Source: a virus
Lineage: Duplodnaviria > Caudoviricetes
Length of the DNA stretch: 64,000 nucleotides
Reading direction: 5' to 3' (one strand)
IMG/VR virus record: IMGVR_UViG_3300042691_031247
Shown here: positions 1 through 64,000 of the stretch, one piece after another
Layout of the letters: every line of letters starts with the position of its first letter
How positions within the stretch are numbered: position 1 is the stretch's first letter
Notes under the pieces: model-generated
Databases searched by the model: none
Seen by the model: the letters and a program-made list of their open reading frames with translations, nothing else
Told to the model about the DNA's origin: nothing
Translations under genes and position numbers: made by a program

Positions 1-1060
1 CGGTGGCGCCTTGCGGTCCGGTCGCGCCTGTAGCGCCTGTGTTGCCGCACGGCCCTGTAGCGCCCACGGGACCTGTTTGACCGACAGCGCCGGTCTGGCC
101 TGTAACACCGGTCGGGCCTCTGGCGCCGGTTGCTCCCACTGGGCCAACAAGTCCTGTCGCGCCAGTCGCGCCGCGCGGACCAACTTGCCCTTGCGGGCCT
201 GTCTGTCCGATTAAACCAGCCGGGCCTGTGACGCCCGTCGCGCCGCGTGGTCCCACCGCGCCGGCTTGTCCAGTAGCGCCTGCTGGTCCAATTGGTCCGG
301 TCGCGCCTGTGGCGCCCTTGTCGCCTTTGACGCCAGAAACGCCGCGGGGTCCCGCTGCGCCCGCCGGTCCGACTGGACCCGTGGCGCCGGTCGCGCCTGT
401 AACGCCCGTAGCGCCCGTTGCGCCTTTCGCTCCGGTTGAGCCGGTCACGCCAGTCGCGCCGCGCGGACCAACCGGGCCAGTAGCGCCGGTCGCTCCTGTT
501 GCGCCAGTAGCACCTGTTGCGCCAGTGACACCTGTTGCGCCGCGCGGTCCGGTCGGACCTGTCGGACCTGTTACACCAATCGGTCCGCTAGGTCCTGTAA
601 CGCCGCGATCACCTTTATCGCCTTTTGCGCCGTTGGCGCCGGCAGTACCTGCGACGCCGGTCGCGCCGCGCAAGCCGGTTACACCTTGGTCACCTTTGTC
701 GCCCTTGTCGCCCTTGTCGCCCTTGTCGCCAGTGCAGCCGGTCGGGCCCATTTCGCCCTGTGGGCCAATAATGCTGAAACCGGGGAGACCCTGAATACCC
801 TGATCGCCTTTATCGCCCTTGTCTCCCTTGTCGCCCTTGTCGCCTTTAAGTCCGCGCTCGCCGGGTAAACCCGGGAGGCCCATAAAGCCTTGTGGTCCGC
901 GGGCGCCGGGAACCCCCTGATCTCCTTTATCGCCCTTGTCTCCCTTGTCGCCCTTGTCGCCTTTATCGCCTTTAGCTCCTTGATTGCCCGTGTCGCCTTT
1001 ATCGCCTTTAGCTCCTTGAGCGCCCGGTCCGCCGGTTGGGCCTTGCGGCCCCGGCGGACC
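1..1060 (-). repeat. Collagen-like Gly-X-Y coding repeat (~115 triplets, continues beyond the window)
   Basis: GDK/GAK/GPQ triplets at ~690-1060, then GAT/GPT/GPV triplets. One interruption seen (GFS-II-GPQ). Confidence 0.95.
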
Positions 1061-4000
1061 GGGTACGCAACTACCACCACCACCACCGGCGCCACTGCCA
1101 GACGGGCATGTAGTGGTGTTTAAATTGATATCAATGTTGAGCTGGTCGCCATCGACAGTAACTGTACCGCTACCCAAACCAGACGGGTAAATGGTCACCG
1201 TGCCGCCGGCAATTTCGCATCTGGGAATCCACAGGTATGGTTCGAGTTTAAATTTGCAATCGCCGAGATCTGTAACCAAGATCTCCGCTCGCGGCTCCTC
1301 ATCACACCCGACAATCAACGCGCGACCTACGCTACCCTCGATTTGCGTCTGGCAAACCGGTACGCCAATGCTGATGTTCAGGTCATAAGAACACTGTGGC
1401 GGCTCATCTGGCGAGCCGCCGGGAGTAACGGTCGGCGTGACGTAACCGTTACCGTACAGATACGATGACTGCACAACGTCTACGTTTAACGTAATAGTCG
1501 GGCAGGGCGGCGGGGGGCATTTTGGAATCCACAAATACGGCGTTAATTTAAACTCGCAAAGATCTAGCTGCTCGACCAAAATCTCGGCGCGGGGCTCAAT
1601 GCCGCAACCGGTTAATACCATGCCTTCGCCGCCCTGAATTTTTGTCAGACACGGTTTCGGTATCCCGAGGTATAGCGGCAGTACAACTTCGCAGTAATAG
1701 CCGGGATCAAAGTTAAAGATTGGCGCGCCGGAGAACGCATACGGGTCTGCTTGCGGCGGCAGAGTCTGCATATCAACAATTAGTGAAACTATTGTGCATG
1801 GTGGTTTCGGAATTTGAATGAATAGGTCAAACTCAACTTCGTAGCAACAGACTGGTGGCTCGTTGGTGCCGCGTTTTTCGTCATACTCGGGGCACTTTTT
1901 GATCTCAAACGAAAATTTTGGTGCAACGTCATAACCAACTTCGTGGTCTGTGCGTTTAACGCGTACTTCGGTGCACGGCGGCCGAGGCGTCGGAATGTCG
2001 ATGTGGATGTCGAATAAAAAGTTGCATGAGCCCGGGTCGTTACATGTTGCCGGCGTTGACACGGCAAGCAAGTTAAAAAAGCTGGGCGTATTATTGAGCC
2101 GACCAGCCGGGCCGTCTTTATAGTGGCTGTTGACCGTTAAAAAGCGCGAGAGAATCGGGCAGCGCGGCCGAGGAATCGGGACGAAGATTTCAATTTCAAT
2201 TTCAAAGTCGCAGCGTTCCGGCTGATCGCACCCGGCTGCGGGTGTGATTGTTTTGATAATCTCAAACCGCGACTGCCCGTCTGCGCAACCGGTACCAGCA
2301 AAACCGGTTTTGACAGTAAACAGTTTTTTAGTTAGGTCGATGCACGGCGGCGGCGGGATTGGGATAACAATCTCTAACTCGATATCAAAATCACACGTGT
2401 CTGGTGTGGTGCAGTCGCCCGGCGTCACGCGCGGTGTAATTTCAAACCGATTTGACTTGCCTTGTACGCACGGAGAATCACTAAAACCTGTGGATACTTC
2501 AAATTTTGTGACGTTAAGGTTTGGACACGGCGGCTTGGGAATAGGAATATCGATCGTCAAATCGATATTGAATTCGCACTGATCTGGGTTGTTGCAGTCG
2601 CCGGGGACATGGCTTGTGGTGATTTCAAACTTGGATGTGCCCGTAGAGCAATTTTGCTCGTCGTAATGTACGGATACTTCAAACGTCCGCGCGTTGATGA
2701 TCGGGCATGGTGTGCGCGGAATCGGCACGACGATTGTGAGATCTAGGTCAAACTCACATGTGTCGGGTGTGGTGCAGTCGCCGGGCGTTCGGCGGGATGT
2801 GATTTCAAACGTAGAACCACCTTGCACGCACGATGAGTCACTAAACCCGGTTTTAACTTCAAACGTTTTACGGTTGATGATCGGGCATGGTGTGCGCGGA
2901 ATCGGTACGATGATTTCTAGTTCGATATCAAATATGCACTGGTCGGCGTTGTTACAGTCGCCGGGTGTGTGGTTTGGCGTAATTTTGAATGAAGACGAAC
3001 CCTGCACGCACGACGAGTCACTAAACCCAGTTTTTACTTCGAGCGTCGGCGCGTTAATAATCGGGCACGGTGGACGCGGAATCGGTACGACAATCTCTAA
3101 TTCAAAGTTAAACTCGCACTGGTCAGCGTTGTTGCAGTCGCCCGGCGTGTGGTTTGTTGTGATCTCAAAGCGGTTGGCGCCGGTTAGGCAATCAGAATCT
3201 GAAAACCCAGATGTGACGCTAAACTTTGTTGCGTTGATGAGCGGGCACGGCGTCCGCGGAATCGGTACGACAATCTCAAGCTCAAAGTTAAACTCACACT
3301 GATCGGCGTTGTTACAGTCGCCGGGAGTATGATTCGTCGTGATCTCAAAACGGTTGTCGCCGGTTAGGCAGTCAGAATCTGAAAAACCAGATGTGACGCT
3401 AAACTTTGTTGCGTTGATTGCTGGACATGGTGTACGCGGGATCGGAACGACAATCTCAAGCTCAAAGTTAAACTCGCACGTATCTGGCGTGTCGCAGTTG
3501 CCGGGTATATGCGCCGTTGTGATTTCAAAGCGATTTGTACCCTCGACGCAATCGGAATCGGCAAACCCGGACGAGACGCTAAAATTTGGCGGGTTTAGCG
3601 TGGGGCACGGCGTGCGCGGGATCGGAATATTGATTTCTAGGTCAACGTCAAACGAGCACTGATCGGCTGTGTCGCAGTCGCCGGGGGTATGTGTCGGCGT
3701 GATTCGGAACTCCGACACGCCCTGTCCGCAGCTATCGCCTGCAGGCTCGGCGCCGGCAAGTGTAGACGTGGTTAAGCCGGAGCTGACAACAAACGTTGTT
3801 GTGTTGATGATCGGACACGGCGTTTTGGGTACCGGGATTTTGAGATCTAAATCGATGACAAATTCGCAGTCGTCGGGACGATTGCAGTCGCCCGGCGTGA
3901 TGATTGGGGTAATGCGAATTTCGCTGCGGGGTGTAACGCAGTCTTGATATCCAACCTCTAAACCAAACTCACCCGCAGTTAACGTCGGGCACGGAATGCG

Positions 4001-4324
4001 CGGCACTGGCACATTGATATCTAAGGTGACATCGTACCGGCACGGGTCGATATCTTGCCGCGTAATCGTCAGTTCGTTTTTTGGCGGCGGGCAACCGTCA
4101 TCACCCTCGTTGACAAAGTTAACGCCAATGGATGTCAGCGTGGAAAAATCGGGGCACTGCAGCCCGACCTCTGTAGGCGGCTCGCGCGGGATGATTGGCG
4201 ACTGGCAGCCGAAAATTGGTGGCGGCAGCGGCTCTATTTCGCATACATCGGAAATGAAGTCAAAATCCGCCTTGGGGACGGATTCAATCGGGCACTGCGA
4301 GTCTTTAAAAAGATTTTCAGCCAT
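1..4324 (-). CDS. Giant tail-fibre-like protein (>=1441 aa, 3'-partial): N-terminal Cys/Pro-rich ~60-aa beta repeats followed by a collagen (Gly-X-Y) domain
   Basis: ATG at 4324 lies 1 nt after the TAA of the upstream gene. Manual translation of most of the frame ([23 protein letters not shown]...[15 protein letters not shown]...GATGPQGAT) showed no stop before the window edge. It is missing from the ORF track because it has no stop in the window. Confidence 0.88.
2200..3950 (-). repeat. Tandem 180-bp (60-aa) coding repeats, consensus like [60 protein letters not shown]
   Basis: The PGDC anchor recurs at 2594, 2774, 2954, 3134, 3314, 3494 and 3674 (exact 180-bp spacing). Flanking units are at 2411 and 3884, and degenerate units continue to ~1200. 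Confidence 0.93.
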
Positions 4325-4325
4325 G

Positions 4326-5588
4326 TTATGTGCAGTTGACTTGCGCGTTCGGTTTTTTCTGGACTGTAATTTGACCGTCGTCGAGCAGGATATTTACGCC
4401 CGCTCCGCCGATTAGATTAACATTTGTACCGCCAACGCCGTTGATAGATGAAATTGTTTCGCAGCAGCGCGGGCCGCCGCTAAAAAATGCCAACACAGAC
4501 TGAACGTCCGGCGGCATGTCTTTTGGAAAATCTTCAAACTCGCCAGTGGGTTGAATCGACACTTCGCCCGTACCGCTGATGACCTCTTCATAAAGTGGGG
4601 TAAAAATCACCTTTGCCGAGCGTACCCACGTTTTATTGTTCCACGTGTAGTAATAAGCCTCGTAGTATGGCGGCGGTGGCGGATCACCGGGCAGCTGTAT
4701 TAGATCTGATTTCCAGCCATACGTATCGCCGATTTTGTTACCGGCGCACACTGCCGGTAACAAGGCGAGAAGCTGAGTTGCAGTGGGCGGGTTTTCTCCG
4801 TGAATATCGAACGCCTCGACAAAGGTTGTCGGTTTAACTAGCCCGAGCGGTAGAGTTTCGTCGGGAAATAGCGGCAATTCTCCGGCGTACTCGCAAAGCT
4901 CGGCGCTTGTTTCTCCGACACCCGCGCCTTTAAACGCGGTAACGGTCAGTTCGTTTGCGCGGTCTGTTTGTGTAATTAAACAGTTGTAGCCTTCTTTTAA
5001 GCGAATATCACCTTTCATACATCGCGCGTTTACAACAATCGGGCGATTGTCGTTTGTGCTGGGCTCGTCACATTCGGGTACACGCACGCGCGCGTAGTTA
5101 CCGACACTGATTGACCGCAGATACGCTTTGTTTAGGTTTTGAATGCGACTGGGCTCGATTTGGTAATCGTTTGGTTGCAGCGCCCATACGCCGCCAGAAG
5201 ATGCCGCCGTAAATGCCGCAGTGAGAGCATCGAGCGGACCAGTAACTAAAAACCCAGACCAAATCGGCTCGGTGGCGCATTCGTTTTCTGTGTCGGCGGC
5301 TGACTCACCGTGTTCGAGCGCCCATTCGCCGTCGTCGTCGTGCCGTGTGAACGATATTGTTTCCGTACTAGCGTCTGTACTGAATACGAATTCAAAAATG
5401 CTGCCCGTTTTTTTAATTGCCGAGAGCCACACTGTATGTTGCGTTTCGTCATAGTGTGCGTCGAGCCCCATGATAAAACCAGCGTCTAAGACGGCACTGG
5501 TTGGCAGTGCGGGCAGCGTCATTGGCTTATTGTAAATAAACGGATACGCGCGGTATTCGTTATCGTTGTAAAATCCGGGACGAGGCAT
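4326..5588 (-). CDS. Baseplate/fibre-associated paralog 1 (RxYP...INGV family)
   Basis: 420 aa. N-terminal [12 protein letters not shown] and C-terminal [13 protein letters not shown] motifs are shared with the four neighbouring genes. Located at the distal end of the tail module. Confidence 0.6.
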
Positions 5589-6394
5589 TAGACAACACTC
5601 CTGCCAACCGTATCAATAACGATTGTCTCGCCGTCGGCGTAAACGCGCAACACATTGTTATTGACAGGCGGTATTTCGCGGCCTGCAACATTCGGCTGGT
5701 CGGTCGCGGTAAATGTGAAATTACCAAACTCGTCTGGTCCGCAGCCGTTAATCGTTTTCAGATATTGTTTGTTAGGGAAGTCTGCCCCTTGTTGCGGCTC
5801 GCACAGAAACCGACGAAATAGGGGCACGCCGATGATATCAATACGAATGACACTTGGACCGTCTTGACGCAACACCACACCCTGATCGCCCACGAGCCAT
5901 ATGTCCCCAGTTAAAAACTGTTTTGTCTCTGGGCGAATCGCCCGTACACCCGGCTCATTCGCTGGAATAACAACGCTGCTTACAAACTCAGTTTGGTCGA
6001 TGTCGAACGGGTACGAGCCGTTGCCCCAGCCAGAAAACCTCGCGAGCGCCGTCGGGGATGACAGCAGCATCCCGGCCGGGCGGCCGTACTGATCTGCAAA
6101 TAACAGCAACCCGTCGGCCGGCGGGCTCAGCGGGTTATACGTCGACGTAACGCGGACGCTTAATTCTTCGTCGCCCACGTTGATTGTGACGCTTTGCGGC
6201 GCTATTACGATGGACGAAATGTATACGCGCTGATAACCACCAATAATAAAAAACGACGCGTCAATAAACGTGTCAGGCGCAATTTGAATATTTTCTGCTG
6301 CGTCGCTTTGAAGCCCAGCGGAGTCGGCAAACGGGTAACGCGACGCCTCTTGCTCGTCACGAAACTCTGGAAATAGGATACGTGTGCCGGCCAT
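5588..6394 (-). CDS. Baseplate/fibre-associated paralog 2
   Basis: 268 aa, with EQEASRYPF and LKTINGCGPDEFGNF motifs. Stop/start overlaps with neighbours. Confidence 0.6.
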   Translation of the reverse strand: MAGTRILFPEFRDEQEASRYPFADSAGLQSDAAENIQIAPDTFIDASFFIIGGYQRVYISSIVIAPQSVTINVGDEELSVRVTSTYNPLSPPADGLLLFADQYGRPAGMLLSSPTALARFSGWGNGSYPFDIDQTEFVSSVVIPANEPGVRAIRPETKQFLTGDIWLVGDQGVVLRQDGPSVIRIDIIGVPLFRRFLCEPQQGADFPNKQYLKTINGCGPDEFGNFTFTATDQPNVAGREIPPVNNNVLRVYADGETIVIDTVGRSVV

Positions 6395-8124
6395 TACTGC
6401 ACCACAAATTTGTTAAAGAATGTTGATGCTTGGTTTGTAAACAGACCAATTGTTCCGGTGACGTCGCCGGGATTGTTGAGGCTAGCTGTTCCGCTTACTG
6501 GGTGCGCGCCGTCAAGTTCTGCAACGGAAAACGACACCGCAAGATTGCTACCGTCTAACGAAAGACTGGCATACATGCGATACCACGTGTTTACCTTTGC
6601 GTTGTAATTAACTGACAGTTCGTCAACAAAAACACTGCCGTTGTATCGAAGCACGCGTACTTTTCCGCGCGTGCTGTCAATGAGCACCACAACGTATCGT
6701 GTTACAACTTGCCCAAGCTCTAGCGTTTGCACATAGTTCAGTACGAGCCCGCCGTTTCGCGCAGCGCCATTTGTGCCAAGTTTAAATTCCCCCATGACCG
6801 ACTTGTTGAGCGCCCAGTCGGTGGCGCAATTTTTTAACACGGCGACATTGGTGCCGCCGATACCCGTTGCGACGTATGTGCCGTGGTTTGTCAGCGTGGC
6901 TCCAATCTCCGGCGAGAATTCGCCCGGCGAGCAGTTACCGCAGATAGGCGGCGCCATCGTCTCTTGCGGCGCAAACGCACCTGTTTTGGTAACAAAATGC
7001 GCGCTGGGCTGGCACGACCCGAAATCAATACACAGCGGTAGCGGCATGCACGCGTATTCTGGCGGATCCAATGTTTCGTCAACGACGATGTCTATCGCGT
7101 CAGTTGGGTCTGGCCAGCAGTACTCATCAAGAACGATATCGGTGTCGGCGTAGTTGGAGCCATCCCACCTATAGACGTTGTTTGTGTCAAACGCCAGATA
7201 AAGTTGATTGAGTTCGCCGGCCGGCGGAAACGAGGCGCGGTTTGCGTACACAGTAATGTTTTCGCCGGTTAGCTCGCAGCAAAGGTCTTTAAACTCTTGT
7301 GGCGGCTTTGGTTTGTTTGCGTCACATACCGCGTCAAGCTCAGTAGTTGTGACAATGTTTGCGCCGCCGCAGTTCTCAAAGTTGAGCGCGGTGAACCCGT
7401 CAAAAATAATATTGATGTTGCCGTCACAGTTTGGTGCGACACCGTTGATTGTTTCAATCGGTGTTTTCGGGCACGTTCCGCTTTCGGGCCGCTGCGCGCA
7501 CGAGCCGAGAAACGTTGACAGCGGGTTGTAATCACCTGTAACCAGTGCGCTATCAAGCCGGAAAACAATTGCGGGATACTCAACCGAGTCATACTGAATG
7601 GTTTCGTATTTAGCGGTTACAGGCGACGTGCCGATAACGTTGACCACGCCCTGCAACGACGTGCCAAGATTGATCTTGCCGATTGTCGGGATCGGAAGCG
7701 GGCGGTATGGGCGCGCGCTGCGCGGCTGTACAAGTGTTTGGCGCGCCGTGCTGTACCTGCCGACAAAAGGAGTGTCTACGCCGGGCCCGAATACCACCCA
7801 GCCCGACACAGCCTCAGCAAGCGGCGTGATCGGGTAGTTCACATATGGCGCCGCGGGCTGCGGAACAGAAACTGCGCATACGGTTTGTCCGGCGTCGTCA
7901 ATGTTGTTTACAGCGCCAAACACCACAGTGACAATTCCAGCAGAGACCGTGATTCCTTGCACGTATAAATATTCGCCCAAGCTGCGTGGAAAACGAATAT
8001 GGCAATCAACAATGATATCTTCACGGATAAACGCACCGCGGTCGTCAACACCCGTTGAAATATCATCAAGCGGGTATCGTCGCGTGGATTGGAGGTTGTA
8101 CCAGTTCTGGTTGCGAATAGACAT
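6394..8124 (-). CDS. Baseplate/fibre-associated paralog 3 with a C-terminal ConA/LamG-like beta-sandwich (possible receptor-binding domain)
   Basis: 576 aa, with WYNLQSTRRYPL and IETINGVAPNCDGNI motifs. The C-terminus (NTWYRMYASL...GTIGLFTNQASTFFNKFVVQ) resembles lectin/DUF1080-like folds. Confidence 0.6.
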   Translation of the reverse strand: MSIRNQNWYNLQSTRRYPLDDISTGVDDRGAFIREDIIVDCHIRFPRSLGEYLYVQGITVSAGIVTVVFGAVNNIDDAGQTVCAVSVPQPAAPYVNYPITPLAEAVSGWVVFGPGVDTPFVGRYSTARQTLVQPRSARPYRPLPIPTIGKINLGTSLQGVVNVIGTSPVTAKYETIQYDSVEYPAIVFRLDSALVTGDYNPLSTFLGSCAQRPESGTCPKTPIETINGVAPNCDGNINIIFDGFTALNFENCGGANIVTTTELDAVCDANKPKPPQEFKDLCCELTGENITVYANRASFPPAGELNQLYLAFDTNNVYRWDGSNYADTDIVLDEYCWPDPTDAIDIVVDETLDPPEYACMPLPLCIDFGSCQPSAHFVTKTGAFAPQETMAPPICGNCSPGEFSPEIGATLTNHGTYVATGIGGTNVAVLKNCATDWALNKSVMGEFKLGTNGAARNGGLVLNYVQTLELGQVVTRYVVVLIDSTRGKVRVLRYNGSVFVDELSVNYNAKVNTWYRMYASLSLDGSNLAVSFSVAELDGAHPVSGTASLNNPGDVTGTIGLFTNQASTFFNKFVVQ

Positions 8125-8127
8125 TGT

Positions 8128-9738
8128 TTAACACGGCGCCTCTGTTTTACCTTCCGCGTTGCAGTGCAGCGTTTGAACCGTTTCTGTGATAGCGGGGAGC
8201 GGCGGTAAGTCGTCGTCTAAGTTGTTTCCGCAGTTTGTCAGGATGGGTTGAGTAGTACCCAAGTATGTGCCAGTTAGCGTGCCAGTCACGACATACGGTC
8301 CGCGCGCGCGTGTGTTTACGGCGGTAAGCGCCGCGGGATCGTATTGGTTAAATTTCACGCGAAATTGTACGTAGGCTGAGTCGCCGGGTTTTAACTGAGG
8401 AAACACGGCCGAATACTGAAAACCATCGCCAGCTACGGCGATACCCACAGCGCTGCCGCGAATACCCGGCGCGTACATTGCCGTGTATCCGCACTCTAAT
8501 TCTGGTCGAATTGCCACCGACGTCTGTGTTTCTGGATCGGCGACTACGAGATCGCCGCTAATAGACAGGTTTAGCGTCAAGCGCGTCGGCTCTACGCACG
8601 TTTGGCAGGGGTTGCACAACATCATAACGATGTCAAGATACGGGCAACGTTGCGGCACCATAAGCAGCCGCAACGGTCGCTGTACGCTACATGAGCGCTG
8701 GTCTAACCACCGCGCAATATTGTTTTCGTGCTCTGTGCGTACCTTCTCTGCGCGCTGCCCGATAAGTTTGTACCGGTAACTCGTCTCGTTCATGTATTTC
8801 GCGGTACTGGCATAATCATCGCAACCGCAGCACGGATCGCAATCCGCGCCGATTTGTTGATGCGCAGTTGTGGACGGGTTTACAGGGTATGGCGCAGCAA
8901 TGCCGACAGTCACGGGCCGGCGGACCCACAAGCAATCCGTCGCGCTGAGCCTAAAGTCTCCGCCGGTACCAGCTACGCCATTAATTTTTGTGATCGGTAC
9001 GGCTGCGCCTTCCGGGCACGCGCCGTACCGGCCCAGACCAGTCCCGGCTACAGCGCTAAAATTAACTTTTGTGATGTTACGAAAATTGTTTGTTTCAGCC
9101 GGCGTGTTTGTAATTTGTGTGCTGTAACCGTTTTCAAACGTAAACGCGCCTGAATACCGCGGCGATGTTGTCTGCCCGTTACGCACGCGCATCGACAATA
9201 GGCGCCGCGGCATTTTGTACACGGCGCGCTCATCTAATCGCGCGTTGGTCGGCGCAAGAAATTTGTCGTAGTTGCGCCGCGTGTCATCGTCTGTTTCTCC
9301 GCTGTCGTCGTCTGGCCATGTCGTGTGCGTGACGAGGCGGCATACCACGCGCGCGGTCTTCCACTCATAAATGCGATAATCGCTGCTCCACGCTTGGGCG
9401 TTAAACGCAGTCGGCTGTGTCGTGGTGTCTAGGATGACGCGATTATTTGCATCGACAACGACAATGTCAGCCGTATGAACAGGCGTAGGAAACCCGGTCG
9501 GCGGCGTGTTTTCAACGCATCCAACGCCGTATAGATATTTAATCCGCAACGGGTGGGCGGCCGGCGTTAACGCTGTGTTGTATTCGCCGTCATCGTCGTA
9601 GGCTAGATGCAGGTCGGCCAACAAGTATCGAATGTCGGCAGACGGCGCGACGAGCGGATAATCTAAGCCGCTCTGCGGTTGAACTACGCCGATGCCGGCG
9701 CGGCCGTTTTTTGATGTCTGAAAGTCGGGGCATGTCAT
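8128..9738 (-). CDS. Baseplate/fibre-associated paralog 4 with PCCGC motif, coiled coil and C-terminal beta domain
   Basis: 536 aa, with QSGLDYPL, ITKINGVAGTGGDF and CDPCCGC motifs. Confidence 0.58.
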   Translation of the reverse strand: MTCPDFQTSKNGRAGIGVVQPQSGLDYPLVAPSADIRYLLADLHLAYDDDGEYNTALTPAAHPLRIKYLYGVGCVENTPPTGFPTPVHTADIVVVDANNRVILDTTTQPTAFNAQAWSSDYRIYEWKTARVVCRLVTHTTWPDDDSGETDDDTRRNYDKFLAPTNARLDERAVYKMPRRLLSMRVRNGQTTSPRYSGAFTFENGYSTQITNTPAETNNFRNITKVNFSAVAGTGLGRYGACPEGAAVPITKINGVAGTGGDFRLSATDCLWVRRPVTVGIAAPYPVNPSTTAHQQIGADCDPCCGCDDYASTAKYMNETSYRYKLIGQRAEKVRTEHENNIARWLDQRSCSVQRPLRLLMVPQRCPYLDIVMMLCNPCQTCVEPTRLTLNLSISGDLVVADPETQTSVAIRPELECGYTAMYAPGIRGSAVGIAVAGDGFQYSAVFPQLKPGDSAYVQFRVKFNQYDPAALTAVNTRARGPYVVTGTLTGTYLGTTQPILTNCGNNLDDDLPPLPAITETVQTLHCNAEGKTEAPC

Positions 9739-9741
9739 ACG

Positions 9742-10683
9742 TCACCCCGTTGAGCAGCCGGAGTCGCCGAGCTGGCTGCCCAACACGACCAGACTCATCT
9801 GGGTTACTTCAGACCCGAGACGTGTAATGAAATTTTGTAATGTCATAACGCCGTCACCAAAACGATTAATCTGATCGACAATGGCGTCAAGCTCAGTACA
9901 CCCGCAGCACGGCTGCGCGCACGTATCAGCAAACTTTAAACCGTTACTCATCGGCGTAATTTGCACGCAGTCATCGGGCGCAAGAATAAAGTTGCCGTCC
10001 GTGCTACACACCCCGTTAATGCAGCGAATGCAGTCGCCGATTTCGGGCGTTTCGCAATAGCACTCTTCGTTGAGGTTTGTGCCGGAGATTGCGTCAAAAA
10101 TGATTTCTGTTTCTGTGGCGAACGCTACTGCCGTGATCCGCACATTGTTGCCGGCGACCAGCGTCACATCTCCGTAAATCGGCGCGCTCAGTTCACCGTT
10201 GTTCGACACGCGGAGCCGTGTTACGGCGCGCAGCATCGGCCGGATAGTGTCGGGCTCTAACTCGCCGTCGGTAAAAGTAAATTCATACTGGCCGGGCGGC
10301 AGCTGATCGACCTCGTCAAGATTGCCGAGTACAACGCGGCCAACACAGTCGTCAAAGTTATCTACGCCGCCAAGCGCATATGACCGGTTTGGCTGATAAT
10401 TGCTGCGAATAACGTTTGCTGACGCGACGTCGACCGCGGTGCCGTTGTCGTCGTACCCAATAGTGATGTTAAACCCGGTCGGGGCAATTAGCAGGCTTTT
10501 GATAAAAAAACGGTTCGGCGCAAAAGCCAGACCAGAATGAATCGGCAGGTAGAGCGCGACAATAAAGCTGTCGGGCAGCCGAATAGTTCCAGTCGTATCT
10601 GTTTTGGTGGCGCGCTCTGTCAGCGGATATGACCGCTGAGAGTTATGGTTGAGCCACTGTAGATTCCAATTTCCGATGGGCAT
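9742..10683 (-). CDS. Baseplate/fibre-associated paralog 5 with PCCGC motif and C-terminal coiled coil
   Basis: 313 aa, with WLNHNSQRSYPL, IRCINGVCSTDGNF and CAQPCCGC motifs. Confidence 0.6.
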   Translation of the reverse strand: MPIGNWNLQWLNHNSQRSYPLTERATKTDTTGTIRLPDSFIVALYLPIHSGLAFAPNRFFIKSLLIAPTGFNITIGYDDNGTAVDVASANVIRSNYQPNRSYALGGVDNFDDCVGRVVLGNLDEVDQLPPGQYEFTFTDGELEPDTIRPMLRAVTRLRVSNNGELSAPIYGDVTLVAGNNVRITAVAFATETEIIFDAISGTNLNEECYCETPEIGDCIRCINGVCSTDGNFILAPDDCVQITPMSNGLKFADTCAQPCCGCTELDAIVDQINRFGDGVMTLQNFITRLGSEVTQMSLVVLGSQLGDSGCSTG

Positions 10684-10699
10684 GGCGGCTCACCTAGTT

Positions 10700-12562
10700 T
10701 TATGTCGCGCTATAAACGATTCCCGTAACGCGCAATACGCCGATTTCGCCGTAGACGTTATCCTCGTTTCGACCGATGGTTACCAACACTGTGTCGCCCT
10801 CTTCAACGACAATTGGCGCACTCTCGCGCGTGATGACGTGATCAATAAACAAATTGGCGCTGGAATTAAACGTTAGCGGATTGTCTGCTGTTATAAGCTG
10901 TTCTCCGTCAATCGCCGTCAGCGCGGGCGCAGTTAAAACGCGCCGCGTCATATACAACGACGGCATTACCTTTCGATTTCCGTTTGGAAAAGCTCCGCCG
11001 TCGCGCCCGAACAGCTGCACACGAATTTTCATTTCAAGATTGTCGCCAAGGTTGCTTCCGGGGACATTAAAACGCATACGTAGTAGCGCCGCCTGCCCGC
11101 CCGGAAAACCAAGGTAAGGAATATCCATGTACAACCGCTCGACGGTATCGCTTAGCCGAATGATTTGCGGCGCGATCTCGCGTTCGACGAGCTGATCGGT
11201 GTAGTCAATTTTCAGGATACCCTGATGCAGCGTAATTGGGCTTGTCGTGGTGAGATTGAACTGTTGTTTTTCTTGTGTCGTCAGCGTACGCGGGCTGGCA
11301 CGCGAGCCAGTGATCGCTAGTTGGTTAGACGTTGTAAACGCGCCTTCTGCCAACCAGCCTCTCGTTAACTGGTGGCGGTTAATTACGCTTTTAAACGCCT
11401 GCCCGCCCATAGCCTCAGCCGCTGCAATCTGCAGGTCTAGATTAAGCTGAAGATCGCCCGTAGACGCCGGGTCATCAGCGCAGTTCGATATCGCGATCGG
11501 GCTGTTGATGGTCTGAGCCGCTGGCGTGGGTTGTGTTTCGGCCGCCGTGCCGTCTACGTCTTTTACAAGACTCGTGACGACGTTGCGGTCATTGCCGACG
11601 AGCATACGCAAATACACAACTGATACGCGCATGTTCTCGTAGCGGGGACACTCGCCTGTCTCGCTCGGGTGTTCTGTCGGAGCTGCAAACGGAACGTCGT
11701 CTTCGCAGTCACTCATCCACCAAATGCCGTTTGTGTCGCAGACCGCCAAGCCAGTAGAACCGAGCGGGATTTCTGTAGCGCCGACATGATCGACGCCCTT
11801 GTCCCACAGCATTGCGACAGACTGAATCGGTAGCGGGGGCCACACGTTCGAGAGCGCCGAATGCTGACTTAAGTTGTAGCCAAACGCTGCGCCTGTCGGC
11901 GCTTTGCCGTTAAAGGTTGGATGACTTGCGGGCAGCCAGCCGGGATCATTTGCGGTCGCAGCCTGTAGCGGAACAAGATCAAAGCGGTAGTGCGTGTGCT
12001 CGTCGATAAAGTCGCGAATGTGCGGCATGACTACCACACGCGGTACAGTCGTGCAGCTATCCTTCGGGCCCTGTACGTGGCACACTGTTACTGTGACAGG
12101 CGGCTTTTGTTTAACAAGTTTGCCGGCGTCGGTAGCTGATAAGTAATAGCGGCCCGGCGTGATCGACCCCGCGATCGCGTTTGCTAAGTCAGGAATCTCG
12201 ACGATGCCGCGCAGCACAATGTCGCCAAGCGTCTCGGAGCGCTTTCGCAAACAGATGCCAACGCAATCTGACGACGGCTGCACAAGCAGCACTTGCGTTT
12301 CAGGATCAGACGCAACAGCGGCAAGCGCGGGCTCGTAGCGCTTTTCTACCCAGTTCCAGTACACAGGCTGACCGGGCAGCACTGAGCTGCAGATCGTCGC
12401 GTCGCTGTCGACAAGTACGCGGCCGAGGGCAGCAGCGTCAAGTCGGTCTTTTAGATAGTCAGTGCGGTCTTCGAGCGTGCGGTCAGGGCGTGAAACGACC
12501 CCGGCCTGTACAGGCTCTCCCGGATTGACATGTTTAAGGTTATGCAGCCAGTTACCGGACAT
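10700..12562 (-). CDS. Tail fibre / baseplate-attached fibre protein
   Basis: 620 aa. The N-terminal GEPVQAGVVSRPDRTLEDRTDYLK resembles myophage fibre baseplate-attachment segments (N..L..RT.YLK). A GQPVYW / GRYYLS..AG.L beta module follows. Confidence 0.62.
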   Translation of the reverse strand: MSGNWLHNLKHVNPGEPVQAGVVSRPDRTLEDRTDYLKDRLDAAALGRVLVDSDATICSSVLPGQPVYWNWVEKRYEPALAAVASDPETQVLLVQPSSDCVGICLRKRSETLGDIVLRGIVEIPDLANAIAGSITPGRYYLSATDAGKLVKQKPPVTVTVCHVQGPKDSCTTVPRVVVMPHIRDFIDEHTHYRFDLVPLQAATANDPGWLPASHPTFNGKAPTGAAFGYNLSQHSALSNVWPPLPIQSVAMLWDKGVDHVGATEIPLGSTGLAVCDTNGIWWMSDCEDDVPFAAPTEHPSETGECPRYENMRVSVVYLRMLVGNDRNVVTSLVKDVDGTAAETQPTPAAQTINSPIAISNCADDPASTGDLQLNLDLQIAAAEAMGGQAFKSVINRHQLTRGWLAEGAFTTSNQLAITGSRASPRTLTTQEKQQFNLTTTSPITLHQGILKIDYTDQLVEREIAPQIIRLSDTVERLYMDIPYLGFPGGQAALLRMRFNVPGSNLGDNLEMKIRVQLFGRDGGAFPNGNRKVMPSLYMTRRVLTAPALTAIDGEQLITADNPLTFNSSANLFIDHVITRESAPIVVEEGDTVLVTIGRNEDNVYGEIGVLRVTGIVYSAT

Positions 12563-12586
12563 CCTTGTCCTCCGGCAGTTAGTTGA

Positions 12587-13219
12587 TTACAGGAATGCGA
12601 CATCCCACGTGATGCCGATCTGAGATGACGCTTCCTTGGTCACCTGATGCTCGCTATCAAATACTGTGCGCGCAAATACAACGTCCTTAGACCGGTCGTT
12701 AATCGCCGGCGCAGCCACGAGGGCGGCGGCATATACGCGGCTGTTCGTCACGTTGCTGAAACGCCGCTCCTCGCCGCCATAGACCACTCGCGCTTCTGCG
12801 GTCTGCGCAAAAAATGTTAATTGATTGCCCGACTGATTGACGGGCAGATTTGCTTCATACCCCGACGACACGCTTAGCGCCGGTTCAATAGTGAGCGGCA
12901 CCCGAATGAAATTACGCGACGACGAATCGGCGAGCGAGTTGTAGTACGTGATGTCTACGTTGCGACTAAACGTCGGCGTGGAAATTTGAATCCCCGGGTC
13001 GACATTCTCGTATTCGATGTACATGGCTGAGATGTGGTAATCCAGCCGGTCGGGCTGGCGGCGGTACCCGAGTTGTTTCGCGGCGATAAAACCCCAGCCG
13101 TACTGGATCTGGTTGGACTGCGAAAACAGCGGCAACTTCAAACCAGTCTTCTCGTCGACGCGCCACACCGACACGTGTCCGCGTACGCCAAAAGCTGGGG
13201 TAATGTTATCGGCAGCCAT
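12587..13219 (-). CDS. Baseplate wedge / tail-collar-fibre-attachment-like protein
   Basis: 210 aa. Pattern G.V.V..VD..TG......NQI..G at the N-terminus and FARTVF....K.....I.W.V.F at the C-terminus, typical of this myophage family. Confidence 0.6.
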   Translation of the reverse strand: MAADNITPAFGVRGHVSVWRVDEKTGLKLPLFSQSNQIQYGWGFIAAKQLGYRRQPDRLDYHISAMYIEYENVDPGIQISTPTFSRNVDITYYNSLADSSSRNFIRVPLTIEPALSVSSGYEANLPVNQSGNQLTFFAQTAEARVVYGGEERRFSNVTNSRVYAAALVAAPAINDRSKDVVFARTVFDSEHQVTKEASSQIGITWDVAFL

Positions 13220-13228
13220 GTGTTGTCC

Positions 13229-14956
13229 TTATTGGCATGTTCCAGATACAAGTCGCGCCGTCGCGCCCAGATCACTGACTAATGATACCGGCACGGTGTC
13301 GGTTTGGGGGTCCATACCGGTGAAACGCTGCACGGTCTCCGCCGTCAAGTGTTCGGGGTTTATGCTATCTTTATCGGCCGTCAGCTCAAAAATCGCAATC
13401 ATGGCCGTGTGTGGCGGCAATAATTGACGTAGATGCCTAATATTGTACAGTCCCAGCTGATTTAACCCTAGCGCGTTCACATAAATTCGTACTACAAACA
13501 CGTTGTTTCGTAGCACGTTTTCCACGAGAAAACGCAGCGGATTAATAGTCTTCGGCAACTGCGACGCGGTCGGTTCCGTGCCGGCGTTTACGCGCTTGTC
13601 TAGCAGGTGCGCAAGCGTGCCGATTTTTAACTTTGGCGCGCAATCGGGCTGCGATTTGCGTAGCTCCGCTGCCTGCACGCCCCGGGCATGTACCTCGTCA
13701 AAAAACTGCTCAATGTCCGCCGGGTACCCGCCGAGCCGAAATTTTACATACGTGTAACCACTTGGATGTGTCGTGTTTACTTCGAGCGGAACGAGTTTGT
13801 TTTCAAACACGATGTCGCCATAAAAGCACGACGCCAAAAATCCGCTATCGACAGCAATGGCGGCGATTGTTTTTCTAACCGGTTGACACTGCTCGTCGTT
13901 TGGATCTACAAGCAGCTCTTCTTCGCTTTCGGTTGTGAGCGCGTCCCACGCGTTGCTCGACAAGATGTTATTCGGCGGAGGGCAGCACAATACGCTTTGC
14001 TCTGGCGCCCGCGCATAAGAGTTACCGACAAAAAACTCGTGCACGTCGACGCCGTACACAAGAGGCGTGCCGGCCGTTACGCGCTGTTCGACCGCTACGC
14101 GCGGTACCGCGGTCTCTGGAAAGCGATAGACCGCTTTGTCGGTAACTATTAATAATCCTCGTGCGTCGTTGTCTACGCGCTCGACAACCTCTTCTGGTTC
14201 GACGCTAATTGGGACGCCGCAGATAGCTGCAATAGCGGCGTCAAGAATTGCCGCCGTCGCGCCGCCTTCTACCAGACCAGAGATGACAGCGTTGGTGAGA
14301 TCCTTGTAGCCCTGACTTGTTCGGAGCTTTATACCGACGGCGTATGCAAATTGGTTGAAAATGTTGTTGTAGTCAAACTTACCGCAGAACGCCCACAACG
14401 TAAGTTCTTCGTCGTCCGCCGTGTCTGCAGCCGGTCGTTTCGTGAACACCGGGTTTTCAAACGGGTCTTTGGCAAAAATCAAAGCGCCGCGCTCGACGTC
14501 GATAAGAAAGTCGAGGTTTTTGCTGAGGACGCCTGTCGGAAACGTGATGCGATTAAACAGTTGCGCGGCGTCTACAAGCCCGGCCGGCAGCGGGAAAGAA
14601 AAGAACGGGGCGTTTACATTCGCGGCGTCAAACTGTAAGCCGCCATCAAACACAGCGGACGGGTCGCGATCAAACCGCGCGATTGTTGTCCGCGCGGAGT
14701 TGCGCTCGGATTTTTTCAAAACAACAGGGGTAAGCTTCTCCGTGTGAAATAACGGAATATCAAATCGGCTTAGCGCTTCGATGGTCTCGATCAGGTTTTG
14801 ATACGTCTGGTTTACGACGTGTGCTGTCGCGTCGGCATACGAATGCACTTGATCAACGCCGGTGTAGAGGCGTGACCAGAAGCTACCAAGCGCCGCAATT
14901 AAATTGCGACTGCGGTCAAAGTCTGATCCGGGATATACAAACTCAGGCTTTTTCAT
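13229..14956 (-). CDS. Baseplate wedge subunit, P2 gpI / T4 gp7-like
   Basis: 575 aa, directly downstream of gpJ. Contains YKDLTNAVISGLVEGGAT..ILDAAIAAICG and a C-terminal LLPPHT, equivalent to the KPAHT motif. Confidence 0.68.
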   Translation of the reverse strand: MKKPEFVYPGSDFDRSRNLIAALGSFWSRLYTGVDQVHSYADATAHVVNQTYQNLIETIEALSRFDIPLFHTEKLTPVVLKKSERNSARTTIARFDRDPSAVFDGGLQFDAANVNAPFFSFPLPAGLVDAAQLFNRITFPTGVLSKNLDFLIDVERGALIFAKDPFENPVFTKRPAADTADDEELTLWAFCGKFDYNNIFNQFAYAVGIKLRTSQGYKDLTNAVISGLVEGGATAAILDAAIAAICGVPISVEPEEVVERVDNDARGLLIVTDKAVYRFPETAVPRVAVEQRVTAGTPLVYGVDVHEFFVGNSYARAPEQSVLCCPPPNNILSSNAWDALTTESEEELLVDPNDEQCQPVRKTIAAIAVDSGFLASCFYGDIVFENKLVPLEVNTTHPSGYTYVKFRLGGYPADIEQFFDEVHARGVQAAELRKSQPDCAPKLKIGTLAHLLDKRVNAGTEPTASQLPKTINPLRFLVENVLRNNVFVVRIYVNALGLNQLGLYNIRHLRQLLPPHTAMIAIFELTADKDSINPEHLTAETVQRFTGMDPQTDTVPVSLVSDLGATARLVSGTCQ

Positions 14957-14958
14957 AA

Positions 14959-16674
14959 TCAGCGCGTCCAGCCGGCGGAGACTACGGATACCGATACATC
15001 TTGCGGGCTTGTTAAGAACGCGGTGGTGCGTCCGGTGACGAGCCGCGCAACGTCGTCGGGGATTTGCAGAATCGTGTTATCACGCACAAAAGCCGTGCTG
15101 CCGTCTGGCCGGCGAATACGGCCAAACATATCAATACCCCCGAGCGCTTGCTGCGCTGTGAGGTACTGGTGCGCTGCCGTACCGATAAGCGACGCGTGCA
15201 GCTGGCCAGAGAAACCAACACCGGCGACAGCCTTACTTACGGCCGCCTTGATCGCTTCAATATCTGGCGTCGGGTCAGCCGCGTTCTTACGAATTTCAAA
15301 CGCAATTTTTGTAAAGCACGGGATCGGAGCTTTGACCAGTACGTCTGCGGCGCGGGAGCGCGTTTCGCGGGACGCCATGTAATCTTGAAGCTCCGCGATC
15401 AGCGGGAGCCCGGCCGTAGTGATTGAGTACAGCCGTTTTGTTTGTCCCGGCGTCAGCGTCGGGTTTGGCTGGATGTCCGTGTTTACAAACCGGATCGTGG
15501 CTGTCTGGTAGCGTGTATATGCGCTTTCAGTTAGATACAGGATGTCAGGAATGAAGTCGAAATCAGAGAAGTCAACATTCCGCTCGTCGCTTAGCACAGA
15601 GTAATTGACTGGTAATGCCGCCGCGGGATTTACGATGCCGACAACTTCATAAAAACCGGGCGCAAGGTCACGACCGATTGATACCTGCCAGATGGTTCCT
15701 GTCGGTGTGCCGCCCACCAAGTCGCGCTCGTCGCACGGACCGGTCGCGTTTTGCTGGGGCGAATACGGCCCGATATACGTCGCTTCTAACAGGTGCTCGC
15801 GTTCTTGCGCATACGCGTTGGTGTGCGCATAGATATCCACTTTGCCGCCACCGGAGATCGGAAAGAGGGAGTGCTGATCGCGCTGCTGCTCCGCGTCTCC
15901 GCAGCCGAGCACAGACAGGTGCAGCGTATTAGCAAAAACGGGTTGCGTTTTAATGGCCGCCATGTAGCTCTGCCGGCTGCCGATCGTTTTTGCGGCTAAA
16001 CCGGTAGACAGGCGCGTAAGGTATTCGGCGTTGGTCGCCGGGTCGCGCCCGTCGATAAAGTCGGCACTGGCATAAAGATCTACAACGTTGCTGATCGAGC
16101 CGCGGCTGTTTAGCCGTGTGCGGCGGCGGATGTTACCGGCATCACCCACGACGCTAGCAATGACAGTAATTGTCGCGGCGTACGTGCCGTCACCGACAGC
16201 CACCATTTTGCGCTGATCTGGTTCCGTGGCCGGCAGCAGCGGGTCTGTTGGGAACACCACAAAGTTTTGTGTCGGACTAAAAGTAATGTCGCCGTCCTCG
16301 ATACCAAAAATCGCCGCGGTTGTGATCTCCGTGCGAATGTCAGAGTTGAAGACAACTGTGACATAACCCACCGCGGGGGAACCGTTGTCGCGCGCTACAT
16401 TGAAATTAGACAGTACCTGATCGACGATATCGGTGTCGGCGAGATCTGGATTCTGTGTGATGCTCAGCAAGCTCTGACTCTGCAGCACGCGATCAACGTT
16501 TTCTTGAATTGCCGCGTTTAACAGTCCGTCAAAGTACAGTACGAGATCGTGGAACACACCACGCGACAGCTCGACCTCGGGATGACGTTCGGCCATCAGC
16601 TGCGATAACGTCGCAACCATCGCCTGTACTTTTTCAGGGTTAAGCTGTTTGAGGCTGGAAATGGCAATCGGCAT
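14959..16674 (-). CDS. Baseplate J-like protein (P2 gpJ / T4 gp6)
   Basis: 571 aa. Contains VDQVLSNFNVARDNGSPAVGYVTV, ASVVGDAGNI and FIDGRDPATNAEYLTRL, the canonical gpJ pattern. Confidence 0.9.
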   Translation of the reverse strand: MPIAISSLKQLNPEKVQAMVATLSQLMAERHPEVELSRGVFHDLVLYFDGLLNAAIQENVDRVLQSQSLLSITQNPDLADTDIVDQVLSNFNVARDNGSPAVGYVTVVFNSDIRTEITTAAIFGIEDGDITFSPTQNFVVFPTDPLLPATEPDQRKMVAVGDGTYAATITVIASVVGDAGNIRRRTRLNSRGSISNVVDLYASADFIDGRDPATNAEYLTRLSTGLAAKTIGSRQSYMAAIKTQPVFANTLHLSVLGCGDAEQQRDQHSLFPISGGGKVDIYAHTNAYAQEREHLLEATYIGPYSPQQNATGPCDERDLVGGTPTGTIWQVSIGRDLAPGFYEVVGIVNPAAALPVNYSVLSDERNVDFSDFDFIPDILYLTESAYTRYQTATIRFVNTDIQPNPTLTPGQTKRLYSITTAGLPLIAELQDYMASRETRSRAADVLVKAPIPCFTKIAFEIRKNAADPTPDIEAIKAAVSKAVAGVGFSGQLHASLIGTAAHQYLTAQQALGGIDMFGRIRRPDGSTAFVRDNTILQIPDDVARLVTGRTTAFLTSPQDVSVSVVSAGWTR

Positions 16675-16681
16675 GCTACAC

Positions 16682-17158
16682 CTACGGTAAAGTTGCGATG
16701 GGGACTAGTATTTCGCGGGAATCACCGGCGCGGCTAGTGATAGCGATGCTGAGATTCATGTAACCCGGCAGCAAGCCGACAGATATAAGTTCCGCGTCAT
16801 CAAGCCGTTCGTCGTCTGGCATTCCTTCGTATTCTTCGTTTTGCAAAGTAACGCGAATACGCATGTTCGAGGCGTGAAATGTTTGCGTCACGTTTAGCTG
16901 CGTTTTAATGCTGCCCTGTCGGACAAACGTCATGAAATCGCAGCCGCGTTCTGGCAAGCCGGGCATTGACCCCTTTTCAGTCAAAAACTCTAACAGCCAC
17001 CGTTGGGCGAGCTTTTGCGGCCCGGCGCATATTTTTCCCGGGTTGTCTTCGGAGTATAGAACGAGATCGAGCCGGCTGTTGCGTGCGTCACCGCTTCGCT
17101 GCAGCGCGAGAAAGTCGTACTTTCGATTTGCAAAATCGGCGATGCTCATAACGCTCAC
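16682..17158 (-). CDS. Baseplate gp25/gpW-like sheath initiator
   Basis: 158 aa. Contains GPQKLAQRWLLEFLTEKGSMPGLPERGCDF and lies immediately upstream of gpJ. Confidence 0.85.
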   Translation of the reverse strand: MSVMSIADFANRKYDFLALQRSGDARNSRLDLVLYSEDNPGKICAGPQKLAQRWLLEFLTEKGSMPGLPERGCDFMTFVRQGSIKTQLNVTQTFHASNMRIRVTLQNEEYEGMPDDERLDDAELISVGLLPGYMNLSIAITSRAGDSREILVPIATLP

Positions 17159-17622
17159 TTACCGGCATTGATGTGCGATTGCACGCCGTCTTTCAAAAAT
17201 GAAAACACGCTTTTCTTCGGAAGCCCGTGGCCGTCGAGGCGCCCGTGCATAAAGCAGGCGCAGCGAATCATACTGGCGTGCCGCAGCCGCCAGCCCCGTT
17301 CTTCAGTCGCCATAAAGTCAGCCTGCCATTTCATAGCTACAAGATCGCCAGTGGTGCCGCCTTGGCTGCCCGGCCCGGCCAGTACGCTCATTGAGTACGT
17401 CTGATTAATGCCGTCCCGGTTCCAGCTCGGCTCGTGGAGGTTTGGTACGTCGAGCAGTTCTTTTTGCTTCATTTCGTCGGGGGTGTGCCACGGCCGCCAG
17501 TTGTTTTGCTGACGAAACGTTTCTGACATCTTTTTTGCGCGCTCTTCCAACTGGTTAATGCGCGCTTCAAACTTGCCGTCGACCTGCCCTTTAGTTGTGC
17601 CAATTCCTTGCGGTTTATCCAT
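17155..17622 (-). CDS. Hypothetical protein (baseplate operon)
   Basis: 155-aa ORF with a 4-nt overlap with the gp25-like gene. No recognised motif. Confidence 0.6.
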   Translation of the reverse strand: MDKPQGIGTTKGQVDGKFEARINQLEERAKKMSETFRQQNNWRPWHTPDEMKQKELLDVPNLHEPSWNRDGINQTYSMSVLAGPGSQGGTTGDLVAMKWQADFMATEERGWRLRHASMIRCACFMHGRLDGHGLPKKSVFSFLKDGVQSHINAGK

Positions 17623-17629
17623 GTGTCAC

Positions 17630-18451
17630 CTAAAAAGTGCTTTGTGTGTATTGCTTGTCTAACATCGCTTGAATTTTTGCTGCGCGTTGGCTTACGGCGC
17701 CGGGCGTAATGTTTAATCGGCGAGCAATCTCTTGCGTGCTCGTTTTGCGCCGGCCGTTGCGCCCCAGCGTCATGTCAGCAACAAGCTTGTCGATCGGACT
17801 CAGATCTTCGTAGACAAACTTAAACCACGCGTCCGCCGCTCGCGTGCTGTTCGGAATTGTGCTCGCGACGTCGCCGCCGTAGCTTTCTTCGTCCATAACT
17901 TCGCGTGTTGTCATGCCTTCAGATACAGGCTGATTGAACGCACGAATCTTTTGAATACGGCGCGTAGACAACCCGGTGGCGTCCGCGACTTCATCGTCGG
18001 TCGGCTCGCGGCCAAGCTGGTCACGCAGTTCGTTTTCGCTCTCGTTGAGTCGCGTGTAATCTAACCCTACTTGTTCCGGGATAGCGATAATGTTTTGATT
18101 CTGGGCCGATACCCGCCGGAGACTCTGCAGCTGCGACAGAAGATGTGTGCGCACATTCCCGCGGTTGGGGTCGTACGTGTCGAGCGCTTTTAACGCCATA
18201 AGCTTGGCTCGCGACCGGATTGTCGGGCTGGCGGCTTGCCCGGCGTAACTCATCACCGCGGTGTCGATTACAGGCTGAAGTGTCTGCAGCAGCGCCGAGC
18301 TGGTCTCGGGGGTTTTGTGGGCGGCCCACTGCGGGTACAGACTGTCAAACTCCGGGCTGACGCCGGCTGGTTTTTTAGCTGAAAACGGTGGCGGGGTGTC
18401 GCCCAGTATGGACGGCATGCCTTGCTGCTTTTTGTTATTTATATCGGTCAT
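17630..18451 (-). CDS. Phage sigma70-family RNA polymerase sigma factor
   Basis: Region 2 (ALKALDTYDPNRGNVRTHLLSQL), region 3 (LRDQLGREPTDDEVADATGLS) and region 4 HTH (STQEIARRLNITPGAVSQ). The likely start at 18451 overlaps the hub gene stop (ATGA). Confidence 0.9.
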   Translation of the reverse strand: MTDINNKKQQGMPSILGDTPPPFSAKKPAGVSPEFDSLYPQWAAHKTPETSSALLQTLQPVIDTAVMSYAGQAASPTIRSRAKLMALKALDTYDPNRGNVRTHLLSQLQSLRRVSAQNQNIIAIPEQVGLDYTRLNESENELRDQLGREPTDDEVADATGLSTRRIQKIRAFNQPVSEGMTTREVMDEESYGGDVASTIPNSTRAADAWFKFVYEDLSPIDKLVADMTLGRNGRRKTSTQEIARRLNITPGAVSQRAAKIQAMLDKQYTQSTF

Positions 18452-20070
18452 TTCAGCGTATATCCCGACCATTTTTGGCCTTTGTACAGCGGCGCAGTTT
18501 CTTGCGTAATTTTATTGGTTCTGAGATCTTCTAACTCGGTGCGAATGTACGACAAATCAAGCGACGTGCCGGCGAGGGCGCGTTCGGCGTTAATCGCGTA
18601 AGACACCTTCGTGACTGCCGCAATTAAATGCCCGCCGCCCTTACCAACGTCGCCGTCAGGGAGTTTAATTTTAACGATACTGCCCGGCGCAATATCAAAA
18701 CGCAGTTTACCAGACAGTTCGCCGTATCTTTGGCTTAAAAACTCGGTGTGGTAAAAGTGTTTTGCAAAACGTGTGCATACCTCGTTGTACATGGCATCGG
18801 CGAGTTCGGCTGGCTTTTTCCAGCCGGCCGGTAACGACGATTCACCTGTCTGTGGCGCAAGGCAGTCGCCCGGCCGTTTGCCGCCCTCGCCGGTCGTCGG
18901 CCCGCACATGATCGGCCACGGCGACGTGTTCGCCAACCACGATGGTAAGTCTTTAAATAGCTTTAAACCTTGCTGCGGTTTTTGCGCCGTAGCAGCGTCG
19001 GGCCACTGACCGGACGGCGTCGAAAACTTATCGCTGCTCTGCATGTCACCGCCGAGATGCAGCATAGGATCCATTTGCGCCGGCCAGAACACCGTCACGT
19101 TCTCGATCAGCTGGTGCATGGTCGAGTTAAAGTTGGCGTAGCTATAGTCGTCCGCGTGGATAGTGAGTTTGTCGCTACCGCTAAATTTAAGCCCGCCAAA
19201 AAAAGGAATGACGTACGCTTTGTCGATACACGGCGACACGGCAAAGAAAAACTGCGACGCATAATCACCGACGAGCGTGCTCCAAAATGTTGTATACGCA
19301 AACGATTCAACCGCGTCTTTGGTGAGCGCCTGCCGGACAGACATCTCGGCATTCAAACCGACGCCACTAATATCTAAACTCAATTTTGCCGGACCACTAA
19401 AACTAGGCGCTTCGTCGGGCATGCGCGCGAGGGCTTTGAGCGCGGCGTCATTTGGATCGTTTGACGACGTCTTCCACCCGGCCATGGTTTTAAAAATTGG
19501 TTTAATAACGTCGCCCCACAAATTCTGACTGATATTTGACTCAGTGATAATTTTTTCGTTGGCGTCGATAATCGGGACAGGTGACCAAACGTTTCCGTCG
19601 CTCGTTTGCAGCGCTTCGAAAGCTGCGTTCTGCGCCATCAAAAACGGCGCGTTTGGCGCCCACTTGCCATTAAGCGCAGACGAGTTATTCAGGTCGTCGA
19701 GCCAGTGCACGACGTTGATGACGTAATTGGCGCTATTGTGCGAACGCTGATACCCGACGCTGACCAAAAAACCTTCAAATATCTTTATCTCGCCGCTTTC
19801 CATTTTGTCTGTCTTACCGGCTGACGGTGTAATGGTTAAAAACACTTCAACCGGCGCGCGGGGCTGCAGCGCCACTTTTGCCATATGAATAGTCGCCGGT
19901 GCTCCGCCGCGGGCGTTTTGACCAACGGCGACAGTGATACTCGCGGTCGGTATTGTGTTCAGCGGAAACGACGCCGAAATCGCAACAATCTCATTACTAA
20001 AATCAAACCCAGCTATCTTTGCGCGGAGTTTAAATTTTGTGTGTACGTAATTCGGGTTCAGCTCGGTCAT
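18448..20070 (-). CDS. Baseplate hub protein (T4 gp27 / P2 gpD-like)
   Basis: 540 aa, with IVAISASFPLNTIPTASITV, IFEGFLVSV and GELSGKLRFDIAPGSIVKI...VTKVSYAI. Located downstream of the tape measure. Confidence 0.78.
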   Translation of the reverse strand: MTELNPNYVHTKFKLRAKIAGFDFSNEIVAISASFPLNTIPTASITVAVGQNARGGAPATIHMAKVALQPRAPVEVFLTITPSAGKTDKMESGEIKIFEGFLVSVGYQRSHNSANYVINVVHWLDDLNNSSALNGKWAPNAPFLMAQNAAFEALQTSDGNVWSPVPIIDANEKIITESNISQNLWGDVIKPIFKTMAGWKTSSNDPNDAALKALARMPDEAPSFSGPAKLSLDISGVGLNAEMSVRQALTKDAVESFAYTTFWSTLVGDYASQFFFAVSPCIDKAYVIPFFGGLKFSGSDKLTIHADDYSYANFNSTMHQLIENVTVFWPAQMDPMLHLGGDMQSSDKFSTPSGQWPDAATAQKPQQGLKLFKDLPSWLANTSPWPIMCGPTTGEGGKRPGDCLAPQTGESSLPAGWKKPAELADAMYNEVCTRFAKHFYHTEFLSQRYGELSGKLRFDIAPGSIVKIKLPDGDVGKGGGHLIAAVTKVSYAINAERALAGTSLDLSYIRTELEDLRTNKITQETAPLYKGQKWSGYTLK

Positions 20071-20954
20071 CGATGTAATCTCACTTGTTCTGTGCGGTAG
20101 ATAAGCGCCATGACGAGTCCGGCCAGTCTATAGGCTGGTAACGGGTGGTCAAACCACACATTTTTAAACGTTGCGTACGGTTCTTCAGGCGCAACGCCAA
20201 ATAGATCAAGAAACAGCGGCTCACCGAGAATTTCAAGCGTCGGCAGCAATGACGTGATTGCGGGCACTGGATTAGCGAGCAAGTTGATGTACCAACGCCC
20301 TTCGTACGTTGACGGGTCGGTGCTGAGTGCGCTGAGCTTTACGCGTACCTCAGTTTCAGGCAGTACGAGCGTCGGGAGCCCGTCTGCAACGGTCTGGCGT
20401 GTTTCTTGACGCTGGTCGTTAAGCGTCTCGGCACTGACTGTAAGAAACTCAGACTTTAACTCTTGCAGCATCAGTCCTTCGCCGGATTCCAGCGTCAACA
20501 CGGAACCTTCTTGTTCGCTAAGCACTGGGGTGTCGAGCGGGTCAACAAACGTGAGCGTGTATTGCCGATGCGCCCGCCCGGAGCCGTTGGCCGCGATAAA
20601 CTCGCCCCCAACCGCGACGGCGCGCGACGGCCCGCGAATTTGTTTAATCCAGATACCTGTCGGAAACTGAAAAGACGTCGCCGACGCTTCGGGCCAGTAT
20701 GTCACCCGGGGGTCGAGCTTGTATATGTATTCCGATAGTTCAGTTTGGTGTACGTAGCTCAGTAGTTCGCGGGCGCGCAGATTTAAAAACCGTTGGTCCG
20801 GCAGCGAGCCAAATAACACGCGGCGCAACGTCTTCAAAGTCTGCGGCAACACAAGCGGCCGGTATTCTACAGGAATGTACTCGTATCCGGCCAGCTGCTT
20901 GTCGGCGCTCTGGGCGAAGATATTCAACAAAAGTGTGCGGGCGTGATTAATCAT
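20067..20954 (-). CDS. Hypothetical baseplate-region protein
   Basis: 295 aa, coupled to the hub gene. Contains an LxxExG short repeat. Confidence 0.6.
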   Translation of the reverse strand: MINHARTLLLNIFAQSADKQLAGYEYIPVEYRPLVLPQTLKTLRRVLFGSLPDQRFLNLRARELLSYVHQTELSEYIYKLDPRVTYWPEASATSFQFPTGIWIKQIRGPSRAVAVGGEFIAANGSGRAHRQYTLTFVDPLDTPVLSEQEGSVLTLESGEGLMLQELKSEFLTVSAETLNDQRQETRQTVADGLPTLVLPETEVRVKLSALSTDPSTYEGRWYINLLANPVPAITSLLPTLEILGEPLFLDLFGVAPEEPYATFKNVWFDHPLPAYRLAGLVMALIYRTEQVRLHR

Positions 20955-20959
20955 GACGT

Positions 20960-21412
20960 CTACTTCTTTGGCAACACGTTAAACCGAAGAGACCACTGCG
21001 CAATTGCTGTTTGCGGGTCTTGCACCTCGACGCGCATACCGGTGAGGAACGCCCAGAAATTTGCGTTTGCGCACTCCCCGATATGGACCGAAAGATTGCC
21101 TTTTTCTTTAATGCGGTTTTGCGTATAGAAATCAAACAGGTTGCAGATCTTAGCTGACGAAGCGTTACCACATGTCTGCGAGAACCCGAAGCCCGACACC
21201 GTCAGCTCGCCGATTCGGTCACCGAACGCGTACACGTAAATAAAATCGTTTACGGTATGTAGAAACTGGTAATTGCCGTTTAGCTCTAGCGCGAAGCCAG
21301 ATATCGGCATGGTGAACTCGCCGCCGCTGATATCAACTTTAAATACGGCATCGCCAGAGCAGCCGGGAATTTTAGCGACGGCGCCAACGCAGGGACTAAA
21401 GACAGCAGCCAT
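20960..21412 (-). CDS. Tail-tube-initiator-like protein (tube fold, gp48/gp54-like)
   Basis: 150 aa directly after the tape measure. Contains NYQFLHTVNDFIYVYAFGDRIGELTVSG. Confidence 0.62.
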   Translation of the reverse strand: MAAVFSPCVGAVAKIPGCSGDAVFKVDISGGEFTMPISGFALELNGNYQFLHTVNDFIYVYAFGDRIGELTVSGFGFSQTCGNASSAKICNLFDFYTQNRIKEKGNLSVHIGECANANFWAFLTGMRVEVQDPQTAIAQWSLRFNVLPKK

Positions 21413-21419
21413 ATATCAC

Positions 21420-24400
21420 CTATCTGTGGTAAGAACCGGTTCCGCCCGCCATGTCGACTGGCGTACCGTCTGGCGTCTGTTCCATGTGGCGCCCGCTGGC
21501 CTGCATTACGGCCTCTGACAGGCCCTTTAATACAAGTGTGCCGGTAAGCTGCATGTCTCTCCCGCGCTCGTTGTCTTGAACGCCGCGCTGGGCACGCAAC
21601 GCTTGCTCGGCGTTTTGCTGCGCAACACTCGTCGCCTCGCGACCAGATGACACAAACGCTGCTTGTGTCTGCCGGATCGCTGTTACACCGGTAGACGCGC
21701 CGCTAGCCCACGGCGGCTCGCCGCCAGCGCTTGGAGCGTCGCCGCCTATGCTCGCCATCGGATCAATTTGTTGCTGCGCCGGATCAAGCGTTTTGATTTC
21801 GTCGCGCCGCTGGCGCAAGAAATCGTATTGCTTTTTGTCGTCACTAGACAGTTGCAGTTCGCTTGTAAACCAACCGGACTTTCCGCGCGATGCAATCTCT
21901 TCCATCTGCTTGGTAACAGTTCCAAGCGGATCGCCTGATTCGAGTTCTTTGCGTCGCTGACTCAGCGCGTCATATTTTTTGCGGTCTTCTTTTCCTAGCT
22001 GCAGTTCGCTAGTAAACCAGCCAGACTTACCGCGAGACGCAATCTCTTCCATCTGCTTGGTAACAGTTCCAAGCGGATCGCCGGATGTAATCTCGTCTTT
22101 GCGGCGCTGCAACGACGTGTATTTTTCTTTGTCTTCGTCGGATAGCTGTATTTCGCTGGTGAACCACCCCGGTTTGCCGCGCGACGCAATATCCTCCATC
22201 TGCTGCGTAACAAGCTGCAGCTGCTCTTGCTGCGACGGTTGACCCTGCGCACCGCCGCCGCCAGATAGCAAATCCATCATCTGCTGCAGCCCGCTCGAAT
22301 GCAGGGCTGCAGCTTGTTTAGGATCAAGATTTTGTGAAGTAAGTCCGCCGGCCGCGGGCGCTGGCGCGCCAGACTTTACGCGTTCCATTACTTTGGTCGC
22401 TTGATGTTCGGCCAACGTTTTGTGCAGGCGCGAGACGTTCGCGCGCTCTTCTTTCGACAAGAACATGCTGGTGCGCGCGCCGTCCAGCCCGTCTAAGCCC
22501 TTTTGCTGATCTTCTGGCGAGAACTTATCAAATAGCTTGCGCGCTTCGCCGCCGGGGAGCGACAGCAGCTGCTTTCGCTTATCCGTGTCGTACATCGCCG
22601 ACGTAAAGTTATCCGCGGTTGGATCTTTACTAATTTCGTCGACAACTTTTTGCTGCGCGTCTGTTAGTTTAGCGTCATCTGCGGCAGACGGTGTTGCCAG
22701 CTCTTTCTTTCTTTTCTGGAGTTCTTCCCACCGCTGCTGGTCCTCGTCGTTGCTGAATCGCATGTCAGTAGCCATCCAGCCGCGGTCTGTACCGCGTTTG
22801 CGCAGCGCCTCAATTTGAGCGTCGACGCTAGCGGGGTCGTCCATGTTGGTCTGCTTGGAACGAAACGTTTCCAACCCCTGCTCTTTGGCCGTTTCACGTG
22901 CTTTTGCGTAAACGTTGTTAAGCTGCTGCACGCCACGGTCGCCAGAGCCAAATACTGCTTCCAAGTGTTTTTTGGCTTTCTCTTCGGCGCGGGCTGGGAC
23001 CGAACCCTCGCTTTCAAAGTGCTTGATCATTTCTTCCTTCAAGCGCTTTGACATAAACTGCGCGCGATCTTCCGGTGTGTCGTCAACTTGGTTACCCATT
23101 TCGTTGATTGCAACGCCGGCGGCGACATCGGCCGTTTTGCGCATAAGATCTTTACGTCGGGCGTCGAACTGTTCGGCAGTTACGTTTTCCGGTTTAAGCG
23201 CAGCATACGCACGCTTATCGTAATTTTGTTCGAGCTGGTCGAACGTCTGCTTGCTAACGTCACGCGTAACCTCGTTGGTCTTGGCTAACGGTCGTTCTTG
23301 CGCCTCTGTGACTGTTTGCGCCGTTTGATTTAATCCGGCCGCAGCTAGCCCGCCGAACTCTTGCGACGCGCGTAATGCTTTTGACATAGCGCGGGCTTCT
23401 TCTTGTTTTGCGTCACTGAGTTTGCCGCCGAAGAAACCGCCCTGCATTTTCTTTTCAAATGCCGTTGTATCTTTATCCAGCGCAGCTTGAGCGAAAGCAT
23501 CGATTTGCTTCTGGTCAGCTTTCGGACCCAACACAGACTCGGCCATAGCGCGCGCGCCAGCCGTGACGTCTTCTTTTTTGCCGGTGTTATACGCTTTGAT
23601 GACCGCTGTAGACCGCCGGCGTTGCGCTTCGTTTTGTTCTTTTTGCGCAGGCGTATCACCCGCAGCCGTGTTACCGACCGCCATTTGAGCGCGGGCGTAG
23701 AGCGTCTGCTGCTGCTCGGCAGTCAATTCTTCGTCCGGCTTGAACCCTGCCATTGTCTTTAGTTTTTTCGCTTCCGGGCCAGTCGGATTTTTTTGCGCCT
23801 CTTCGTGCAGCTTTTGAATCTGCTCGGGTGTGATAGTAGCAGACGTATACATCTTGGCGGCTGCTACTAAACCTTCCTGCATGTCGGGCGCATACTTCTG
23901 CAGCATCTCGTCTTCCGACATGACGTTTAAGACGTGCTTTAATGATTCCGCGCGCGTACGCGTATTGTCCGACGAAATGTTATTTAATTCGTCGCCGACC
24001 CGTTGCGAGAACGTAGACTCGGTTCCCAGCGCGGCCTTATTGAAACGCTCGGCGCGACGCTCGTCGACCTTTTGCTTCGCATCAGCGTTCGCGAGTGCGC
24101 CGCGATCGCGGATTTGCTTCTGCCCCTCAATATTAACGCCCGTGCGCTCTTGCAGGATCGCGCTGGATTCCGTGTAGAGTGCGCGCATGTTTTCTTTGCG
24201 CGTTTCCGGGTCGGCGCCGTAAAGGGCGTTGAAGTATTTTTCAGCCCGGGCGTCGGCTGCGCGTTTGCCGAGATTACCACCGTCTTTACTCTGGAAGTAA
24301 TTCGACAGCTCTTCTTTGCCGCGCTTTTCGAGCGTCGCGTCAACCTCTTCGCTGCTCATGTCTTTCGTCTCGTTCATCACGACATCGAGCATGCGATTAG

Positions 24401-26306
24401 CGAGGTTAGGCGCAATCGTCTTTTTCTGTTCGGCAAACTCCTCGTCTGACATACCAGCCGGCTTAATCTTGTTGAAGTCTTCGCTGGCCATGGTGCCTTG
24501 CATAACCGCAGATTGGCGCTGCGCCAGCCGGCGCTGGTGCATGTAGGTTTGACCCTTGTAGGCATAGCCCTCCTGCACGAACGGCTGTAACCCCTGCCGA
24601 TCCATCTGGTACGCGCGGAAGAGGCGGTCCGACGCGCCGGATTCTTTTGCGAGTTGGTACATAGAGCCTACGCCGCCCTCGCCAACCATTTGCGCAAGAT
24701 TAAATTTTTGTCCCTTATACTCGAACTCTTCTTGATTGTTTCGGTATGCCTGTACGGCGGCTTCCATTTTGGTGCCGCGGTACTTGTCCGGGTTTTCTGT
24801 CACGAGCCTATTCAGCACAGCAATACTCTGCCCGCCGGCGCTCGCATCACCGCGGCGAGAGAAGTTAGCCATCACTTCATCGGCTTCTGCTTTTTGGAGC
24901 TTACCCGGGAGCATCTTGTTATACGCCCCGGAGTCGTGCATTGCTTGGCTACGCAGCATGTTTGTGTGCGCGCGCTCCAAACCGCTTTCGCGCGAGAGGC
25001 CCATCTGCACGCCCATCTCCTGCTCGTCACGCACGATCTTGTTTAATTCGGTCAGGCTGGTGTTAGAGTCTCGGGCCGCCATGCGCACTTGCCGCACCAG
25101 CTTTTCGAGTTTGCCCGGGGCTAGCGACGACGCGCCACCAGTTAAATGCTCAAGGCTTTTAATAAGCGCTTGAACCGGCGCGTTCTCTTGGCCATTGTCG
25201 CCAAAGATCTCGCGAATCGCGGCGATACTGCCCGTGTAGTCTTTAAGCGCTTTCGTGGTTCGCTGGGCGTCAACGGCGTTCGCGGCGGTGCTAAAACCGT
25301 CCATCTGCTCAATTTCAGAGACCGACTTGGCGCGCGGATCTTTGGCGGTGTGCCTGTCGATTTCTTGGAACGTCGAGCTGATGCGCTTCTTGTAGTCGCC
25401 CATCTTGTCGGCGAGCATGATCTTTTGTTCTTCTTCGGTGGCGTTCGCATAGTCGAAATTGCGCGACATTAAATCGTCATGCCCAAACTGCTCGGCAAGT
25501 CGGGTGATTGTCTTGTCGTCGCGCTTCGACGCGCTCATGGCTTTAACGCGCTCTGCCGGCGTGAGCGCGCCCAGCGCTTGCGGCAGCTGCCCCTTCTGGA
25601 ACAGGTGCTCCATCATTTCGCCGCTCGCTACGGCACCAAACCCGCGCATCTCGTTGAGGTTGGCGTCGGGGCCGTACATGTTTTGATATACATTCTGCGA
25701 AAACTGCCGCGTCGAGTTTTCGGACATCCGGCTGTCGCCTGTCGCGGCGTCGGCCCGGTAAAAGCCGATCCTGTTCGCGGCTGCGGCAGTAGCTGACGGG
25801 TCGCCGCGACGGCCGAACATAAGTCCTTCGTATGTTTCGGCGCCGATCTGGCTGGCGGCAAATTGTTTAAAAATTGGATTGTTTAATACGCGCGCCCCTG
25901 TGTTAGCCTGCTCGCGATCAAGCTGTGTGATTGGTTTGCCGCCGTTTGCGATCTGCTGCGCGGCTAGTATTTTTTTGGCGACCTCTTCGTTGCCGGCCAT
26001 GTGCGCGGCGTTAATAACCTGCGCGCCACCGCGCTGATACTGCGCAGCCGTGTGTTGGTCCATCACGTTCTGGCCGGGCATCTGGTGCATTAAAAACGCA
26101 TCTGGGCCGAAGGCGCCCTGCACCAGCTGCGGGCCGTACATGTTGGCCAGATAGCCAAACGCGTCGTCTACGTTTCTAGGATTCGTAAACGGCGAATAGG
26201 TCGGCGGGGCGTAGCGCAGAGCGTCTATAGACTGCGCCGCCGCCATGTCGTACTCGGACGGCGCGTTGCCAAAAAAGCCCGGATGAATGTACTGCGAAGC
26301 CTGCAT
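21420..26306 (-). CDS. Tape measure protein
   Basis: 1628 aa, helical and Ala/Gln/Glu/Lys-rich, Cys-free. Sits between the chaperone genes and the tube-initiator/hub genes. Confidence 0.85.
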   Translation of the reverse strand: MQASQYIHPGFFGNAPSEYDMAAAQSIDALRYAPPTYSPFTNPRNVDDAFGYLANMYGPQLVQGAFGPDAFLMHQMPGQNVMDQHTAAQYQRGGAQVINAAHMAGNEEVAKKILAAQQIANGGKPITQLDREQANTGARVLNNPIFKQFAASQIGAETYEGLMFGRRGDPSATAAAANRIGFYRADAATGDSRMSENSTRQFSQNVYQNMYGPDANLNEMRGFGAVASGEMMEHLFQKGQLPQALGALTPAERVKAMSASKRDDKTITRLAEQFGHDDLMSRNFDYANATEEEQKIMLADKMGDYKKRISSTFQEIDRHTAKDPRAKSVSEIEQMDGFSTAANAVDAQRTTKALKDYTGSIAAIREIFGDNGQENAPVQALIKSLEHLTGGASSLAPGKLEKLVRQVRMAARDSNTSLTELNKIVRDEQEMGVQMGLSRESGLERAHTNMLRSQAMHDSGAYNKMLPGKLQKAEADEVMANFSRRGDASAGGQSIAVLNRLVTENPDKYRGTKMEAAVQAYRNNQEEFEYKGQKFNLAQMVGEGGVGSMYQLAKESGASDRLFRAYQMDRQGLQPFVQEGYAYKGQTYMHQRRLAQRQSAVMQGTMASEDFNKIKPAGMSDEEFAEQKKTIAPNLANRMLDVVMNETKDMSSEEVDATLEKRGKEELSNYFQSKDGGNLGKRAADARAEKYFNALYGADPETRKENMRALYTESSAILQERTGVNIEGQKQIRDRGALANADAKQKVDERRAERFNKAALGTESTFSQRVGDELNNISSDNTRTRAESLKHVLNVMSEDEMLQKYAPDMQEGLVAAAKMYTSATITPEQIQKLHEEAQKNPTGPEAKKLKTMAGFKPDEELTAEQQQTLYARAQMAVGNTAAGDTPAQKEQNEAQRRRSTAVIKAYNTGKKEDVTAGARAMAESVLGPKADQKQIDAFAQAALDKDTTAFEKKMQGGFFGGKLSDAKQEEARAMSKALRASQEFGGLAAAGLNQTAQTVTEAQERPLAKTNEVTRDVSKQTFDQLEQNYDKRAYAALKPENVTAEQFDARRKDLMRKTADVAAGVAINEMGNQVDDTPEDRAQFMSKRLKEEMIKHFESEGSVPARAEEKAKKHLEAVFGSGDRGVQQLNNVYAKARETAKEQGLETFRSKQTNMDDPASVDAQIEALRKRGTDRGWMATDMRFSNDEDQQRWEELQKRKKELATPSAADDAKLTDAQQKVVDEISKDPTADNFTSAMYDTDKRKQLLSLPGGEARKLFDKFSPEDQQKGLDGLDGARTSMFLSKEERANVSRLHKTLAEHQATKVMERVKSGAPAPAAGGLTSQNLDPKQAAALHSSGLQQMMDLLSGGGGAQGQPSQQEQLQLVTQQMEDIASRGKPGWFTSEIQLSDEDKEKYTSLQRRKDEITSGDPLGTVTKQMEEIASRGKSGWFTSELQLGKEDRKKYDALSQRRKELESGDPLGTVTKQMEEIASRGKSGWFTSELQLSSDDKKQYDFLRQRRDEIKTLDPAQQQIDPMASIGGDAPSAGGEPPWASGASTGVTAIRQTQAAFVSSGREATSVAQQNAEQALRAQRGVQDNERGRDMQLTGTLVLKGLSEAVMQASGRHMEQTPDGTPVDMAGGTGSYHR
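21795..22235 (-). repeat. Three tandem 147-bp (49-aa) repeats in the tape measure C-terminus (GDPLGTVTKQMEEIASRGKSGWFTSELQL...)
   Basis: tccatctgct anchors at 21901, 22048 and 22195. Confidence 0.92.
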
Positions 26307-26321
26307 GTGCCGCCGCCGTGT

Positions 26322-26723
26322 TTATTTTTCGTTGTTTAGCGTTTTATATCGCTCCAACATGTCGCTCAGGTCTTTGCTTAACATTGTATCTTTTTTGGGC
26401 TCTTCGCCGCGCGGCTCTGACGGTTTTACGTCTTCCGGGGTGATCCACGGAAAAACAGTTTTTTGGATATCGCTTAGCAGTGCGTTTGAGCGCTTTTTGA
26501 TATCAGCAAAACTCTCTTCTGTCAGATTGCCGTGAGCCAACAGCGCCAACCAGTGCCGCTGCGCCGTAACTAGTAATTCGTAATCTTCTCGGCGCTCTAC
26601 CTCGTTTAGTAACAACCGGTGCTTAATTCTCCACTGACGATTTCTGGGATCGGCGCCGGCGTAGTTTATTGCGCCGGACACGGCAGCCCGCACCATTAGG
26701 GCTGCTACCCGATCCCGTTCCAA
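26322..26723 (-). CDS. Tail assembly chaperone, T-like segment (possibly expressed by -1 frameshift from the upstream gene)
   Basis: 133-aa helical ORF in the -1 frame, overlapping the upstream gene by 19 nt. TTG start with no clear SD. Immediately precedes the tape measure. Confidence 0.6.
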   Translation of the reverse strand: MERDRVAALMVRAAVSGAINYAGADPRNRQWRIKHRLLLNEVERREDYELLVTAQRHWLALLAHGNLTEESFADIKKRSNALLSDIQKTVFPWITPEDVKPSEPRGEEPKKDTMLSKDLSDMLERYKTLNNEK

Positions 26724-27742
26724 AAACTTGGTTCGAGCGCCATGGCCTCTAGCGCCTCCACCAGCCGCTGAAACCTCCGTAAGTGCGTACTGATCAGGCG
26801 GCGAGTAACTTCGTGCGCCAGCGCCTTTGTGTTAATGAACTGGCGCGCTGTTGGAAGAGCCGTCTGGTTCGGCTGATCCTCCGGCGGTGTAAACTTCACG
26901 TCGGCGAGGACGGGGTTTAACATCGTCGGCTTGCCGCTACTGTCGATGATGGCTTCAAGCGAGCACACCAACCGATATTCCGCAAGCCGCAGAAACCACT
27001 CCGCCTCCGAGAAAATCTCCCCGGCGTTCTGGTCAAGAAGCAGCTGCCGCTGAATTAAAAAGTTCTCGTCGGCAAGCAGGCTGCGGAGCCGCACAACCAT
27101 ACGGCCGCCGGCCAGCTCGTAGTCGCGCGTGAAGCGGTTGCCACCAAGCAGCGTGGCCAAAAAATCTTCTTTATCTGCGTCAGATACATCAACGTCAAAT
27201 TTCTGCTGCATGTTCCACCCGCACCGCGGGCAGAACGGCAGAATCGCCATCGGGCCTTCAACGTCGCCTGCTGGCGGTGGCAGCACTTCGTCAGCGGGCG
27301 CGGTCGGCGACTCGGCGGGCTTGTCGGCGTCGGCCGTTTGCACAATAACAACGTCGGGCTGGGTCGCTGGCGGCGTCTGCGGCACAAACTCAGCCGCGTC
27401 TGCGCGATCGTCTACGATTTGCGTCTCCATCATCTTCTTGTACGCCTCGGCCACGCTAGGCGCCATGTCTGCCGTCGCTTCTTTAAGCTTTTCGGCTGCT
27501 TCTTTCTTTTTACCTGCGTCCTTCGCGACCTTGAGGCTGTTCTTTACTTTTTCAACGTCCTCTTCCGTCATCAGCTCGGCGTCGATAAGTACGTCGATGC
27601 GCTTAGACGGCGGCAGCTTATCGCGAATTTGCAGCAGCAGCTCGCCAAGATCGGCCGGGATCGGGTCGTTTACTTTCCAACCAAACTGCTCCAGCGTGGC
27701 TTTGGTAAAGTCCGACACGTAGGGGTTTTCAACTAGCTCCAT
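26705..27742 (-). CDS. Tail assembly chaperone, G-like
   Basis: 346 codons from the ATG behind AAAGGAG. Pro/Ala linker, CPRC motif, ends ALEPSFWNGIG. Located two genes upstream of the tape measure. Confidence 0.6.
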   Translation of the reverse strand: MELVENPYVSDFTKATLEQFGWKVNDPIPADLGELLLQIRDKLPPSKRIDVLIDAELMTEEDVEKVKNSLKVAKDAGKKKEAAEKLKEATADMAPSVAEAYKKMMETQIVDDRADAAEFVPQTPPATQPDVVIVQTADADKPAESPTAPADEVLPPPAGDVEGPMAILPFCPRCGWNMQQKFDVDVSDADKEDFLATLLGGNRFTRDYELAGGRMVVRLRSLLADENFLIQRQLLLDQNAGEIFSEAEWFLRLAEYRLVCSLEAIIDSSGKPTMLNPVLADVKFTPPEDQPNQTALPTARQFINTKALAHEVTRRLISTHLRRFQRLVEALEAMALEPSFWNGIG

Positions 27743-27753
27743 GACCAACTCCT

Positions 27754-30639
27754 TTAGGTACGCGGAATGACGGGGTAGTTACCGTTGATAATCTTTGGCG
27801 TATTGGGTTTAAACTCTGGCTCTTTGTATTCGCCGGCCAAACCGGGGGCCGGGTTGCGTTTCTTGTCGATATAGCCGCCCTCGTTTTGCACGATCTTGAA
27901 ATCTTGCTCGACGTACGCGGGTTCGGAGTTGAGCCATTTATCGCCGGGGAACGGGAACGTCTTTCCGCACGCGGCAGCCGTGACTGGCCGCTCTGTCCAC
28001 TTGTCGGGGCTCTTGCCGCCGATACGGGCCATCTGCTGCCAACGGTCCTCGTAAAGCATGAAGTCGGGAATCTTGTAGTCCTCGTCACGTCGGAACGAAA
28101 ACTCCATAATCGTCATCACGCGGTCGTTGCCGGCGCGTTTTTCCTCGTACCACATCTGTTGAATTTTTTGCGTATCAATCAGGTCGCCGACTTTTGGAAT
28201 TTCAACGTCGATGAGTTCTTTAAACAGCTCCACTGCCGCCCGTACTTGCGCCTGACAATCACCGTCACACGGACCTACGAAAATAGCGCCGCGAGCCGCC
28301 ATCTCGGTAAGAATATGGCCCTTTGATACGAGCACGCTTCCGTCGCACAGAACGTTGCCGTCAACAAAAAGATCCTTGTCTGTGCCGACCGGGCCGCAAA
28401 GCAATGTTAACGACTGTTTAAATAGGTTGGCCTTGTTTGTGCCGCCGACCTTTTGACCGCCAAAGAAGTGATAAACTGAACCCGATTCTTTGAGGTAGTT
28501 ATACAGGTTCTCAGACTTGGTAATGATATCTTTGCTGCCCTGTGCGGCGTCGAGCATGATGTCGCCCGGCTTTATGTTGCCGCCGCCTGTGCGCATGTAA
28601 ATCTGATGCGCCAGCCCCACCACGTTCGAGTAAGGGGCGCGCGCAACGACACCGGCAAACTTAATCTGGTCGCCGCACTGCTCGAAGTCGTACTCGATGG
28701 TCTTTCCGCGCGACTCCAACAGAATGCCGCCTTCACGGTCAGACGTCTCGTTACCGGCAAACACCAAGACGTTGCGCTCGGCTTTAATGCGGACGTTCTT
28801 TTCGGTGGCGGAGATATCGACTGTCTTGTTGCCGCGCAGAATGACGTCGTTACCACCCCACGCTTGAACGTCGCGGCCGCCTTTGAGCCACACGTCACCC
28901 GGCGCCGAGATAATCACGCACCCAGCCACCATTCGGATCTCGCCGCCGTATCCGTCACCAATGACTACGCCGCCATCCTCCAGCAACGAGATATACGATT
29001 CTTGCTCATAGAACTTTTGCTGGTTGTAGCGGTGGTCGATTTTCCACTCTTTTGGCGTCGGCTCTTTGAGATACATCGAGCCCTTGAGCTGGCTGAACTC
29101 AGGAATCTTTTGGTTAACGTCAGCGTAGCCTTCGGTTTTTAGATCCTGTTCTTCCCACGTCTTGTAGTCTTTCTCGTGCCAGTAGAACGGGTGCAGGCCG
29201 GCGTAGTTAAACAGATAACCGTGGAGATCGAGGACAGCCGTGGCGCGCTGCATGTTTGGCCACTTGGAGTCTGTCGTCTTGATGTCGCCTGTAATCTTGT
29301 GATCGGGGCCGCTACCGTACTTGCTGGCGGCCTTGTAGTTCCGCTCGGTGTCGTCGCCCTTGCCGGACTCAGGGCGCTTTAGGCGCTGCGGGAAGGGCAG
29401 CAGAATGCGTTTAGATAACACAATGCCCTTGGACGACGTGATAAACCGCCGACCGTCCATGGCCACGTTATCTTCTTGCAGGCCATATACGGGCTTTTCT
29501 TCGTGATCGGGGCTTTTGCTCCCGCCACCACAGTCCGGGGGGAAACTGTGTTTGCTGACGAGCGGCGATTCGAACGGCGGGCCCGGCTGGCCTTCTGGGT
29601 CGGGCTTGTACGTCCATTTCTGCTGGCCCGGTGGCGGCGCGTGGACAATCGTCCTCGTTCCCTGCCCGAGATAGCCGTAGAACTTCTGTGTGCGGTGGTA
29701 CGGCTGCGCAAAGTCGTCTTTGTTTTCCCAGTGCGAGTAATACGGCACGCCCTTGGGGCACTGATAGTCTTTCGGCTGGAAGTCTTTAACAATATCCTGC
29801 CCGGGCTGCAGTAACCCCATCGCTTCCCACGGGTACGGCGCATAACCGTTGGTGTCGTTGCACTCGGCCTGATCCATGTAGGCGTCGCGCTCGCTGCCGG
29901 CCGTCCAGACCTGCATGTTGTAACCGGCCACGCGGAGCATCTGGTCGTGATAGAAGCCGTATACGCCGCAGAACTCGTTTACGGACGCGCGGAACATGAA
30001 GTCATCGACCGTGACGCCAATGCCGGTTGTCGAGATCGCGCCCCACTCGCTGGCTAGCGTGGCGTCCCATGGCCGCCAACCGCTCCAGTCGACCATCTGG
30101 CCGTTGAGCTTTTCTTTGATGTACTTCTTGTGGCAGTCGTCTACGCGCTTGCGGCTAGCCTGCGAAATGTAGTCGTGATAGGCCCGCGTACCGATATCTA
30201 AAACACCCGGGGCGGCGCCAAGAATGAAACCCTGCCCGAGCCGGTCGTGCACCATGACGATGACAGGCGTACCGGGGGCGTACGTATTGATAGCAGAAGC
30301 GCCAAAGCACACCTGACTCGTATGACTCAGGGCCGACGCGATAATTGGCGCACGCGACTTCTCGACAAACACTTTATAGCAATTTGCGATAGCCGTGCCG
30401 TCGGCGATCGTGCCCATACAGATCCGCCCAGTATCCTGAAACCCGGCTTTAAAGCCGTGTAACTTACTGTTGGGATCTGCTACTGCTTGTGTTTGTGCCC
30501 CCCACGCCGCGGTTGCTGTACGACTTGAAAACTGCGTATTACTTTGAACTCGTCGCGCAGTTTGAGTTGTGTCGTATGTGTGTTGCTGTCCGGTGGCTGG
30601 AGAAATACTAACTGGTTTGGGGAGCGGTTGCTCGCTCAT
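27754..30639 (-). CDS. Baseplate central spike (T4 gp5 / VgrG / gpV-like) with OB-fold and beta-helix
   Basis: 961 aa. N-terminal OB-fold (MGTIADG...CYKV...YAPGTPVIVM...GFILG). Beta-helix repeats ISLLEDGGVVIGDGYGGEIRMVAGCVIISAPGDVWLKGGRDV. Confidence 0.8.
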   Translation of the reverse strand: MSEQPLPKPVSISPATGQQHTYDTTQTARRVQSNTQFSSRTATAAWGAQTQAVADPNSKLHGFKAGFQDTGRICMGTIADGTAIANCYKVFVEKSRAPIIASALSHTSQVCFGASAINTYAPGTPVIVMVHDRLGQGFILGAAPGVLDIGTRAYHDYISQASRKRVDDCHKKYIKEKLNGQMVDWSGWRPWDATLASEWGAISTTGIGVTVDDFMFRASVNEFCGVYGFYHDQMLRVAGYNMQVWTAGSERDAYMDQAECNDTNGYAPYPWEAMGLLQPGQDIVKDFQPKDYQCPKGVPYYSHWENKDDFAQPYHRTQKFYGYLGQGTRTIVHAPPPGQQKWTYKPDPEGQPGPPFESPLVSKHSFPPDCGGGSKSPDHEEKPVYGLQEDNVAMDGRRFITSSKGIVLSKRILLPFPQRLKRPESGKGDDTERNYKAASKYGSGPDHKITGDIKTTDSKWPNMQRATAVLDLHGYLFNYAGLHPFYWHEKDYKTWEEQDLKTEGYADVNQKIPEFSQLKGSMYLKEPTPKEWKIDHRYNQQKFYEQESYISLLEDGGVVIGDGYGGEIRMVAGCVIISAPGDVWLKGGRDVQAWGGNDVILRGNKTVDISATEKNVRIKAERNVLVFAGNETSDREGGILLESRGKTIEYDFEQCGDQIKFAGVVARAPYSNVVGLAHQIYMRTGGGNIKPGDIMLDAAQGSKDIITKSENLYNYLKESGSVYHFFGGQKVGGTNKANLFKQSLTLLCGPVGTDKDLFVDGNVLCDGSVLVSKGHILTEMAARGAIFVGPCDGDCQAQVRAAVELFKELIDVEIPKVGDLIDTQKIQQMWYEEKRAGNDRVMTIMEFSFRRDEDYKIPDFMLYEDRWQQMARIGGKSPDKWTERPVTAAACGKTFPFPGDKWLNSEPAYVEQDFKIVQNEGGYIDKKRNPAPGLAGEYKEPEFKPNTPKIINGNYPVIPRT

Positions 30640-30698
30640 TTTTAATCACCAAGTTGGCGTGTTACGGGCGCGAACGCCCCGGGCGGCTGCCCAATACA

Positions 30699-30735
30699 AT
30701 AAACGGCGGCTGCGAAAACCGCAACCGCCGTTTAT
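30699..30735 (-). terminator. Probable intrinsic terminator after the sheath-tube operon
   Basis: Minus strand AUAAACGGCGGUUGCG-GUUUU-CGCAGCCGCCGUUUAU followed by UGUAUU: a 16-bp stem with one G-U pair. Confidence 0.8.
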
Positions 30736-30763
30736 GTTTGTTCCATCACATCAACGTGCCGTA

Positions 30764-31195
30764 TCAAGACACGTCAATATCACTGCAAATAAAGCTCAGA
30801 TTCTCGTTGATTACGACGTCTTGCGCCGTGACGCTGGCGCCGATCGACGTCAGTGTCGCGTCTTTTACGTCGTAATTTACAGAGCCACCGCCCTTGCACG
30901 CGATGCCTTGCAGCATCATGTTCTTGGGTTGGCACATGTTGCCGTAGGTTTGAATCAACGTCTGGAAATCTCCGTTACCGGCCATCACGCGCGTAAGCTG
31001 GCACTGCCCCTGCCGACGGTTACCAACGTAATACACGTTGTTGCTGCCGATCTCGTACAGGAAGTTTACGGTACGGTTCACCGTAAACTGGAACTGCTGC
31101 ACGAGTACGGCCTTAGATCCGAGCGTTAAAACAACATCTTCTGCGCGCACGGCGCCAGTATGTGTTTGCGCTGCACTCTGCCACGGTACTGCCAT
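30764..31195 (-). CDS. Tail tube protein
   Basis: 143 aa directly after the sheath gene. Contains LVQQFQFTVNRTVNFLYEIGSNNVYYV, a tube-type pattern. Confidence 0.85.
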   Translation of the reverse strand: MAVPWQSAAQTHTGAVRAEDVVLTLGSKAVLVQQFQFTVNRTVNFLYEIGSNNVYYVGNRRQGQCQLTRVMAGNGDFQTLIQTYGNMCQPKNMMLQGIACKGGGSVNYDVKDATLTSIGASVTAQDVVINENLSFICSDIDVS

Positions 31196-31237
31196 AATTC
31201 ACCTGCTGTTGTTGGGTTGGTACTTACAATTACGCGA

Positions 31238-34200
31238 TTAGACAACTAAGTGCAGCTCAATGTTGTTGAGCGGCGCCGGGACAGTCAGATCAAGCACAAT
31301 CTCGATACGATCCTTAAGCAGCGGATGAATCTGCAGCTTACGAATCGCGCCGTCGATGAGTTGCGAACCCAGCTCCTCGGTATTACCGTTGCCCTTGAGG
31401 AAATCGATAATCGCCGTGACCTCGTAACGTAACCGACGTACCATGCCCGGCTGCGCGTTCGTGCGGCCGATGAACGGCTTCAGACGGCGGTAGAACAGGT
31501 ACGACATGCTGTCGACGTTACGACGAATCATCTCTTCGCGGCGGTTCAGATCGAGGTTGTCGGTCGTCAAGGCGTGACGCGTGTGCGGCGTGCCGTCCTT
31601 GTCTTCCGTCACGATCCAGACGCCGGCCTCAGCCATGCGGTTAAGCTGGGTTTCGTTGAGGTACTTGTAGGAGCGCGAGAAGTCGTCGAACCCGGCGACC
31701 TCGACGTTCGTCAGCGGCTGGTGGGGCACCACACCGGAGACGAGACCGGCCAGAGCGGCCGCGAGGTAGTAACCGGGCTGAATCGTGCCGGCTTCGCCGA
31801 CCTGATCCGGCCACACGGCGCACACGCGACGGTTCGAAAGCGAACCGCCTTGTTGTGCAACGTCTTCAACGATCTCGTTGCGGTTGCGGTTATGCCAGAC
31901 CTCGACACGCTGCGGAACTGTAACAGCGGCGTCAGCGCCGGAGTACAGCAGCAGGGTCGATTCCGAGATAACCTGATCAACCACGTACTCTTCGTACTGC
32001 TCCTCGCCGAACCCGTCGACCGAGTAGTTGTAGCGCACGATATCGCCGGGACGTACGTCATTCGTGATGAAGTAGCCGTTGCCCGACGTGACCGTCAGCT
32101 TCGTGTACTGCGTGTTGGTGGCGTTCGGGTCGTCGGAGAGCGTGGCAAGAACCGGATCGTCGACCGTCTCGCCAAGCACACCTTCGATGTTAACGCCTTC
32201 ACCAACAACCTTCACGACCGGAACCGCCTTGAGGGCGAAGAAGCCAGCCTTCCAGTTGTTTGCGTACTCGTTCGACTCGCCGCCAATGTGCGCAGCCCAC
32301 AGGTTTTGAATCCTGCGGTCGAACGTCATCGGAACGAGGTTATACATGTCGTCGCGACCCTTGATGCGCTCAAGCACCTGCACCCACTTGTCCATGTCGA
32401 CACCGAGCGAACGACCCTCTTGGTCGTACTTCTCGGGGTCGGCCACGGCGGTGTACTTCACTACGGTGCCGTTGCTGTTAGAGAGCGCCTTGTAAACGCC
32501 CCACTTCAGCGGGTTATCAGGATCGAGCTGGCCCTTGATTTGATCAAGGTCAGCCACGTCGCTGATCGAGTTGACCTGATCGGCCAGCTCAGACAGCCAC
32601 TCGCGGTACTCGACGTACACCTTGCCGGAGATAACCGGCAGGGGCTGCTCGGCGCCAGCGCTTGTCCACTCGGGGTGGTAAGCGACGATGCCTTCCTGTA
32701 CGCAGATCTGGGTGTCTTCGTACCAGAAGTTGGTCATCGGGGCGAATCCGATCCGATTCTTCGAGATCTGGATGTTGTCCTTGATGAACAGCTTAAGGTC
32801 CATGTCTTCGCCGCTGATCAGCTGGCAAGTTGCCGTAGCTGTCACCGCGCCGGGGCCGGACGGCGGCGCCGAAAGCGTGACAGTCGGGGCGCTGGTGTAG
32901 CCGGCGCCACGATCCGTCACAACAACGCCGACAACCATGTCGTCGTTTTCGCCTTGGATGCTGCCGAGCACGGCATAACCGACGGCAGTACGAGCCTGCA
33001 CAAGGTTGCCTGTCGGAGCCGAGAACGTCACAGTCGGGGCGGCGCCGTAACCCGAGCCAGCATTCGTGATGCTGACCGGACCCACCTTGTCGACCGGCGC
33101 GCCGTCCTGCGTGAGCAGTACGGTCGGGAGGTCGTCGCGGAGGATAAGCTGGCGGACCGGGCCGGCCTTGCTGGAGTTAACAGTGATGTACCACTTGTCA
33201 CCCTTGCGGAGACCAGCAACAGCGAAGTTGTCCTCTTGGTCGGTGGCGCCAAGGAAACGAACCTTTACGCCATTCGTGCCGATCGCTACGGAGATGGCGT
33301 TGCCGCCAGCGCCGTCGCCGACAACTTCGGTCGGGCCGGAGAAGTCGAGGCCCTTGACCGTGCGGACAGTGATCTCAGGAAGCTGAGCCCACGTGCCGCC
33401 CTTGGTGCACTCGATGACGTAGGTGTCGTTCTTGGTGCCAGCGTACTTGCCAAGGATGTCAACCGCACCCTGCACGCCGTTTACCGACTCTTCAGTCTGG
33501 TACACGCCGTCAGCGTCCGAAACAGCCTTGACCTTTTCGTACGTCTGCTTGACGTCGAACTTCCACTTCTGACCGACAACAAAGTTATCAAGACCAGTTG
33601 TCGTGAAGCGCACCGAGAGGCCGCGCGTGCCGATGAACGTCACGCCGTCGTTGTCGTCAAAGTCGTTCGGCTGAATTTCAGCCTGATCGTCTGTGCCGGT
33701 TCCCGACACAACGCGCAGACGCGCGGCGTTGCAGCCGGCAATCGTGCTCTTGATGACTTCGACGTAATACTCTTCTTCAACTGCACCGGAGACAAGACCG
33801 TCGTAATCATTGGCGCCTTCGTCTTGGGCGCCAAGAACGGTCACTGCAACTGCGTTATCAACACCCTCGATCTGCGTAACAGTTACGTCAACGCCGTTGG
33901 CGCTTTCGGCTGTGTAGCTGTCTTGGTTGTTAACGTCAGCAGTGGCGGGCAGAATGCGCGACGGAACAAGGTCGCTGGCAAAGCCGGTTACATATGTCTC
34001 AAGCACAGTCTCGATGCAGTCGTTGTCGGCGCTCACAGTGCGGAGCTGAACAACGTCGCCGAGCTGAACGTCACGATCGAAGAACACGCTCGAACGCGGG
34101 TACGCAGCGCCGTTCGACTTGAACGACAGTGTGCTGGACTGCACCCAGTTGGTCTTGCCGGGAACGGCTGTAATCGTCGTGTCGCTCTCGCCCATGTTGT

Positions 34201-34474
34201 GCTGGTAGTAGCGCAGCATGGCGTCGTCAACATAAAGCTTGACGTAAGGAAGATCGACAACAGAGCCGGGCAGACGTTGCGGCCACGTGTAGCACGTATC
34301 GTTAAGACGATCGTACTGACCGAGAAGGCTGAACCGCTTCTCGTCCGTGTTGCTATAGCGGTGAAGAATGCCGTGCGGACCAGCGATGTGGGCGCGCAGC
34401 GGTTCCGTGATCTCCGTGGGGACGATACGGAACTCTTGGAAAACGAGTACTTGTGGTTTTACGTAGCTCGACAT
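31238..34474 (-). CDS. Contractile tail sheath protein (large, with inserted domains)
   Basis: 1078 aa. Sheath C-terminus (YYLAAALAGLVSGVVPHQPLTN; EEMIRRNVDSMSY; DRIEIVLDLTVPAPLNNIELHLVV). Strong codon bias and a GGAGG SD. Confidence 0.93.
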   Translation of the reverse strand: MSSYVKPQVLVFQEFRIVPTEITEPLRAHIAGPHGILHRYSNTDEKRFSLLGQYDRLNDTCYTWPQRLPGSVVDLPYVKLYVDDAMLRYYQHNMGESDTTITAVPGKTNWVQSSTLSFKSNGAAYPRSSVFFDRDVQLGDVVQLRTVSADNDCIETVLETYVTGFASDLVPSRILPATADVNNQDSYTAESANGVDVTVTQIEGVDNAVAVTVLGAQDEGANDYDGLVSGAVEEEYYVEVIKSTIAGCNAARLRVVSGTGTDDQAEIQPNDFDDNDGVTFIGTRGLSVRFTTTGLDNFVVGQKWKFDVKQTYEKVKAVSDADGVYQTEESVNGVQGAVDILGKYAGTKNDTYVIECTKGGTWAQLPEITVRTVKGLDFSGPTEVVGDGAGGNAISVAIGTNGVKVRFLGATDQEDNFAVAGLRKGDKWYITVNSSKAGPVRQLILRDDLPTVLLTQDGAPVDKVGPVSITNAGSGYGAAPTVTFSAPTGNLVQARTAVGYAVLGSIQGENDDMVVGVVVTDRGAGYTSAPTVTLSAPPSGPGAVTATATCQLISGEDMDLKLFIKDNIQISKNRIGFAPMTNFWYEDTQICVQEGIVAYHPEWTSAGAEQPLPVISGKVYVEYREWLSELADQVNSISDVADLDQIKGQLDPDNPLKWGVYKALSNSNGTVVKYTAVADPEKYDQEGRSLGVDMDKWVQVLERIKGRDDMYNLVPMTFDRRIQNLWAAHIGGESNEYANNWKAGFFALKAVPVVKVVGEGVNIEGVLGETVDDPVLATLSDDPNATNTQYTKLTVTSGNGYFITNDVRPGDIVRYNYSVDGFGEEQYEEYVVDQVISESTLLLYSGADAAVTVPQRVEVWHNRNRNEIVEDVAQQGGSLSNRRVCAVWPDQVGEAGTIQPGYYLAAALAGLVSGVVPHQPLTNVEVAGFDDFSRSYKYLNETQLNRMAEAGVWIVTEDKDGTPHTRHALTTDNLDLNRREEMIRRNVDSMSYLFYRRLKPFIGRTNAQPGMVRRLRYEVTAIIDFLKGNGNTEELGSQLIDGAIRKLQIHPLLKDRIEIVLDLTVPAPLNNIELHLVV

Positions 34475-34525
34475 ACGTCTCGGCCTCCGTGCCTAAAATT
34501 TACGTGTGTGCGGTAGGGCGTTCAG

Positions 34526-34560
34526 GTCGTAGTATACACAACTACGCGTTTGCAAAAAAA
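34526..34560 (-). promoter_or_regulatory. Putative promoter for the sheath operon (TATACT -10-like box overlapping a CGTAGT/ACTACG hairpin)
   Basis: TATACT at 34536-34531 in a 103-bp intergenic gap, with an upstream T-tract. No canonically spaced -35. Confidence 0.4.
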
Positions 34561-34577
34561 ACACCCCGTGAAAATTC

Positions 34578-35288
34578 TTAACAAGACAATAGATCCGATG
34601 CCTTGAAGACAATCCGCTTTAGGCGCGGCGCATACGGCTGGAGCAACCAAGCTTCCTCGGCAACGTATGCAACAGTCACAGGGACGGCATATCCCTGAGC
34701 GACCTCTTGAACTTCTCCTATGCCGCCAACCTCGGCGACGTAAAAACGAAACAAATCCATTTGATCTCGGATTAGGGGCGAGAAGTTGATTAAAAACTTC
34801 AGCACCTCGGTCGCGAGAAATTCGGTTTCTGCGCCGGCGGAACTAAGGCAGTATATCGTATGACTACCTTCCCACAGTCCGGCGTAACTTACTTCTCCAG
34901 TATAATCACTGGAGCTTGCAATGTCACCAATAGTTTGTTTTTGCCAGCGCCAGCCATTTCGCTTAATAAGTATAGCCGGCCGTTTATCTGCCGTATTGGG
35001 CGACCAGCGGGTAATACTTTCTATCAAAATGCCGCCTTTGTTATCGCCTGCGTCGGACGGGCGCCACGCGCCAAGCGTTTCAACGTGCCGGCGAATACGC
35101 GGTTCCTCTATATTTTCAGGGTCAGCAAAGTGGCCCATTAACAACTGCCGTAAAAAACCGGTCATTACGTGAGGGCGCGTGCCGTAAGAGCACAGCGCGC
35201 TCACCTTATCGACGCGGTTTTCTGGCGCACTGCCGGCCGGGAACTGCGCTTCAATTTCCGGCGGATTCGGATCGTCGCAGGTACTCAC
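34578..35288 (-). CDS. Tail terminator / tail completion protein
   Basis: 236 aa immediately upstream of the sheath gene. Contains RPAILIKR and GSHTIYCLS..GAETEFLATEV. Confidence 0.65.
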   Translation of the reverse strand: MSTCDDPNPPEIEAQFPAGSAPENRVDKVSALCSYGTRPHVMTGFLRQLLMGHFADPENIEEPRIRRHVETLGAWRPSDAGDNKGGILIESITRWSPNTADKRPAILIKRNGWRWQKQTIGDIASSSDYTGEVSYAGLWEGSHTIYCLSSAGAETEFLATEVLKFLINFSPLIRDQMDLFRFYVAEVGGIGEVQEVAQGYAVPVTVAYVAEEAWLLQPYAPRLKRIVFKASDLLSC

Positions 35289-35403
35289 TGAATTGTTCCT
35301 TTAACTTTTGATCGTGCGCCGCGGTTGGCGCCAGCAGGCTTATTTTTTTGGGTAGGATGCGAATTTTGTCGAGGCGCGGTTCAGACGGGTTTTTGTTTGA
35401 CAT
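35251..35403 (-). CDS. Small hypothetical ORF, 50 aa (MSNKNPSEPRLDKIRILPKK...)
   Basis: The ATG overlaps the upstream stop (TGATG) and the ORF fills an otherwise empty 114-bp gap. It is below the ORF-track size cut-off. Confidence 0.45.
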   Translation of the reverse strand: MSNKNPSEPRLDKIRILPKKISLLAPTAAHDQKLKEQFSEYLRRSESAGN

Positions 35404-36719
35404 CAGATATCCCAAAAATCTTCTGGGGTGCTTTGCGGCGCCGGGTCATTTTCGCACAGTTTAAATTCGTCGGCTGTCGTTAATGTTTTGCCGTCCTCAG
35501 TCGTGAGCGGAAAAACGTCGCCGTCTTCTTCTGTGGCCGTAAGCGGCAGTGTTGGCACCCACGTGCATAATTGCGGCGCGCCAATATTGACTACGTTAAC
35601 AAAGTCGACGTCGGGGCCGTATTCGCCAAGCTTTTCGTATACGATAGCATAATCGCCCGGGTCAAGCGCGATTGATTGCGCCCAGCGCCCGTTGGCGGTT
35701 GTCGAAGTTACACCCAACGCTAAGTTTTTTGGTGTTTCAAACCCGCTGACGTCAAATACGTCTTTAGCGTAGATATAAATAGCCGCGCCGTGAATCGGGC
35801 AGCCGGTTTCGGTTTTGTAAACAAATCGATCGTTACCGCCGTAATTCTGGTCGACCGGTACATCGCCGCAGCCCTCGACCGGTAGCGTGGGCCCAACCCG
35901 CTCCGCCGGCTCGCCGCCGATCTCGATGGCGTAGGCGGTATTGCTGAACGGCAGTAAGCCCATCTTGATTTGATAGATAATTGGGACGTTGCGGATGGCA
36001 GCCTCGATTTTGATGGTTTCTACTAACCACCGTTCGTCGCTGGAGCCGTTGACCCAGATGTCGCTTTTGTTAATCGCGGGAAAGCCGATGACCCGCGCTG
36101 TGATATACGGATTGTGGCGCGTCATACCCTTAAACTGCGCGTCGACGTCTTCCTGAATAGTCTGGGTCGATAAGTCCCAACATTGCAAAGACAGCGGCGG
36201 GTGATAACCAACCTCGAAGCCGGTGCCGTTGCAAACCGGGCAGTCCGAGTCCAGTACTTCTTGCGTCAGCTGATCGCGGCACCTACGGCAGGGCTTCCCG
36301 AACCGAAACGGCTTTAACAGGTAGCCCGGCACGGCGACATATTTAAACCGCAGCTGCTCTTTACGGATAATCTCGCGCGCAATTAGCCAATCTTTCTCGG
36401 GTAAGTCGCCGTAGCAGTTGGCCGCCTGCGAAACGTAAACACTGGTCGGCGTGGTCAGTACGACGCGGTAATGGTCGAGCAGGTCGTAACCGGCTTTGCG
36501 CCATGCCGGGTCATACGCGTTATAGCCGTTTAATACCGGCTGGCCGATATTTACCCAGTCGGTTGCGTCGCGTAAGCCGGTCTTACCCAGCTGCAATTGA
36601 AAAACGTACGGCCCGGGCTCGTTAAACGTCTGCTCTAGCTGCCACCAAACACGGGTAGTTCCGCGGACCATGTGATCTACGGAAACCCGGCGGAACGGAA
36701 AGATGCGCGACTGTGGCAT
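35403..36719 (-). CDS. Neck / head-closure protein with a CxxC...CxxCxGTG zinc motif, N-terminal FN3-like and C-terminal beta domains
   Basis: 438 aa. Contains KPCRRC...DCPVCNGTGFEVGY, a motif seen in head-closure proteins of large myophages. Lies between the adaptor and the tail terminator. Confidence 0.7.
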   Translation of the reverse strand: MPQSRIFPFRRVSVDHMVRGTTRVWWQLEQTFNEPGPYVFQLQLGKTGLRDATDWVNIGQPVLNGYNAYDPAWRKAGYDLLDHYRVVLTTPTSVYVSQAANCYGDLPEKDWLIAREIIRKEQLRFKYVAVPGYLLKPFRFGKPCRRCRDQLTQEVLDSDCPVCNGTGFEVGYHPPLSLQCWDLSTQTIQEDVDAQFKGMTRHNPYITARVIGFPAINKSDIWVNGSSDERWLVETIKIEAAIRNVPIIYQIKMGLLPFSNTAYAIEIGGEPAERVGPTLPVEGCGDVPVDQNYGGNDRFVYKTETGCPIHGAAIYIYAKDVFDVSGFETPKNLALGVTSTTANGRWAQSIALDPGDYAIVYEKLGEYGPDVDFVNVVNIGAPQLCTWVPTLPLTATEEDGDVFPLTTEDGKTLTTADEFKLCENDPAPQSTPEDFWDI

Positions 36720-36771
36720 TGAGCTTTTGAGCGGTTAAGCCTAAAAAACTTGTGTAATTCCCAACATATTA

Positions 36772-37764
36772 TCAATAACGAATCCGAATCGCGTCGGTGT
36801 AGGCCGAGTACTTATATGTCGAAGAAACCTCGCCGTAGCCGCCCTCTAAGTTGATGCTGGCTTTCGTCGCGCGCACCCATTCGCGATACGCCTGCCACCG
36901 AGCCTGACCCGCACGCTCATAGCTAGCTTCTTTATTCTGGTCGTTTACCGCCAGTCCCGCAGCCGAGTAGTCAAACTGATTGCGCCGGAACTGCTCCGCC
37001 ACCATCATGAACAGGTTGGCGCAGATACCTTCCAGCCAGTGATATCTAAATGGAAACGACTGTGTGTTGTATACGGCGTCGATCGGCGGAGGCACTTCAT
37101 TCCAGTACATAACTGGGCGCGCAATAGCTAGGGCAATCTCCGCGTCGTCAAACATTAAGCTATCGAGCAGAAAGCTTTCGCCCGGGGCCGAGTCGCGCAG
37201 GTGTAAGCGGATCTCAGCGATACTCGGAGGCCCGCCCGGCTGATTTACGCTCGAAAACGTGCTGCGGGCGATTACCACCGAGAACGTGTTCGAGAAGATC
37301 ACGCAGGGTTGATTGCTGGTCTGCGCCGGGATGCTCACTAGCGCCATCTCGCCGTAGTACACGCCGGGAACACTGGTGGCGTTACTGGAAAGCGCGACAG
37401 ACACCTTGCCGGTTTCTGGCTCGACAATTGTGGCCTGAACCTCGACCGGCTCGTTCTGGTTGCCTAGCGACAGCTGCTCTTTTAACCGCAGCACGACTTT
37501 AAAATCTTGCGCATTGGTGCAGGCGGTCAGGCTCACTGGGCGGCCTTCGCGGTCGTGCATCGTCCACTCAATCGTGGCGCAGTGACCCTGCGTGAGCGTA
37601 ATGGCGCGCATGCGTGTTAACAGCGGCTGGCCGTTAACACCGGAAATCGGCGCGCTGATGACGTTCTGCCCGATACACGAAACCGGCGTAATGGCTTGGC
37701 CGTTTGTGTTGCCGTTGCAGCACGGAACAATGGGATGCTCAGCGGGTGTGGCGATAACGACCAT
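36772..37764 (-). CDS. Head-tail adaptor (T4 gp13-like) with an N-terminal BppU-like beta domain
   Basis: 330 aa. Contains IAEIRLHLRD...FDDAEIALAI...WNEVPP and GLAVNDQNK..SY. Confidence 0.72.
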   Translation of the reverse strand: MVVIATPAEHPIVPCCNGNTNGQAITPVSCIGQNVISAPISGVNGQPLLTRMRAITLTQGHCATIEWTMHDREGRPVSLTACTNAQDFKVVLRLKEQLSLGNQNEPVEVQATIVEPETGKVSVALSSNATSVPGVYYGEMALVSIPAQTSNQPCVIFSNTFSVVIARSTFSSVNQPGGPPSIAEIRLHLRDSAPGESFLLDSLMFDDAEIALAIARPVMYWNEVPPPIDAVYNTQSFPFRYHWLEGICANLFMMVAEQFRRNQFDYSAAGLAVNDQNKEASYERAGQARWQAYREWVRATKASINLEGGYGEVSSTYKYSAYTDAIRIRY

Positions 37765-37784
37765 GCGAACCTCCGTGTTACACC

Positions 37785-37796
37785 GTAAGTATACAA
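37785..37796 (-). promoter_or_regulatory. Putative -10 box (TATACT) directly after the capsid terminator, for the neck operon
   Basis: atttgTATACTtacgg, ~20 nt upstream of CACGGAGG. Same hexamer as at 34531. Confidence 0.4.
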
Positions 37797-37832
37797 ATAA
37801 AAACGGCTGGCCGCTTACGCAGCCAGCCGTTT
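37793..37832 (-). terminator. Probable intrinsic terminator ending the capsid operon
   Basis: Minus strand AAACGGCUGGCUGC-GUAA-GCGGCCAGCCGUUU followed by UUAUUUG: GNRA tetraloop and U-tract. Confidence 0.85.
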
Positions 37833-37856
37833 AGAAGAGATTGACTAGATCGACGC

Positions 37857-38183
37857 TCAGTTGCTGTCCCAACCTTCGGGGGTTGTGGTGCCCAGCGTGT
37901 CTTCGTCGAGGTTAACCTGATCGACGCTTCCGTCGTCCGCGTCGGTGAGGTAAACGGCCGGCGACTTGGTGATCTGCAGCGCGCCGTTCTCCAGCGCCTT
38001 TTCAAGCGCCTTGAACTGCCGCTGACCGCCGCGACCGCCCTTACCCACGGTCGAGACTAGATCGCCCGGGACCGTGTAGGTCTCGTTGTTGGCGAGCCGC
38101 TTGCCGTGCGCACCGAGGAAGCCGAACACGCGGGCAGCGCCCGACGTGTTCTTAACTGTCGTGTATAAACCGGGAACTGCCAT
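37857..38183 (-). CDS. Small capsid-operon protein (possible decoration protein)
   Basis: 108 aa with strong codon bias. Last gene before the terminator. Confidence 0.65.
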   Translation of the reverse strand: MAVPGLYTTVKNTSGAARVFGFLGAHGKRLANNETYTVPGDLVSTVGKGGRGGQRQFKALEKALENGALQITKSPAVYLTDADDGSVDQVNLDEDTLGTTTPEGWDSN

Positions 38184-38202
38184 TGTTATTTACTCCATTT
38201 CT

Positions 38203-38592
38203 TCAGGATGCGCTTTGCAGAGCCGCGGCGGCGGCAGCCTGCAGCGTCAGAACAGCCTGCGCAATCGCAGGTTGCTCCGCCGCTACGCTCGCCACGTCGC
38301 CGTAAGCAGCCGCCTTTTCACCAGTGCCGCCAAGGCCCGCGGCGGCAAGCATCTCGTCCAGCTGCTGGTTGGCAGCCGAGAGCGAGGAAGCTTGCGCAGC
38401 CGCGACCTTTTCTTGCTCCGCCGTGTAGAGCACATGAAGCTTGGAGGCAGCAGCCCACATCTCTGCGGCTTCGCCTTCCGTACGCGGCTGGATGCCGTGC
38501 GCGGCAAGCTTCTCGAAGAAATACGGTGCGGCAAGTTCCGACACGATTGTGGCGTATGCTTGCTCAGCCGCTTCTTTAACATTATCAGACAT
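38203..38592 (-). CDS. Ala-rich helical head-associated protein with K-x-A motifs
   Basis: 129 aa, with EKLAA, EKVAA and EKAAA. SD AAAGGAG. Confidence 0.7.
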   Translation of the reverse strand: MSDNVKEAAEQAYATIVSELAAPYFFEKLAAHGIQPRTEGEAAEMWAAASKLHVLYTAEQEKVAAAQASSLSAANQQLDEMLAAAGLGGTGEKAAAYGDVASVAAEQPAIAQAVLTLQAAAAAALQSAS

Positions 38593-38626
38593 AACGTGCT
38601 CCTTTGGGTTTAATTCCTACACGGCA

Positions 38627-39553
38627 TCACTTGAAGTCAACGCGAGCCAGACCGTTGGTGTGGCCGAACGAGCCACCCGAAGTCTGGTAAGCGAAGTACT
38701 CAAGCATGTAAGCCTCACGACGGATGTACATCGTGGTGGGCTCCAGCTCGTAGTTCTTGCCGATGAACTTCGGCGAGGCGAACATGAACATGGCGTCATC
38801 GGGGACAAGATCGCGCTTGATCGTAACGATCCAGCGGCAGTTGAGGAAGTTAGTCTCCGCCCAACCGTTCTTGATGATGTCCTGCGAGAAGTCGCCACCC
38901 ATCTCGTCACGGCCGAACTTGAGGAGTTCCTTGATCGTGATGTTATTCACGAGGCAGGTTTCAACCTCAAAGTGCGACGGCGTCCGGGGCATGACCTTCA
39001 GCGCGTCGACAAGGGTCTCACGCGTGATGCCGCCCGAGATCTCTTCGTACTGCACAGCGCCGCTGGCGACGTTGGCAACACCCGGAGTCGGGAGCACGGC
39101 GTTGAAGGCGGCAATAAACTTGCCGTCCTCTTCAGCCAGCATGTCCTTGATCATGTTGTCGCTGAGGACCTGACGGATGTCGATCACGTACGTACGCAGC
39201 TCGTCGACGTCCTTCACAGCGCGGGGCGACACGATCCGGTCAAACATGACGCGGTAGCGCGGGCCACGGATGTAGAAGTTAATCGGGAGCGTCGCAAACG
39301 GGAGCGACACAGCCGCCGGGGAATCGGGCTCCTTGTCCACCACCTTGACGGGCTTGTCAGTGTCAACCTGACGGTCAAGCTCGTCGTTGGTGATGGTCAG
39401 CGGCGGCATAATCCGCCGGTAGAACCCGTCTTCACGCATCTTGGTGCGCGTGAAGTCGTTAACCGCGTCGATGGCCTGCTTCTGCATGCCGGGGGTATCG
39501 AGCTGCTCAAAAAGCGTTTCGTTGAGCAGTTGGATCTCTTGCTGAGTGGGCAT
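38627..39553 (-). CDS. Major capsid protein (HK97 fold)
   Basis: 308 aa from MPTQQE behind GGAGG. Follows the protease-scaffold-cement genes, has the strongest codon bias, and its sequence pattern (FYRRIMPP; PRAVKDVDEL; IKDMLAEEDGKFI) fits large-phage capsid proteins. Confidence 0.85.
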   Translation of the reverse strand: MPTQQEIQLLNETLFEQLDTPGMQKQAIDAVNDFTRTKMREDGFYRRIMPPLTITNDELDRQVDTDKPVKVVDKEPDSPAAVSLPFATLPINFYIRGPRYRVMFDRIVSPRAVKDVDELRTYVIDIRQVLSDNMIKDMLAEEDGKFIAAFNAVLPTPGVANVASGAVQYEEISGGITRETLVDALKVMPRTPSHFEVETCLVNNITIKELLKFGRDEMGGDFSQDIIKNGWAETNFLNCRWIVTIKRDLVPDDAMFMFASPKFIGKNYELEPTTMYIRREAYMLEYFAYQTSGGSFGHTNGLARVDFK

Positions 39554-39592
39554 TTTGGGAACCTCCATGTTCCTTAATTAGTTAGGGATAGG

Positions 39593-40171
39593 TCAGTCGA
39601 TTGTGGCCGCAGTACCCGCCGGGAGGTACACGCACCAGAAGGAAAGCGTGTCCACACCGTTGTGGTTCTTCGACGCACCACTCGAAACAACACCGCAAAC
39701 CGGGTTTACGTACTGCACGGCGTTGGCCTTCGTCAGCACACCCTCAACGGCAGCGCCGCCAGTGGTGGGAGCAGTCAGAAGGTCACCCGGAGCATACGTC
39801 ACCGCGCTACCGCCGGACGTCTTCACGTACTCGGTGGTGGCGATTTCATAACCACCGGTCGCAACAAGACCCGACAGCTTGCCCGAGGGCGACACTGCTT
39901 GGTGCATGAAGTTACCGGCCGCTGTGGTACCCGGATTGCTGACGTCAGCATCCGTCGAACCGTTCAGCAAGAAAATCGCGACGCCCGTAGCGCTGACACC
40001 CGGAACGAACACGTCCTTGCCGCCCTCTTTCGAGAGATGCACGACGCGACCGCGCGGGACGTCATAAGCGACCGTGCTCAGCAGCTTGGCCGAGTAGTCG
40101 AGGGACGCCATATCGAACCAGCCCTTTTTGACGTCAAGGCCGTGTTCAAACATAAGATCAGGAGCAGGCAT
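39593..40171 (-). CDS. Capsid cement/decoration protein (beta-tulip-like)
   Basis: 192 aa, Gly-rich beta protein immediately upstream of the capsid gene. Contains GRVVHL...GYEIATTEY...YAPGDLLT. Confidence 0.72.
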   Translation of the reverse strand: MPAPDLMFEHGLDVKKGWFDMASLDYSAKLLSTVAYDVPRGRVVHLSKEGGKDVFVPGVSATGVAIFLLNGSTDADVSNPGTTAAGNFMHQAVSPSGKLSGLVATGGYEIATTEYVKTSGGSAVTYAPGDLLTAPTTGGAAVEGVLTKANAVQYVNPVCGVVSSGASKNHNGVDTLSFWCVYLPAGTAATID

Positions 40172-40226
40172 TGTTAGACCTCCGTGTCTTTCTCAATTGG
40201 AAACGTGTTCCGTAAAGGGGACGAAC

Positions 40227-40652
40227 TCAGGTAGTGGGCGGGTTAAGACCAAGGCCCGTAAACAGCTTTACGTCGGAAGCCTTGAGGCGACCATCGCGGG
40301 CACCCACATACCCGCTCGTCAGGCTGGCCGTCGGGTCGTAGCTGGCGGACTTTGTGGCCACCGGCGTACCAAGACGAGCCAGTTCAGCCGCGTTTTTGTG
40401 CGCGGCTAATTTGATAACAAGTTCCATCGCGCGCACCGGATCTTGAAGGGCGGCGGCAAGCGCTTCCTTCTGGTGGGCCTCGATCCGCTCGTTCTCCACG
40501 CACGCCTTGACGGCTTCGGGGATCAGGTGAGCCAGCTTTTCGCTGGTTTCAACCTGCGCCTTTTCGGCGGCGGCGGCTTTGGTCATCGCAGCATCGGAGT
40601 AACCGATGTAGTCGATGATCTTCTGTACGAGCGCGTTATTTTCGGTAGACAT
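40227..40652 (-). CDS. Helical head-assembly/scaffold-like protein
   Basis: 141 aa, with TKAAA and TKSAS motifs. Lies between scaffold and cement genes. Confidence 0.6.
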   Translation of the reverse strand: MSTENNALVQKIIDYIGYSDAAMTKAAAAEKAQVETSEKLAHLIPEAVKACVENERIEAHQKEALAAALQDPVRAMELVIKLAAHKNAAELARLGTPVATKSASYDPTASLTSGYVGARDGRLKASDVKLFTGLGLNPPTT

Positions 40653-40668
40653 TAAAACCTCCGTGTGA

Positions 40669-42012
40669 TCAACGATTCACGAGTTCGAGAACGTGCTGCT
40701 TCATCATGTCCCGCAGCTGGCGCGAACGCTTTGTGCGAGCTTCTTTGACTTGAAACCGACCAGCACGCTTAAAGTTTACAACAGCGCGACCGATGGCGTC
40801 TAAATCTTTAGCAGCAGCCATCTTCGGTTCTTCCATCGGCGGCATACCCGCGTCAGGCGCAGCGCCAGCTTCGGGCGGCATACCGCCTTCTGCGCCAGCA
40901 CCACCGGCCCCGGACAGAGCTTGCAGCAACGCTTCCGGCGGAATGCCGAGTTCTTCAAGCGCCATAGCCAGCTCTTGAACAGCCTCGTCTTCCGACGGCT
41001 CGCCGCCGGCAGCTTCAGGAGCCGGGCCACCCTCAGCGCCCATCATGGCTTCAAGACCAGCGGGTGCGCCGCCAGCAGCAGCGTCATCAGCCGGGGCGTC
41101 GCTCATACCAGAAGCAGCGTCTTCCGGCGCGGAGTGATCCTCGCCTTCAGCCGCCTCTTCGGTCGGATCGGCGGCCGCGGCCTTGGAGTTTACAAAACCG
41201 ATAAACAGGTCGGCCATTTCGTCGGCTTCGCGGATCGTGTTAGCGCACACTTCGCGAACGGAAGCTTCGGCAGCAGCCTTGTCCATACCGAGATGCGCGG
41301 CAAGCTCGTAACCCGCTTTGAACGCGGCAGCTTTGTCGCTGCGAAGCGCGGCAAGATCAGAACCTTCAATCTTGCCATCGTTGTCGGTGTCGAGTTTGTG
41401 CTGGTCGCCTTTTAGCTCGCCGGTCGACTCGCTTTTTTCTTCGGACTTCTCTTCAGTCTTTTTCTTTAAAAAAGCCGGCATCTCGGCCGCCTTCTCGTTG
41501 GTCAGCTTACTGGCGCCAAAGTTGATAAGGTTGGCAAGAATGTCGTTACCAAGTGTGCCGGCACGATCGCGAGCTTCCTTGAACGTAACCGAGCTGTACT
41601 TCTCGCCGTCGTTAGCCTTGACCGGCGACGAAGTGCCCGGGTCATCCTTATCGCCCTTGAAATCTTTCTCGTTGGACGGATCTTCGCCAGTGGCCTTGGC
41701 CGAGACGCCGATGTTCGTTTGAACTTCGTCTTGGCGACCTTCTTGCGACATCTCCGGTGTGTTGTCTACAGCAAGAGCACCCTGCTGCTTCTTGACGTCA
41801 GCTTCGTACTCGCTGGCGCGCGCACCAGTGCTGGCGTTTTGCACGCCGTTGTCAGCGCTGGTCGTCGGATGCGATGAGGCACCCTGATAGCCACCCGGAT
41901 CAGCGGGCACGGGACCGGCCGACTTTTCAGCCGCAGTCTTAACCGGGCTCTGCGCAATCTCAGCGGCGAGAGCGTTAAGTTGATCGAACAGTGAACGTTG
42001 CATCCGTGCCAT
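40669..42012 (-). CDS. Scaffolding-like protein (acidic, low complexity, many K-x-A motifs)
   Basis: 447 aa directly after the protease, with VKTAAEKSAG, EKAAE, DKAAA (twice), SKAAA and PKMAAA. Confidence 0.68.
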   Translation of the reverse strand: MARMQRSLFDQLNALAAEIAQSPVKTAAEKSAGPVPADPGGYQGASSHPTTSADNGVQNASTGARASEYEADVKKQQGALAVDNTPEMSQEGRQDEVQTNIGVSAKATGEDPSNEKDFKGDKDDPGTSSPVKANDGEKYSSVTFKEARDRAGTLGNDILANLINFGASKLTNEKAAEMPAFLKKKTEEKSEEKSESTGELKGDQHKLDTDNDGKIEGSDLAALRSDKAAAFKAGYELAAHLGMDKAAAEASVREVCANTIREADEMADLFIGFVNSKAAAADPTEEAAEGEDHSAPEDAASGMSDAPADDAAAGGAPAGLEAMMGAEGGPAPEAAGGEPSEDEAVQELAMALEELGIPPEALLQALSGAGGAGAEGGMPPEAGAAPDAGMPPMEEPKMAAAKDLDAIGRAVVNFKRAGRFQVKEARTKRSRQLRDMMKQHVLELVNR

Positions 42013-42055
42013 GACTTTCTCCTTTGGGGTCTAACCGTTACCGATTAGCTTCCGT

Positions 42056-43513
42056 TCATGTGACATAATTTTGCATTACACAGTGGTTTGCTGTCAACCA
42101 ATTGTTTCCATATTTCTCGCAGATGGCGGCGTAAGCAGCGATCTTATACAACGCGTAATGTTGCGCAAGAGCTGTTTCTGCTTTTCCACTCGCTTGCTTG
42201 TCGGACGGAAACTCAACTGCCCGGGCGTTACGAAGCGCGGCTAAGTAAGCACGCTTCTCAACACTGACGGGTAATACGCTATGTGTGTGTGCTACCTTTT
42301 CAGCCCACACGCGCACGTTTTGCGGCGCCGCGTCAGCTGGAAAGTATACGTTATTCTCAAGCAACGTGACGACATCTGCGTCGTTCGCTAACTTTGAAAA
42401 CACGTTAGGCAGCGCATACGCAACTGCACTAACAAGTGTGGCGTTAGCTGACTTAACTGTCAACGCTAAAAAATCTCGCAGCGGCAAGATTACTCCAGCG
42501 TCGGCTAGTCCGCGTAACACCTCAGACATTTTAACAGAAGGAGCGTTATTTGCATCAATAGCCGGTTGTACTTCGCCGGCGCTGGCAAGTGCTGTCTGCG
42601 CCCAGTTACCACCCGCGCCTGCATCCTTCTCCGCCTGCGCAAGCTGTGTTAACGCCTCTAGCTGCAGCTGAACACGGGCGGCAGGTGTGCGCCCTAAGTC
42701 GAACCCAAGCGGCGCGGTAATACCCAGCTGTTCGGCTAGTTCGGCGCCGGAAACACAGCTATTTGACGCGGCTTTCTGCAGCTGGCCGGATACGTAAGCA
42801 ATGCGGTCTGCCGGGCGAAACACGTGGCTGATATCAAAAAACGTCGGGTTGGGGTTGTCGGCGTGGAGTACGTGGCCGTCTTCCAGTACCCGCCCCATAT
42901 TGTGCTTTAACCCGCCCGCCTTGCAGTGGCCGCCGTTTTCTACAGAGTCGCAGTACTCGGCGCGGGTCTTGGCCGTGTTACCGCAGGACGAGCACTTGTC
43001 GAACGGGATCTTACATGCCATCGACACGGCGATCTCTTTGTCGTTGGCCAGCTTTTCCAGCTCTTTGTCTGCAATCAGGCCGCCGTTCCGGTCAGCCGCC
43101 TCTTTCGAGCCGTTTAGCGCCACGACCAGCTCGATACGTTTCATGGGCTCGTGGTAGGCGCTGGCCTTTACGATGCCGAAACTTTTAGCGGGGTTCTTGT
43201 TGGCGTGGTCGCGATAGAAGCGGGCAAACTTCTCGAACGTCTGATGGTAGTTCCGACAGCAGTCGCGAGTAAAGCCGTCGCCGTTACGGTTCGGGCCGTA
43301 ATCTTCTGTGGCGCCGATCGCGATCATGTGAACCGGCACTTCGTCTTTGGCAAACTTGATATTTTCAAGCTTGTGTGCAAACTCGGCACCGGCGCGCTTT
43401 ACAAGTTCCTGCTTGTCTACGCCGATGATCCCGCGGCTAGATACTTTGATAAGCGCAGCGACTGGCTCACTAAAGTCTTGAGCGTGCGGCTGGATGACCT
43501 TAATCATGCTCAT
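42056..43513 (-). CDS. Prohead maturation protease (HK97/assemblin-type His-Ser) with a Zn-ribbon insert and C-terminal extension
   Basis: Contains GPNRNGDGF, YRDHANK (His), VSMAC (Ser), CSSC..YC..HC and FFDISHVFRPADRIA. Confidence 0.88.
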   Translation of the reverse strand: MSMIKVIQPHAQDFSEPVAALIKVSSRGIIGVDKQELVKRAGAEFAHKLENIKFAKDEVPVHMIAIGATEDYGPNRNGDGFTRDCCRNYHQTFEKFARFYRDHANKNPAKSFGIVKASAYHEPMKRIELVVALNGSKEAADRNGGLIADKELEKLANDKEIAVSMACKIPFDKCSSCGNTAKTRAEYCDSVENGGHCKAGGLKHNMGRVLEDGHVLHADNPNPTFFDISHVFRPADRIAYVSGQLQKAASNSCVSGAELAEQLGITAPLGFDLGRTPAARVQLQLEALTQLAQAEKDAGAGGNWAQTALASAGEVQPAIDANNAPSVKMSEVLRGLADAGVILPLRDFLALTVKSANATLVSAVAYALPNVFSKLANDADVVTLLENNVYFPADAAPQNVRVWAEKVAHTHSVLPVSVEKRAYLAALRNARAVEFPSDKQASGKAETALAQHYALYKIAAYAAICEKYGNNWLTANHCVMQNYVT

Positions 43514-43515
43514 GT

Positions 43516-44499
43516 TTACTCTCCCGCGGACGAGCCGCCCAAGCTGTTAAGAAGCGCCGGGACGCTAAGTGCGCCAAGGACCGGAAGACCAATACCAGCC
43601 ATCCGTCCGCCAAAACGCGGTAACCGACGCAGCGCCTGTTGCAGCTGCGCGCCAGTCAAACGGCGGCCAGCCTTACCAACACCAGACGCCGGCTCTGACG
43701 CAACTGCGGCAAGGACGTTAGCTGTGTCGTCAGCGCCGTGGCCAAATAAGCCGCCTAAGAAGTTACCGCGCGCGGCGTTCGTCGCGCCGCGTACACGCGG
43801 GCCGACCGATGACGGCGTCGTCATACCAGCAGATTCAAGCGGCAGGCTAACGTCACGCGGCACGTAATCCGCGCCGCGGAGTCGGCGGATGCTGTTGAGC
43901 ATTTGCTGTGTGAACGACGGGTCGTGTGTGGCGTCGGGAAGGCCGCGTACATGCTTTGTGAGGTTTTCTGTAACACGTGACGGACCGGTATTTGCGCGCA
44001 GCTGTTCGATAGTGGGGCGAAGTTGCTTGGCGACGTCGTCACCGGACGCAAGAAACCGATCCATCTTGCCGTACGCGTCAATGGAGTTTGCTATTTGCCG
44101 CCCGCCGTAGCCGCCGACGCCAGCGCCCGCCAGATTAAGCAACGCGCCGCCAGAAGAGCCATCTTGGCCTTTTGCGGCAGCGATGGCGGGCGGCGGGTCA
44201 GTCTTGGTCAGCAGCATGTTCTTAGCCGCTGTCGCGCCAAGGCCGCCGATGCCGCCCATCAGCGCATAGTCGAGCATGGCGCGCCGTTTCTTTTTCCCCT
44301 GCAGCGCGCCGATTAAACCACCGGCGCCGGCACCGAGGGCGGCGTTCTGCAGATACGGGTTGCTCAGGATCTGAGACAGGTCAGCTTGCTTGCCGAGTGC
44401 CGCAGTTACTGTGGCTACTTTTTCAATTGCCGGATCGGGCGTGCGTGTAGCAATCGCCGACAAACCGCGGGCAAGCTCTTGTACGTCTGTTGTTTTCAT
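43516..44499 (-). CDS. Gly-zipper putative internal-head/ejection protein
   Basis: 327 aa, Cys-free. Contains AALGAGAGGLIGAL, GGIGGLGA and GAGVGGYGG, plus an N-terminal EKVA..GKQA. Confidence 0.55.
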   Translation of the reverse strand: MKTTDVQELARGLSAIATRTPDPAIEKVATVTAALGKQADLSQILSNPYLQNAALGAGAGGLIGALQGKKKRRAMLDYALMGGIGGLGATAAKNMLLTKTDPPPAIAAAKGQDGSSGGALLNLAGAGVGGYGGRQIANSIDAYGKMDRFLASGDDVAKQLRPTIEQLRANTGPSRVTENLTKHVRGLPDATHDPSFTQQMLNSIRRLRGADYVPRDVSLPLESAGMTTPSSVGPRVRGATNAARGNFLGGLFGHGADDTANVLAAVASEPASGVGKAGRRLTGAQLQQALRRLPRFGGRMAGIGLPVLGALSVPALLNSLGGSSAGE

Positions 44500-44501
44500 A
44501 A

Positions 44502-45875
44502 TTACAGTAACTCGCGGGCCTTCTGCTGCGCTTCGAGATTACTCTTCAAACTCTCAGCGCGGATCTTCTCCATTTCAATCAGCTGTTTGATATCAAAATC
44601 AGCGAGCTGACCGGCCTCTAGCCGTTTGCGCAAAAGAGCCTGCATAGCTGCACCTGAACCAGTAAAGTTAGGAGCAATTTCGGCAATTTGGTTGTACGCG
44701 GAAGCTACCTCGTGCGGGTCATAACCGGAGATAACCGGATCGTTCAGGATAAGGTCGTTTAGTACGCCGCGCGATTTGATTTGCTGCAGTTTGTTTTCGT
44801 GCTCGGCGTCGGACATCTGCGCAAACGCTTTTTGCTTTTGTTTGGTCGGGTCGGTCGATTTCCCGGCGTTGGCGTCCATTTCCGCTGCAAAACCAGACGG
44901 GCTCATGATCTTACCGAGATAACCCATCGTTCCGCTGTATGATGTCAGCGGGGGTGTTGTATCTGGTTTTTTTTTAACGGCTGCCACCTTAAGGGCGAGC
45001 GGGGCCGTTCTCGGATCGTGCAGAATTGAGCCCGTAACGGGGGTCGGCGTCACTTTCTGCGCCACGGCGGGCTGCGTTAACGCCGCGAGCTTGCTCGCTG
45101 CATTGTTGTGCAACTCCACCGCTTTGATCACGTTCTCGACCAGCGTTACCACCGGAAGCGCGCCGAAAAAGTTTTCGCTGCTAGCGGCCTGCTTTGTGAA
45201 GTGCGGGTAAACAGCCGCAACCTTGTTTAGCGTCGAAACACCGAGGTCGCCGAGCCGCAGACCAACTTCGCGCAGCGCGTCCGGGAACGCCATGTTGCCG
45301 GGTACACGAAAATACTGCGCCAACTCTTCCATAGCTGACGCCGCTTTGTGATGCGTCAGTGTGGCTAGCCGGCGGACTTCGTCGGCGTGGCGGGCGGCGG
45401 CCTGTTTTTCGCTATAGGCGCGTCGCGCGGCGGAGTGCTCGTCACGCGGCGGCGGTACATATGTGGGCGCCGGGAGCACGCTCTTGGCGGCGGCTGCTTT
45501 ATTCAAGCTCGCGTTGCGCCGATTAATGAAACCTGTCGGCGCAACAGCGTACTCTGTCGAGATGATGCTGTTGTTTGTTAACTCAGCCGATGTTTTAACG
45601 TGCTTGGGATATAGCGCGTCCATAACCACGTTTACGTCGGCAAGCTGGAAGTCTGCCGCTTTCTCTAACGTGTTTGCGCCAAGTTCGCGTTGCTTGTTGG
45701 TGCGTCCAGTGTTGTACGCATGCACCATAAGATTAATATGCCCGGACGGGATGCCCGCATCACTCGCGCTTTTAATAATCGCGTTGTTCGGGGTGGCGCC
45801 TTCGTTGACCAACGTGGCCGCACGCTCAATTGCGCTCAGCAATTTTTGCTCAGCTTCTTTACTTAATGCCCGCAT
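44502..45875 (-). CDS. Helical putative internal-head protein rich in K-x-A motifs
   Basis: 457 aa, Cys-free, about ten KxA motifs (KSAS, EKAA, NKAAA, EKQAA, HKAAS, NKVAA, TKQAA, SKLAA, LKVAA). Confidence 0.55.
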   Translation of the reverse strand: MRALSKEAEQKLLSAIERAATLVNEGATPNNAIIKSASDAGIPSGHINLMVHAYNTGRTNKQRELGANTLEKAADFQLADVNVVMDALYPKHVKTSAELTNNSIISTEYAVAPTGFINRRNASLNKAAAAKSVLPAPTYVPPPRDEHSAARRAYSEKQAAARHADEVRRLATLTHHKAASAMEELAQYFRVPGNMAFPDALREVGLRLGDLGVSTLNKVAAVYPHFTKQAASSENFFGALPVVTLVENVIKAVELHNNAASKLAALTQPAVAQKVTPTPVTGSILHDPRTAPLALKVAAVKKKPDTTPPLTSYSGTMGYLGKIMSPSGFAAEMDANAGKSTDPTKQKQKAFAQMSDAEHENKLQQIKSRGVLNDLILNDPVISGYDPHEVASAYNQIAEIAPNFTGSGAAMQALLRKRLEAGQLADFDIKQLIEMEKIRAESLKSNLEAQQKARELL

Positions 45876-46806
45876 CGGTTTTCTCCGGGTAGTGCAGTTC
45901 TTGGATCAGACCTTGATTCTGTAAAGAACCGCCAGCCGCAATAATCATCATTTCATCGTTGCGTAATTCTGCAGCGCCGTCATCAAAGGGTAACATTTTT
46001 ATAGCTGCGGAATCCAGTTTAGTCCCCACTTTGAACGGCAGCGTGGCCAGCATCGCGCCAATATTCTCGACGATTGTGGCCTGCGATTTCGTGGCGTTGT
46101 CGCTGTTTTTCTCGATCTCTACATATTTTACAAAAGAATCGATCAGCGGTAACTGGGTATGGCTATTTACCGGCACCGTGAGGCTGGCAATCGCGGCCTT
46201 GTACTTCATCGAGTGAATAGCGAAGTCTTGGAAAAACGCCGAAACACCCCCCGCGCCATCCGGTTTGGGAATCTCTAGACAACGATTAATTGCGGCGTCC
46301 AGTACGTATTGCCCGCCGCGAAAACCAAGTAGTTTCCACAGAAGGTCGTAGTGGCGCTCTTGGAGCCCGCGGGTCACAGCGTCAGCCATCACAACGTTTA
46401 CGATATAGTCGGTGTTGGGCAGCTTATTCCGAACGTCAAAAAAGGTATTGGCATACGCCTCAATTGTTTCGACTTCGGTGCCCAGTTTGTCGGCGATTTC
46501 TTGATCTGACTCGCCAGCCAGAATGCGCGCTTCAATAGCCCAGCGCGTCGGTTGCTTATCGGCGGCCCAGAGCGAGTGGGCCCAGAACATCGCGCCGTCC
46601 CGCAGCATGGCGCCGTACGTGGCTGTTGGGTCGTTGTTAGCTTGCTCGAAGTGCCGCTTGAGCCGCAGTGCCCGCCTGATCCACACAAAGCCTTCTGGGC
46701 CGTCTAACGCGCGGGACGCATTTCGACCGCCGCTGTCGATTTGGACAGCCCGCAGCCAACGCCAGTTTGGCGGGCGCAACGGGTTGGTGCGGAACGCATT
46801 TAACAT
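45859..46806 (-). CDS. HTH-containing hypothetical protein
   Basis: 315 aa. IEARILAGESDQEIADKLGTEVETIEAYANTFFDV is HTH-like. Confidence 0.6.
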   Translation of the reverse strand: MLNAFRTNPLRPPNWRWLRAVQIDSGGRNASRALDGPEGFVWIRRALRLKRHFEQANNDPTATYGAMLRDGAMFWAHSLWAADKQPTRWAIEARILAGESDQEIADKLGTEVETIEAYANTFFDVRNKLPNTDYIVNVVMADAVTRGLQERHYDLLWKLLGFRGGQYVLDAAINRCLEIPKPDGAGGVSAFFQDFAIHSMKYKAAIASLTVPVNSHTQLPLIDSFVKYVEIEKNSDNATKSQATIVENIGAMLATLPFKVGTKLDSAAIKMLPFDDGAAELRNDEMMIIAAGGSLQNQGLIQELHYPEKTDAGIK

Positions 46807-47189
46807 TAGCGCAACGTCGGCGTATCGACGGTAACAGAAAAGACCAGCGTCTTGTTGGCCGACGGCGTGATCTTGAGATAAAGATATCTTTGCGGGTTTG
46901 ACGGCGAACCGTCGCGATTAAGATACGACACGTTTAAGTCGTTTTTAAACGCGGTTGTCTGATCAAACGCCAGCACTTTAAACGTGTCTGCAGGCAGCGT
47001 GTTATTTGGCGCTTTGTCCTGTTTGCTTGAGTACAGGGTCGCCGTAAAGTTACCAGTCGCGCCGCCAGCGGCTTCAGCAAGGCTGTAGCCCTTTAAAACG
47101 CCGCGGTGCGGCATGGGAACGGCGACCGTAGTCGCTTCGCCGCTGTTGGCTGTAAACGTGACGCTACCGGACCATACTGTGCTGGGCAT
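46806..47189 (-). CDS. Small beta-rich hypothetical protein (possible virion surface protein)
   Basis: 127 aa, Thr/Ser/Val-rich. Stop/start overlap with the next gene. Confidence 0.6.
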   Translation of the reverse strand: MPSTVWSGSVTFTANSGEATTVAVPMPHRGVLKGYSLAEAAGGATGNFTATLYSSKQDKAPNNTLPADTFKVLAFDQTTAFKNDLNVSYLNRDGSPSNPQRYLYLKITPSANKTLVFSVTVDTPTLR

Positions 47190-47198
47190 ATTTCACCT

Positions 47199-49580
47199 TT
47201 ACGCGTTAGCGATGGCGCCAAGATCAATATCCTGCGCGGCTTCTTCGGGATACGGCTCGATGGTCTTTTGCTTGAGGAACAGAATGACGTCGCCAAGCAT
47301 TTCAAATGCGTTGCGCAGCGAGTCTTCCAGTTCCGGCATGTCGGCTTTACCGTAACGTTCGGCAAACCGGTCACCGTGCCAGTAGAACATGAACAGGATG
47401 CGGCCCAACTTGTCGAGGCCCTTGGTTAGTTCGCCCATGTACCGGTCGACGAGCGAGTCGTCGCGCACGGCGCGCAGCATGGCGCCCACCATCGCGGTGT
47501 CGAACACTTCGCGCTGGCCGCTTTGCGCGGCGTCGATCACGGAGCGCACGTCCCGCTGGTCGAGGAGCGTGTTCGGGTTGTAAACGCTGCGGTCGGTTTG
47601 ACTGGCACTCATACCCGGTACTTGCACCGCGGTATCAATGCCGAGCTGCGTTGGGATACTTGTACCCATGATACTCTCACCGCCCATCACGGGGCCCGGA
47701 TCGGTCGGAGCGGAGGGTGCGCCGTTGATCATCATCGGGCCGCCGTACGGATCAGCATACTTAACGCGGCACTCAAACTTGCGCTTGGCGGCCGCTTGTT
47801 TCAGGATCTCGCGAGCAGCTTGCTCGCGCAGACCGTGGTGCTCCACCAGCGTAACGAGCGCCTTGATGGGGCTCAGGTTAGCCTCTTTGTTAATCGTTAC
47901 CGACGAGCCGTTGTGATAAACAGTCAGAGCAGCGGTCTTTTGCATGAGCGCCAACTGGGCGTCAACAAGGTTGCCGGGCATCAGGGCCGGCGGATCACTC
48001 TCACCACAACCACATGCGCCCTGATCTTCCGCGATCTCGTCATCATCTTCGCCTTTGCTCACCTTGAGCAGCTTGAAACCTTCCGGCACAAAGATGTCGC
48101 CCATGCTCGCGCGCAGGCTGGCACCTTTCTTACCGTTGAGGTGAATACGGACACCGTCGCGCCACTTGTCGTAGTTCAGCGGGTCGGTATAGCAGCTGCC
48201 GCAAATGCTGCCCTTGGGCGGATACTTCGAGTGATCCTCAAGGTGCACTTCATAAACAGTGCTGCCGTTGCTGTCGCCGTATTCTTTGATCACGCGGAAC
48301 GGCGCTGTTGTGTCGCCGCGCTTGCTGAGCGCAATGTAGCGGGCGTCTTTACTCGGGACGCTGTTGGCTTCCGGCAGGCCGTTAAACCACGTATCAAACT
48401 CTTCGCCCTCGATCCGGGCCAGCGCAAAGACTTGGTCGGCGCGTGTATTGAGCCAGTTGCGCGCACCGTCAACGCGCACGACCGTGATGAAGTTTTCACG
48501 CTTAGCGGCGCCTTGCGGATGTACAGCCACGTAGCAGCGCTCAATGTTGCCCGGCTTGACCAAAATTTCATACAAACCGCTTTCGGTCGGATTGAACAGC
48601 TTCTTTTCGACCTGAATGTGATACGGGATCGAGACGTTGTCGCGGTCACGCTCGTCTTGAATCAGCACGCCGTCGCGCAGCAGCTTTTCTTGATCGTCTT
48701 CGCTGTAACCAACGGGCGCCTTGGTCTGCACCGTGACGTCGTATGTGATAATTGTCAGGCCCTTAGCGGCGGCCGGCTCTTTGGGAGCCTCAGACAGCAC
48801 ACTGGCAATCTTTGTGTTTGCGGCAACTTCGCGCGCAGAGGCTTCAGCAATAGCCTGCTTGACGATATCTAAACCGTGAAACTCGTCGACGGCGGCGGCT
48901 AGTTGCGGCGCGTGTTTGCACGTGTTAATAAGCGTGCCAATCACTTCGCGCCCGGCCTGCTTCAAAAACGTCTGCAGGTCTAGCGCTTCGCCCATCTCCT
49001 TAAACGCCTGCGCTGTGTTTAACGTAGCGCTCTTGGCGAGAGCCGGCATCGCAGCCGTCATCATCTCTTTGAGTGTGGGCTGCGCAGAGCCAAACTTAGC
49101 CGGGCTGCGCGAAAGCTGCGTAAAGTCGGGCTGACGTTGGCCCATGCCCGACAGGTTGCGCTGTACGCCGCTACCCAGAATGTTGGGCTTGCGGTTGATC
49201 AGGTAGTTAATCCAGTTTTCCTTAAGCGGTACGAACATGTCCTGATTTTTGATATACAGGAGTTCGTGGCCTTTGAGGTCGCCGTTGAGGAAGAACACCG
49301 GCGCATACAGCCAGTTAGAGCCGACCTTGAACGCAAAAACACCAACCGCCTTGGTGTTTTCCCGGTTGCGGTCGAGCAGCTGGAAACCAATTTCGTGGTC
49401 GAGTAGCTTGGGCGCTGAATCGCGCAGGTAGGCGTGAGCCAGATTGCTGAACGACTGCTCGAAGGAGGTGTCGTCGCCTTTACCGCCTAAATCGGCGTAC
49501 TTGGTCTGGGTGCGGTCATACGACTGCATCACCTTCAGCCAATGCTTAACAGACGACTCTTTCGCTTTTTTGTTATACAC
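47199..49580 (-). CDS. Large hypothetical head-module protein (~793 aa)
   Basis: GTG start behind CATGGAGG. Beta-rich N-terminus (AVGVFAFKVGSNWLYAPVFFLNG), helical C-terminus, several KxA motifs. Confidence 0.7.
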   Translation of the reverse strand: MYNKKAKESSVKHWLKVMQSYDRTQTKYADLGGKGDDTSFEQSFSNLAHAYLRDSAPKLLDHEIGFQLLDRNRENTKAVGVFAFKVGSNWLYAPVFFLNGDLKGHELLYIKNQDMFVPLKENWINYLINRKPNILGSGVQRNLSGMGQRQPDFTQLSRSPAKFGSAQPTLKEMMTAAMPALAKSATLNTAQAFKEMGEALDLQTFLKQAGREVIGTLINTCKHAPQLAAAVDEFHGLDIVKQAIAEASAREVAANTKIASVLSEAPKEPAAAKGLTIITYDVTVQTKAPVGYSEDDQEKLLRDGVLIQDERDRDNVSIPYHIQVEKKLFNPTESGLYEILVKPGNIERCYVAVHPQGAAKRENFITVVRVDGARNWLNTRADQVFALARIEGEEFDTWFNGLPEANSVPSKDARYIALSKRGDTTAPFRVIKEYGDSNGSTVYEVHLEDHSKYPPKGSICGSCYTDPLNYDKWRDGVRIHLNGKKGASLRASMGDIFVPEGFKLLKVSKGEDDDEIAEDQGACGCGESDPPALMPGNLVDAQLALMQKTAALTVYHNGSSVTINKEANLSPIKALVTLVEHHGLREQAAREILKQAAAKRKFECRVKYADPYGGPMMINGAPSAPTDPGPVMGGESIMGTSIPTQLGIDTAVQVPGMSASQTDRSVYNPNTLLDQRDVRSVIDAAQSGQREVFDTAMVGAMLRAVRDDSLVDRYMGELTKGLDKLGRILFMFYWHGDRFAERYGKADMPELEDSLRNAFEMLGDVILFLKQKTIEPYPEEAAQDIDLGAIANA

Positions 49581-49661
49581 GGCCAGCCTCCATGCTGCGC
49601 TCAAAATTAGACACAGTATTAATTTACTGCGTCGAAGTCTCTATATCCTACAAAAACAGGC

Positions 49662-51542
49662 TCACGGCTTCCACCCGCTTGTTGTGCCTGTTACGCCGAA
49701 CTGCTCGCCTTGGGCTAGAGCGGGCACATAACTGCTGCCCGCGGTATCGCTACTTAGGCCGCGTTGCACGCTATTCATAAGCCCTTTTTCTTGATACGAG
49801 CCCAGCATGCGGGTCATCCAGTCGGGGTCATTTGAGATATTCGCCATACCTCGCACCATTTCGGGCTGGAACGGCGGTGGTTCTTTGTGGGCTTGAATTG
49901 TCTTCACGCCGTATTTATTCAAATTGGTCAGCACGTTTTTACCGATCTTTGTGCCAATTGAATAGTGCAATACCGGTTTTTCAAGGTAATGCCCGGTTAA
50001 TGTGTTAGGCGCGGCTGATACGCTACCTTCACGCGGCGTCCAATTACGTTCAATTGCTGAGTAGGGCACTACATCGTCTGGCGCATAATCGCCGTACTCG
50101 TCATTCAAACGCACGTGATTAACAAGACCGCGCGCAAGTAGCTCGATGTTCCGTCGGTGGGCTGTAATGCCGCTATTGCCCATGACCTGCCGCATCGCCT
50201 GCACAAAGTAACGGCGGCCTTCTCCTACCCCTTTGTGCCGGACAATTTCAGCTGGATTTGGCATACCGTCGGATATGACGTCGCCGGCTTCAAGCTCGTC
50301 GCCTTTTTTAACAGCAAGCTTTCGCTCGGTCGGAACGTAGTGATCCTGCCCGTTAATCTGCACGTAATAACCGCCCTGCGGCGCTGGCCGAACTTCTTGT
50401 ACTCGCCCGTCAAGCTGCGAATGCGCTGCGCCGTCTGGATATTTTTTCGGGACCTGTACCAGCGCGTTAAGCGCTTTAAAGCCAGAAATCGCGCCCGCGC
50501 CACCAACGCCGCCCGAGTGCTTCGAGCTGATCTGGCTTTGCGTAACCGGCTCGGACAGCGCCTGTGCGGCGGTAATGCCTACGTAATCGCCGATGGGCGG
50601 TAGGCGCCCCTTCTCCCGGTAACCAACGTCTTTGGCGTAAACGCCGCCATCGCCCGGGCCGCCGACAATCGGACTGCGGACTAAGATATCTTTAGCGCCG
50701 CTTTCTTTCAGGTCTCGCAAGATCTTGGGCGTCAGAATTGTATTGCGTTTATACGGCCCGACAGCGCGAGCGAGTAACGCACCTTCGTTGTCTGGATCGT
50801 CTACGTCGGTGGGGTAGCCGCGCTCTTCCGCGGTCATGCGCCGCTCTTCATCGTCGTTATCATCGTCATCTGCCGTAACGAGCAGTCGGTGCGTCATCTG
50901 CGCAAGCTGTTTACCGTAGAACCCCGCGTCGGCGGTGGCCGTCTTCAGATCGATAACGCCCTTGCGGGTACCGAACGCGCCGGCAAAGTATTCAACCGGG
51001 CGCAAACCTTGGCTGTAGCCGCGCAACACCGGAATTGGAATCGGGTCGCCGCGGTGGTCGAGATACTGCATGTCAGCGCCAAGAATCGAGTTTAACTGAA
51101 ACTTGTTACCGACGCCGGCGCCAGCAATTTGATGCACCAGCGGATTATCTTGACCTTCCGCTTCTTTGTACACTTTTTCGAGAAGTTCTTGCTGCGCTGC
51201 TTGCGCAAGTTCGAGGAGCTTGATGTTGCGCTGTTTTTCGTCAAGCCGGCGATCGGCAAAGATGTCGCGCATCTGATTTTGCACACGCAGTTGCACGTGA
51301 CGTGCCGCAAGCGTCGGGCGAATGTCTTTAAGCCCGAACGATAAGCCGTTTGTCGTATACCCGGCGTCGCGGCCGATGTCGTGAAGCCGCTTCATGACTT
51401 CGCGGTATTTTTCTGGATGCGTTTTGGCTAGCTCAGTCGCGACACCGGACATTGTCTTTTTCGTCAACACACGATCGTAGTCGCGCATCTCGGGCGGCAA
51501 CGCTTCGTTAATCAGGAGTTGGCCGAGCGTTGTCTTCAGCAT
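49662..51542 (-). CDS. rpoC: Phage RNA polymerase beta' subunit, C-terminal half (funnel, bridge helix, trigger loop, jaw)
   Basis: Contains TTLGQLLINEALP, GLRPVEYFAGAFGTRKGVID..TADAGFYGKQL (bridge helix), GITAAQALSEPVTQ......HSGG (trigger loop) and HRRNIELLAR. Confidence 0.93.
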   Translation of the reverse strand: MLKTTLGQLLINEALPPEMRDYDRVLTKKTMSGVATELAKTHPEKYREVMKRLHDIGRDAGYTTNGLSFGLKDIRPTLAARHVQLRVQNQMRDIFADRRLDEKQRNIKLLELAQAAQQELLEKVYKEAEGQDNPLVHQIAGAGVGNKFQLNSILGADMQYLDHRGDPIPIPVLRGYSQGLRPVEYFAGAFGTRKGVIDLKTATADAGFYGKQLAQMTHRLLVTADDDDNDDEERRMTAEERGYPTDVDDPDNEGALLARAVGPYKRNTILTPKILRDLKESGAKDILVRSPIVGGPGDGGVYAKDVGYREKGRLPPIGDYVGITAAQALSEPVTQSQISSKHSGGVGGAGAISGFKALNALVQVPKKYPDGAAHSQLDGRVQEVRPAPQGGYYVQINGQDHYVPTERKLAVKKGDELEAGDVISDGMPNPAEIVRHKGVGEGRRYFVQAMRQVMGNSGITAHRRNIELLARGLVNHVRLNDEYGDYAPDDVVPYSAIERNWTPREGSVSAAPNTLTGHYLEKPVLHYSIGTKIGKNVLTNLNKYGVKTIQAHKEPPPFQPEMVRGMANISNDPDWMTRMLGSYQEKGLMNSVQRGLSSDTAGSSYVPALAQGEQFGVTGTTSGWKP

Positions 51543-51543
51543 G

Positions 51544-51783
51544 TCACGGCGTCCAGACGATGTTTTGCAACGATTTCGGCTTGAAGTCGGTTACAACAAC
51601 TGTTTTATTGATACCCAGCGCGCGTAACATTGGATGAAAATCTTTTTCACCCACGGTTGAATAAACAACCGCCTCGTCGACTTGAATGGCGACGAATAGC
51701 GGGTTACCTAGATCGTCCTCGACAACGACGCTGTGCGATTTCTGCTCAGCGGGTTGAAGATTGTGCTGCGTTTTAACCAGCAT
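51544..51783 (-). CDS. Small hypothetical protein between the RNAP genes
   Basis: 79 aa, beta-rich, Cys-free. Coupled to both neighbours. Confidence 0.6.
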   Translation of the reverse strand: MLVKTQHNLQPAEQKSHSVVVEDDLGNPLFVAIQVDEAVVYSTVGEKDFHPMLRALGINKTVVVTDFKPKSLQNIVWTP

Positions 51784-52501
51784 TGTCCGCAATACTCCGA
51801 ATCATGGCGGCGATAGCATTTGCTTTGATCTGCATTGCCGTGGGCGCATTCGGATTCGAGTAGCTGGGGCCGAACGGCCGGCCGATTGACGACGCAGACT
51901 TTTCAGCGCGGTCCCACCACGCCGCCTTAGACGGATCACCCTCTGGCGGTGCGGCGTTCGGCGGCATCGGGCCGCCCGGGGGCATCGGACCACCCGGCGG
52001 TTGCATACCGGCCTGCGCGTTGGGATCTTGCGCGGGAGGCGCCATCGGGCCGCCGGGCAGCGCGGTTTCAGCCGGCGGGGCGCCGGTTGTTCCGGGCGGG
52101 AGCACAAGTGACTCTGGCGGAACTTGCACACCCATCGCGTTCATAATGGCCGTGAGCTGCTGCTGCATGTTGTACAAGCGATAGTCGAGCATCTGCATCA
52201 TCTGCTCGGGCTTTAGTTTTTGCTGCGTGCCTGCAGGGGCTGCGCCCGGAGCGGCGGGTGCGGCGGGCGCTGCGGGAGGAGCAGCGGGCGGCGCCATACC
52301 CATAGCCGCAGGATCCACTGGCGGTGCAGCTGCTGCAGCAACAGCAGACGGATCGGCCGGCGGTACAGCCCCCATGGCGGCTGGGTCAACCGGCGGAGCA
52401 CCACCAGCAGCAGCGGGATCCACCGCCGCTCCGGGCACTAATGCGGATTTTTCAAAGCGCGCCTTCGCCAGCGCAATGAGTTCGGGGTTTACCGTGAACA
52501 T
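51773..52501 (-). CDS. Pro/Ala-rich low-complexity protein with a central helical segment
   Basis: 242 aa behind CATGGAGG. PAAP/PPGGPM tracts flank MMQMLDYRLYNMQQQLTAIMNAMG. Contains EKSA twice. Confidence 0.65.
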   Translation of the reverse strand: MFTVNPELIALAKARFEKSALVPGAAVDPAAAGGAPPVDPAAMGAVPPADPSAVAAAAAPPVDPAAMGMAPPAAPPAAPAAPAAPGAAPAGTQQKLKPEQMMQMLDYRLYNMQQQLTAIMNAMGVQVPPESLVLPPGTTGAPPAETALPGGPMAPPAQDPNAQAGMQPPGGPMPPGGPMPPNAAPPEGDPSKAAWWDRAEKSASSIGRPFGPSYSNPNAPTAMQIKANAIAAMIRSIADNAG

Positions 52502-52521
52502 ACAGCCTCCATGTTTAACGA

Positions 52522-55500
52522 TTACGTATTATCTTCCACAATATGAACCGGGGTGTCCACCTCTATTTCGCCGCGCCGGTACGCCTGCATGGCATCCTGC
52601 TTGCTGCGAAACACGCGTGGTTTAGCTTTTTTACTGATTCGACTGGACGCTAAGTATAACCCAGTCTGGTAGTCTTTGTTTGGGACGTAGTGCGCCTTGA
52701 ACGTCGAAGCTGCAAACAGGTTCTTACTCGGCAGCATCTTTTCCACGGCTTCTTTAGCGGCGTCTTCGGTACTTGGGACGTGATACTGCATCGCGTCGCC
52801 GTCGAAGTCAGCGCCGAACCCCTTCGTGATTACGGGGTTTACTTCCATGACTTTGTTCTTAGTTAACTTGGGGTAAAACGCCATCATGCCGTAACGGTGA
52901 AGCACGGGCGCGCGGTTAATAACAATAGGCCGCGACGACATCTGCCGATCTAGCTCGGCGCCAGCTTCTTTCGTCTTGTCTTCCACGGCCTGCATCGCCT
53001 GCATGCGCGGAAGACCCCTGCGAACAAGACCGCGCACAACGAACGGCTTGTAAATATCCCACGCTTTCTCTTCCGGCAACGCAACCTCGTCCATGTCGAG
53101 ATCGGGATTCGGTGTAATGACCGCGCGCCCCACGAGGTCGACCGTGGAGCTAAGAAGCTTACGCTGCACGGTGCCGTACTTTGGCGAGTTACCGAACACG
53201 TGCCGCAGAAAACCTTTCACATTGCGCTCAACGTTTTTCGGCTGCTGCGGCTCACCCAGTCCAGTGACAGCCTTCATCGAGTCATACACGCTCAGGCGTT
53301 CGTCGCCGTAATCGGCCAGCGCGCCAGACGCCTCTTTCAGTGTGTCGTTCGCATCAAGCAGTTCTTTGTACAGATAGTTTGCGTCAGCGACGAGCGGCAG
53401 CTTCTTACTGCCCATCGTGCTCACGGGGCGGAAGAGTGGCGGCAAGACGGGGACTTTACTAATCATCCAGTCTTTGGGGTGCACGCCGGTTGTTTCCGCG
53501 CTCTTTAAGAACCCCAACCGGCGCACGGCAGCGTCGCGAAGCGTCTTGCGCCCGGATTTAATATCTAAACGCGCCTGCTCGATAGCCTTTGGTAGGTTAA
53601 TTCGTTCAAGCGCGGCCTTGATCGCCGTGGGCCCTGTTTTGTCGCCCAGCTGTTCGCGACCAGCCAGCACGCCGCGGAACTGCTTTTCCGTCATCCCCAG
53701 TACGCGTCGAATCGGGTCTTCCATGACCGGATTCGGCAGCGGCTCGTGCAGCGTGATCTTGCTCCACCTGTTACCGCCGTGGCCGCCCGTCAAAGCCTCA
53801 TCAAATAAACCGCCGGCAATAGGCTTGAGGCGCCCCTTCCAGTCAACGGTCTCAGAGCTTTTCAATTCACGCGGACCGGCCAGCTCGTCGATGTCTTTGT
53901 CGGTCATGGCCATGAGGTTCGACCGCGTGCCTTTGCGCACAACGTTAATACCAGACGCCCTAAGCTGCCCGACGAACTTCTCGTATACGTGTGGCACCTT
54001 GGGTAGCGGCGGAGTGTAGCCGGCCATGAACTGCGACCAGTATTCGGGATTTGCTTGGCCGCGCACCATCTTGGCGTCGCGAATAACCTTACCGGCGCCG
54101 TGCGAAAGCAGCGCGCCAAGATCCAGCATGCCGACGCGCTTGGCGCCTTCGCTGCCGCCCTTCGCCGGAGTGCCTTCGGCTGTATATGCACCCATCGACC
54201 GGCCCTGCGCTTTTGATTCGCTGGTATGGTGCAGCTTCATGAAAAACCGGCTGCCGGTCAGCACACCGCCGATTTTCCGCCCGGTTTCTGCGTCGATGAC
54301 GTCTTCGGTATCGGACAGCCCGTGCTTTGCCAGTTCTTTCTGCGCAAACTCAATGAGGTCGTTTTTGTTATCAAAGTCCTTGAGCTTGTACGGCGAGCCG
54401 GTCTTTGCTGCGACCTTGCCTAGTGCGGCTTCAATCACCTGCGCCGGGTTAATACGGCTGATCAGACCCAGCGGCGAGACGAGCACTTCAAAAGGATTGC
54501 CGTCGCGGTCTTTGGGCATCTGGTCGTCAGGTACGATCTCTGCGACGACGCCCTTGTCGCCAAAGCGCCCGGTGAGCTTGTCGCCAACGTCCATGGGCGC
54601 TTGGTTTTTAACGACAACGCTCACACCCTTCTTGGTGTGCATAACGTCGGTCACGATACCCGGCGCATGATGCTCCCACGTGATTGTGTCGTTTGTAAAG
54701 TTACCAGCACGCCCACGATGCACTTTGCCGTACACCGTGTCTTTCTTTTTGGCCACGAGCACGAGCGGGTCACCAAACTTGACCTCAGTACCTTTTTTAA
54801 TCGCGCCGTCGTCGTCAAAGTTGTCAAGATACTTTTTGTCGTACTCAGTCGGGAACAAACTCACGAACGCCTTCTTGCCAACGTGAGTGTTGTCGTCCCA
54901 CTCGGCTTCGTGCTGATACATGTGCTCAGACGTTAGCCGCTTGGATGCGGATTCAGAGATAACTACCGCATCTTCGTAGTTCTTGCCGCGGAACGGCAGA
55001 TAGGCTGTACGCAGATTCAAGCCGAGCGCTGCGCTGCCGTTTTGATCTGTAAAGTTCGACCGGGCGAGCAGTTGTCCGGGCTCTACCGTGTCGCCGGGCT
55101 TCACAATCGGCGTCTGGTGTAAGAACGTCTTACGGTTGTACGGCATTTCGTTATACAAATCGATCGTCTTCTTATTACCATCTTTGTCGCGCAGTACGAT
55201 GCCGTCAGGTGTGACATCGACGACTTGCGCGCGTTCGGTAGCCCGGGTGGCGCCAAGCTTTTCGCCCATCTCGTCTTCGTGCGACATGCTCTCGTCATCG
55301 GCCTTGGCGGATTGCAGCAACGGCGCCTCGGCGTTTACTAGCGGGAGCGCTTGCGTAAACATACGGCTACCCATGATCACGCGGTGGCCTTTGATCATGG
55401 ACTTAATCGGCACCATGTTGGATAACGTCGAAAACGTTGAATCCATGTTCGGCAGGCTGAACTGCGCCTCTTTACGCGGAACATACTTGAGCTTGCCGTT

Positions 55501-56925
55501 GACGAGCGCTGCCACCACGGGAAGTCCGTTATCTTCTTCGCCGGGAAACACGAGCGGCGTATCGGCCAGCTCTTGCGGCGTCTTGTACACCTTATCGCCG
55601 GTTTTCATATCAACAACCGGCGTATACACCTTGCCGTCGGAGCCCTTCATAGCGCCGCGGGCAAAGCGCATGTCAACACCCACCTTGCCGGATTCTGGCG
55701 TGCGAAGATAGTCGATAAACCCAAGGTGGCTGGGCTGCACAGAACGTGACTCGGCAGGCACGGCGTCCAGCGAGCCAATGCCGCCTTCGCCCATACGGGT
55801 CACACGCGTCTGGTGGTCAAAGATCTCCGCAGGATTAATTTCTTCTAAACTCGACCCCAGACCGCTGCCAATAAGCGCAGCTGAGATTGCCTTGTCGAAT
55901 ACGCCCGACGGAATGTGATCAATTGACTTCTTCGCCGTAGCTTTCCAGAGCAGCTTGTTAAGCGATTGGCGGTCTTTGGTAAAACGCTCGGCAATGAGGT
56001 CCTCCGGGCCGACGACGGACTGATACACCATGTTGTCTCGGTCGTCGCTCTCGGCCTCGCGGCGATTCACTGCGATTAATTTCTTAGTGATCGCCAGAAT
56101 CGTCTCCGGCGTCATGTTCTTGTATTCAGAACCCAGTGTGCGCCGGGTGACTTCCGGGTCGAGTTCGGTCTTGGCAAACTCGGCCGCGATCGCCTGCGCT
56201 TTGGCAATAGCGTCTGCGCCGGCAACTGGTTTGTTTACAAGGCGGGCGTAGATCTTGTCCATCGTGCCAGCATCGCCCTTCTCCATGTTGACGGCGGTGA
56301 TCTCATTGCCCCACGCTTTGCGGATGTCCTGATCTGACACGCCCATGGACTTGAGCAGCGGCATGAGCGGGATCTGCGCCTGACCAATGCTGATTTTGAA
56401 CACGCCGGTTTTGGGGTCGAGGAAGTACCGGTGCGAACGGCCCTTACCCGGTAGCGTGTTTACGTGCGCCTCAATCTCGCCGTTGTCTTTCTCGCGGGTA
56501 AACACGCCGGGGCGCAACCGCATCTGGTGCGCAAGGGTGTACTCGACGCCGCCGTTAACGAACGTGCCCGAGTCGGTGAGATACGGCACGTGGGCGATCG
56601 TGGCGCGGCGCTGGCCGACAGGCTGCCCGGTTTTGTTATCTGTAAGCGTCCACGTACCTTGCAGCCGGCGGGCAAGTGTCCCTCTGGAAAGGACAGCTTT
56701 CTTCTGATCTGACCTTGTGAAGCGCTCAGGTCCCGAATACCCGACGTCTTGCAGCTGCAACGTATACAGGTCATTCTGCAGCGGCTTGAGCCCCTGCGCG
56801 CTCGTAAGCGCCTGATTAAAAATGTTATCCCGCATCACGCCAACGTCGCCGAACGTGCGCATCGTGGGCGCGACCGGCGCGGGTGTCATCGGCGATTTTA
56901 AGTCGGGCAGTTCAGGGGTCGGCAT
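52522..56925 (-). CDS. rpoB/rpoC: Phage RNA polymerase: fused beta subunit plus beta' N-terminal half, containing the catalytic DFDGD
   Basis: Beta motifs RTPESGKVG, MGSRMFTQA, KNYEDA, GDKLTGRFGDKGVV and GAKRVGMLD. Beta' motifs follow: ETVDWKGRLKPIAGGLF, VLPPLFRP, LLSSTVDLVGRAVI, NRAPVLHR and GADFDGD (52795-52815). Confidence 0.95.
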   Translation of the reverse strand: MPTPELPDLKSPMTPAPVAPTMRTFGDVGVMRDNIFNQALTSAQGLKPLQNDLYTLQLQDVGYSGPERFTRSDQKKAVLSRGTLARRLQGTWTLTDNKTGQPVGQRRATIAHVPYLTDSGTFVNGGVEYTLAHQMRLRPGVFTREKDNGEIEAHVNTLPGKGRSHRYFLDPKTGVFKISIGQAQIPLMPLLKSMGVSDQDIRKAWGNEITAVNMEKGDAGTMDKIYARLVNKPVAGADAIAKAQAIAAEFAKTELDPEVTRRTLGSEYKNMTPETILAITKKLIAVNRREAESDDRDNMVYQSVVGPEDLIAERFTKDRQSLNKLLWKATAKKSIDHIPSGVFDKAISAALIGSGLGSSLEEINPAEIFDHQTRVTRMGEGGIGSLDAVPAESRSVQPSHLGFIDYLRTPESGKVGVDMRFARGAMKGSDGKVYTPVVDMKTGDKVYKTPQELADTPLVFPGEEDNGLPVVAALVNGKLKYVPRKEAQFSLPNMDSTFSTLSNMVPIKSMIKGHRVIMGSRMFTQALPLVNAEAPLLQSAKADDESMSHEDEMGEKLGATRATERAQVVDVTPDGIVLRDKDGNKKTIDLYNEMPYNRKTFLHQTPIVKPGDTVEPGQLLARSNFTDQNGSAALGLNLRTAYLPFRGKNYEDAVVISESASKRLTSEHMYQHEAEWDDNTHVGKKAFVSLFPTEYDKKYLDNFDDDGAIKKGTEVKFGDPLVLVAKKKDTVYGKVHRGRAGNFTNDTITWEHHAPGIVTDVMHTKKGVSVVVKNQAPMDVGDKLTGRFGDKGVVAEIVPDDQMPKDRDGNPFEVLVSPLGLISRINPAQVIEAALGKVAAKTGSPYKLKDFDNKNDLIEFAQKELAKHGLSDTEDVIDAETGRKIGGVLTGSRFFMKLHHTSESKAQGRSMGAYTAEGTPAKGGSEGAKRVGMLDLGALLSHGAGKVIRDAKMVRGQANPEYWSQFMAGYTPPLPKVPHVYEKFVGQLRASGINVVRKGTRSNLMAMTDKDIDELAGPRELKSSETVDWKGRLKPIAGGLFDEALTGGHGGNRWSKITLHEPLPNPVMEDPIRRVLGMTEKQFRGVLAGREQLGDKTGPTAIKAALERINLPKAIEQARLDIKSGRKTLRDAAVRRLGFLKSAETTGVHPKDWMISKVPVLPPLFRPVSTMGSKKLPLVADANYLYKELLDANDTLKEASGALADYGDERLSVYDSMKAVTGLGEPQQPKNVERNVKGFLRHVFGNSPKYGTVQRKLLSSTVDLVGRAVITPNPDLDMDEVALPEEKAWDIYKPFVVRGLVRRGLPRMQAMQAVEDKTKEAGAELDRQMSSRPIVINRAPVLHRYGMMAFYPKLTKNKVMEVNPVITKGFGADFDGDAMQYHVPSTEDAAKEAVEKMLPSKNLFAASTFKAHYVPNKDYQTGLYLASSRISKKAKPRVFRSKQDAMQAYRRGEIEVDTPVHIVEDNT

Positions 56926-56928
56926 GAA

Positions 56929-57783
56929 TCACCCCGCCTGCGATTGCTCAACTTGCTGCTTCAGCGCGATGATCTCGTCGGGATCGACGTACGTCGGCAA
57001 AATGCCGGAGATGCGCGCTTTCGACTTCGCGGCTTCTTCAACCGCTTTGGCGCGGGAACGCTCGCGCGCACGATCGTACATTAACTTGGCAGCCAGACCG
57101 CCGAGTCCCAAACCACCAGCAACGTATGTGCCGCCGAGCGCCGCCGGCACCCGTTTCGCTGTGTCGTACGCGCTGGTGAGCCAGTCGAGCAGCGCCTTCT
57201 TCTCCGCAGCTGCTTTTTCGCTCGCGGTGTCGTATGCGCTGTCGAGCGCTTTGGCCGGGCCGCCGGTCAGCGCGTCGTAGTACTCTTTTTCAGCAGCCGC
57301 GATTTGCTCCTGCTGATCGCGCTTCTTTTTGCGCTTGTGCAGCGTCTCGATCAGTTTGTAACCGCCGAGTCCGCCCAAAGCCGCGGCGCCAAACGTCGCG
57401 CCCGTACCAAATGACGAACGAATCACGTTCGGGTCGTACGAGTTCTGGCTTTTGCTTGTGGCGGGCGTGAACGGCCGTAAAAAACTGAGCACTGAATCTG
57501 GCAGCATTTTGCCAACGCCTTCAGTGACGTTGTCGTATATGCCAGCGGCTTTTGTCTCGGTAATCTTGGGCGTTTCTTCTTCGTCTTCTTCGTACTTCGG
57601 CTTGTTTAGCGCCTGAGAAAGCCCGCGGGCCAGATAATACAAACTAGCAGCAGTAGCACCAGCGCCAAGCCCGCCAACACCAGTACGGATAATACGATTG
57701 CCCCAGAAACGCTGGTAATCTTGGGCGGTAGGTTGGCCAACAGGGGCTGCGGGTGGGATGGCATTGTTTGCTAGTTTTTCCAT
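56929..57783 (-). CDS. Gly-zipper putative ejection/internal protein
   Basis: 284 aa, Cys-free. Three hydrophobic Gly-rich segments each followed by basic or coiled-coil stretches. Contains MEKLA, TKAAG and EKAAA. Confidence 0.55.
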   Translation of the reverse strand: MEKLANNAIPPAAPVGQPTAQDYQRFWGNRIIRTGVGGLGAGATAASLYYLARGLSQALNKPKYEEDEEETPKITETKAAGIYDNVTEGVGKMLPDSVLSFLRPFTPATSKSQNSYDPNVIRSSFGTGATFGAAALGGLGGYKLIETLHKRKKKRDQQEQIAAAEKEYYDALTGGPAKALDSAYDTASEKAAAEKKALLDWLTSAYDTAKRVPAALGGTYVAGGLGLGGLAAKLMYDRARERSRAKAVEEAAKSKARISGILPTYVDPDEIIALKQQVEQSQAG

Positions 57784-57795
57784 TGGTCGCGCTCA

Positions 57796-58143
57796 CTAGT
57801 GTTTGGGCGGAATCATGCCATAAACCTGTGCCCATTCAAGCCAGACACGAAAATGTTTATGTTCATCGTCCCAGTTGTCGGTTCGTTTTAATAGCCGATA
57901 CCAGCCGTTGACTATCTTATCATTTATATCGTCAAATTCTGATTTTTGCGCCGTATCCCACAGCTCAAACATATGCGATTTAAAGTCGTACTGGATATCA
58001 ATGTTTTCCAGTTCGTCTTGCTTTAAATCTGCCCGCTGCCCGCCATTCAGCACAGGAAACCCGTCGAGAGTTCCCGGCCAATTTAGCTGAGCGTTGTTGT
58101 GCTGCGGACCGCCGATTTCGCCGTGATATTTGCGCAGGCTCAC
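57796..58143 (-). CDS. Hypothetical protein
   Basis: 115-aa ORF with GTG start, closely packed with neighbours. Confidence 0.62.
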   Translation of the reverse strand: MSLRKYHGEIGGPQHNNAQLNWPGTLDGFPVLNGGQRADLKQDELENIDIQYDFKSHMFELWDTAQKSEFDDINDKIVNGWYRLLKRTDNWDDEHKHFRVWLEWAQVYGMIPPKH

Positions 58144-58146
58144 AAA

Positions 58147-58506
58147 TTACCTTTCTGGCCGGTAGAGGCGTAACTTCCTGTTTGTCTTGGCCCGTGCCGC
58201 ATATGCCTTGTAGGCCGCGGCGAGTTCGCGCGCTTTCAGGTCTTCTTCGTCAACATCGGGCTCCGTCATCTTGCCCGCGACGTGCCCGGCTAGTCCGCCA
58301 CCAACTGTGGCCAACATGAGCGGCGTATACGCAATGTTTCCAAGCGCCTGAAACGAGTCAGACATTGTCGGCAGCTGAATAGCCGCACTTTTTACAAACG
58401 CCTCGGCGGCTTTGATGCGCGTCTCAAGCGCGGCGCCTGTTAACTGCTCTTCTGCGCAGCGGCGAAGAAACCCGAGTTTAAAAGCTTCTTTTTCGTTGAC
58501 ATCCAT
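58147..58506 (-). CDS. Small Gly-zipper protein (K-x-A motif, single hydrophobic segment)
   Basis: 119 aa from the ATG 1 nt after the upstream TGA. Contains AFKLGF..RCAE, FVKSAA and LATVGGGLAGHVAG. Confidence 0.6.
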   Translation of the reverse strand: MDVNEKEAFKLGFLRRCAEEQLTGAALETRIKAAEAFVKSAAIQLPTMSDSFQALGNIAYTPLMLATVGGGLAGHVAGKMTEPDVDEEDLKARELAAAYKAYAARAKTNRKLRLYRPER

Positions 58507-58507
58507 G

Positions 58508-59002
58508 TCAAAACTCTCCGGGCAAAATAAGTTTTTTGGTTGGCGCCCCGACGGCAAAGTCGGGTGTTACGTGCTTGCCGGTATCCTTACCAAGCGGTAA
58601 CGCGCCCGGCAGCGCTGATGTAAAATTAGCGCCGCTGGCCAAAGATATCTTACTCTTTCTGCCCGGTCGGTGTCGCATAAACCACGCATCAACGGCCGGG
58701 TCGTTCCGGTCGCCCTGTTCTTTTGCTTCGTGCGCGACAGCCACCATATTCTCGATTGCCTGCTGCAGTTCGGCGCGGTCGGCGGATAACCACGCGGCTT
58801 TTCCGGGGTTTTCGGCCGCCATGTGCCGCAGCCGCTTCGCTTCGTCGCTGATCGCCTGCGCCCGCTGTAAAAACTCTTTACGGGTCAGTACAAAAAACTC
58901 GCCGGTCTGTTCGTCGTGAAGGCAGACGAAGCCATTTTTGGCGTAAAACTTTAACCCGCGATATGAATAGCATTTACCTGTTGAACCAGCAGCAGCAGAC
59001 AT
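58508..59002 (-). CDS. Hypothetical protein
   Basis: 164-aa ORF in a packed operon. Confidence 0.6.
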   Translation of the reverse strand: MSAAAGSTGKCYSYRGLKFYAKNGFVCLHDEQTGEFFVLTRKEFLQRAQAISDEAKRLRHMAAENPGKAAWLSADRAELQQAIENMVAVAHEAKEQGDRNDPAVDAWFMRHRPGRKSKISLASGANFTSALPGALPLGKDTGKHVTPDFAVGAPTKKLILPGEF

Positions 59003-59010
59003 TCAACACC

Positions 59011-59370
59011 TTACTTACGGGGGAGCGGGCAACCGTTTTCGTCGCAGTCGTTGGGCTTTACGGGCGGCAGCGGATTGGCCTGTAAACGCATCGACGGCTT
59101 GGGGCCGGTATTTTTCATTTCGCCAGCCGGGGCGCCGGTTTTAGGTTCGCAGTCCGGGCAGTCAGTCCATGGGTGATTACTGTCGCCCGTGGGGATCTTG
59201 CCGGTACGATTACACCGCGCGCAATCTTTGGTGTCAATAAGAGGTTTTACTACCGGCGTATCAGGAAGCAGAGCAGCGTAAGCAACCTCTGCAGCGACCA
59301 CCCCGACAAAGTCTTTTTTGGGCGGTTCGACATGGGTCACCGGGGCTAGTGCTAAAAGCCATTCGAACAT
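59011..59370 (-). CDS. Hypothetical protein with CxxC...CxxC zinc-finger-like motif and hydrophobic N-terminus
   Basis: Contains DCARCNRTGKI...DCPDC. Confidence 0.6.
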   Translation of the reverse strand: MFEWLLALAPVTHVEPPKKDFVGVVAAEVAYAALLPDTPVVKPLIDTKDCARCNRTGKIPTGDSNHPWTDCPDCEPKTGAPAGEMKNTGPKPSMRLQANPLPPVKPNDCDENGCPLPRK

Positions 59371-59395
59371 GATGTCACCTATTAAAGTTTACCAA

Positions 59396-60421
59396 TTAGA
59401 TCCGGCCGAGCGCGCCATAGCTGCGCAGCTTCTTCGGCGGCCAACCGTTAACACCGGAGATCGCCACCATGTATCGATTTTTGATATCGGACCATTTAGC
59501 CCAAAAAGCGCCAACTGGAATGTCTACAACCGTACCAAAAATACGGCGACTTCCGGCATTCCACGCGCCCCAGCTATTTTGAATTAACACAAGCGGTTCA
59601 CCATAAAGTTTTTTAATCTCGTCGCGATCGTCTACGCCAAGATAGGCGAGAGCGTGCGCCCAAGAGCCTCTACGTTTACTTACGCCGTTTAAATCGCGCT
59701 CGGATGAAAAGCCCTCACTCCCGCAGCTACTTACGCAATACCCATTGGCAAGTAAATCGCGGAGCGCTTCAAACTCTTCGATTTCAGTAATCGTCTGGAC
59801 AAGATGTAACTTACCGACCTCGCGCCACGAATCGGGCGGCGTGCGAGAGCCGTAGATGCCGGCGTTACGCGCCGAGTACTGCGTGAAGTCAACCTCGATC
59901 TCGTCGTACTTCTTGCGCAGCCACAGGCCGCTATCGTTCAGCATGACTTGCGCAGCAGACGCGCAGCTCCAGCCGTCCCCGCCGTGCCGACGCCAATTGT
60001 AAATCGCTTCGGTCGACAACACGCCGTTGAGCCGCGCCGTGTCGCTAACTTCCGGCGCGCCTTCTAGCCGCCCGCTGTTTACGTCCGGGAGGCCGCTGGT
60101 GATTTCGCAGCACATTGTGCCGAGCGCGGCGTTTCGGCTCGACCAACTGACGCAGTCACCGCGACCTTGTGCTCCACCCGGCAAGCAGTCCGGGTAGAGC
60201 TTCAAGATCTCTAGCACAGGAAGACTTAACTTTCCCTTGCCTGTTTCTTCCAGTGCGTAGGCCGAGCAGGCCATAGCGCCATCGGGAATACCGCCCGCAG
60301 CTTTAATCTGATCGCGGAGCGCTTCAGCGGCTTCGGGGTCGCCGTAGGCGCCCACAAAGCCCTTTTCATACGCTGCCACGACGTCATAAACGTCGGTAAA
60401 AAAATGTTCGGTATCGGCCAT
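59396..60421 (-). CDS. Papain-like (clan CA, C1-like) cysteine peptidase
   Basis: QGRGDCVSW (Gln/Cys), WAHALAYLG (His) and IQNSWG (Asn). Start MADTEH behind AGGAG. Confidence 0.88.
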   Translation of the reverse strand: MADTEHFFTDVYDVVAAYEKGFVGAYGDPEAAEALRDQIKAAGGIPDGAMACSAYALEETGKGKLSLPVLEILKLYPDCLPGGAQGRGDCVSWSSRNAALGTMCCEITSGLPDVNSGRLEGAPEVSDTARLNGVLSTEAIYNWRRHGGDGWSCASAAQVMLNDSGLWLRKKYDEIEVDFTQYSARNAGIYGSRTPPDSWREVGKLHLVQTITEIEEFEALRDLLANGYCVSSCGSEGFSSERDLNGVSKRRGSWAHALAYLGVDDRDEIKKLYGEPLVLIQNSWGAWNAGSRRIFGTVVDIPVGAFWAKWSDIKNRYMVAISGVNGWPPKKLRSYGALGRI

Positions 60422-60440
60422 GGCATCTCTCCTGCGGTTA

Positions 60441-60896
60441 TCAAGCAGTCGGCTCTTCGCCCTTGGTCTCGCTGACAAGAGTGACGCCGAACGAACCCGG
60501 CTGCGCAGGCGGCAGGGTGTCTTCAGCCACAAACTCCAACACGGCCGGTTCCGACCGGTTACCGGCGTCGTCTACGTCGACGAGCGTCAGCAGTACCGAC
60601 GAACCCTGCGGCACGGTCACTTCACCAAGATCGGTGGTGTCGGCCGGGAACGTCTTAAACTCGTCGACCGGCACAACGCCGTCGACGGCCACGACCAGCT
60701 GGCGCTCGACAACGTCGGCGTCAACGACCGGGCCTACAGAAACACGATACGTTAAAAGATCAGCCATAGTGAGCTTGCTCCTAATTTGTAAAACACTAAA
60801 CCCCTCTGGCGATGACGGGGCAGCTAAAAACTGCGCCATCACCACCAACAACCACACCACCAAACACAACAAAACGGCGGCGGTTATAGCGCCCAT
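60441..60896 (-). CDS. Membrane-anchored FN3/Ig-like protein (possible second in-frame start at 60767)
   Basis: N-terminal TM (AVLLCLVVWLLVVMAQFL) and DDAGNRSEP..DTLPPAQPG, an FN3-type motif. Confidence 0.6.
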   Translation of the reverse strand: MGAITAAVLLCLVVWLLVVMAQFLAAPSSPEGFSVLQIRSKLTMADLLTYRVSVGPVVDADVVERQLVVAVDGVVPVDEFKTFPADTTDLGEVTVPQGSSVLLTLVDVDDAGNRSEPAVLEFVAEDTLPPAQPGSFGVTLVSETKGEEPTA

Positions 60897-60897
60897 G

Positions 60898-61350
60898 TTA
60901 CTTAGCGGCCGCGACTGAATTCGCAATGATGTCGCACGCCTCCGTAAGTTTTTTCAGCGTCTCAGGTGTGCCGGGCAGTACGTCATCGGTACCGGCGGTG
61001 GTCTTAAACACCCGCTCAATCGCTGCGTCGAGCCCCGGATACTTGTTCACCTGCTCAATGGCGAGATCCAACGTGTTCCCGTGCACTTCTTCCCACTTCT
61101 CGGTCGTGGTGATACGCGCAGGGGCCGTCGGACGCTGCAGCACCTTCTTGAGCGATGTGTATACGTCGTAGACACGCGCCCGGTCAGCAATGTCGCTGCC
61201 GGTCATAAGCTTGACAATCTCGGCGTCTGTCGGCACTGACTCCACGACCGGCCGTGTCACTTCGGGCTGCACGCTAGGAAAGCGCGGGCCGTTCGGAAAC
61301 ACGATCGATGTAATGAGCAGCAGACCGGCAACTAACACCAGCTTTTTCAT
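60898..61350 (-). CDS. Signal/TM-anchored hypothetical protein
   Basis: MKKLVLVAGLLLITSIVFP followed by a helical domain. Confidence 0.65.
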   Translation of the reverse strand: MKKLVLVAGLLLITSIVFPNGPRFPSVQPEVTRPVVESVPTDAEIVKLMTGSDIADRARVYDVYTSLKKVLQRPTAPARITTTEKWEEVHGNTLDLAIEQVNKYPGLDAAIERVFKTTAGTDDVLPGTPETLKKLTEACDIIANSVAAAK

Positions 61351-61631
61351 ACAGCACCCTTTGACGGCTGTTCATACTCCACAATCACACGCAACAGAGC
61401 GGTGCACGCATCTACGCCTTCTTTGCAGCCTTCCCCGGCGAGCTTATCGCGCAGCTTGGTCACGGCAATAATGTCGTCCACCAGCGGCACGGCGATCGAC
61501 TCGTGTACGGTCTGCGTCGTAGCCGTCACGAGCGGGCGCGCAAGCTTCAGACGCGCCAGAATTTCTTTGCGATACGCGATAACAACGAGCACCGCGAAGG
61601 CGGCGGCGCTGAATAACTGAAACGGTGTCAT
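61347..61631 (-). CDS. Small single-TM protein
   Basis: 94 aa, starting MTPFQLFSAAAFAVLVVIAYR. SD GGAGG. Confidence 0.65.
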   Translation of the reverse strand: MTPFQLFSAAAFAVLVVIAYRKEILARLKLARPLVTATTQTVHESIAVPLVDDIIAVTKLRDKLAGEGCKEGVDACTALLRVIVEYEQPSKGAV

Positions 61632-61654
61632 AAACCCTCCAATGTGAATTGCGC

Positions 61655-61670
61655 TGAACTATTTTATCAG
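61655..61670 (-). promoter_or_regulatory. Putative -10 box (TAAAAT) upstream of the small TM genes
   Basis: gaTAAAATag overlaps the end of the MMP gene, ~30 nt before GGAGG-ATG. Confidence 0.3.
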
Positions 61671-62494
61671 GTTTGCGGCACAAGTACATACGGACGACCG
61701 TTAATTACAAGTGTGCCGTTTATCTGCAGCCCGGCATCTTTCGTAATAGGATATGCCGTAGTGCGCTTGCCATATAACTTAATTATTTCGGCAATGTCGC
61801 CGTTTTGCGGCTTGGTGACGTTCGGGTCGTAATACGGGGCCATGAGGTTGCCGTTGGCGAGGTGCGGAAGACCGAGCGCATGACCCAGCTCGTGGCAAAT
61901 CACGGCCACAGCCATGTTGAAGCTCCAGTCTTCCGCTTCATCAAACATCTGATCGAGCTGGATATTCTCAGCGACACCGCACGGCAGTTCGCTCCACGCG
62001 AGAGTGCCGCCTTTGTTATCTAAACCGTTTTTCTTGCCGACACCCGAGCGCGCATAAATGTTGGCTTTCTTGTGCGTGTCGACTCGCGTCGGATCAATCG
62101 CGCACACTTCGGCCCACTGCGAGAAGGCGATGTCGTACGCTTCGGCAACCTGTGAGTTCGATAGGCCGGGCAACCGGATCTCGTGGTAGTACGAGATGTT
62201 CGGCATCGGCCACTTGCACGGGTCGCCGCCGGGAGCCGTGATATTAAAATCAGGCAGCCCGCAGCGGCGGCGATTAATCCGGTGTGCGGTCGTGGGGCCA
62301 ACGGTGCCAGTCGGATTCAGGCCGTTGAACTCTTGAAACGCCCGGACTGCCTTCTGCAGTTCGGCACCCTTGATCTTCTTGACCTGCGCCAGTGTTTTAT
62401 CGCCGAAATACCCCAGCGCGTGAAGGCGCCGAAGAATTTCACTGACGGGGAGAACGTGCGGTTCAGGCGGGTGGTGGGCTGGCTTCCGTGCCAT
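61667..62494 (-). CDS. Matrixin (M10A, MMP-like) zinc metalloprotease with a PG-binding-like prodomain and cysteine switch
   Basis: LRRLHALGYF...AVRAFQEFNGLNPTGTVGPTT (PGBD-like), RRRCGLPD (switch), HELGHALGLPH (Zn) and LMAPYY (Met-turn). Confidence 0.9.
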   Translation of the reverse strand: MARKPAHHPPEPHVLPVSEILRRLHALGYFGDKTLAQVKKIKGAELQKAVRAFQEFNGLNPTGTVGPTTAHRINRRRCGLPDFNITAPGGDPCKWPMPNISYYHEIRLPGLSNSQVAEAYDIAFSQWAEVCAIDPTRVDTHKKANIYARSGVGKKNGLDNKGGTLAWSELPCGVAENIQLDQMFDEAEDWSFNMAVAVICHELGHALGLPHLANGNLMAPYYDPNVTKPQNGDIAEIIKLYGKRTTAYPITKDAGLQINGTLVINGRPYVLVPQT

Positions 62495-62514
62495 AAATGC
62501 GCATCCTTGTAGGT

Positions 62515-62919
62515 TTATTGCGCGGCAGCCAACTCCATAAGACCGGCGGCTGCGGCGTCATCGATTGTATCACTCAGTGTATAGACGGCGCCAACCACTG
62601 GATTATCTCGCGTATATTCAACACCTGTCTTCGCGCAGTGCTCCCGCCACACGTTATTTAAACGCCGGCGGAGCCGCATCAGTTTACGCGGCGGAAGCGT
62701 GCGCAGTTCTCGCATGCTCTGCTGGATCGCGTCTTCCGCGTTCTTTTCTTTGCAGTGAATAATCACCTGCACAATGATCGAGATGATCATGATGATGGTG
62801 ATCGGATCAAACTGATACGAGTTGTTACCCTGAGCGACAAGCTCATCCGTGAGCCTGTCTCTCAGGGCTGCCAGCGCAGGCGACTCGTTCACACGGCGCT
62901 GCAGTTCTTCTGTGGTCAT
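62515..62919 (-). CDS. Single-TM hypothetical protein
   Basis: Contains FDPITIIMIISIIVQVIIHC. Confidence 0.65.
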   Translation of the reverse strand: MTTEELQRRVNESPALAALRDRLTDELVAQGNNSYQFDPITIIMIISIIVQVIIHCKEKNAEDAIQQSMRELRTLPPRKLMRLRRRLNNVWREHCAKTGVEYTRDNPVVGAVYTLSDTIDDAAAAGLMELAAAQ

Positions 62920-63290
62920 CAGTTTGCCGTCCGTTCAGCACGCATCTTCTCGACCGCGACCGCTTCCATATAGCGATACCGCGCGTCGATCATCTGCGCC
63001 CGAATCTCGGTCCTGCCGGCAATGTACTTCCAGATCAGCGCGCTATTGAGCACCACAATCTGCGACGCGCCGATGATGGCAGTAACTGCCTTCGTCAGCG
63101 TCTCGGCCTGCGACTGATCCACCCAGCCGATGAGCACGGCGACAGCGACCAGATTCGTCAGCGCGCCAACCGCCATGGTCCAAAATTCGGGTGTCAGCCA
63201 GTTGCCGGAATCGACGTTAGCGTCGTCAGCCGCGGCGTTTAAAACACGAAGCTCTTCGCGAACAGTTTCAACACTTTTTTTGGTAGCCAT
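62919..63290 (-). CDS. Holin-like membrane protein
   Basis: 123 aa from MATKK behind AGGAG. GNWLTPEFW followed by two TM segments and a charged C-terminus. Confidence 0.6.
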   Translation of the reverse strand: MATKKSVETVREELRVLNAAADDANVDSGNWLTPEFWTMAVGALTNLVAVAVLIGWVDQSQAETLTKAVTAIIGASQIVVLNSALIWKYIAGRTEIRAQMIDARYRYMEAVAVEKMRAERTAN

Positions 63291-63314
63291 AACTTCTCCT
63301 AGAAAAAAGACGTG

Positions 63315-63332
63315 TGTGTATTGTACTAACCT
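63315..63332 (-). promoter_or_regulatory. Putative -10 box (TACAAT) upstream of the holin-like gene
   Basis: gttagTACAATacac in a 63-bp intergenic gap. Confidence 0.35.
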
Positions 63333-63353
63333 CGAAATAGCGCGCAAGACACA

Positions 63354-64000
63354 TTATCGCCCGAATAGGCTGGGCACAACTGCGTGCATCATTCCGCCCC
63401 ACAGCCCCATGTCTTGTAACTTAGCCTGCCCGGCCGGAGTTAATCCAGCCATCGCCGAGAGGGCTTTTCCGGCGATCGTAGCGGTGGCCAGACCGACACC
63501 GGCAGAGGCAATACCGTTAATAACGTCCACGGGCCGAATGATCGGCGACCGCATGTTCGTGCTGATGCCGCTCATGAGTCCCGTAGTCGCCGCGGCAAAC
63601 TGCGGCGGTGTGTGGTTTTGAAACCCGCGGTACATGCCCATGTTTACGTCTTGCCACGCCGCGCTGTTGAACTGCGGCACGGATACCGTCGGCGCAAATA
63701 ACGGATTATTGGCGAACGACTTTTTTGTCATCTTTTCTTGATACGGATACACAACGGGCGTTTTGTTATTTGTAAGCAGCCCGCGCAGCATGCTCGTGCG
63801 CAGGGCTTTCGCGTTGGCGTAGGAGTTCAACCCGGCCACACCGACGCCGCTCAACGCACCCATGAGACCAAGTGTGCGCCGTAGTTTGCCGCGCTCTAGA
63901 TAACGCTCTGGAAAAAACTGCTCGGCAAGGGTGCCGGCGCCATAGCCAAGCCCGCCGGCCAGCAAGCCTGTCATCAATCCGTTCGACAGCGGCGTGGGTC
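63354..64000 (-). CDS. Gly-zipper hydrophobic protein (5'-partial), putative internal/ejection protein
   Basis: The frame is open to the right edge. Contains GLLAGGLGYGAG, GALSGVGVAG and GIASAGVGLA, and is Cys-free in the visible part. Confidence 0.6.
   Translation of the reverse strand, partial: PTPLSNGLMTGLLAGGLGYGAGTLAEQFFPERYLERGKLRRTLGLMGALSGVGVAGLNSYANAKALRTSMLRGLLTNNKTPVVYPYQEKMTKKSFANNPLFAPTVSVPQFNSAAWQDVNMGMYRGFQNHTPPQFAAATTGLMSGISTNMRSPIIRPVDVINGIASAGVGLATATIAGKALSAMAGLTPAGQAKLQDMGLWGGMMHAVVPSLFGR

What the first reader, a model, noticed from the sequence alone, without database searches (positions are those of the whole stretch)
1..4324. Hidden >1440-aa ORF: disulfide/metal-pattern 60-aa repeat stalk fused to a long collagen helix
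Seen: one minus-strand frame open from ATG 4324 to the window edge, absent from the ORF track. It holds about 10 clear and several degenerate 60-aa units with four regularly spaced Cys and a PIPRxPCP motif, then a GGGGS linker and >=350 aa of Gly-X-Y. Known: collagen fibres occur in some phages and giant viruses. Inference: a very long beaded-stalk-plus-collagen appendage whose Cys repeat I cannot assign to a known family.
Basis: partly seen in the sequence, partly recalled or inferred. Interest (0 to 1): 0.72.

Follow-up and report, generated by a model that had tools for sequence, protein, structure and literature searches.

The report
Disulfide-stitched trimeric phage tail fibre
A large freshwater phage encodes a very long tail fibre whose shaft is built from an undescribed 60-residue repeat, and both evolution and structure prediction suggest its three chains are stitched to each other by a ladder of about 80 disulfide bonds ahead of a 100-nm collagen rope.

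Summary
Observation confirmed. The frame is open and ends 208 nt beyond the window: a 1510-aa protein near the end of the baseplate operon of a 198-kb freshwater myophage, probably of Planctomycetota. It has a 56-aa Cys head, 18 three-strand beta units (10 with four Cys), 118 Gly-X-Y triplets and a 66-aa helical cap. About 90 homologues were found; all seven loci fetched for the purpose show the same gene slot. Collagen is optional (36 of 64 full-length members). The repeat matches no Pfam, PHROG, NCBIfam or PDB entry. C2 of one unit co-occurs with C3 of the next (phi 0.87-0.92; 49 of 55 informative junctions). A homotrimer model (0.79, best control 0.00) places C1 against C4 of a neighbouring chain, and C2(n)/C3(n+1) on facing chains. 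Best reading: a trimeric fibre shaft locked by inter-chain disulfides. Nothing is shown experimentally; Cys4 metal sites are the main rival. Inter-chain disulfides in fibres are known (phage Milano), so this is a new variant of a known kind. The scan noted this repeat and its ladder before on related genomes; the inter-chain geometry is added here.

The parts
1..4324 (-). Fibre gene, in-window part. Whole gene is G000:19042-14510, 1510 aa; it ends 208 nt left of the window
4157..4324 (-). N-terminal head, aa 1-56, with three Cys (11, 28, 40); putative baseplate anchor (inferred)
   Evidence: 95 of 104 homologue starts carry exactly three Cys in the first 48 aa
3992..4156 (-). Unit 1 (aa 57-111): has C1, C2, C4 but no C3; start of the ladder
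2162..3991 (-). Units 2-11 (aa 112-721): ten four-Cys, three-strand units of about 60 aa
1976..2161 (-). Unit 12 (aa 722-783): has C1, C3, C4 but no C2; end of the ladder
1106..1975 (-). Units 13-18 (aa 784-1073): shorter, degenerate three-strand units; 13-17 keep C1 and C4
   Evidence: AlphaFold2 secondary structure, mean pLDDT 69.5
1061..1105 (-). Gly/Ser hinge (aa 1074-1088) with one Cys
1..1060 (-). Collagen-like domain, 118 Gly-X-Y triplets (aa 1089-1444), Thr/Lys-rich at Y, with a conserved GPCG near its end. Followed outside the window by the 66-aa helical cap and by a second, 300-aa collagen gene (G000:14507-13605) with the same cap
4326..16674 (-). Upstream tail/baseplate operon of nine tightly packed genes, 2.5% Cys over the operon; includes the Baseplate J/wedge gene at 14959-16674
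   Evidence: gene order kept in relatives

Best explanation
The protein is the shaft of a homotrimeric tail fibre of a contractile-tailed phage. The Cys head docks on the baseplate (inferred). Each 60-aa unit gives a three-stranded sheet; three sheets, one per chain, pack round the fibre axis, and 18 such layers stack into a rod. After the virion leaves the reducing cytoplasm, two kinds of disulfide lock the rod, both between chains: C1(n) to C4(n) of the neighbouring chain, and C2(n) to C3(n+1) of the neighbouring chain. That makes about 28 bonds per chain and about 84 per trimer. A Gly hinge leads to a collagen triple helix of about 100 nm, an optional length extender, closed by a short helical trimerisation or adaptor cap. 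The protein has no globular receptor-binding tip, so it works as a tough spacer, and binding is probably done by partners. Shown here: frame, architecture, gene context, Cys co-occurrence. Predicted: fold, trimer, inter-chain Cys contacts. Inferred: virion location, oxidation state, timing of oxidation, role.
For: Context: the gene follows a Baseplate J operon in a genome with tail sheath and multisubunit RNAP, and sits in the same slot in every locus fetched, including the most distant. Collagen implies a trimer (established knowledge; PMC3368898). Trimer model of three units: score 0.79, best control 0.00; the mark was reached by 20 of 30 proteins solved as pairs of one chain and 1 of 23 solved as single chains (counts hold only roughly here); runs agree in at least 71% of contacts; pLDDT at least 82. 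Listed inter-chain pairs include C360-C403 and C420-C463 (fragment 68-111, 128-171), the invariant C1/C4 columns. The C2 loops of units 1-2 and the C3 loops of units 2-3 are in the interface, while the first C3 and the last C2, which have no partner in the fragment, are not. Covariation: C2(n) with C3(n+1) phi 0.92, against 0.63 for the same unit and 0.48 for the previous one; after dereplication 49 of 55 and 39 of 44 informative junctions follow the next unit. Some homologues gain an extra Cys on both sides of the same junction. In this protein C2 is in units 1-11 and C3 in units 2-12. Against metal: C2/C3 are lost together without His replacement (3 of 149 against 12 of 675) and CxxC is rare, 67 of 5098 Cys. 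The RNAP subunits and a 1628-aa protein have no Cys (chance about 1e-9 and 1e-10), also in relatives; Cys suppression marks ejected proteins that cross an oxidising periplasm (PMC11445570). Inter-chain disulfides in a trimeric fibre are seen in phage Milano (PMC10811340).
Against: No experiment: no virion proteomics and no measured disulfides. I had contact lists, not coordinates, so S-S distances were not measured, and the C2-C3 inter-chain pairing is read from interface lists rather than from a listed pair. All four cysteines gather at the same unit junction, which would also suit a Cys4 metal site. Junctions are related by descent, so the covariation counts overstate independent events. C907 and C1007 (C2-like) have no C3 in the next unit. 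Monomer pTM is low (0.36 and 0.28). The genome has other fibre-like genes (G000:118-138 kb), so this one need not be the host-recognition fibre.
Confidence: 0.68

Rival explanations
1. Same trimeric fibre, but each junction is a structural metal site: C1(n) and C2(n-1) of one chain with C3(n) and C4(n) of the neighbouring chain bind one Zn or Fe, which would allow locking inside the cytoplasm.
For: The four Cys converge at one junction between the same two chains in the model. Phage assembly takes place in a reducing cytoplasm. Metal ions on the axis of trimeric fibres are known from T4 gp37 and gp12 (His-based; own knowledge).
Against: 149 junctions keep only C1 and C4 with no His replacement, and one homologue has 18 such units in a row. 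Gains and losses come in pairs. CxxC is rare. Putative ejected proteins are Cys-free.
Confidence: 0.12
2. The units are beads with intra-chain disulfides (C1-C4 within a unit, C2-C3 to the next unit of the same chain); only the collagen and cap hold the trimer.
For: Covariation alone cannot tell intra- from inter-chain pairs. AlphaFold2 folds the monomer units at pLDDT 76.
Against: A bare three-stranded sheet has no core; the hydrophobic face of strand 3 packs on the three-fold axis and C1-C4 are listed between chains. 28 of 64 full-length members have no collagen yet keep the stalk.
Confidence: 0.12
3. The protein is a virion appendage of another kind (collar whisker, or a strut that cross-links the baseplate or sheath), not a baseplate-anchored fibre.
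For: No receptor-binding tip is seen; other fibre-like genes lie elsewhere in the genome; a second collagen with the same cap follows it.
Against: Fixed position at the end of the baseplate operon in all loci, the usual place of fibre genes (established knowledge).
Confidence: 0.08

Closest known systems
Collagen-like phage tail fibres (Pfam PF01391; PHROGs 6320, 5073, 819; E. coli O157 prophage EPclA, PMC3368898)
   Same: Long Gly-X-Y domain in a phage fibre, flanked by non-collagen domains, with a C-terminal cap where EPclA has a trimerisation domain.
   Different: All library matches lie in the collagen part; the 1017-aa stalk has none. EPcl collagen domains lack Cys; EPclA has a coiled coil where this protein has the beta repeat stalk.
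Agrobacterium phage Milano short tail fibre gp31 and tailspike gp124 (PMC10811340)
   Same: Trimeric fibre with inter-chain disulfides (Cys29-67, 84-102, 127-144), N-terminal Cys bonded to the baseplate, and a Cys-rich virion (2.1% in structural proteins; 2.5% in this operon).
   Different: No profile similarity (probability 0.07%). Milano has two 40-aa hairpin-plus-helix beads and a jelly-roll tip in 300 aa; here 18 three-strand units, a bond that spans successive units, 6.2% Cys, collagen and no globular tip.
'3-beta domains' of Streptococcus thermophilus phage Tal extensions / Tuc2009 BppA junction module, PDB 5E7T (PMC9437275)
   Same: About 60-aa three-strand modules together with collagen-like linkers in a trimeric phage fibre.
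   Different: No sequence match to the TP-778L Tal; 5E7T is not among the listed fold hits; those modules lack the Cys pattern and are mostly separated by collagen linkers rather than stacked 18 deep.
Unnamed Cys-free 38-aa three-strand module of phage fibres (e.g. Bifidobacterium phage Bbif-1 ADD65703; also inside the collagen of homologues P0044 and P0062)
   Same: Three strands ending in hydrophobic-Pro-Arg; full-length profile alignment to the short two-Cys units, E 0.005, score 15.6 against a maximum of 5.8 in 100 column shuffles.
   Different: hhalign probability only 3%, and none with the 60-aa units; no cysteines. A lead for a possible ancestor, not shown homology.
Bacillus L-ENA endospore appendage (PMC11362473)
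   Same: Robust beta fibre tipped by a trimeric BclA-type (collagen-like) ruffle; disulfide cross-linking of ENA fibres is from own knowledge.
   Different: A polymer of heptameric rings from separate subunits on spores; analogy only, homology not tested.

Membership tests
Collagen-like phage tail fibre | Long Gly-X-Y tract (PF01391 above cut-off) | tested here: met
   170.9 bits, E 4e-51; 118 triplets
Collagen-like phage tail fibre | Encoded in a phage tail/baseplate module | tested here: met
   Baseplate J upstream, sheath in the window, conserved gene order
Collagen-like phage tail fibre | Homotrimer | tested here: inconclusive
   Predicted only: 0.79 against best control 0.00; mark reached by 20 of 30 true pairs and 1 of 23 single chains
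Collagen-like phage tail fibre | Present in the virion as a fibre | not testable with these tools
   Uncultured phage; needs virion MS and EM
Collagen-like phage tail fibre | Distal receptor-binding domain | tested here: inconclusive
   Only a 66-aa cap follows the collagen; no family hit; Atlas hits below 0.9, mostly collagen/phage clusters
Milano gp31-type disulfide-linked short tail fibre | Sequence or profile homology to gp31 | tested here: not met
   hhalign probability 0.07%, E 0.68; no tblastn hit in cultured phages
Milano gp31-type disulfide-linked short tail fibre | Inter-chain disulfides in the trimer | tested here: inconclusive
   Predicted inter-chain Cys-Cys contacts and paired gain and loss; bonds not measured
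Tal 3-beta / BppA junction module | Sequence similarity to TP-778L 3-beta modules | tested here: not met
   No domain above 3 bits with three unit HMMs
Tal 3-beta / BppA junction module | Same fold as the 5E7T junction module | tested here: inconclusive
   Not among listed rows; best Z overall 3.2-3.6
G5-E repeat rods (SasG/Aap) | G5/E fold | tested here: inconclusive
   Top VIA rows but Z 3.2 (rmsd 13, 163 aligned) and Z 3.6 (rmsd 4.0, 47 aligned), tied with unrelated folds; no G5 Pfam hit
Cys4 zinc-finger-type metal repeat | CxxC pairs or four constant ligands | tested here: not met
   CxxC 67 of 5098 Cys; two of four Cys are lost together without His. An unusual inter-chain site is not excluded

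The most novel reading that the evidence does not exclude
The stalk is a new trimeric beta-rod fold in which every layer is covalently bound to the neighbouring chains and to the next layer, and the phage brings its own exported thioredoxin-like enzyme (signal peptide, WCKYC, present in all three near-complete genomes checked) to form or reshuffle these bonds in the periplasm of a planctomycete host at lysis: a phage-encoded oxidative maturation step for the virion.
Probability: 0.12. Interest if true: 0.82.

Novelty: new variant of a known kind. Interest (0 to 1): 0.55.

Why it matters
It defines an undescribed fibre-shaft repeat with an unusually clear cross-linking rule that can be tested on a 190-aa recombinant fragment without culturing the phage. 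If right, it extends disulfide armouring of tailed phages from a few bonds (Milano) to a fully stitched rod whose length is tuned by unit number (about 7-26) and an optional collagen. That bears on how virions made in a reducing cytoplasm gain disulfides, and offers a modular, self-locking protein rod for materials work. It also marks a widespread freshwater phage clade, probably of Planctomycetota, whose phages are poorly known. It is not a new kind of system.

Tried and rejected
Pfam, PHROGs and NCBIfam: no hit for aa 1-1085; high scores of one homologue (P0082) to Bc2l-C_N, HAMP_N3 and others are sums over many weak repeats and were rejected. PDB sequences by phmmer and by profile: nothing. 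Foldseek and VIA against the PDB with two models: no match, best Z 3.2-3.6; this does not show that the fold is new. BFVD: only weak rows, best E 1.5e-5 and 2.6e-4 with TM 0.12-0.15, several being uncultured phage collagen fibres. ESM Atlas: no usable feature hit, TM below 0.5. Cultured phages: no tblastn hit for the stalk. GTDB genomes: no locus found with exact peptide patterns (low sensitivity). Erv/ALR sulfhydryl oxidase: not found in the genome. Same-unit C2-C3 pairing: rejected by covariation. A count of C3 in first units across homologues was unreliable because of parsing and was not used. Promoter and terminator scan: no more than chance. Sequencing runs: no RNA holder listed. Two paper searches for Cys-rich repeat fibres with inter-chain disulfides returned no paper.

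Full report
Observation. The minus frame from 4324 has no stop in the window. The window is G000:14719-78718 of a 198,101-nt virus record (97% complete). The gene runs on to G000:14510 and gives 1510 aa. It starts 2 nt after the stop of the upstream gene and is followed after 2 nt by the next one. It is a normal gene that the window cut. Contigs from four other runs match pieces across it with no differing letters, and it occurs in freshwater metagenomes of many studies.

Anatomy. Residues 1-56 are a conserved head with three Cys. Residues 57-1073 are 18 units. Ten have four Cys and are about 60 aa; unit 1 lacks C3; unit 12 lacks C2; units 13-18 are shorter. AlphaFold2 gives three strands per unit for both the regular and the degenerate part. 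A Gly/Ser hinge follows, then 118 Gly-X-Y triplets, about 101 nm at the usual 0.286 nm per residue (rise from own knowledge), then a 66-aa cap. The stalk is 6.2% Cys against 1.36% for the proteome. If the 13-14 residue strands run along the axis, the stalk is roughly 70 nm (estimate).

Context. Upstream lie nine tightly packed genes with a Baseplate J/wedge protein; a tail sheath and two RNAP genes are further along the window. The RNAP is closest to that of Salmonella phage Arash and Vibrio phages D181/D148/D69 at about 32% identity; in Arash it is the most detected virion protein (PMC10585845). The named cellular relatives of the phage's alpha-CTD repeat protein are all Planctomycetota, which hints at the host but does not prove it.

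Family. 67 proteins were found in the word search and 92 in the exhaustive search, many on 100-210 kb contigs. Unit number runs from about 7 to 26. Of 64 full-length members, 36 have collagen (43-197 triplets) and 28 have none. The head is shared; the cap is found in 60 of 77 long members and in the downstream 300-aa collagen gene. Gene order is kept even for the most distant homologues. So the repeat stalk is the constant part and collagen is an add-on.

How the cysteines pair. C1 and C4 are invariant in the alignment. C2 and C3 come and go, and C2 of unit n tracks C3 of unit n+1: phi 0.92 against 0.63 and 0.48 for the alternatives. After dereplication at 50% and 40% identity, 49 of 55 and 39 of 44 informative junctions follow the next unit. 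Several arrays have an internal unit without C2 followed by one without C3, and five homologues gain one extra Cys on each side of the same junction. These events are not all independent, but they are of three different kinds (array ends, internal loss, paired gain). I ran this test before looking at earlier scan notes; two of them report the same ladder on a related 205-kb genome.

Trimer model. Three copies of aa 293-482 scored 0.79 with a best control of 0.00; the mark was reached by 20 of 30 proteins solved as pairs of one chain and 1 of 23 single chains, counts that hold only roughly for a three-copy job; runs agree in at least 71% of contacts and pLDDT is at least 82. No like complex was found in the PDB, so a pass from memory is less likely. 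The hydrophobic face of strand 3 lines the three-fold axis. C360-C403 and C420-C463 (C1-C4) are listed as contacts between chains. The C2 loops of the first two units and the C3 loops of the last two lie in the interface, and the partnerless ones do not, which puts C2(n)-C3(n+1) between chains as well. The model and the covariation thus agree. For this protein that is 17 C1-C4 and 11 C2-C3 pairs per chain, about 84 bonds per fibre if all form.

Disulfide or metal. The four Cys meet at one junction, so a Cys4 site is possible. Against it, two of the four are dropped together at 149 junctions without His replacement, and CxxC is rare. The RNAP subunits and a 1628-aa protein contain no Cys, nor do their relatives at 54-91% identity. 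In N4-like phages this marks proteins that cross the periplasm (PMC11445570). Thiol oxidation therefore seems to matter in this phage's life. How the bonds form is open: air oxidation after lysis is the simplest route; host Dsb proteins or the phage's thioredoxin-like protein with a signal-like N-terminus are alternatives. No Erv oxidase was found.

Comparison. It works like a collagen-type tail fibre and meets that family's sequence and context tests. Its cross-linking resembles Milano gp31, whose trimer has three inter-chain disulfides (PMC10811340), but there is no homology. Three-strand modules with collagen linkers are described in streptococcal Tal proteins (PMC9437275), again without sequence match. 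A Cys-free 38-aa three-strand module in two homologues and in a Bifidobacterium phage fibre aligns weakly with the short units and may be the ancestor. No library or fold search assigned the repeat.

Verdict. A real, conserved, undescribed repeat family with a well-supported pairing rule and a plausible inter-chain geometry. It is a new variant of a known kind, untested experimentally. Interest 0.55.

Noticed in passing
window 52522-56925, 49662-51542, 21420-26306 (all minus): RNAP beta/beta'-N fusion (1467 aa), beta'-C (626 aa) and a 1628-aa protein have no cysteine at all, also in relatives; likely virion-packaged and ejected proteins. The RNAP even lacks the usual Zn-binding Cys.
   Followed up: partly
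L006:1396-1764 (+), G000:103894-104262: Thioredoxin-like protein with a signal-peptide-like N-terminus and WCKYC, on the strand opposite to most genes; conserved in both other near-complete genomes.
   Followed up: partly
L001:13605-14507 (-): Second collagen gene (300 aa) right after the fibre, sharing its helical cap and the GPCG motif; it is kept even where the main fibre has lost its collagen (L009). Possible partner fibre.
   Followed up: partly
L001:7001-8128 (-): Protein of tandem RNAP alpha-CTD domains; named cellular relatives are planctomycete TPR/alpha-CTD proteins. A CsrA-like gene lies nearby.
   Followed up: partly
L001:15524-15642: Two runs hold a contig lacking 117 nt (13 triplets, in frame) of the collagen; a strain variant or a collapse of a 42-nt repeat.
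   Followed up: no
L033:9751-11775, L035:14076-15965, L039:9894-12131: In three distant relatives a Glyco_transf_9 gene follows the fibre gene, hinting at glycosylation of tail parts.
   Followed up: no
L011:10001-17401: In this relative collagen is replaced by long Ser-rich tracts, and the next gene is an 876-aa Cys/Ser-rich protein with EGF-like CxC repeats.
   Followed up: no
P0072, P0007, P0017, P0044, P0062: Homologues carry insertions: extra domains in the loops of the units (P0072, 3281 aa), a pectate-lyase-like beta-helix inside the collagen (P0007), and Cys-free three-strand repeats inside the collagen (P0044, P0062).
   Followed up: partly
G000:118059-138626 (L014, L015): A second cluster of fibre-like genes: an 846-aa collagen, a 3718-aa repeat-rich virion protein, and Mtd-type N-termini.
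   Followed up: no
L001:12908-13186 (-): Small Big_1/invasin D3 Ig-like gene conserved downstream of the fibre in relatives.
   Followed up: no
window 21853-22212: 147-nt tandem repeat (2.5 copies) in the Cys-free 1628-aa protein.
   Followed up: no

Follow-up and report, generated by a model that had tools for sequence, protein, structure and literature searches.

Five anciently duplicated genes between a baseplate gene and a collagen fibre gene encode a putative fibre-type protein family of a freshwater phage

An uncultured freshwater phage with a contractile tail and a 198-kb genome carries five neighbouring open reading frames (ORFs) on the minus strand at positions 4326-10683 of the window, the whole 64,000-nucleotide stretch of DNA that we analysed. 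The locus raises two questions: whether the five products are copies of one protein, and what a phage would build from five such copies. A sequence-only reading had proposed that they are deeply diverged paralogues of a baseplate/fibre module, with the same motifs in the same order and a different C-terminal add-on on each, forming a hetero-oligomeric fibre hub or multi-adhesin platform. ORF calls and translations recovered all five as a consecutive set, here called P1-P5, and we list them with the genes around them:

31238-34474, tail sheath gene, part of the tail-module context of the array
14959-16674, minus strand, Baseplate_J/gp6-like wedge gene upstream of P1-P5 (Pfam PF04865 at E 5e-8, with a score above the gathering cutoff; phrog_6, E 1e-12)
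10700-14956, minus strand, three conserved genes of unassigned family, coding for 575, 210 and 620 aa, that separate the J-like gene from P1
9742-10683, minus strand, P1, 313 aa: core, then Cys cluster (PCCGC), then predicted C-terminal coiled coil
8128-9738, minus strand, P2, 536 aa: diverged N-terminal domain, shared shaft, PCCGC, helix, C-terminal beta domain
6394-8124, minus strand, P3, 576 aa: core, linker with a short YxW hairpin motif, C-terminal lectin-like domain
5588-6394, minus strand, P4, 268 aa: core only, two cysteines
4326-5588, minus strand, P5, 420 aa: core the most diverged of the set, ING motif near the C-terminus
2-4324, minus strand, giant fibre gene with collagen repeats, >1441 aa, directly downstream of P5 (Pfam Collagen, E 4e-51)

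The junctions between the P genes consist of 3-nt spacers or 1-nt overlaps, a tight spacing that indicates translational coupling. With the Baseplate_J-like gene on one side, the collagen fibre gene on the other and the tail sheath gene in the same window, the array occupies the stretch of a contractile-tail module that runs from baseplate to fibre genes, as had been proposed. The three genes between the J-like gene and P1 are syntenic in distant loci too, and are not homologous to P1-P5 (0.1-0.7% in HHalign control comparisons). PDB sequence searches with the 575-aa, 620-aa and J-like proteins gave no matches. A search of the 198-kb record with the family HMMs found no further paralogues elsewhere, and the idea that the giant collagen fibre itself starts with the shared core was rejected, since none of the five family HMMs matched its sequence.

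We compared the five proteins by motif and by profile. The claim that the same ordered motifs run through all five held for two of them: xxYP[FL] is present at residues 13-29 of every protein (RSYPL in P1, LDYPL in P2, RRYPL in P3, SRYPF in P4 and RAYPF in P5), as is ING[VC], which is followed by G[ND]F in P1, P2 and P4. The other motifs are weak, degenerate or missing in some members. P1, P3 and P5 have a clear GxVVxG, with a weak form in P2 and P4. GD[VI]xLxxGxN can be read clearly in P1 and P5, P4 has a shortened version (GDIWLVGDQG) and P2 and P3 have degenerate ones; [IL]EPxxI occurs in P1 and P5 only. The shared motifs occupy matching columns in profile-profile alignments, and the ING motif of P5 was recovered by hmmsearch as the third of three collinear pieces that make up the P5 match.

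Using family profiles of 22 sequences each, we obtained HHalign scores of between 34 and 115 for eight of the ten family pairs, whereas 55 null comparisons, made with reversed profiles and unrelated neighbour families, peaked at 28.9. With these profiles, P3-P5 and P4-P5 did not reach significance. A deep P1 profile of 151 sequences matched P2 (99.2%, E 6e-20, P1 134-286 to P2 160-330), P3 (98.9%, E 1e-17, P1 1-237 to P3 1-242), P4 (98.8%, E 1e-16, P1 4-238 to P4 5-232) and P5 (97.9%, E 4e-13), against 0.2-0.3% for unrelated neighbouring genes. Cross-hits between the families were also seen by plain hmmsearch, including in independent genomes. Direct BLASTP is not significant for some pairs, such as P3-P5 and P4-P5, as would be expected if the motifs were a chance or low-complexity resemblance among five unrelated genes. 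However, that explanation is refuted by profile-profile E values of 4e-13 to 6e-20 with clean controls, by the null comparisons, by alignments that are collinear across 190-220 residues and by the HMMER cross-hits in independent genomes, and we regard it as almost certainly wrong. Profile comparison, the check that the sequence-only reading had suggested, thus bears out the homology: the similarity is far beyond chance, and P1-P5 are, on their sequence profiles, true homologues.

The order P1-(P2)-(P3)-P4-P5 was kept in all 27 related viral contigs (27/27), and the same order was found in distant loci as well; P2 and P3 are absent from one locus (L034), where P1, P4 and P5 are retained. In a tree spanning near and distant phages, four of the five orthologue groups were each separated from all other rows by a single branch (support 84-100). 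The P2 group did likewise (98/94) except for one row, P2_L016, which lay outside on a very long branch, most likely as a result of the slicing of that 816-aa protein. Because the orthologue groups each fall on one side of a branch, the duplications are old, which agrees with the ancient duplication and divergence first proposed, for P2 with the exception of that one row.

The family is confined to uncultured phages, and every homologue is named "hypothetical". P1 is the most conserved of the five paralogues, and its profile alone matches 819 clusters at 50% identity. DNA near-identical to the window occurs in the freshwater and lake metagenomes of more than ten studies, with no RNA run among the public runs listed. 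A search of genome contigs returned only three MAG contigs, which are probably binned phage DNA. Searches of 50,697 phage records gave no match, either by tblastn with P1 (P0001), a distant orthologue (P0154) and the J-like protein or by Megablast with the window DNA, and a locus search with P0154 in viral contigs found none. The nearest cultured relative with proteomics is phage Arash, whose baseplate operon stops after gp13-gp17 and lacks the array; the P1 model gave no match to this phage. None of the five proteins matched a Pfam family at E up to 1, and none matched a relevant PHROG at E up to 0.1, the one match being a 35-residue motif at P3 289-323. The 68 P1 orthologues had no PHROG in common, with chance hits in just two single members, and PDB sequence and profile searches with P1, P2 and P3 gave no usable match.

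In the conservation profiles of all five families, conservation peaks over the first 40 residues. The N-terminal peptides differ among the five paralogues, and each is near-invariant among its own orthologues. The C-terminal add-ons are variable both in length and in sequence; as the sequence-only reading had noted, each paralogue has a different one, and among them are a predicted coiled coil, a beta domain, a putative lectin-like domain and, in P5, an insertion:

8131-8706, minus strand, P2 C-terminal region, aa 345-536: language-model feature search scores of 0.89-0.91; the most variable part of the P2 family
6397-6942, minus strand, P3 C-terminal domain, aa 395-576: feature search scores of 0.94-0.95 to 3keto-disac_hyd, Laminin_G, GH59 lectin and sialidase-CBM clusters
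4485-4853, minus strand, P5 insertion, aa ~246-368: column occupancy of 0.12-0.35 in the alignment

The P3 domain is probably a concanavalin-A-like lectin jelly roll, a lead from the language-model search; Pfam searches of P3 and its 21 orthologues gave no match for the lectin-like domain. The P2 region is possibly an Ig-like (DUF11/CARDB-like) domain, an assignment that we give as a lead and that has no Pfam support. Three loci (L025-L027) carry the P3 core alone (294 aa), with the lectin-like domain missing, and in another (L032) the core is fused into a 2389-aa protein in which PA14 and alkaline phosphatase domains replace the lectin-like domain. Only this phage, L002 and L013 have the P5 insertion; the remaining 19 orthologues in the alignment lack it. 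P1 spans 313-320 aa and P4 256-276 aa among close relatives, with no obvious binding domain in either; in L034, P1 occurs in a fused 931-aa form. A constant N-terminus with a variable, exchangeable distal part is the conservation pattern typical of fibres.

We modelled P1 with AlphaFold2. A first run with 22 close sequences reached a pLDDT of 55, and fold searches with it gave only a generic C2-like sandwich. With the deep alignment, the pLDDT was 88 and the model had four parts:

10618-10683, minus strand, N-terminal peptide, aa 1-22, with RSYPL; near-invariant in the alignment among orthologues of 59-95% identity
10249-10611, minus strand, predicted C2-like beta-sandwich domain, aa 25-145
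9919-10236, minus strand, predicted beta-strand shaft, aa 150-255, with GDVTLVAGNN, INGV...GNF and conserved cysteines; predicted trimer interface
9766-9900, minus strand, predicted C-terminal helix, aa 262-306 (45 residues); predicted trimeric coiled coil

The P1 homotrimer model had a median ipSAE of 0.47, compared with 0.00 for the best of three controls, with at least 72% of contacts in agreement between runs and a partner pLDDT of at least 71. In the calibration of the tool, 20 of 30 proteins solved as one-chain pairs reached the mark, as did 1 of 23 single-chain proteins; these counts hold only roughly for P1, since a custom alignment and three copies lie outside that calibration. The predicted interface covers residues 151-303 (shaft 151-256 plus the helix) and names no residue of the N-terminal domain; contacts along the helix have the 3-4 spacing of a/d-type positions. 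The conserved cysteines of P1 are C208, C210, C239, C255, C259, C260 and C262. The model favours binding, suggesting that P1 is probably a parallel homotrimer held by its shaft and coiled coil.

Foldseek searches with the pLDDT-88 model against PDB, VIA wide, BFVD and Atlas gave no secure match, and an Atlas feature search with whole P1 gave scores below 0.8. The best BFVD rows were a 1189-aa protein of Pseudomonas phage Zuri (A0A5C1K5Z5) and A0A7D7J739, with probabilities of 0.99-1.00 over ~195-200 columns; these matches are insecure (E 0.02-0.04, TM 0.31-0.34, rmsd 10-12 A). Both proteins are themselves unannotated. Trimeric autotransporter adhesins were among the predicted-structure clusters nearest to P1, with TM-scores of only 0.19-0.32, which usually means another fold. 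YadA-type adhesins resemble the P1 model in overall layout: a long coiled coil comes after an extended beta region, and the chains form an obligate parallel trimer; by contrast, P1 has no sequence relation to them, lacks a membrane anchor and lies in a phage context, and the resemblance is architectural only. Because these searches turned up no solved or annotated structure like the core, the label "fibre" rests on architecture, context and the predicted trimer.

The reading towards which we lean, with moderate confidence, is that P1-P5 are five anciently duplicated members of one unannotated fibre-type virion family, most likely an outer baseplate/short-fibre set of a freshwater jumbo myophage. 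The shared core would comprise a ~20-residue xxYP[LF] N-terminal peptide, a C2-like beta-sandwich and a shaft of interdigitating beta-strands (GD[VI]xL, ING[VC]...GN), and the shaft, with the Cys cluster and coiled coil in P1 and P2, would make a parallel trimer; the domain layout and the P1 homotrimer are supported by the models. The N-terminal module may dock each paralogue to its own, non-equivalent baseplate site, and such separate sites would explain why evolution has long retained all five without changing their order. Beyond the core, P1 would carry a coiled coil, P2 would have an Ig-like domain as well as a coiled coil, and P3 would present a lectin-like one; P4 would have nothing more and P5 a short cap with or without the insertion. 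On the virion, the set would act as struts and adhesins, perhaps also as anchors for the adjoining giant collagen fibre.

The homologous shafts might instead co-assemble, as the sequence-only reading proposed, either as mixed trimers or as a complex of fixed stoichiometry of which (gp6)2-gp7 of T4 is an example, giving one composite structure rather than five fibres. The trimer-forming region of P1 (151-256) is exactly the part common to all paralogues, the PCCGC and helix segment is common to P1 and P2, and translational coupling links the five genes, which are always found together in a fixed order; there is also a precedent in the hetero-hexameric fibre base of tandem paralogues reported for phiKZ (PMC13250141). 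However, the P1 homotrimer model passes by itself, and this result fits a mixed hub no better than five separate homotrimers. The loss of P2 and P3 in L034, where P1, P4 and P5 remain, argues against an obligatory five-part complex, and the very unequal C-terminal lengths (268-576 aa here, 2389 aa in L032) would be awkward for mixed parallel trimers. We consider the composite hub rather unlikely; what room we leave for mixed trimers comes from the shaft motifs being common to all five. A more far-reaching form of it, which we think unlikely, is that the paralogues co-assemble in fixed stoichiometry so that a whole outer ring is made from one duplicated anchor-and-shaft module, cross-linked through the cysteine clusters (disulfides or bound metal) and carrying adhesin domains and giant collagen fibres. 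Such a peripheral baseplate would have no described counterpart, and a very abundant clade of freshwater jumbo phages would have arrived independently at an outer baseplate of the T4/phiKZ type.

Multi-tailspike phages such as CBA120 and phiK64-1 suggest another comparison, in which P1-P5 would be interchangeable receptor-binding proteins, a host-range cassette whose members compete for, or branch from, one attachment site and whose main role would be to broaden the host range. The conserved N-termini and variable C-termini, the distal-domain swaps that bring lectin-like or PA14 domains into P3 orthologues, and the insertions and deletions in P2 and P5 are consistent with such a cassette. By contrast, P1 and P4 are of near-constant length without an obvious binding domain, and gene number and order are stable over deep divergence, unlike typical fast-turnover cassettes. 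The N-terminal peptides, differing among the five and each near-invariant among orthologues, point to five distinct docking sites rather than one common site. We therefore regard a cassette as quite improbable, and return to separate fibres of one family as the reading that we favour.

Two known systems bear on that reading. In T4, gp10, gp11 and gp12 are trimeric, evolutionarily related proteins that lie beyond the gp6/gp7 wedge core and link the baseplate to the short fibres, and their genes lie beside the wedge genes. The array is similarly placed, downstream of the gp6-like J gene. By contrast, P1-P5 had no Pfam (E up to 1) or PHROG (E up to 0.1) match that would join them to gp9, gp10, gp11 or gp12, no PDB sequence match and no convincing fold match. 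The statement that such a platform is not found in T4 or P2 models is true for sequence; as a design it is not new, since phiKZ gp131-gp135 are built in the same way (PMC13250141). These are paralogues at the baseplate periphery that share an N-terminal domain, differ in their C-termini and are thought to bind the host (Sycheva et al. 2012, cited in PMC13250141), and gp131, gp133, gp134 and gp135 have been proposed to form a hetero-hexamer with a six-helix bundle at the fibre base (PMC13250141). In both jumbo myophages the set comprises five genes in tandem within the tail region, whose products share an N-terminal domain, diverge at the C-terminus and have a helix bundle, here a predicted one, after the N-terminal domains; gp131 and gp133 begin ...YPFD and ...LPFD, recalling xxYP[FL]. 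However, HHalign of the five family profiles against an N-terminal alignment of gp131, gp133, gp134 and gp135 gave 0.1-0.2%, and a search of the complete phiKZ record with the P1 model found nothing at E up to 1. A hetero-hexamer is reported for phiKZ, whereas a homotrimer is the state that the model supports for P1, and the only state tested. The distal domains differ too, with a seven-bladed propeller in gp131 and coiled-coil, putative lectin-like and putative Ig-like domains here. We know of no phiKZ counterpart of the cysteine clusters.

Since phiKZ shares the design, the principle is already known, and what is new is the protein family. It offers a second, sequence-unrelated case of the phiKZ solution, a fibre base from tandem paralogues, and a second example makes the evolution of the outer baseplate by duplication testable in another lineage. 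Defining one family with an anchor-and-shaft core and swappable distal domains would give a first annotation to ~6 kb of "hypothetical" structural genes per ~200-kb genome. P2, P3 and P5 are places to look for host-recognition determinants, and the conserved cysteine clusters, which fall in the predicted trimer interfaces, are a target for studying disulfide or metal stabilisation of phage tails.

Five consecutive ORFs, P1-P5, are joined by 3-nt spacers or 1-nt overlaps and lie on the minus strand, as do all genes in this part of the window, which derives from a virus record of 198,101 bp with an estimated completeness of 97%. The array and its neighbours are, along the minus strand from upstream to downstream:

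31238-34474, minus strand: tail sheath gene, first of the series
after the tail sheath gene, minus strand: gene for a 1628-aa protein
after the 1628-aa protein gene and before the wedge gene, minus strand: sigma-70-like gene
14959-16674, minus strand: Baseplate_J / gp6-like wedge gene (Pfam E 5e-8; phrog_6 E 1e-12)
10700-14956, minus strand: three conserved genes of no known family (575, 210 and 620 aa), between the wedge gene and P1
9742-10683, minus strand: P1, 313-aa ORF
8128-9738, minus strand: P2, 536-aa ORF
6394-8124, minus strand: P3, 576-aa ORF
5588-6394, minus strand: P4, 268-aa ORF
4326-5588, minus strand: P5, 420-aa ORF
directly after P1-P5, minus strand: fibre gene with collagen repeats, >1441 aa

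This gene context therefore puts the array in the outer-baseplate/fibre position of contractile-tail phages. Neither P1-P5 nor the 575-, 210- and 620-aa proteins have a Pfam, PHROG or PDB sequence relative, and all database homologues of P1-P5 are labelled "hypothetical protein". All relatives retain the three intervening genes in syntenic positions; the length of the 620-aa protein, whose middle part varies, ranges across them from 442 to 623 aa.

Direct BLASTP among the paralogues supported only P1-P2, P1-P3 and P1-P4. We built family profiles of 22 sequences for each of P1-P5 from related viral contigs, and HHalign comparisons between them scored 34-115 in eight of ten pairs, against a null maximum of 28.9 (n=55 comparisons, drawn from six neighbouring but unrelated families and from profiles that had been reversed); the P3-P5 and P4-P5 pairs were not significant with these profiles. 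An exhaustive search of 1.84 billion representatives with the P1 profile gave 819 matches, 367 of them with E <1e-30. With the best 150 matches added (29-51% identical to P1), the deep P1 profile matched P2 (probability 99.2%, E 6e-20), P3 (98.9%, E 1e-17), P4 (98.8%, E 1e-16) and P5 (97.9%, E 4e-13) in collinear alignments of 150-222 residues, whereas four control families reached probabilities of only 0.2-0.3%. HMMER cross-detected the paralogues in the window, in the whole genome and in independent distant genomes, and found no sixth copy in the 198,101-bp record. The HHalign comparisons, their controls and the HMMER cross-detection establish the homology of all five, including the most diverged member, P5, as had been proposed from the sequence alone; chance resemblance as the source of the shared motifs is excluded. 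The motifs listed in that reading are present overall, although some are weak or restricted to certain paralogues: xxYP[FL], close to the N-terminus, and ING[VC] occur in all five, most carry a GD[VI]xL-type segment, which P1 and P5 show clearly, P4 in a shorter form and P2 and P3 only in degenerate form; [IL]EPxxI is found only in P1 and P5, and P2 and P4 have only a weak GxVVxG.

The five genes occurred in the same order in 27/27 related viral contigs fetched. Distant relatives, with P1 proteins 30-37% identical to that of the window, have the same layout: wedge gene, 575-, 210- and 620-like genes and P1 to P5 in L036, and likewise up to the contig end in L029. A metallophosphatase gene (Pfam Metallophos; L029 3804-4541, plus strand) lies just upstream of the wedge-profile gene in the baseplate operon of L029. 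In a maximum-likelihood tree of 48 core sequences, orthologues of P3 (99/99, ultrafast bootstrap/SH-aLRT), P4 (99/98), P5 (100/99) and P1 (84/77) each fell on one side of a branch, as did those of P2 (98/94) minus one long-branch row that was probably badly sliced. Since the orthologue groups separate in this tree, the duplications that gave P1-P5 predate the radiation of the clade, consistent with the ancient duplication first suggested.

In each of the five families, conservation peaks in the first 40 residues, and variation is greatest in the C-terminal add-ons, where the insertions and deletions lie. These distal parts differ between paralogues, as previously noted: PCCGC plus a predicted coiled coil in P1; PCCGC, a helix and possibly an Ig-like domain in P2; a probable concanavalin-A-like lectin domain in P3; none in P4; and a short cap in P5, with an insertion in only 3/22 sequences. 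P3 is 294 aa and core only in L025-L027. In the distant relative L032 (8038-15204, plus strand) the P3 orthologue is a 2389-aa fusion, in which the core precedes domains of the alkaline phosphatase (Pfam E 2e-23) and PA14 carbohydrate-binding (E 1.5e-12) families; such an enzyme is unusual for a putative fibre protein of a phage. A ~35-residue motif, LP..G....Y...DT...Y.W.G..Y, at P3 aa 289-323 (window 7156-7260) has hits in PHROG families annotated as "minor tail protein" and as "peptidase", and it recurs as a P5-orthologue insertion in varied places (the N-termini in L007, L008 and L019; window P5 insertion 4485-4853); it resembles a mini-domain that moves among fibre proteins.

The AlphaFold2 model of P1, made with a deep alignment, is confident (pLDDT 88, pTM 0.60), with a short N-terminal helix (residues 10-16), extended beta-hairpins (147-253) and a C-terminal helix (262-306). 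Fold searches gave no convincing match among solved or predicted structures; the nearest shapes were unannotated viral proteins and trimeric autotransporter adhesins, with TM ≤0.33. Modelled together, three copies of P1 gave a median ipSAE of 0.47, where the highest-scoring of three controls gave 0.00, with at least 72% of contacts in agreement between runs and partner pLDDT of at least 71; the calibration mark, reached by 20/30 proteins solved as one-chain pairs and 1/23 single chains, is only a rough guide for a P1 trimer. The predicted interface (residues 151-303) comprises the cysteine cluster, the shared shaft, where both motifs lie, and positions of the helix at 3-4 spacing; it names no N-domain residues. 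The conserved cysteines of this interface could link the chains by disulfides or coordinate metal; for a tail disulfide network, phage Milano provides a precedent (PMC10811340).

P1-P5 show the pattern of phage fibres: a conserved N-terminal module, presumably for attachment, a shaft predicted to trimerise, distal domains that can be exchanged, and genes placed beyond those of the wedge. We read them as putative peripheral baseplate or short-fibre proteins. The N-terminal module would dock each paralogue. Its peptide differs among the five but hardly varies between orthologues of any one of them, which suggests a separate docking site for each, five in all; such sites would account for the constant number and order of paralogues. 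P3 would recognise glycans on the host surface, and P2 and P5 would probably do so too. With their constant length and lack of a distal domain, P1 and P4 may serve as struts or as connectors, perhaps to the giant collagen fibre; that these two are stable makes a pure host-range cassette unlikely. The paralogues might instead co-assemble by way of their common shaft into mixed hetero-oligomers, for which phiKZ offers a precedent (PMC13250141), but the very unequal lengths, and the loss of P2 and P3 in L034 (where P1 has 931 aa), argue against an obligatory five-part complex. The P5 of L034 (447 aa) has an internally duplicated N-terminal domain, and the fibre region of that contig (22429-22796 and beyond) continues with a 2069-aa protein bearing Laminin_G_3 domains.

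By analogy of design, the closest known system is phiKZ gp131-gp135, encoded, like P1-P5, by five tandem genes (phiKZ record), whose products have the N-terminal domain in common and differ at the C-terminus; these proteins were located as fibres on the outer baseplate, with a proposed hetero-hexameric base (PMC13250141). Profile comparison, and comparison of the P1 model with the phiKZ record, detected no homology; with design shared and homology not detected, P1-P5 would therefore work like the gp131-gp135 family without belonging to it. phiKZ gp131 and gp133 (L031 16483-20606) carry GLYPFDP and LQLPFDP, respectively, at residues 8-13; this recalls the xxYP[FL] motif of P1-P5, for which the profiles give no homology, and could be convergence on a docking peptide, or chance. 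Such an arrangement had been thought absent from T4/P2 models: P1-P5 indeed matched none of the T4 gp10/gp11/gp12 families in Pfam or PHROG, and fold searches gave no convincing match to them, but the design is known from phiKZ. Paralogous fibre-base proteins in a jumbo-phage baseplate are already known as a principle, and what is new is the protein family, its predicted fold and the cysteine-rich predicted trimer shaft, none described before.

Of the words sampled from window 4326-10683, at least half occur in each of 17 metagenome runs; in all, 20 runs from 13 studies contain such words. Most of the 17 are labelled freshwater or lake water, with dates of 2019-2025, and two bear the label "fungus metagenome". 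The phage is widespread and its clade is abundant in fresh water. One relative's contig was binned in a Synechococcaceae MAG, a weak hint of the host.

Follow-up and report, generated by a model that had tools for sequence, protein, structure and literature searches.

The window, a stretch of 64,000 nucleotides, belongs to the genome (ca. 198 kb, 97%-complete) of an uncultured freshwater phage. A sequence-only reading of it had described a phage multisubunit RNA polymerase (RNAP) with the architecture beta::beta'(N) + beta'(C), which ORFs, Pfam and PDB matches, and alignments with the Escherichia coli subunits bear out. The features that concern us are these:

17630..18472, minus strand: sigma-70-family factor, 280 aa, no cysteine (Sigma70_r3, 4.6e-10; weak r4; phrog_351)
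49662..51542, minus strand: C-terminal half of beta', 626 aa, no cysteine (translation, Pfam Rpb1_5, PDB match, split alignment)
51544..51792, minus strand: small ORF of 79-82 aa between the RNAP halves (translation)
51773..52501, minus strand: Pro/Ala-rich ORF of 242 aa, cysteine-free, between the RNAP halves (translation)
52522..56925, minus strand: fused RNAP gene, 1467 aa, complete beta plus N-terminal half of beta', no cysteine (ORF, translation, Pfam, PDB matches)
52525..53910, minus strand: N-terminal half of beta', residues 1006-1467 (BLASTP to E. coli beta' 160-540, alignments, PDB matches)
52795..52815, minus strand: catalytic Mg-binding loop GADFDGD (motif position; E. coli NADFDGD, 458-464)
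53911..53928, minus strand: linker TRSNLM, six residues, between beta and beta' (five phage sequences aligned with that of E. coli)
53929..56925, minus strand: beta module, residues 1-999 (BLASTP to E. coli beta 81-1337, junction alignment)
56929..57783, minus strand: cysteine-free ORF of 284 aa, directly upstream of the fused gene (ORF list, cysteine count)

The fused ORF lies at exactly the coordinates given in that reading. Pfam locates Rpb2_2/3/6 (beta) at residues 143-915 and Rpb1_1/Rpb1_2 (beta') at residues 1127-1395 and, in PDB phmmer searches, residues 46-1018 correspond to beta 40-1076 of 1100, and residues 1070-1463 to beta' ca. 142-540. The beta module ends in LRASGINVVRKG, which aligns with the final residues of E. 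coli beta (..IRSLGINIELEDE, 1342), and the beta' sequence that follows the linker begins at approximately E. coli residue 24. The junction had been placed near 53930, which agrees with a beta end at residue 999 and the position of the linker; the string then quoted for it corresponds to residues 991-1008 (window 53902-53955). The beta' part comprises the clamp, lid and rudder region and the catalytic double-psi barrel, and the chain ends at approximately E. coli beta' 568 in the split alignment. Since all of beta is joined to the first half of beta', the two catalytic barrels are on one chain: that of beta (Rpb2 domain 6; PF00562, E=2.4e-50), with the conserved Lys-containing motif GRFGDKG at residues 786-792, and that of beta' with the DFDGD metal-binding triad (PF00623, E=9.6e-25), with GADFDGD at residues 1371-1377.

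In the catalytic loop, a Gly occupies the place of the conserved Asn that precedes DFDGD. The loop reads GADFDGD also in the relative L038, AADYDGD in the cultured phages Arash and D69, and NADFDGD in L043, whose beta' is unsplit. None of the five aligned phage sequences retains the N-terminal zinc ribbon of beta', and both beta' zinc sites (Cys4 clusters) are absent from the window's two chains, which contain no cysteine. Full activity of the enzyme is thus only assumed, because of the Gly in the catalytic loop and the loss of both zinc sites.

The 626-aa chain starts with MLKTTLGQ, at approximately E. coli beta' 569 and ahead of TTVGR at 572, in line with the start at TTLGQ noticed earlier. 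It contains the beta' C-region with the bridge helix and trigger loop (Rpb1 domain 5; PF04998, E=7.2e-24) and matches M. tuberculosis beta' 663-1184 in the PDB. We can add that the two RNAP genes are not adjacent, being separated by ORFs of 242 and 82 aa. The larger has no match in Pfam or PHROG, and the protein atlas gave nothing usable, although its position is kept in relatives down to ca. 51% identity. The smaller aligns with homologues in the same gap of distant relatives (L094, L115 and L090); its AF2 model is confident (pLDDT 84), with five strands and one helix, and Foldseek found no matching fold for it in the PDB. Both were considered as omega or alpha analogues and discarded for want of any Pfam, PHROG or atlas signal and, in the case of the smaller one as omega, because its predicted small beta sheet and single helix are unlike the helical omega.

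The ORF upstream of the fused gene has no family match in Pfam or PHROG; ORFs of similar size, also devoid of cysteine, occupy the same position in L010 (297 aa) and L038 (266 aa). Indeed, almost all of 30 neighbouring proteins examined with PHROG and Pfam are without annotation. A homing-endonuclease origin of the split was not supported, as the ten largest ORFs between the halves in ten relatives contain no endonuclease domain; two are SNF2 helicases and eight have no match. An orthologue of the phage's own SNF2 helicase occupies the gap in L082 and L088 and immediately follows beta'C in Arash.

The fusion or the split might reflect an assembly chimera, a frameshift error or a decaying pseudogene. 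However, Logan contigs from independent freshwater runs cover positions 52394-56339 and 53577-55164 with no differences, indels or joints, and match exactly across the beta/beta' junction and the stop codon; near-identical DNA occurs in 20 runs from 15 studies, none of them an RNA run. Likewise, over 200 divergent sequences have the same ORF boundaries, their junction residues being conserved, and in Arash the fused product (gp206) has 100% peptide coverage (PMC10585845). Nothing was found in support of an artefact or pseudogene, yet a few relatives (L079 and L099) show extra interruptions. Chance or assembly error behind the fusion, a possibility left open by the sequence-only reading, is excluded, and we give an artefactual or degenerate origin of fusion or split practically no credence. 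In the raw-read run X22, the 3% of reads sampled contained none from the phage.

The arrangement is shared by hundreds of phages. All of the best 150 database representatives (44-61% identity) span the junction and stop 0-19 residues from the same point; among IMG/VR loci, ca. 120 share both the fusion and the stop position, and in a set of 80 (41-98% identity), examined in addition to the representatives, fusion and split occur without exception, beta'C following in the same orientation at a distance of 0.6-5.3 kb downstream. The window shows the whole pattern of this clade: a junction with the conserved MTD(K/E)D motif, a short linker and entry into beta' at ca. residue 24, a stop at E. coli beta' ca. 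564-568 and, further downstream in the same orientation, a beta'C gene of its own that opens just ahead of TTxG. Cultured phages with this layout are Salmonella phage Arash (gp206/gp216) and Vibrio phages D69, D148 and D181. Judging from these genomes, fusion plus split is the rule in a very large natural clade of phages that includes the published Arash. The earlier proviso that it might already be standard in a described clade therefore holds for the clade but not for the description: we found no published account of this architecture, the Arash paper included (PMC10585845).

Genome-wide, there is one beta locus (Rpb2_6) and one beta' locus (Rpb1_2), and a second RNAP set or a T7-like RNAP was accordingly rejected, the PF00940 search for the latter having no positive control. 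The window had been said to lack alpha and omega genes; searches with PF01000, PF01193 and PF01192, whose controls were positive in 14/14 genomes, gave no match in it or in the 97%-complete 198-kb genome. Host alpha may nonetheless be used, or analogues beyond recognition, for which both small conserved ORFs between the RNAP halves are candidates. The gene at 17630..18472 was the only match to genome-wide searches for sigma regions r2 and r4. It is a homologue of Arash gp10 (tblastn E=4e-16) and, as in Arash, adjoins baseplate genes. Analysis of k-mer enrichment in 85 upstream regions yielded no convincing phage promoter consensus.

Several relatives carry beta::beta' as a single, unsplit chain: L177/L222 (2060 aa), L043 (2599 aa with an intein), L163/L204/L174 and L209. 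Those of L177/L222 and L043 are ca. 33-35% identical to the window's fused chain over its whole length. In an IQ-TREE phylogeny of beta' alone with a bacterial root, the split forms make up a monophyletic clade (95/94), and the unsplit chains are paraphyletic below it, with an AU test rejecting their monophyly (p=8.7e-5); the fused lineage (95/89) is sister to the published mReC sequences, with separate genes, and viral monophyly is 100/100 relative to the four bacterial sequences that form the outgroup. A monophyletic split clade among paraphyletic unsplit chains, with a sister group that keeps the genes separate, indicates that fusion came first and was followed by a single split. Tree and anatomy together show that beta::beta' was fully fused in the ancestor and broke a single time, immediately ahead of the TTxG motif, the break then becoming a slot for variable genes. 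The unsplit fused relatives, the order of fusion and split, and the sister position to mReC are new here.

As to function, the most pertinent data come from mass spectrometry of Arash, the one member of the clade in which the RNAP chains are known from virions. Its purified virions contain gp206 with the most spectra of all (3516, versus 1333 for the major capsid protein), together with gp216, the sigma factor gp10 and the helicase gp217 (PMC10585845). The four homologues in the window, that is, both RNAP chains, sigma and the SNF2 helicase, are all cysteine-free, whereas cysteine averages 1.49% over the genome (for both RNAP chains by themselves, P about 2e-14), and the RNAP genes are co-oriented in one block with those baseplate- or tail-like genes that could be identified. 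Lack of cysteine is circumstantial as a sign of packaging; in conjunction with the proteomics of Arash, with proteins 32% identical to those of the window, it suggests that the window's RNAP chains are probably packaged in the virion and injected.

We thus favour, with some reserve, a two-chain core that has both barrels on chain 1, descends from a fused ancestor split once, operates with its own sigma and no alpha or omega, and is packaged and injected. In chain 1, the complete beta is linked covalently to the front half of beta'; chain 2 comprises what remains of beta', with the bridge helix, the trigger loop, the jaw and the C-terminal clamp. The covalent beta-beta' link would replace the alpha dimer as assembly platform, and for this reason the core would need neither alpha nor omega. 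The phage's own sigma-70-like factor would recognise the promoters, and enzyme, sigma and SNF2 helicase would be synthesised late, enclosed in the capsid and delivered along with the DNA by injection, the enzyme starting transcription independently of the host polymerase. As the genome encodes no other polymerase, it would probably transcribe the later genes too. The fuller proposal, a minimal zinc- and cysteine-free, sigma-dependent RNAP of two chains, free of alpha and omega and packaged with both sigma and the SNF2 helicase, whose genes were fused and then split once at a site turned cargo slot, we put forward more tentatively, at slightly less than even chances.

The enzyme might instead be purely intracellular, synthesised once infection has begun and serving the middle and late genes, the early ones being left to host RNAP, with its presence in Arash virions due to carry-over. 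The Arash authors themselves allow for carry-over of abundant proteins (PMC10585845), the genome has a single RNAP set, compared with the separate virion and non-virion enzymes of phiKZ-type phages (PMC7598289), and the phage sigma could also redirect the host core. Nevertheless, gp206 outnumbers the major capsid protein in spectra and is accompanied by gp216, sigma and helicase (PMC10585845), the four homologues lack cysteine against the genomic background, and the RNAP genes lie within the late structural block, so we consider a non-virion enzyme unlikely. Less probable still is that the two chains are not self-sufficient and assemble on a host alpha dimer, perhaps with omega, into a hybrid enzyme. 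This would agree with the lack of detectable phage alpha or omega, with the need of all cellular RNAPs for the alpha platform (PMC7598289), and with sequences that, in this sampling, are nearer to bacterial beta/beta' than to NCLDV-type beta' ORFs from the same motif scan. But the non-virion RNAPs of phiKZ and AR9 function without alpha or omega (PMC7598289), the covalent link would remove the main need for a platform, and a packaged enzyme cannot use host alpha unless alpha is packaged as well. Moreover, the hosts of the clade are very different (Salmonella, Vibrio and freshwater bacteria), which argues against reliance on the alpha of any one of them. The packaged, self-sufficient two-chain core remains our preferred reading.

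To our knowledge, the multisubunit phage RNAPs that dispense with alpha (phiKZ/AR9, crAss-like, P23-45) have diverged strongly, and none uses a recognisable sigma. The lineage described here can still be aligned motif by motif with bacterial beta, beta' and sigma-70, although it has lost both zinc sites and every cysteine, apparently also alpha and omega, and has redistributed its subunit boundaries. It thus offers a tractable natural experiment to find out which parts of the bacterial core are truly necessary for its assembly and for recognising promoters, and is a candidate compact orthogonal transcription system. It also extends the virus-specific radiation of RNAPs beside mReC, with a clear polarity of change in gene architecture, and its cultured members (Arash and Vibrio D69) make the predictions directly testable.

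Among known systems, the nearest are Arash gp206 (1525 aa) and gp216 (606 aa) and the homologues in D69, D148 and D181, which have the same junction and a break at E. coli ca. 564-569 and belong to the same split clade. Like the window, Arash-type phages have their own sigma, an SNF2 helicase partner and synteny of baseplate genes beside sigma; they differ in sequence (ca. 32% identity), in the catalytic loop (AADYDGD instead of GADFDGD) and in that Arash and D69 keep 1-4 cysteines. The halves are separated by nine genes on both strands in Arash but by two ORFs in the window. In the Arash paper the two genes are labelled beta and beta', and the fusion goes unremarked (PMC10585845). The unsplit chains of L177/L222 and L043 share with the window the junction, the MTD(K/E)D motif, the deletion of the zinc ribbon and the lineage in the beta' tree, but their beta' is continuous, ca. 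20 residues bridging the point where the window's gene stops, and NADFDGD is kept.

Helicobacter and Wolbachia rpoB-rpoC join the C-terminus of beta end-to-end to the N-terminus of beta'. Those fusions are cellular enzymes of full length that possess zinc sites, alpha and omega; the window has neither alpha nor omega, and its beta' is interrupted once more: the fused chain stops after residue 1467 and two ORFs precede beta'C. Complete fusions of the Helicobacter type occur in L177 and L043.

Membership in mReC had been suggested. Like mReC (Weinheimer & Aylward 2020, PMC7481178), the window has caudoviral beta and beta' of bacterial type that stand apart from the bacterial sequences sampled, and the mark of the mReC type, a tailed-phage contig with beta/beta' recognised by cellular profiles, is present (Pfam, baseplate- and tail-like genes, IMG/VR record). 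However, the published mReC genes are all separate (type a, ca. 1360+1005 aa; type b, ca. 1010+905 aa; PMC7481178 Supplementary Data 2, where sheet 1 is the mReC list and sheet 2 also has NCLDV and bacteria); some contigs carry both gene sets, and none has a 1467/626 or 2060-aa pattern (PMC7481178). The window is absent from that set and, with limited bacterial sampling, falls in the sister clade, outside the 100/100 clade of separate genes that holds the published contigs L191 and L146, which speaks against membership.

Cyanobacterial and plastid gamma + beta', as well as phiKZ/AR9, have beta' broken shortly after the catalytic double-psi barrel (PMC7598289). The cyanobacterial split had been placed slightly downstream of the one in the window, which is correct: chain residue ca. 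1461 corresponds to gamma residues 553-558 of 624-626, so that the window's break is ca. 65-69 residues upstream; in cyanobacteria, besides, beta is separate, whereas in the window it is fused to the first half of beta'. The further claim that phiKZ/AR9 split elsewhere needs correction, since in these phages, too, beta' is broken behind that barrel, at the cyanobacterial position (PMC7598289), which makes this region a recurrent break zone. The phiKZ/AR9 enzymes, in turn, have beta split into two or three polypeptides, two paralogous enzyme sets and no recognisable sigma (PMC7598289, PMC7824862), while the window has an intact, fused beta, a single beta locus and a single beta' locus, and a sigma-70-like gene.

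The window corresponds to bases 14719-78718 of a 198,101-bp IMG/VR virus record (CheckV completeness of 97%), and nearly all of its genes are carried on the minus strand. Both RNA polymerase (RNAP) ORFs described in the sequence-only reading are present:

52522-56925, minus strand: fused RNAP gene, beta plus the N-terminal half of beta', 1467 aa
49662-51542, minus strand: beta'C gene, with the back half of beta', 626 aa

Two ORFs, one of 242 aa and Pro/Ala-rich and the other of 82 aa, separate the RNAP halves. In Pfam comparisons, the fused chain contains the beta domains Rpb2_2, _3 and _6 (residues 143-915) followed by the beta' domains Rpb1_1 and Rpb1_2 (residues 1127-1395), and the 626-aa chain contains Rpb1_5. 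Matches to PDB sequences show that residues 46-1018 of the fused chain correspond to nearly the entire cyanobacterial beta (40-1076 of 1100) and residues 1070-1463 to beta' from ~142 to 540, with the 626-aa chain matching M. tuberculosis beta' 663-1184. The small gap protein encoded at 51544-51792 has a confident AF2 model (pLDDT 84; five strands and one helix) with no PDB match by Foldseek, and has homologues (28-38% identity) in the same gap of distant relatives.

We aligned the fused chain with E. coli MG1655 beta and beta' and with four relatives. The beta end of the fused chain, LRASGINVVRKG (residues 988-999), aligned to the final residues of E. coli beta and is followed by a linker of 6 residues, after which beta' begins at ~E. 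coli residue 24. A deletion in every aligned phage sequence removes the N-terminal zinc ribbon (E. coli ~67-100). The fused chain ends at E. coli beta' ~568 and the 626-aa chain starts at ~569, 3 residues ahead of TTVGR (572), a break that occupies the identical alignment position in the window, in a 52%-identical uncultured relative (L038), in the cultured Salmonella phage Arash and in Vibrio phage D69. The cyanobacterial split had been placed slightly downstream, and the gamma subunit does extend ~65-69 residues beyond the break seen here. The placement of the phiKZ/AR9 split elsewhere did not hold, because their beta' break follows the catalytic barrel, coinciding with the cyanobacterial one (PMC7598289); breaks in beta' therefore recur in this region. 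The beta'C of L038 (L038:14084-17704) is 1206 aa long, with a ~580-aa C-terminal extension that is Pro/Asn/Gly-rich and of low complexity, with a helical region at its end; the extension lacks a homologue in the genome of the window and resembles in composition the 242-aa Pro/Ala-rich gap ORF.

The fused-and-split layout is real, ancient, widespread and essentially undescribed. Near-identical DNA occurs in 20 runs from 15 freshwater metagenome studies, and in three independent runs the contigs over 52394-56339 and 53577-55164 show 0 differences, indels or joints while spanning both the beta/beta' junction and the stop codon of the fused gene. This rules out an assembly artefact as the source of the fusion, which is supported by contigs and homologues alike. 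A word-indexed protein search retrieved more than 120 clusters of equal length at ≥76% identity, many on ~200-kb contigs. With the junction-spanning part of the fused chain as a query against 1.84 billion representatives, all of the best 150 matches (44-61% identity) crossed the junction and ended 0-19 residues from the stop of the window. Fusion and stop were also as in the window in 39 + 80 IMG/VR loci (41-98% identity), where beta'C starts 0.6-5.3 kb downstream of the fused gene on the same strand. Among 50,697 cultured-phage records, four show the layout: Arash (gp206, 1525 aa, and gp216, 606 aa) and the Vibrio phages D69, D148 and D181; the layout is already testable in these cultured relatives. 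The Arash RNAP genes were annotated simply as beta and beta' (PMC10585845), and we found no description of the architecture in the Arash paper, the mReC paper, reviews of jumbo-phage RNAPs and genomics, or a 2026 review.

Scanning IMG/VR for NADFDGDQM-coding DNA located relatives, at ~33-35% identity, with beta and the entire beta' on one chain:

L177 and L222: unsplit beta::beta', 2060 aa
L043 (7887-15686): unsplit beta::beta', 2599 aa, including a LAGLIDADG intein that immediately follows the catalytic NADFDGD
L163, L204 and L174: unsplit beta::beta', partial ORFs
L209: unsplit beta::beta', more distant

For the phylogeny of beta' (IQ-TREE LG+C20+F+G4; 36 sequences, 871 columns), E. coli and three other sequences of bacterial type served as the root, and the two beta' pieces of split genes were rejoined for this analysis only. 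Relative to these four outgroups, all viral sequences group together (100/100) and divide into two sister lineages. Every separate-gene enzyme falls in the first (100/100), including two published contigs of the mReC lineage, Ga0075125_10000139 (taken to be L191, whose beta' length agrees) and Ga0180432_10000070 (taken to be L146); the second (95/89) comprises every beta-fused enzyme. In this fused lineage, the split forms, among them the window, Arash and D69, are monophyletic (95/94) and the unsplit forms branch off at the base as a grade, their monophyly being rejected (AU test, p=8.7e-5). With this root, the fusion came first and the split arose once, as read from a tree of beta' alone with four bacterial outgroups, in which the program flagged compositional heterogeneity and L209 is a long basal branch.

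The RNAP had been suggested to belong to mReC. Neither fusion nor split is mentioned for the phage genes in the main text of the mReC paper, and its Supplementary Data 2 contains separate genes only, of types ~1360+1005 aa and ~1010+905 aa (PMC7481178); the 1467/626 or 2060-aa pattern is absent from all its entries. Together with the tree, this places the window in a sister lineage of mReC, outside the published set.

The fused gene is also an intein hot spot, with protein representatives of up to 3350 aa carrying up to five in-frame inserts (P0124-P0273), to which their cysteines are almost confined. Besides that of L043, insertions include:

L010:13329-16388: Hint/LAGLIDADG intein in beta'C, at residues ~323-330
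L025 (7980-13424) and L037: 346-aa insert at residue 412

In the relative L099 (359-7203), the fused gene is broken by a 1.8-kb out-of-frame insertion at about residue 930 of the window's fused chain, and in the relative L079 (1551-7188) the frame changes at about residue 800; such interruptions might reflect a frameshift, an intron, a further split or a free-standing endonuclease. In D181 (OZ196140.1) and D148 (OZ196545.1), the fused-gene match (144173-149575) is broken into two parts spanning 5.4 kb, and a homing endonuclease is annotated beneath it; the D69 gene is uninterrupted (4.5 kb).

The genome holds one beta barrel and one beta' barrel. The sequence-only reading saw no alpha or omega in the window, and a profile search of the 198-kb genome likewise found neither alpha (PF01000, PF01193) nor omega (PF01192), with all controls positive. 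There is a single sigma-70-family gene (region 3, E=4.6e-10; regions 2 and 4 weak), a homologue of Arash gp10 that, as in Arash, adjoins homologues of the structural genes gp13 and gp14. A 710-aa SNF2-type helicase encoded outside the window is the orthologue of Arash gp217, whose gene directly follows beta'C; orthologues lie between the RNAP halves in L082 (7188-8681) and L088 (7189-10677). This SNF2/DEAD-type helicase travels with the RNAP genes.

In purified Arash virions, gp206 is the top protein by spectra (3516 vs 1333 for the major capsid protein), and gp216, sigma gp10 and helicase gp217 are also present (PMC10585845). The four homologues in the window phage contain 0 Cys (genome average 1.49%). 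For the 2093 residues of the two RNAP chains, the probability of having no Cys by chance is ~2e-14, and insert-free homologues elsewhere are likewise mostly Cys-free. The genes are co-oriented in a block with such baseplate- and tail-like genes as were identified. Other than the two RNAP chains, large Cys-free proteins include:

window 17630-18472: sigma
window 21420-26306: large protein, 1628 aa
window 43516-45875: two proteins, 327 and 457 aa
window 56929-57783: protein, 284 aa
genome 94414-96546: SNF2 helicase, 710 aa
genome 118059-120599: protein, 846 aa

The tail-region protein at window 2-4324 (1510 aa), in contrast, contains 69 Cys. The Cys-free set may mark ejected proteins. The largest ORF of the genome (3718 aa; genome 123876-135032) lies outside the window.

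Because of the Arash virion spectra, the four Cys-free homologues and the shared block with baseplate and tail genes, we favour, with some confidence, an enzyme that is packaged in the virion, injected and sigma-dependent, without need of alpha or omega. Against this same evidence, a purely intracellular enzyme appears unlikely. Less probable still is a hybrid borrowing host alpha; in the packaged enzyme, the covalent joining of beta to beta' would take over the role of alpha as assembly platform. Since no other polymerase is encoded, the packaged enzyme would probably serve later stages too.

The association of helicase and RNAP genes recalls the SNF2 helicase linked by Iyer et al. to phiKZ-type RNAP genes (PMC7824862). 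Several published mReC contigs, such as Ga0180432_10000070, carry two paralogous beta/beta' sets, a and b (PMC7481178), recalling the two-polymerase strategy of phiKZ-type phages, whereas the lineage of the window has a single set.

Follow-up and report, generated by a model that had tools for sequence, protein, structure and literature searches.

In the N4-like phages the RNA polymerase (RNAP) rides in the particle and is ejected to start transcription. Both the virion RNAP and its ejection partners lack cysteine in N4 (RNAP gp50) and in Pseudomonas phage DEV (RNAP gp71), as an earlier sequence-only reading of the DNA studied here had stated for the N4 RNAP, and the Schitoviridae ejection operon has a cysteine content of 0.00075% against a background of 0.865%, which was ascribed to passage through the periplasm (PMC11445570). 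The phiKZ enzyme is a multisubunit two-barrel RNAP, about 10 copies of which are packaged and injected (PMC10612078). Within the phiKZ/AR9 group of jumbo phages a SNF2-type helicase varies together with the RNAP genes and a sigma factor is absent (PMC7824862); in phiKZ this helicase is annotated as a structural protein. The RNAPs of the crAss-like phage phi14:2 (gp66) and of Thermus phage P23-45 (fused to the tape measure) are described as two-barrel enzymes delivered from the particle. Published surveys of large phages report RNAP or sigma factors per phage, not both. Among phage records, the best matches to the genes described below come from Salmonella phage Arash (OQ632216), for which virion mass spectrometry has been published (PMC10585845), and from Vibrio phages D69, D148 and D181.

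The window analysed here, a stretch of 64,000 nucleotides (IMG/VR record IMGVR_UViG_3300042691_031247), is part of the 198,101-bp genome of a phage with a contractile tail, which belongs to a very large uncultured family. Two of its ORFs had been read as a two-barrel RNAP, and Pfam matches of the beta and beta' type agree with this (Table 1). The large chain (beta-beta'N) matched Rpb2 domain 6 (RNA_pol_Rpb2_6, E=2e-50, residues 584-915; 172 bits, cut-off 23.4, and 176 bits when the whole genome was scanned) and Rpb1 domain 2 (RNA_pol_Rpb1_2, E=1e-24; 88 bits against 25.3), with weaker matches to Rpb2 domains 3 and 2 (Rpb2_3, Rpb2_2) and Rpb1 domain 1 (Rpb1_1), and the small chain (beta'C) matched Rpb1 domain 5 (RNA_pol_Rpb1_5, E=7e-24; 85 bits against 28.5). 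By these profiles, both chains are confirmed as parts of a multisubunit (two-barrel) RNAP of the beta/beta' type. Both catalytic barrels lie in the large chain, and with them the ADFDGD metal-binding motif, whose residues D1373-F-D-G-D1377 are invariant in the homologue alignment, and the split in beta' falls after the catalytic barrel. With 25-31% identity to E. coli beta/beta', the large chain aligned to rpoB 81-1337 and then rpoC 160-540, and the small chain to rpoC 722-939 and 1180-1286. The order of beta before beta' domains and the ADFDGD motif are shared with the bacterial RNAP core, and a natural beta-beta' fusion occurs in Helicobacter. E. coli beta contains 7 cysteines and beta' 15, of which two zinc sites account for eight, whereas the phage enzyme has none. 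Nothing in the phage enzyme aligned to the zinc-ribbon region at the N-terminus of beta' (rpoC 1-160), and the positions of C814, C888, C895 and C898 in the second zinc site are taken by N/D, G, Y and D. This loss of the Cys4 zinc sites is a lineage difference and does not touch a core defining feature of the RNAP superfamily. The large-chain ORF was the only PF00562 and PF00623 match in the whole-genome profile scan, which revealed no second multisubunit RNAP.

Table 1. Coordinates of the RNAP genes, the sigma gene and other ORFs discussed in the text (positions within the window).
Feature	Coordinates	Strand	Basis or remark
Sigma-70-family factor, 280 aa, 0 Cys, inside tail/baseplate gene block	17630..18472	(-)	Pfam, PHROG 351
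Cys-free Met-rich ORF, 1628 aa, putative tape measure	21420..26306	(-)	0 Cys, 66 Met; size, position
Two adjacent Cys-free ORFs	43516..45875 (43516-44499, 44502-45875)	(-)	Script Cys count
Cys-free ORF, 127 aa	46806..47189	(-)	44 orthologues, 0.051% Cys; 41/44 none
Cys-containing neighbour, 801 aa, 7 Cys	47199..49604	(-)	Internal control between Cys-free genes
RNAP small chain, C-terminal part of beta'	49662..51542	(-)	626 aa, 0 Cys; Pfam Rpb1_5, rpoC alignment
Cys-free ORF, 82 aa, just upstream of beta'C	51544..51792	(-)	16/18 orthologues without Cys
Ala/Pro-rich protein, 242 aa, Cys-free, between the RNAP genes	51773..52501	(-)	Composition
RNAP large chain, beta fused to N-terminal part of beta'	52522..56925	(-)	1467 aa, 0 Cys; Pfam, E. 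coli alignment
Ala/Gly-rich Cys-free protein, 284 aa, directly upstream of RNAP gene	56929..57783	(-)	Glycine-zipper-like segments
Cys-free ORF, 115 aa, upstream end of Cys-free run	57796..58143	(-)	44 orthologues, 0.31% Cys

A scripted recount of the two RNAP chains gave no cysteine in 2093 residues, exactly as had been claimed. With a cysteine background of 1.27% across the ORFs of the window and 1.53% across the whole genome, the probability of such a result is 3e-12 and 1e-14, respectively, confirming that the absence is real and far beyond chance. TGT and TGC occur out of frame 78 and 42 times in the large and 30 and 21 times in the small RNAP gene (171 in both) and not once in frame in either, indicating that these trinucleotides are not avoided at the DNA level, and 445 codons across both genes are one substitution away from cysteine. 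The two genes lie in a contiguous cysteine-free run of six ORFs (49662-58143) comprising 2816 aa. The recount also bore out the cysteine-free state of the sigma factor and of the ORFs starting at 43516, 44502, 51773 and 56929. For the 1628-aa ORF that had been named the tape measure only the lack of cysteine was reproduced, its identity being unconfirmed by any family search (no Pfam or PHROG match); a sheath-like gene (31238-34474) lies upstream of it. A collagen-like fibre is also cysteine-free, so trivial compositional causes are possible in some proteins.

Close homologues, to which the sequence-only reading had looked for a decision, keep the rule: none of 120 sigma homologues (32,397 aa) contains a cysteine, nor do 108 of the 120 closest beta-beta'N homologues, which are 76-100% identical. 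Four of the remaining 12 beta-beta'N sequences have one cysteine and eight have 11-15, all except two of which fall within an intein. Similarly, among 150 cluster representatives of beta'C at 46-57% identity, the RNAP residues hold 0.087% cysteine versus 1.94% in the inteins, and the aligned region of 120 SNF2 helicase homologues holds 0.008%. The intein insertions, found in homologues and not in the window, have C as their first residue and ..SN, ..HN or ..GN as their last ones, with Ser coming next. In beta'C they are located after about residues 200, 209, 329, 338 and 358-361, in beta-beta'N between E411 and S412, and they match a LAGLIDADG endonuclease weakly. The +1 residue is Ser in 18/18 intein-bearing beta'C representatives examined and at the beta-beta'N intein, and as the inteins themselves begin with Cys, the spliced RNAP remains cysteine-free. 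Counted over 67 related loci, the RNAP and small flanking ORFs show 0.04-0.3% cysteine (0.039% for the large chain over 60 orthologues), whereas interleaved genes show 0.96, 2.15, 2.34 and 4.7%. As far as these alignments go, the cysteine rule is kept across hundreds of relatives and is gene-specific. The relatives are metagenome sequences, some of which, according to their source names, were binned with Alpha- and Betaproteobacteria.

The genes around the RNAP illustrate this specificity. The 801-aa neighbour contains 0.957% cysteine over 62 orthologues, not one of which is cysteine-free (0/62); in Vibrio phage D69, the gene next after beta'C matches its C-terminus weakly. The 242-aa protein between the RNAP genes (46 orthologues, 0.109% cysteine) has no Pfam or PHROG match and resembles in composition the cysteine-free C-terminal extensions of many beta'C homologues. 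For the 284-aa protein, 29 of 31 orthologues lack cysteine (0.061% overall); it shows only weak hydrophobic windows and is a candidate co-packaged or ejection protein. The adjacent pair at 43516..45875, likewise unmatched in Pfam and PHROG, consists of a helical, Ala/Leu/Lys-rich protein of 457 aa and an Ala/Gly-rich one of 327 aa with glycine-zipper-like segments (0.24% and 0.13% cysteine in orthologues, respectively), both of which may be internal head or ejection proteins.

The sigma ORF exceeded the Pfam cut-off for region 3 (Sigma70_r3, 39.9 bits against 25.3), with matches to region 4 (20.9 bits) and region 2 (11.5 bits) under their cut-offs. PHROG 351 (sigma factor, E=4e-12) and 28% identity to Arash Gp10, annotated as sigma, point to the same assignment, and a further sigma was not detectable in the genome. 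Regions 2-4, of which 4 and 2 are putative on these Pfam scores, would be shared with bacterial sigma-70. A fourth cysteine-free component, which the sequence-only reading did not include, is a SNF2 helicase encoded outside the window; in one homologue it is fused to beta'C. As a partner of the RNAP, this ATPase is analogous to bacterial RapA.

Arash and the Vibrio phages D69, D148 and D181 also encode a beta-beta'N fusion and a separate beta'C, with the sigma gene within the tail module and the SNF2 helicase linked to beta'C. The orthologues are, however, just 23-32% identical; the RNAP genes are situated between the portal and capsid genes in Arash but about 70 kb from the portal here, and Arash has a second sigma, Gp196, whose counterpart is not detectable in the genome studied. 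In Arash virions the RNAP chain Gp206 was the top protein (128 unique peptides/3516 spectra), with the beta'C orthologue Gp216 (40/1210), the SNF2 protein Gp217 (38/1148) and the sigma factor Gp10 (24/467) also detected, whereas Gp196 is not among the virion proteins listed (PMC10585845). That list of 116 proteins includes ribonucleotide reductase, ligase and primase, the likely contaminants having 2-3 peptides each (PMC10585845). The preparation must therefore have included some carry-over, and a DNA-binding enzyme, if abundant, could have been purified along with the particles. Cysteine counts are 1/1525 in Gp206, 4/606 in Gp216, 0/472 in Gp217, 0/234 in Gp10 and 3/345 in Gp196, and the large chains of Arash and D69 have 1-2 in about 1525 aa. 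Arash and D69 thus keep 1-4 cysteines per chain, whereas the phage studied and its relatives have none. The Arash paper does not discuss cysteine or demonstrate injection (PMC10585845). In the window, the RNAP genes point the same way as, and lie close against, genes homologous to those for virion proteins of Arash.

From the Arash virion orthologues at 23-32% identity, packaging may be extended to the phage studied, and its RNAP probably travels in the virion and enters the host by injection. The Arash data lend indirect experimental support to the sequence-only reading, which had proposed an encapsidated RNAP and sigma. The RNAP chains, sigma and SNF2-type ATPase would be made late, alongside the structural proteins, loaded into the capsid and ejected together with the DNA into the host, where they would read the first phage genes with no need of the host polymerase. 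The absence of cysteine would be the footprint of storage in an extracellular particle and of a largely unfolded passage through the tail channel and envelope, a route on which proteins would have to avoid wrong disulfides and dependence on cysteine-bound zinc. This account would include ejection of the proteins, their unfolding and their threading through the tail, and the proposed reason for excluding cysteine matches that put forward for N4-like ejection proteins. We give the explanation as a whole, in which a cysteine-free RNAP, sigma and SNF2 are packaged, ejected and transcribe the first phage genes, a probability of about 65%. Cysteine suppression in the RNAP and its partners is a strong hint of injection, not proof. 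As in N4 and DEV (ejection proteins gp51/gp52), suppression spans the RNAP and its partners, but the enzymes are non-homologous: the N4 RNAP is a single T7-like chain of about 3500 aa that works without a sigma and comes from a phage with a short tail, whereas here a two-barrel bacterial-type RNAP is combined with a sigma-70-family factor and a contractile tail. The phiKZ virion RNAP (Gp80, Gp149, Gp178 and Gp180) is multisubunit and two-barrel like the present one, but consists of 4-5 chains beside a second, non-virion set, while the enzyme studied has two chains and is far nearer to bacterial beta/beta'. The phiKZ virion RNAP contains 16 cysteines in 2614 aa (0.61% versus 1.16% in the non-virion RNAP), a mild reduction, so that absence of cysteine is no universal mark of injected RNAPs and an RNAP can be injected through a contractile tail without being free of cysteine. 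The virion RNAP gp66 of phi14:2 has 2 cysteines in 2180 aa; this enzyme and that of P23-45, which has a second, non-virion RNAP, differ from ours in being highly divergent single chains with no beta/beta' domains recognisable beyond the barrels and no sigma. A conserved promoter word was not found in the intergenic regions.

The same observations were weighed for other causes. If the RNAP is packaged but cysteine was excluded because of oxidative storage in the particle (thiol oxidation, zinc loss) and not because of unfolding or passage through the periplasm, the loss or replacement of both bacterial beta' zinc sites would fit, as would the metagenomic origin of the relatives, some binned with Alpha- and Betaproteobacteria, and the injection of a cysteine-containing RNAP by phiKZ, given that transit by itself does not demand zero cysteine. 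The particle's own capsid, tail and fibre proteins nevertheless hold 1-4.7% cysteine, and as non-enzymatic flanking proteins and the putative 1628-aa tape measure are cysteine-free, a shared route fits better than protection of an active site. We consider storage as the sole cause unlikely, though worth keeping in mind. It is also conceivable that the RNAP is not packaged at all and serves as a middle or late polymerase in a T7-like strategy, the host enzyme reading the early genes and the lack of cysteine stemming from zinc independence or resistance to a thiol-directed factor. In favour of this, the virion evidence comes from the Arash orthologues, non-structural enzymes contaminate the proteome of that phage, and the phiKZ case makes absence of cysteine non-diagnostic. 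Yet with 128 unique peptides the RNAP was the best-detected Arash protein, compared with 2-3 for obvious contaminants, and the virions held the cysteine-free sigma Gp10 without its cysteine-containing paralogue Gp196. In addition, the cysteine rule covers non-enzymatic neighbours, and the RNAP and sigma genes lie among structural genes and not in an early region, which makes an unpackaged enzyme improbable.

Phylogenetic inertia, by which an ancestor chanced to lack cysteine and its descendants have diverged too little to regain it, could be suspected from the 76-100% identity of the 120 closest homologues. It is contradicted by the deep homologues, with the rule holding across the 150 representatives at 46-57% identity and Arash and D69 at 23-32% identity still having 1-2 cysteines in about 1525 aa, by the 445 codons one step from cysteine, and by the 1-4.7% cysteine that inteins and interleaved genes of the same genomes have accumulated, and we regard it as hardly credible.

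Packaging and ejection of the cysteine-free proteins thus remains our preferred reading. A further-reaching version, in which the whole initiation machine (two-chain RNAP, sigma and SNF2, in roughly equal amounts) would be capsid cargo delivered via the contractile tail and would provide the sole polymerase, is tentative, and we would place it somewhat below even odds. Cysteine suppression in ejected proteins is already known from N4-like phages (PMC11445570). If the further-reaching version is true, the phage would never need the host RNAP, and the family-wide ban on cysteine, even confining inteins to sites with Ser at +1, would be a sequence mark of the delivery route. It would then represent a third strategy beside those of large phages with RNAP only or sigma only, in a very large uncultured family.

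The IMG/VR virus record that contains the window (198,101 bp, rated 97% complete, window at its bases 14719-78718) carries nearly all genes of the phage genome on the minus strand, including two that encode chains of an RNA polymerase (RNAP). The larger chain, beta-beta'N, matched in Pfam Rpb2 domains 2, 3 and 6 followed by Rpb1 domains 1 and 2, and aligned by BLAST with E. coli rpoB 81-1337 and then rpoC 160-540; the smaller chain, beta'C, matched Rpb1 domain 5 and aligned with rpoC 722-939 and 1180-1286. By this order, the enzyme is a two-barrel RNAP of bacterial type in which one chain joins beta to the N-terminal part of beta' and a second chain supplies the remainder of beta'. The ADFDGD motif is invariant. 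A whole-genome search with a protein query and PF00562 and PF00623 revealed no second, phiKZ-style set beyond this locus, which is the sole multisubunit RNAP of the genome.

The sequence-only reading had claimed that both chains are free of cysteine, and a script recount confirmed 0 Cys in 2093 residues; the recount also agreed for the other ORFs named as Cys-free, among them the 1628-aa ORF and the sigma-like ORF (Table). An unbroken Cys-free run of six ORFs (2816 aa) extends over 49662-58143. Given a Cys share of 1.53% in the predicted proteins of the whole genome, or 1.27% in those of the window, the probability of finding none in 2093 residues is ~1e-14 or 3e-12, respectively. In E. coli, beta contains 7 Cys and beta' 15, eight of the latter in two zinc sites; in the phage enzyme, N/D, G, Y and D stand in place of the four ligands at the second site, and the first 160 residues of beta', zinc ribbon included, are without an aligned counterpart.

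Table. Features, their cysteine content and the Cys rate of their orthologues in 67 related IMG/VR loci (G000:C1, whole-genome record coordinates, outside the window)
Feature	Position	Strand	Length (aa)	Cys	Cys in orthologues
ORF at fibre end of tail block, continuing upstream of window	1-4324		1510 (in genome)	69 (4.6%)	
Sigma-like ORF, among tail/baseplate genes	17630-18472	(-)	280	0	
1628-aa ORF	21420-26306		1628	0	
Acidic ORF	40669-42012		447	1	
327-aa ORF	43516-44499	(-)	327	0	
ORF	44502-45875			0	
127-aa ORF	46806-47189	(-)	127		0.051%
801-aa gene, interleaved	47199-49604	(-)	801		0.957%
beta'C	49662-51542	(-)	626	0	0.055%
242-aa ORF	51773-52501		242	0	0.109%
beta-beta'N	52522-56925	(-)	1467	0	0.039%
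284-aa ORF	56929-57783		284	0	0.061%
485-aa gene, interleaved			485		2.15%
378-aa gene, interleaved			378		2.34%
119-aa gene, interleaved			119		4.7%
SNF2 helicase	G000:C1:94414-96546		710	0	
Collagen-repeat tail-fibre protein	G000:C1:118059-120599		846	0	

Avoidance of TGY as DNA, for example as a restriction site, would also deplete Cys, and is ruled out by the 120 TGT/TGC out of frame in the beta-beta'N gene and 51 in the beta'C gene, with none in frame. The absence is thus confined to the codon level, and 445 codons across the two genes are one substitution from Cys. Equally, close relatives could lack Cys by phylogenetic inertia. Frequent Cys in close homologues had been named as evidence against the sequence-only reading; 108 of the 120 closest beta-beta'N homologues (76-100% identity) have none and 4 have one, and the remaining 8 hold 11-15 Cys, all but two inside an insertion of ~345 aa. 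This insertion is an intein, starting with Cys and ending with Asn, located between E411 and S412 with Ser next. For beta'C, an exhaustive search gave 1087 cluster representatives at E<1e-30, and in the best 150 of these (46-57% identity) Cys accounted for 81 of 92,754 RNAP-aligned residues (0.087%), 486 of 25,105 residues in insertions (1.94%) and 26 of 58,527 in Ala/Pro/Gly/Gln-rich variable C-terminal extensions (0.044%). Most of the 81 occur in intein-bearing representatives and look like intein first residues put on the wrong side by BLAST. The beta'C insertions, examined in 18 representatives, are inteins as well, each followed by Ser at +1, and the spliced protein is therefore Cys-free. 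The inteins offer a natural control, as they share both reading frame and genome with the Cys-free RNAP: Cys was gained ~20-fold faster in the part removed before maturation than in the part kept. Gene by gene, the Cys rule is specific in the 67 related loci (Table), and together with the beta'C representatives these loci rule out inertia as the cause. At 23-32% identity the depletion is still kept, with 1 Cys in 1525 aa of Gp206 and 4 in 606 aa of Gp216, the orthologues of beta-beta'N and beta'C in Salmonella phage Arash, and 2 in 1527 aa and 4 in 609 aa of the chains of Vibrio phage D69.

In this phage family, inteins cluster in the RNAP genes: beta'C has at least five insertion sites, and beta has one, between RTPE and SGK in the conserved fork region. 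Up to three or four inteins occur per protein (e.g. homologues P0121, P0143, P0163, P0217 and P0014), and all RNAP inteins examined had Cys1 and Ser+1; the window's own RNAP genes contain none. A low-complexity C-terminal extension, 350-1160 aa long and rich in Ala, Pro, Gly and Gln, is found on about half of the beta'C representatives (e.g. homologues P0124, P0137 and P0231) and is possibly a packaging or delivery tail. The window's beta'C has no such extension, but its two RNAP genes have a separate gene for a 242-aa Ala/Pro-rich protein between them. Fusion to the 801-aa gene downstream was considered as the origin of the extensions and rejected, as no similarity was found; they are variable tails, one being a fusion to an SNF2 helicase.

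This fusion is seen in one relative (P0207), and its helicase part has 44% identity to the phage's own helicase, which matched Pfam SNF2-related and Helicase_C and whose homologues (n=120) contain 6 Cys in 76,946 aligned residues. The helicase can be tied to the RNAP because of this fusion and because SNF2 helicases co-vary with the RNAP genes in phiKZ-like phages (PMC7824862); that of phiKZ, Gp203, carries a structural-protein annotation. The helicase gene directly follows beta'C in Arash and is ~28 kb away from it in the phage genome. The sigma-like ORF matched the PHROG sigma family; of the sigma-70 regions, region 3 passed its cut-off, and regions 4 and 2 stayed under theirs. All 120 homologues (65-100% identity; 32,397 aa) are without Cys. 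Queries with PF04542, PF04545, PF04539 and Arash Gp196 detected no other sigma in the genome.

The RNAP genes and their neighbours stand head to tail in a tight array. Downstream lie genes whose homologues in Arash or D69 either are virion proteins or take the position of one: the 485-aa ORF is similar to Gp222 of Arash, and the C-terminal end of the 801-aa ORF to the D69 gene after beta'C. A sheath-like gene lies further downstream. Such an arrangement would suit expression late and together with structural proteins, and would not suit an early gene read by the host enzyme. Neither the flanking Cys-free ORFs nor the 1628-aa ORF had Pfam or PHROG matches. The small flanking proteins could be co-packaged or take part in ejection, and rank as candidates only. 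Two of them, of 284 and 327 aa, are rich in Ala and Gly and contain repeated small-xxx-small segments of glycine-zipper type as well as basic patches; they resemble membrane-active ejection proteins in composition only. As a simple hydropathy scan of the Gly/Ala-rich proteins gave weak windows only, membrane insertion is not claimed. Also downstream of the RNAP block is a 447-aa Ala/Glu/Gly/Asp-rich protein of scaffold-like composition. Among 85 intergenic regions of the whole genome, no 8-mer except T-runs was over-represented as a promoter word. The Cys content of the 1510-aa ORF is comparable to that of Arash tail protein Gp191 (4.4%), so that external proteins rich in Cys and putative cargo without Cys come together in one particle.

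Of the phage records, those of Arash and the Vibrio phages D69, D148 and D181 matched best, all with the same fused-plus-split RNAP architecture. Arash also has its sigma gene in the tail block, whereas that of D69 is elsewhere. Virion mass spectrometry of Arash detected Gp206 as the top protein (128 unique peptides, 3516 spectra), along with Gp216 (40, 1210), helicase Gp217 (38, 1148), sigma Gp10 (24, 467) and the portal (32, 877); replication enzymes, by appearance carry-over, had 2-3 unique peptides, and the second sigma, Gp196, is not in the list (PMC10585845). Gp196 has 3 Cys in 345 aa; Gp10 and Gp217 have none. Spectra per length were 2.3, 2.0, 2.4 and 2.0 for Gp206, Gp216, Gp217 and Gp10 and 1.5 for the portal, which, crude as spectral counts are, would agree with a stoichiometric complex whose copy number is more than a few. 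The authors reported RNAP proteins in virions without following this up (PMC10585845).

How diagnostic the absence of Cys is can be judged from other phages. The virion RNAP of crAss-like phi14:2 has 2 Cys in 2180 aa. For the non-virion RNAP of phiKZ, 33 Cys were counted in 2850 aa (1.16%) over the subunits ascribed to it, of which the papers cited here confirm only Gp55; the phiKZ virion RNAP (subunits as in PMC10612078) has 16 in 2614 aa (0.61%). That the N4 virion RNAP is Cys-free, a premise of the sequence-only reading, is in print for gp50, as it is for DEV gp71, and in 191 Schitoviridae this RNAP and two ejection partners have 0.00075-0.0055% Cys versus a background of 0.865%, which was ascribed to transit through the disulfide-forming periplasm (PMC11445570). 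Extreme Cys suppression therefore points strongly to ejected cargo without being required for it. By itself it is not specific, as the 846-aa tail-fibre protein is Cys-free because of its Gly-X-Y composition.

From indirect experimental evidence in Arash, a distant cultured relative, and strong comparative evidence, the reading of RNAP and sigma as cargo packed in the virion, and then presumably unfolded and ejected into the host, is supported. Virion RNAPs, Cys suppression in ejection proteins and the Arash proteins in virions were already known. Virion-borne RNAPs occur in N4-like, phiKZ-like, crAss-like and P23-45-like phages, and none of these is known to use a sigma-70-family factor. According to two reviews, large phages that have a multisubunit RNAP of their own lack sigma factors, and those that have sigma factors lack an RNAP (PMC7824862, PMC7598289), whereas in the present family the two occur together and with an SNF2 partner; all three share the published Cys-free mark of N4-like ejection proteins. 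New is that the Cys rule covers a bacterial-type RNAP, a sigma-70-family factor and an SNF2 partner, that it is kept across a very large uncultured phage family, and that inteins serve as its internal control. If the reading is true, Cys absence would be a simple sequence predictor of cargo proteins in uncultured phages, calibrated by inteins and interleaved genes, and Arash would be a cultured, tractable relative in which to study envelope crossing of a ~230-kDa two-chain enzyme with its sigma. The enzyme itself would be a naturally zinc-free and thiol-free bacterial-type RNAP, of enzymological interest.
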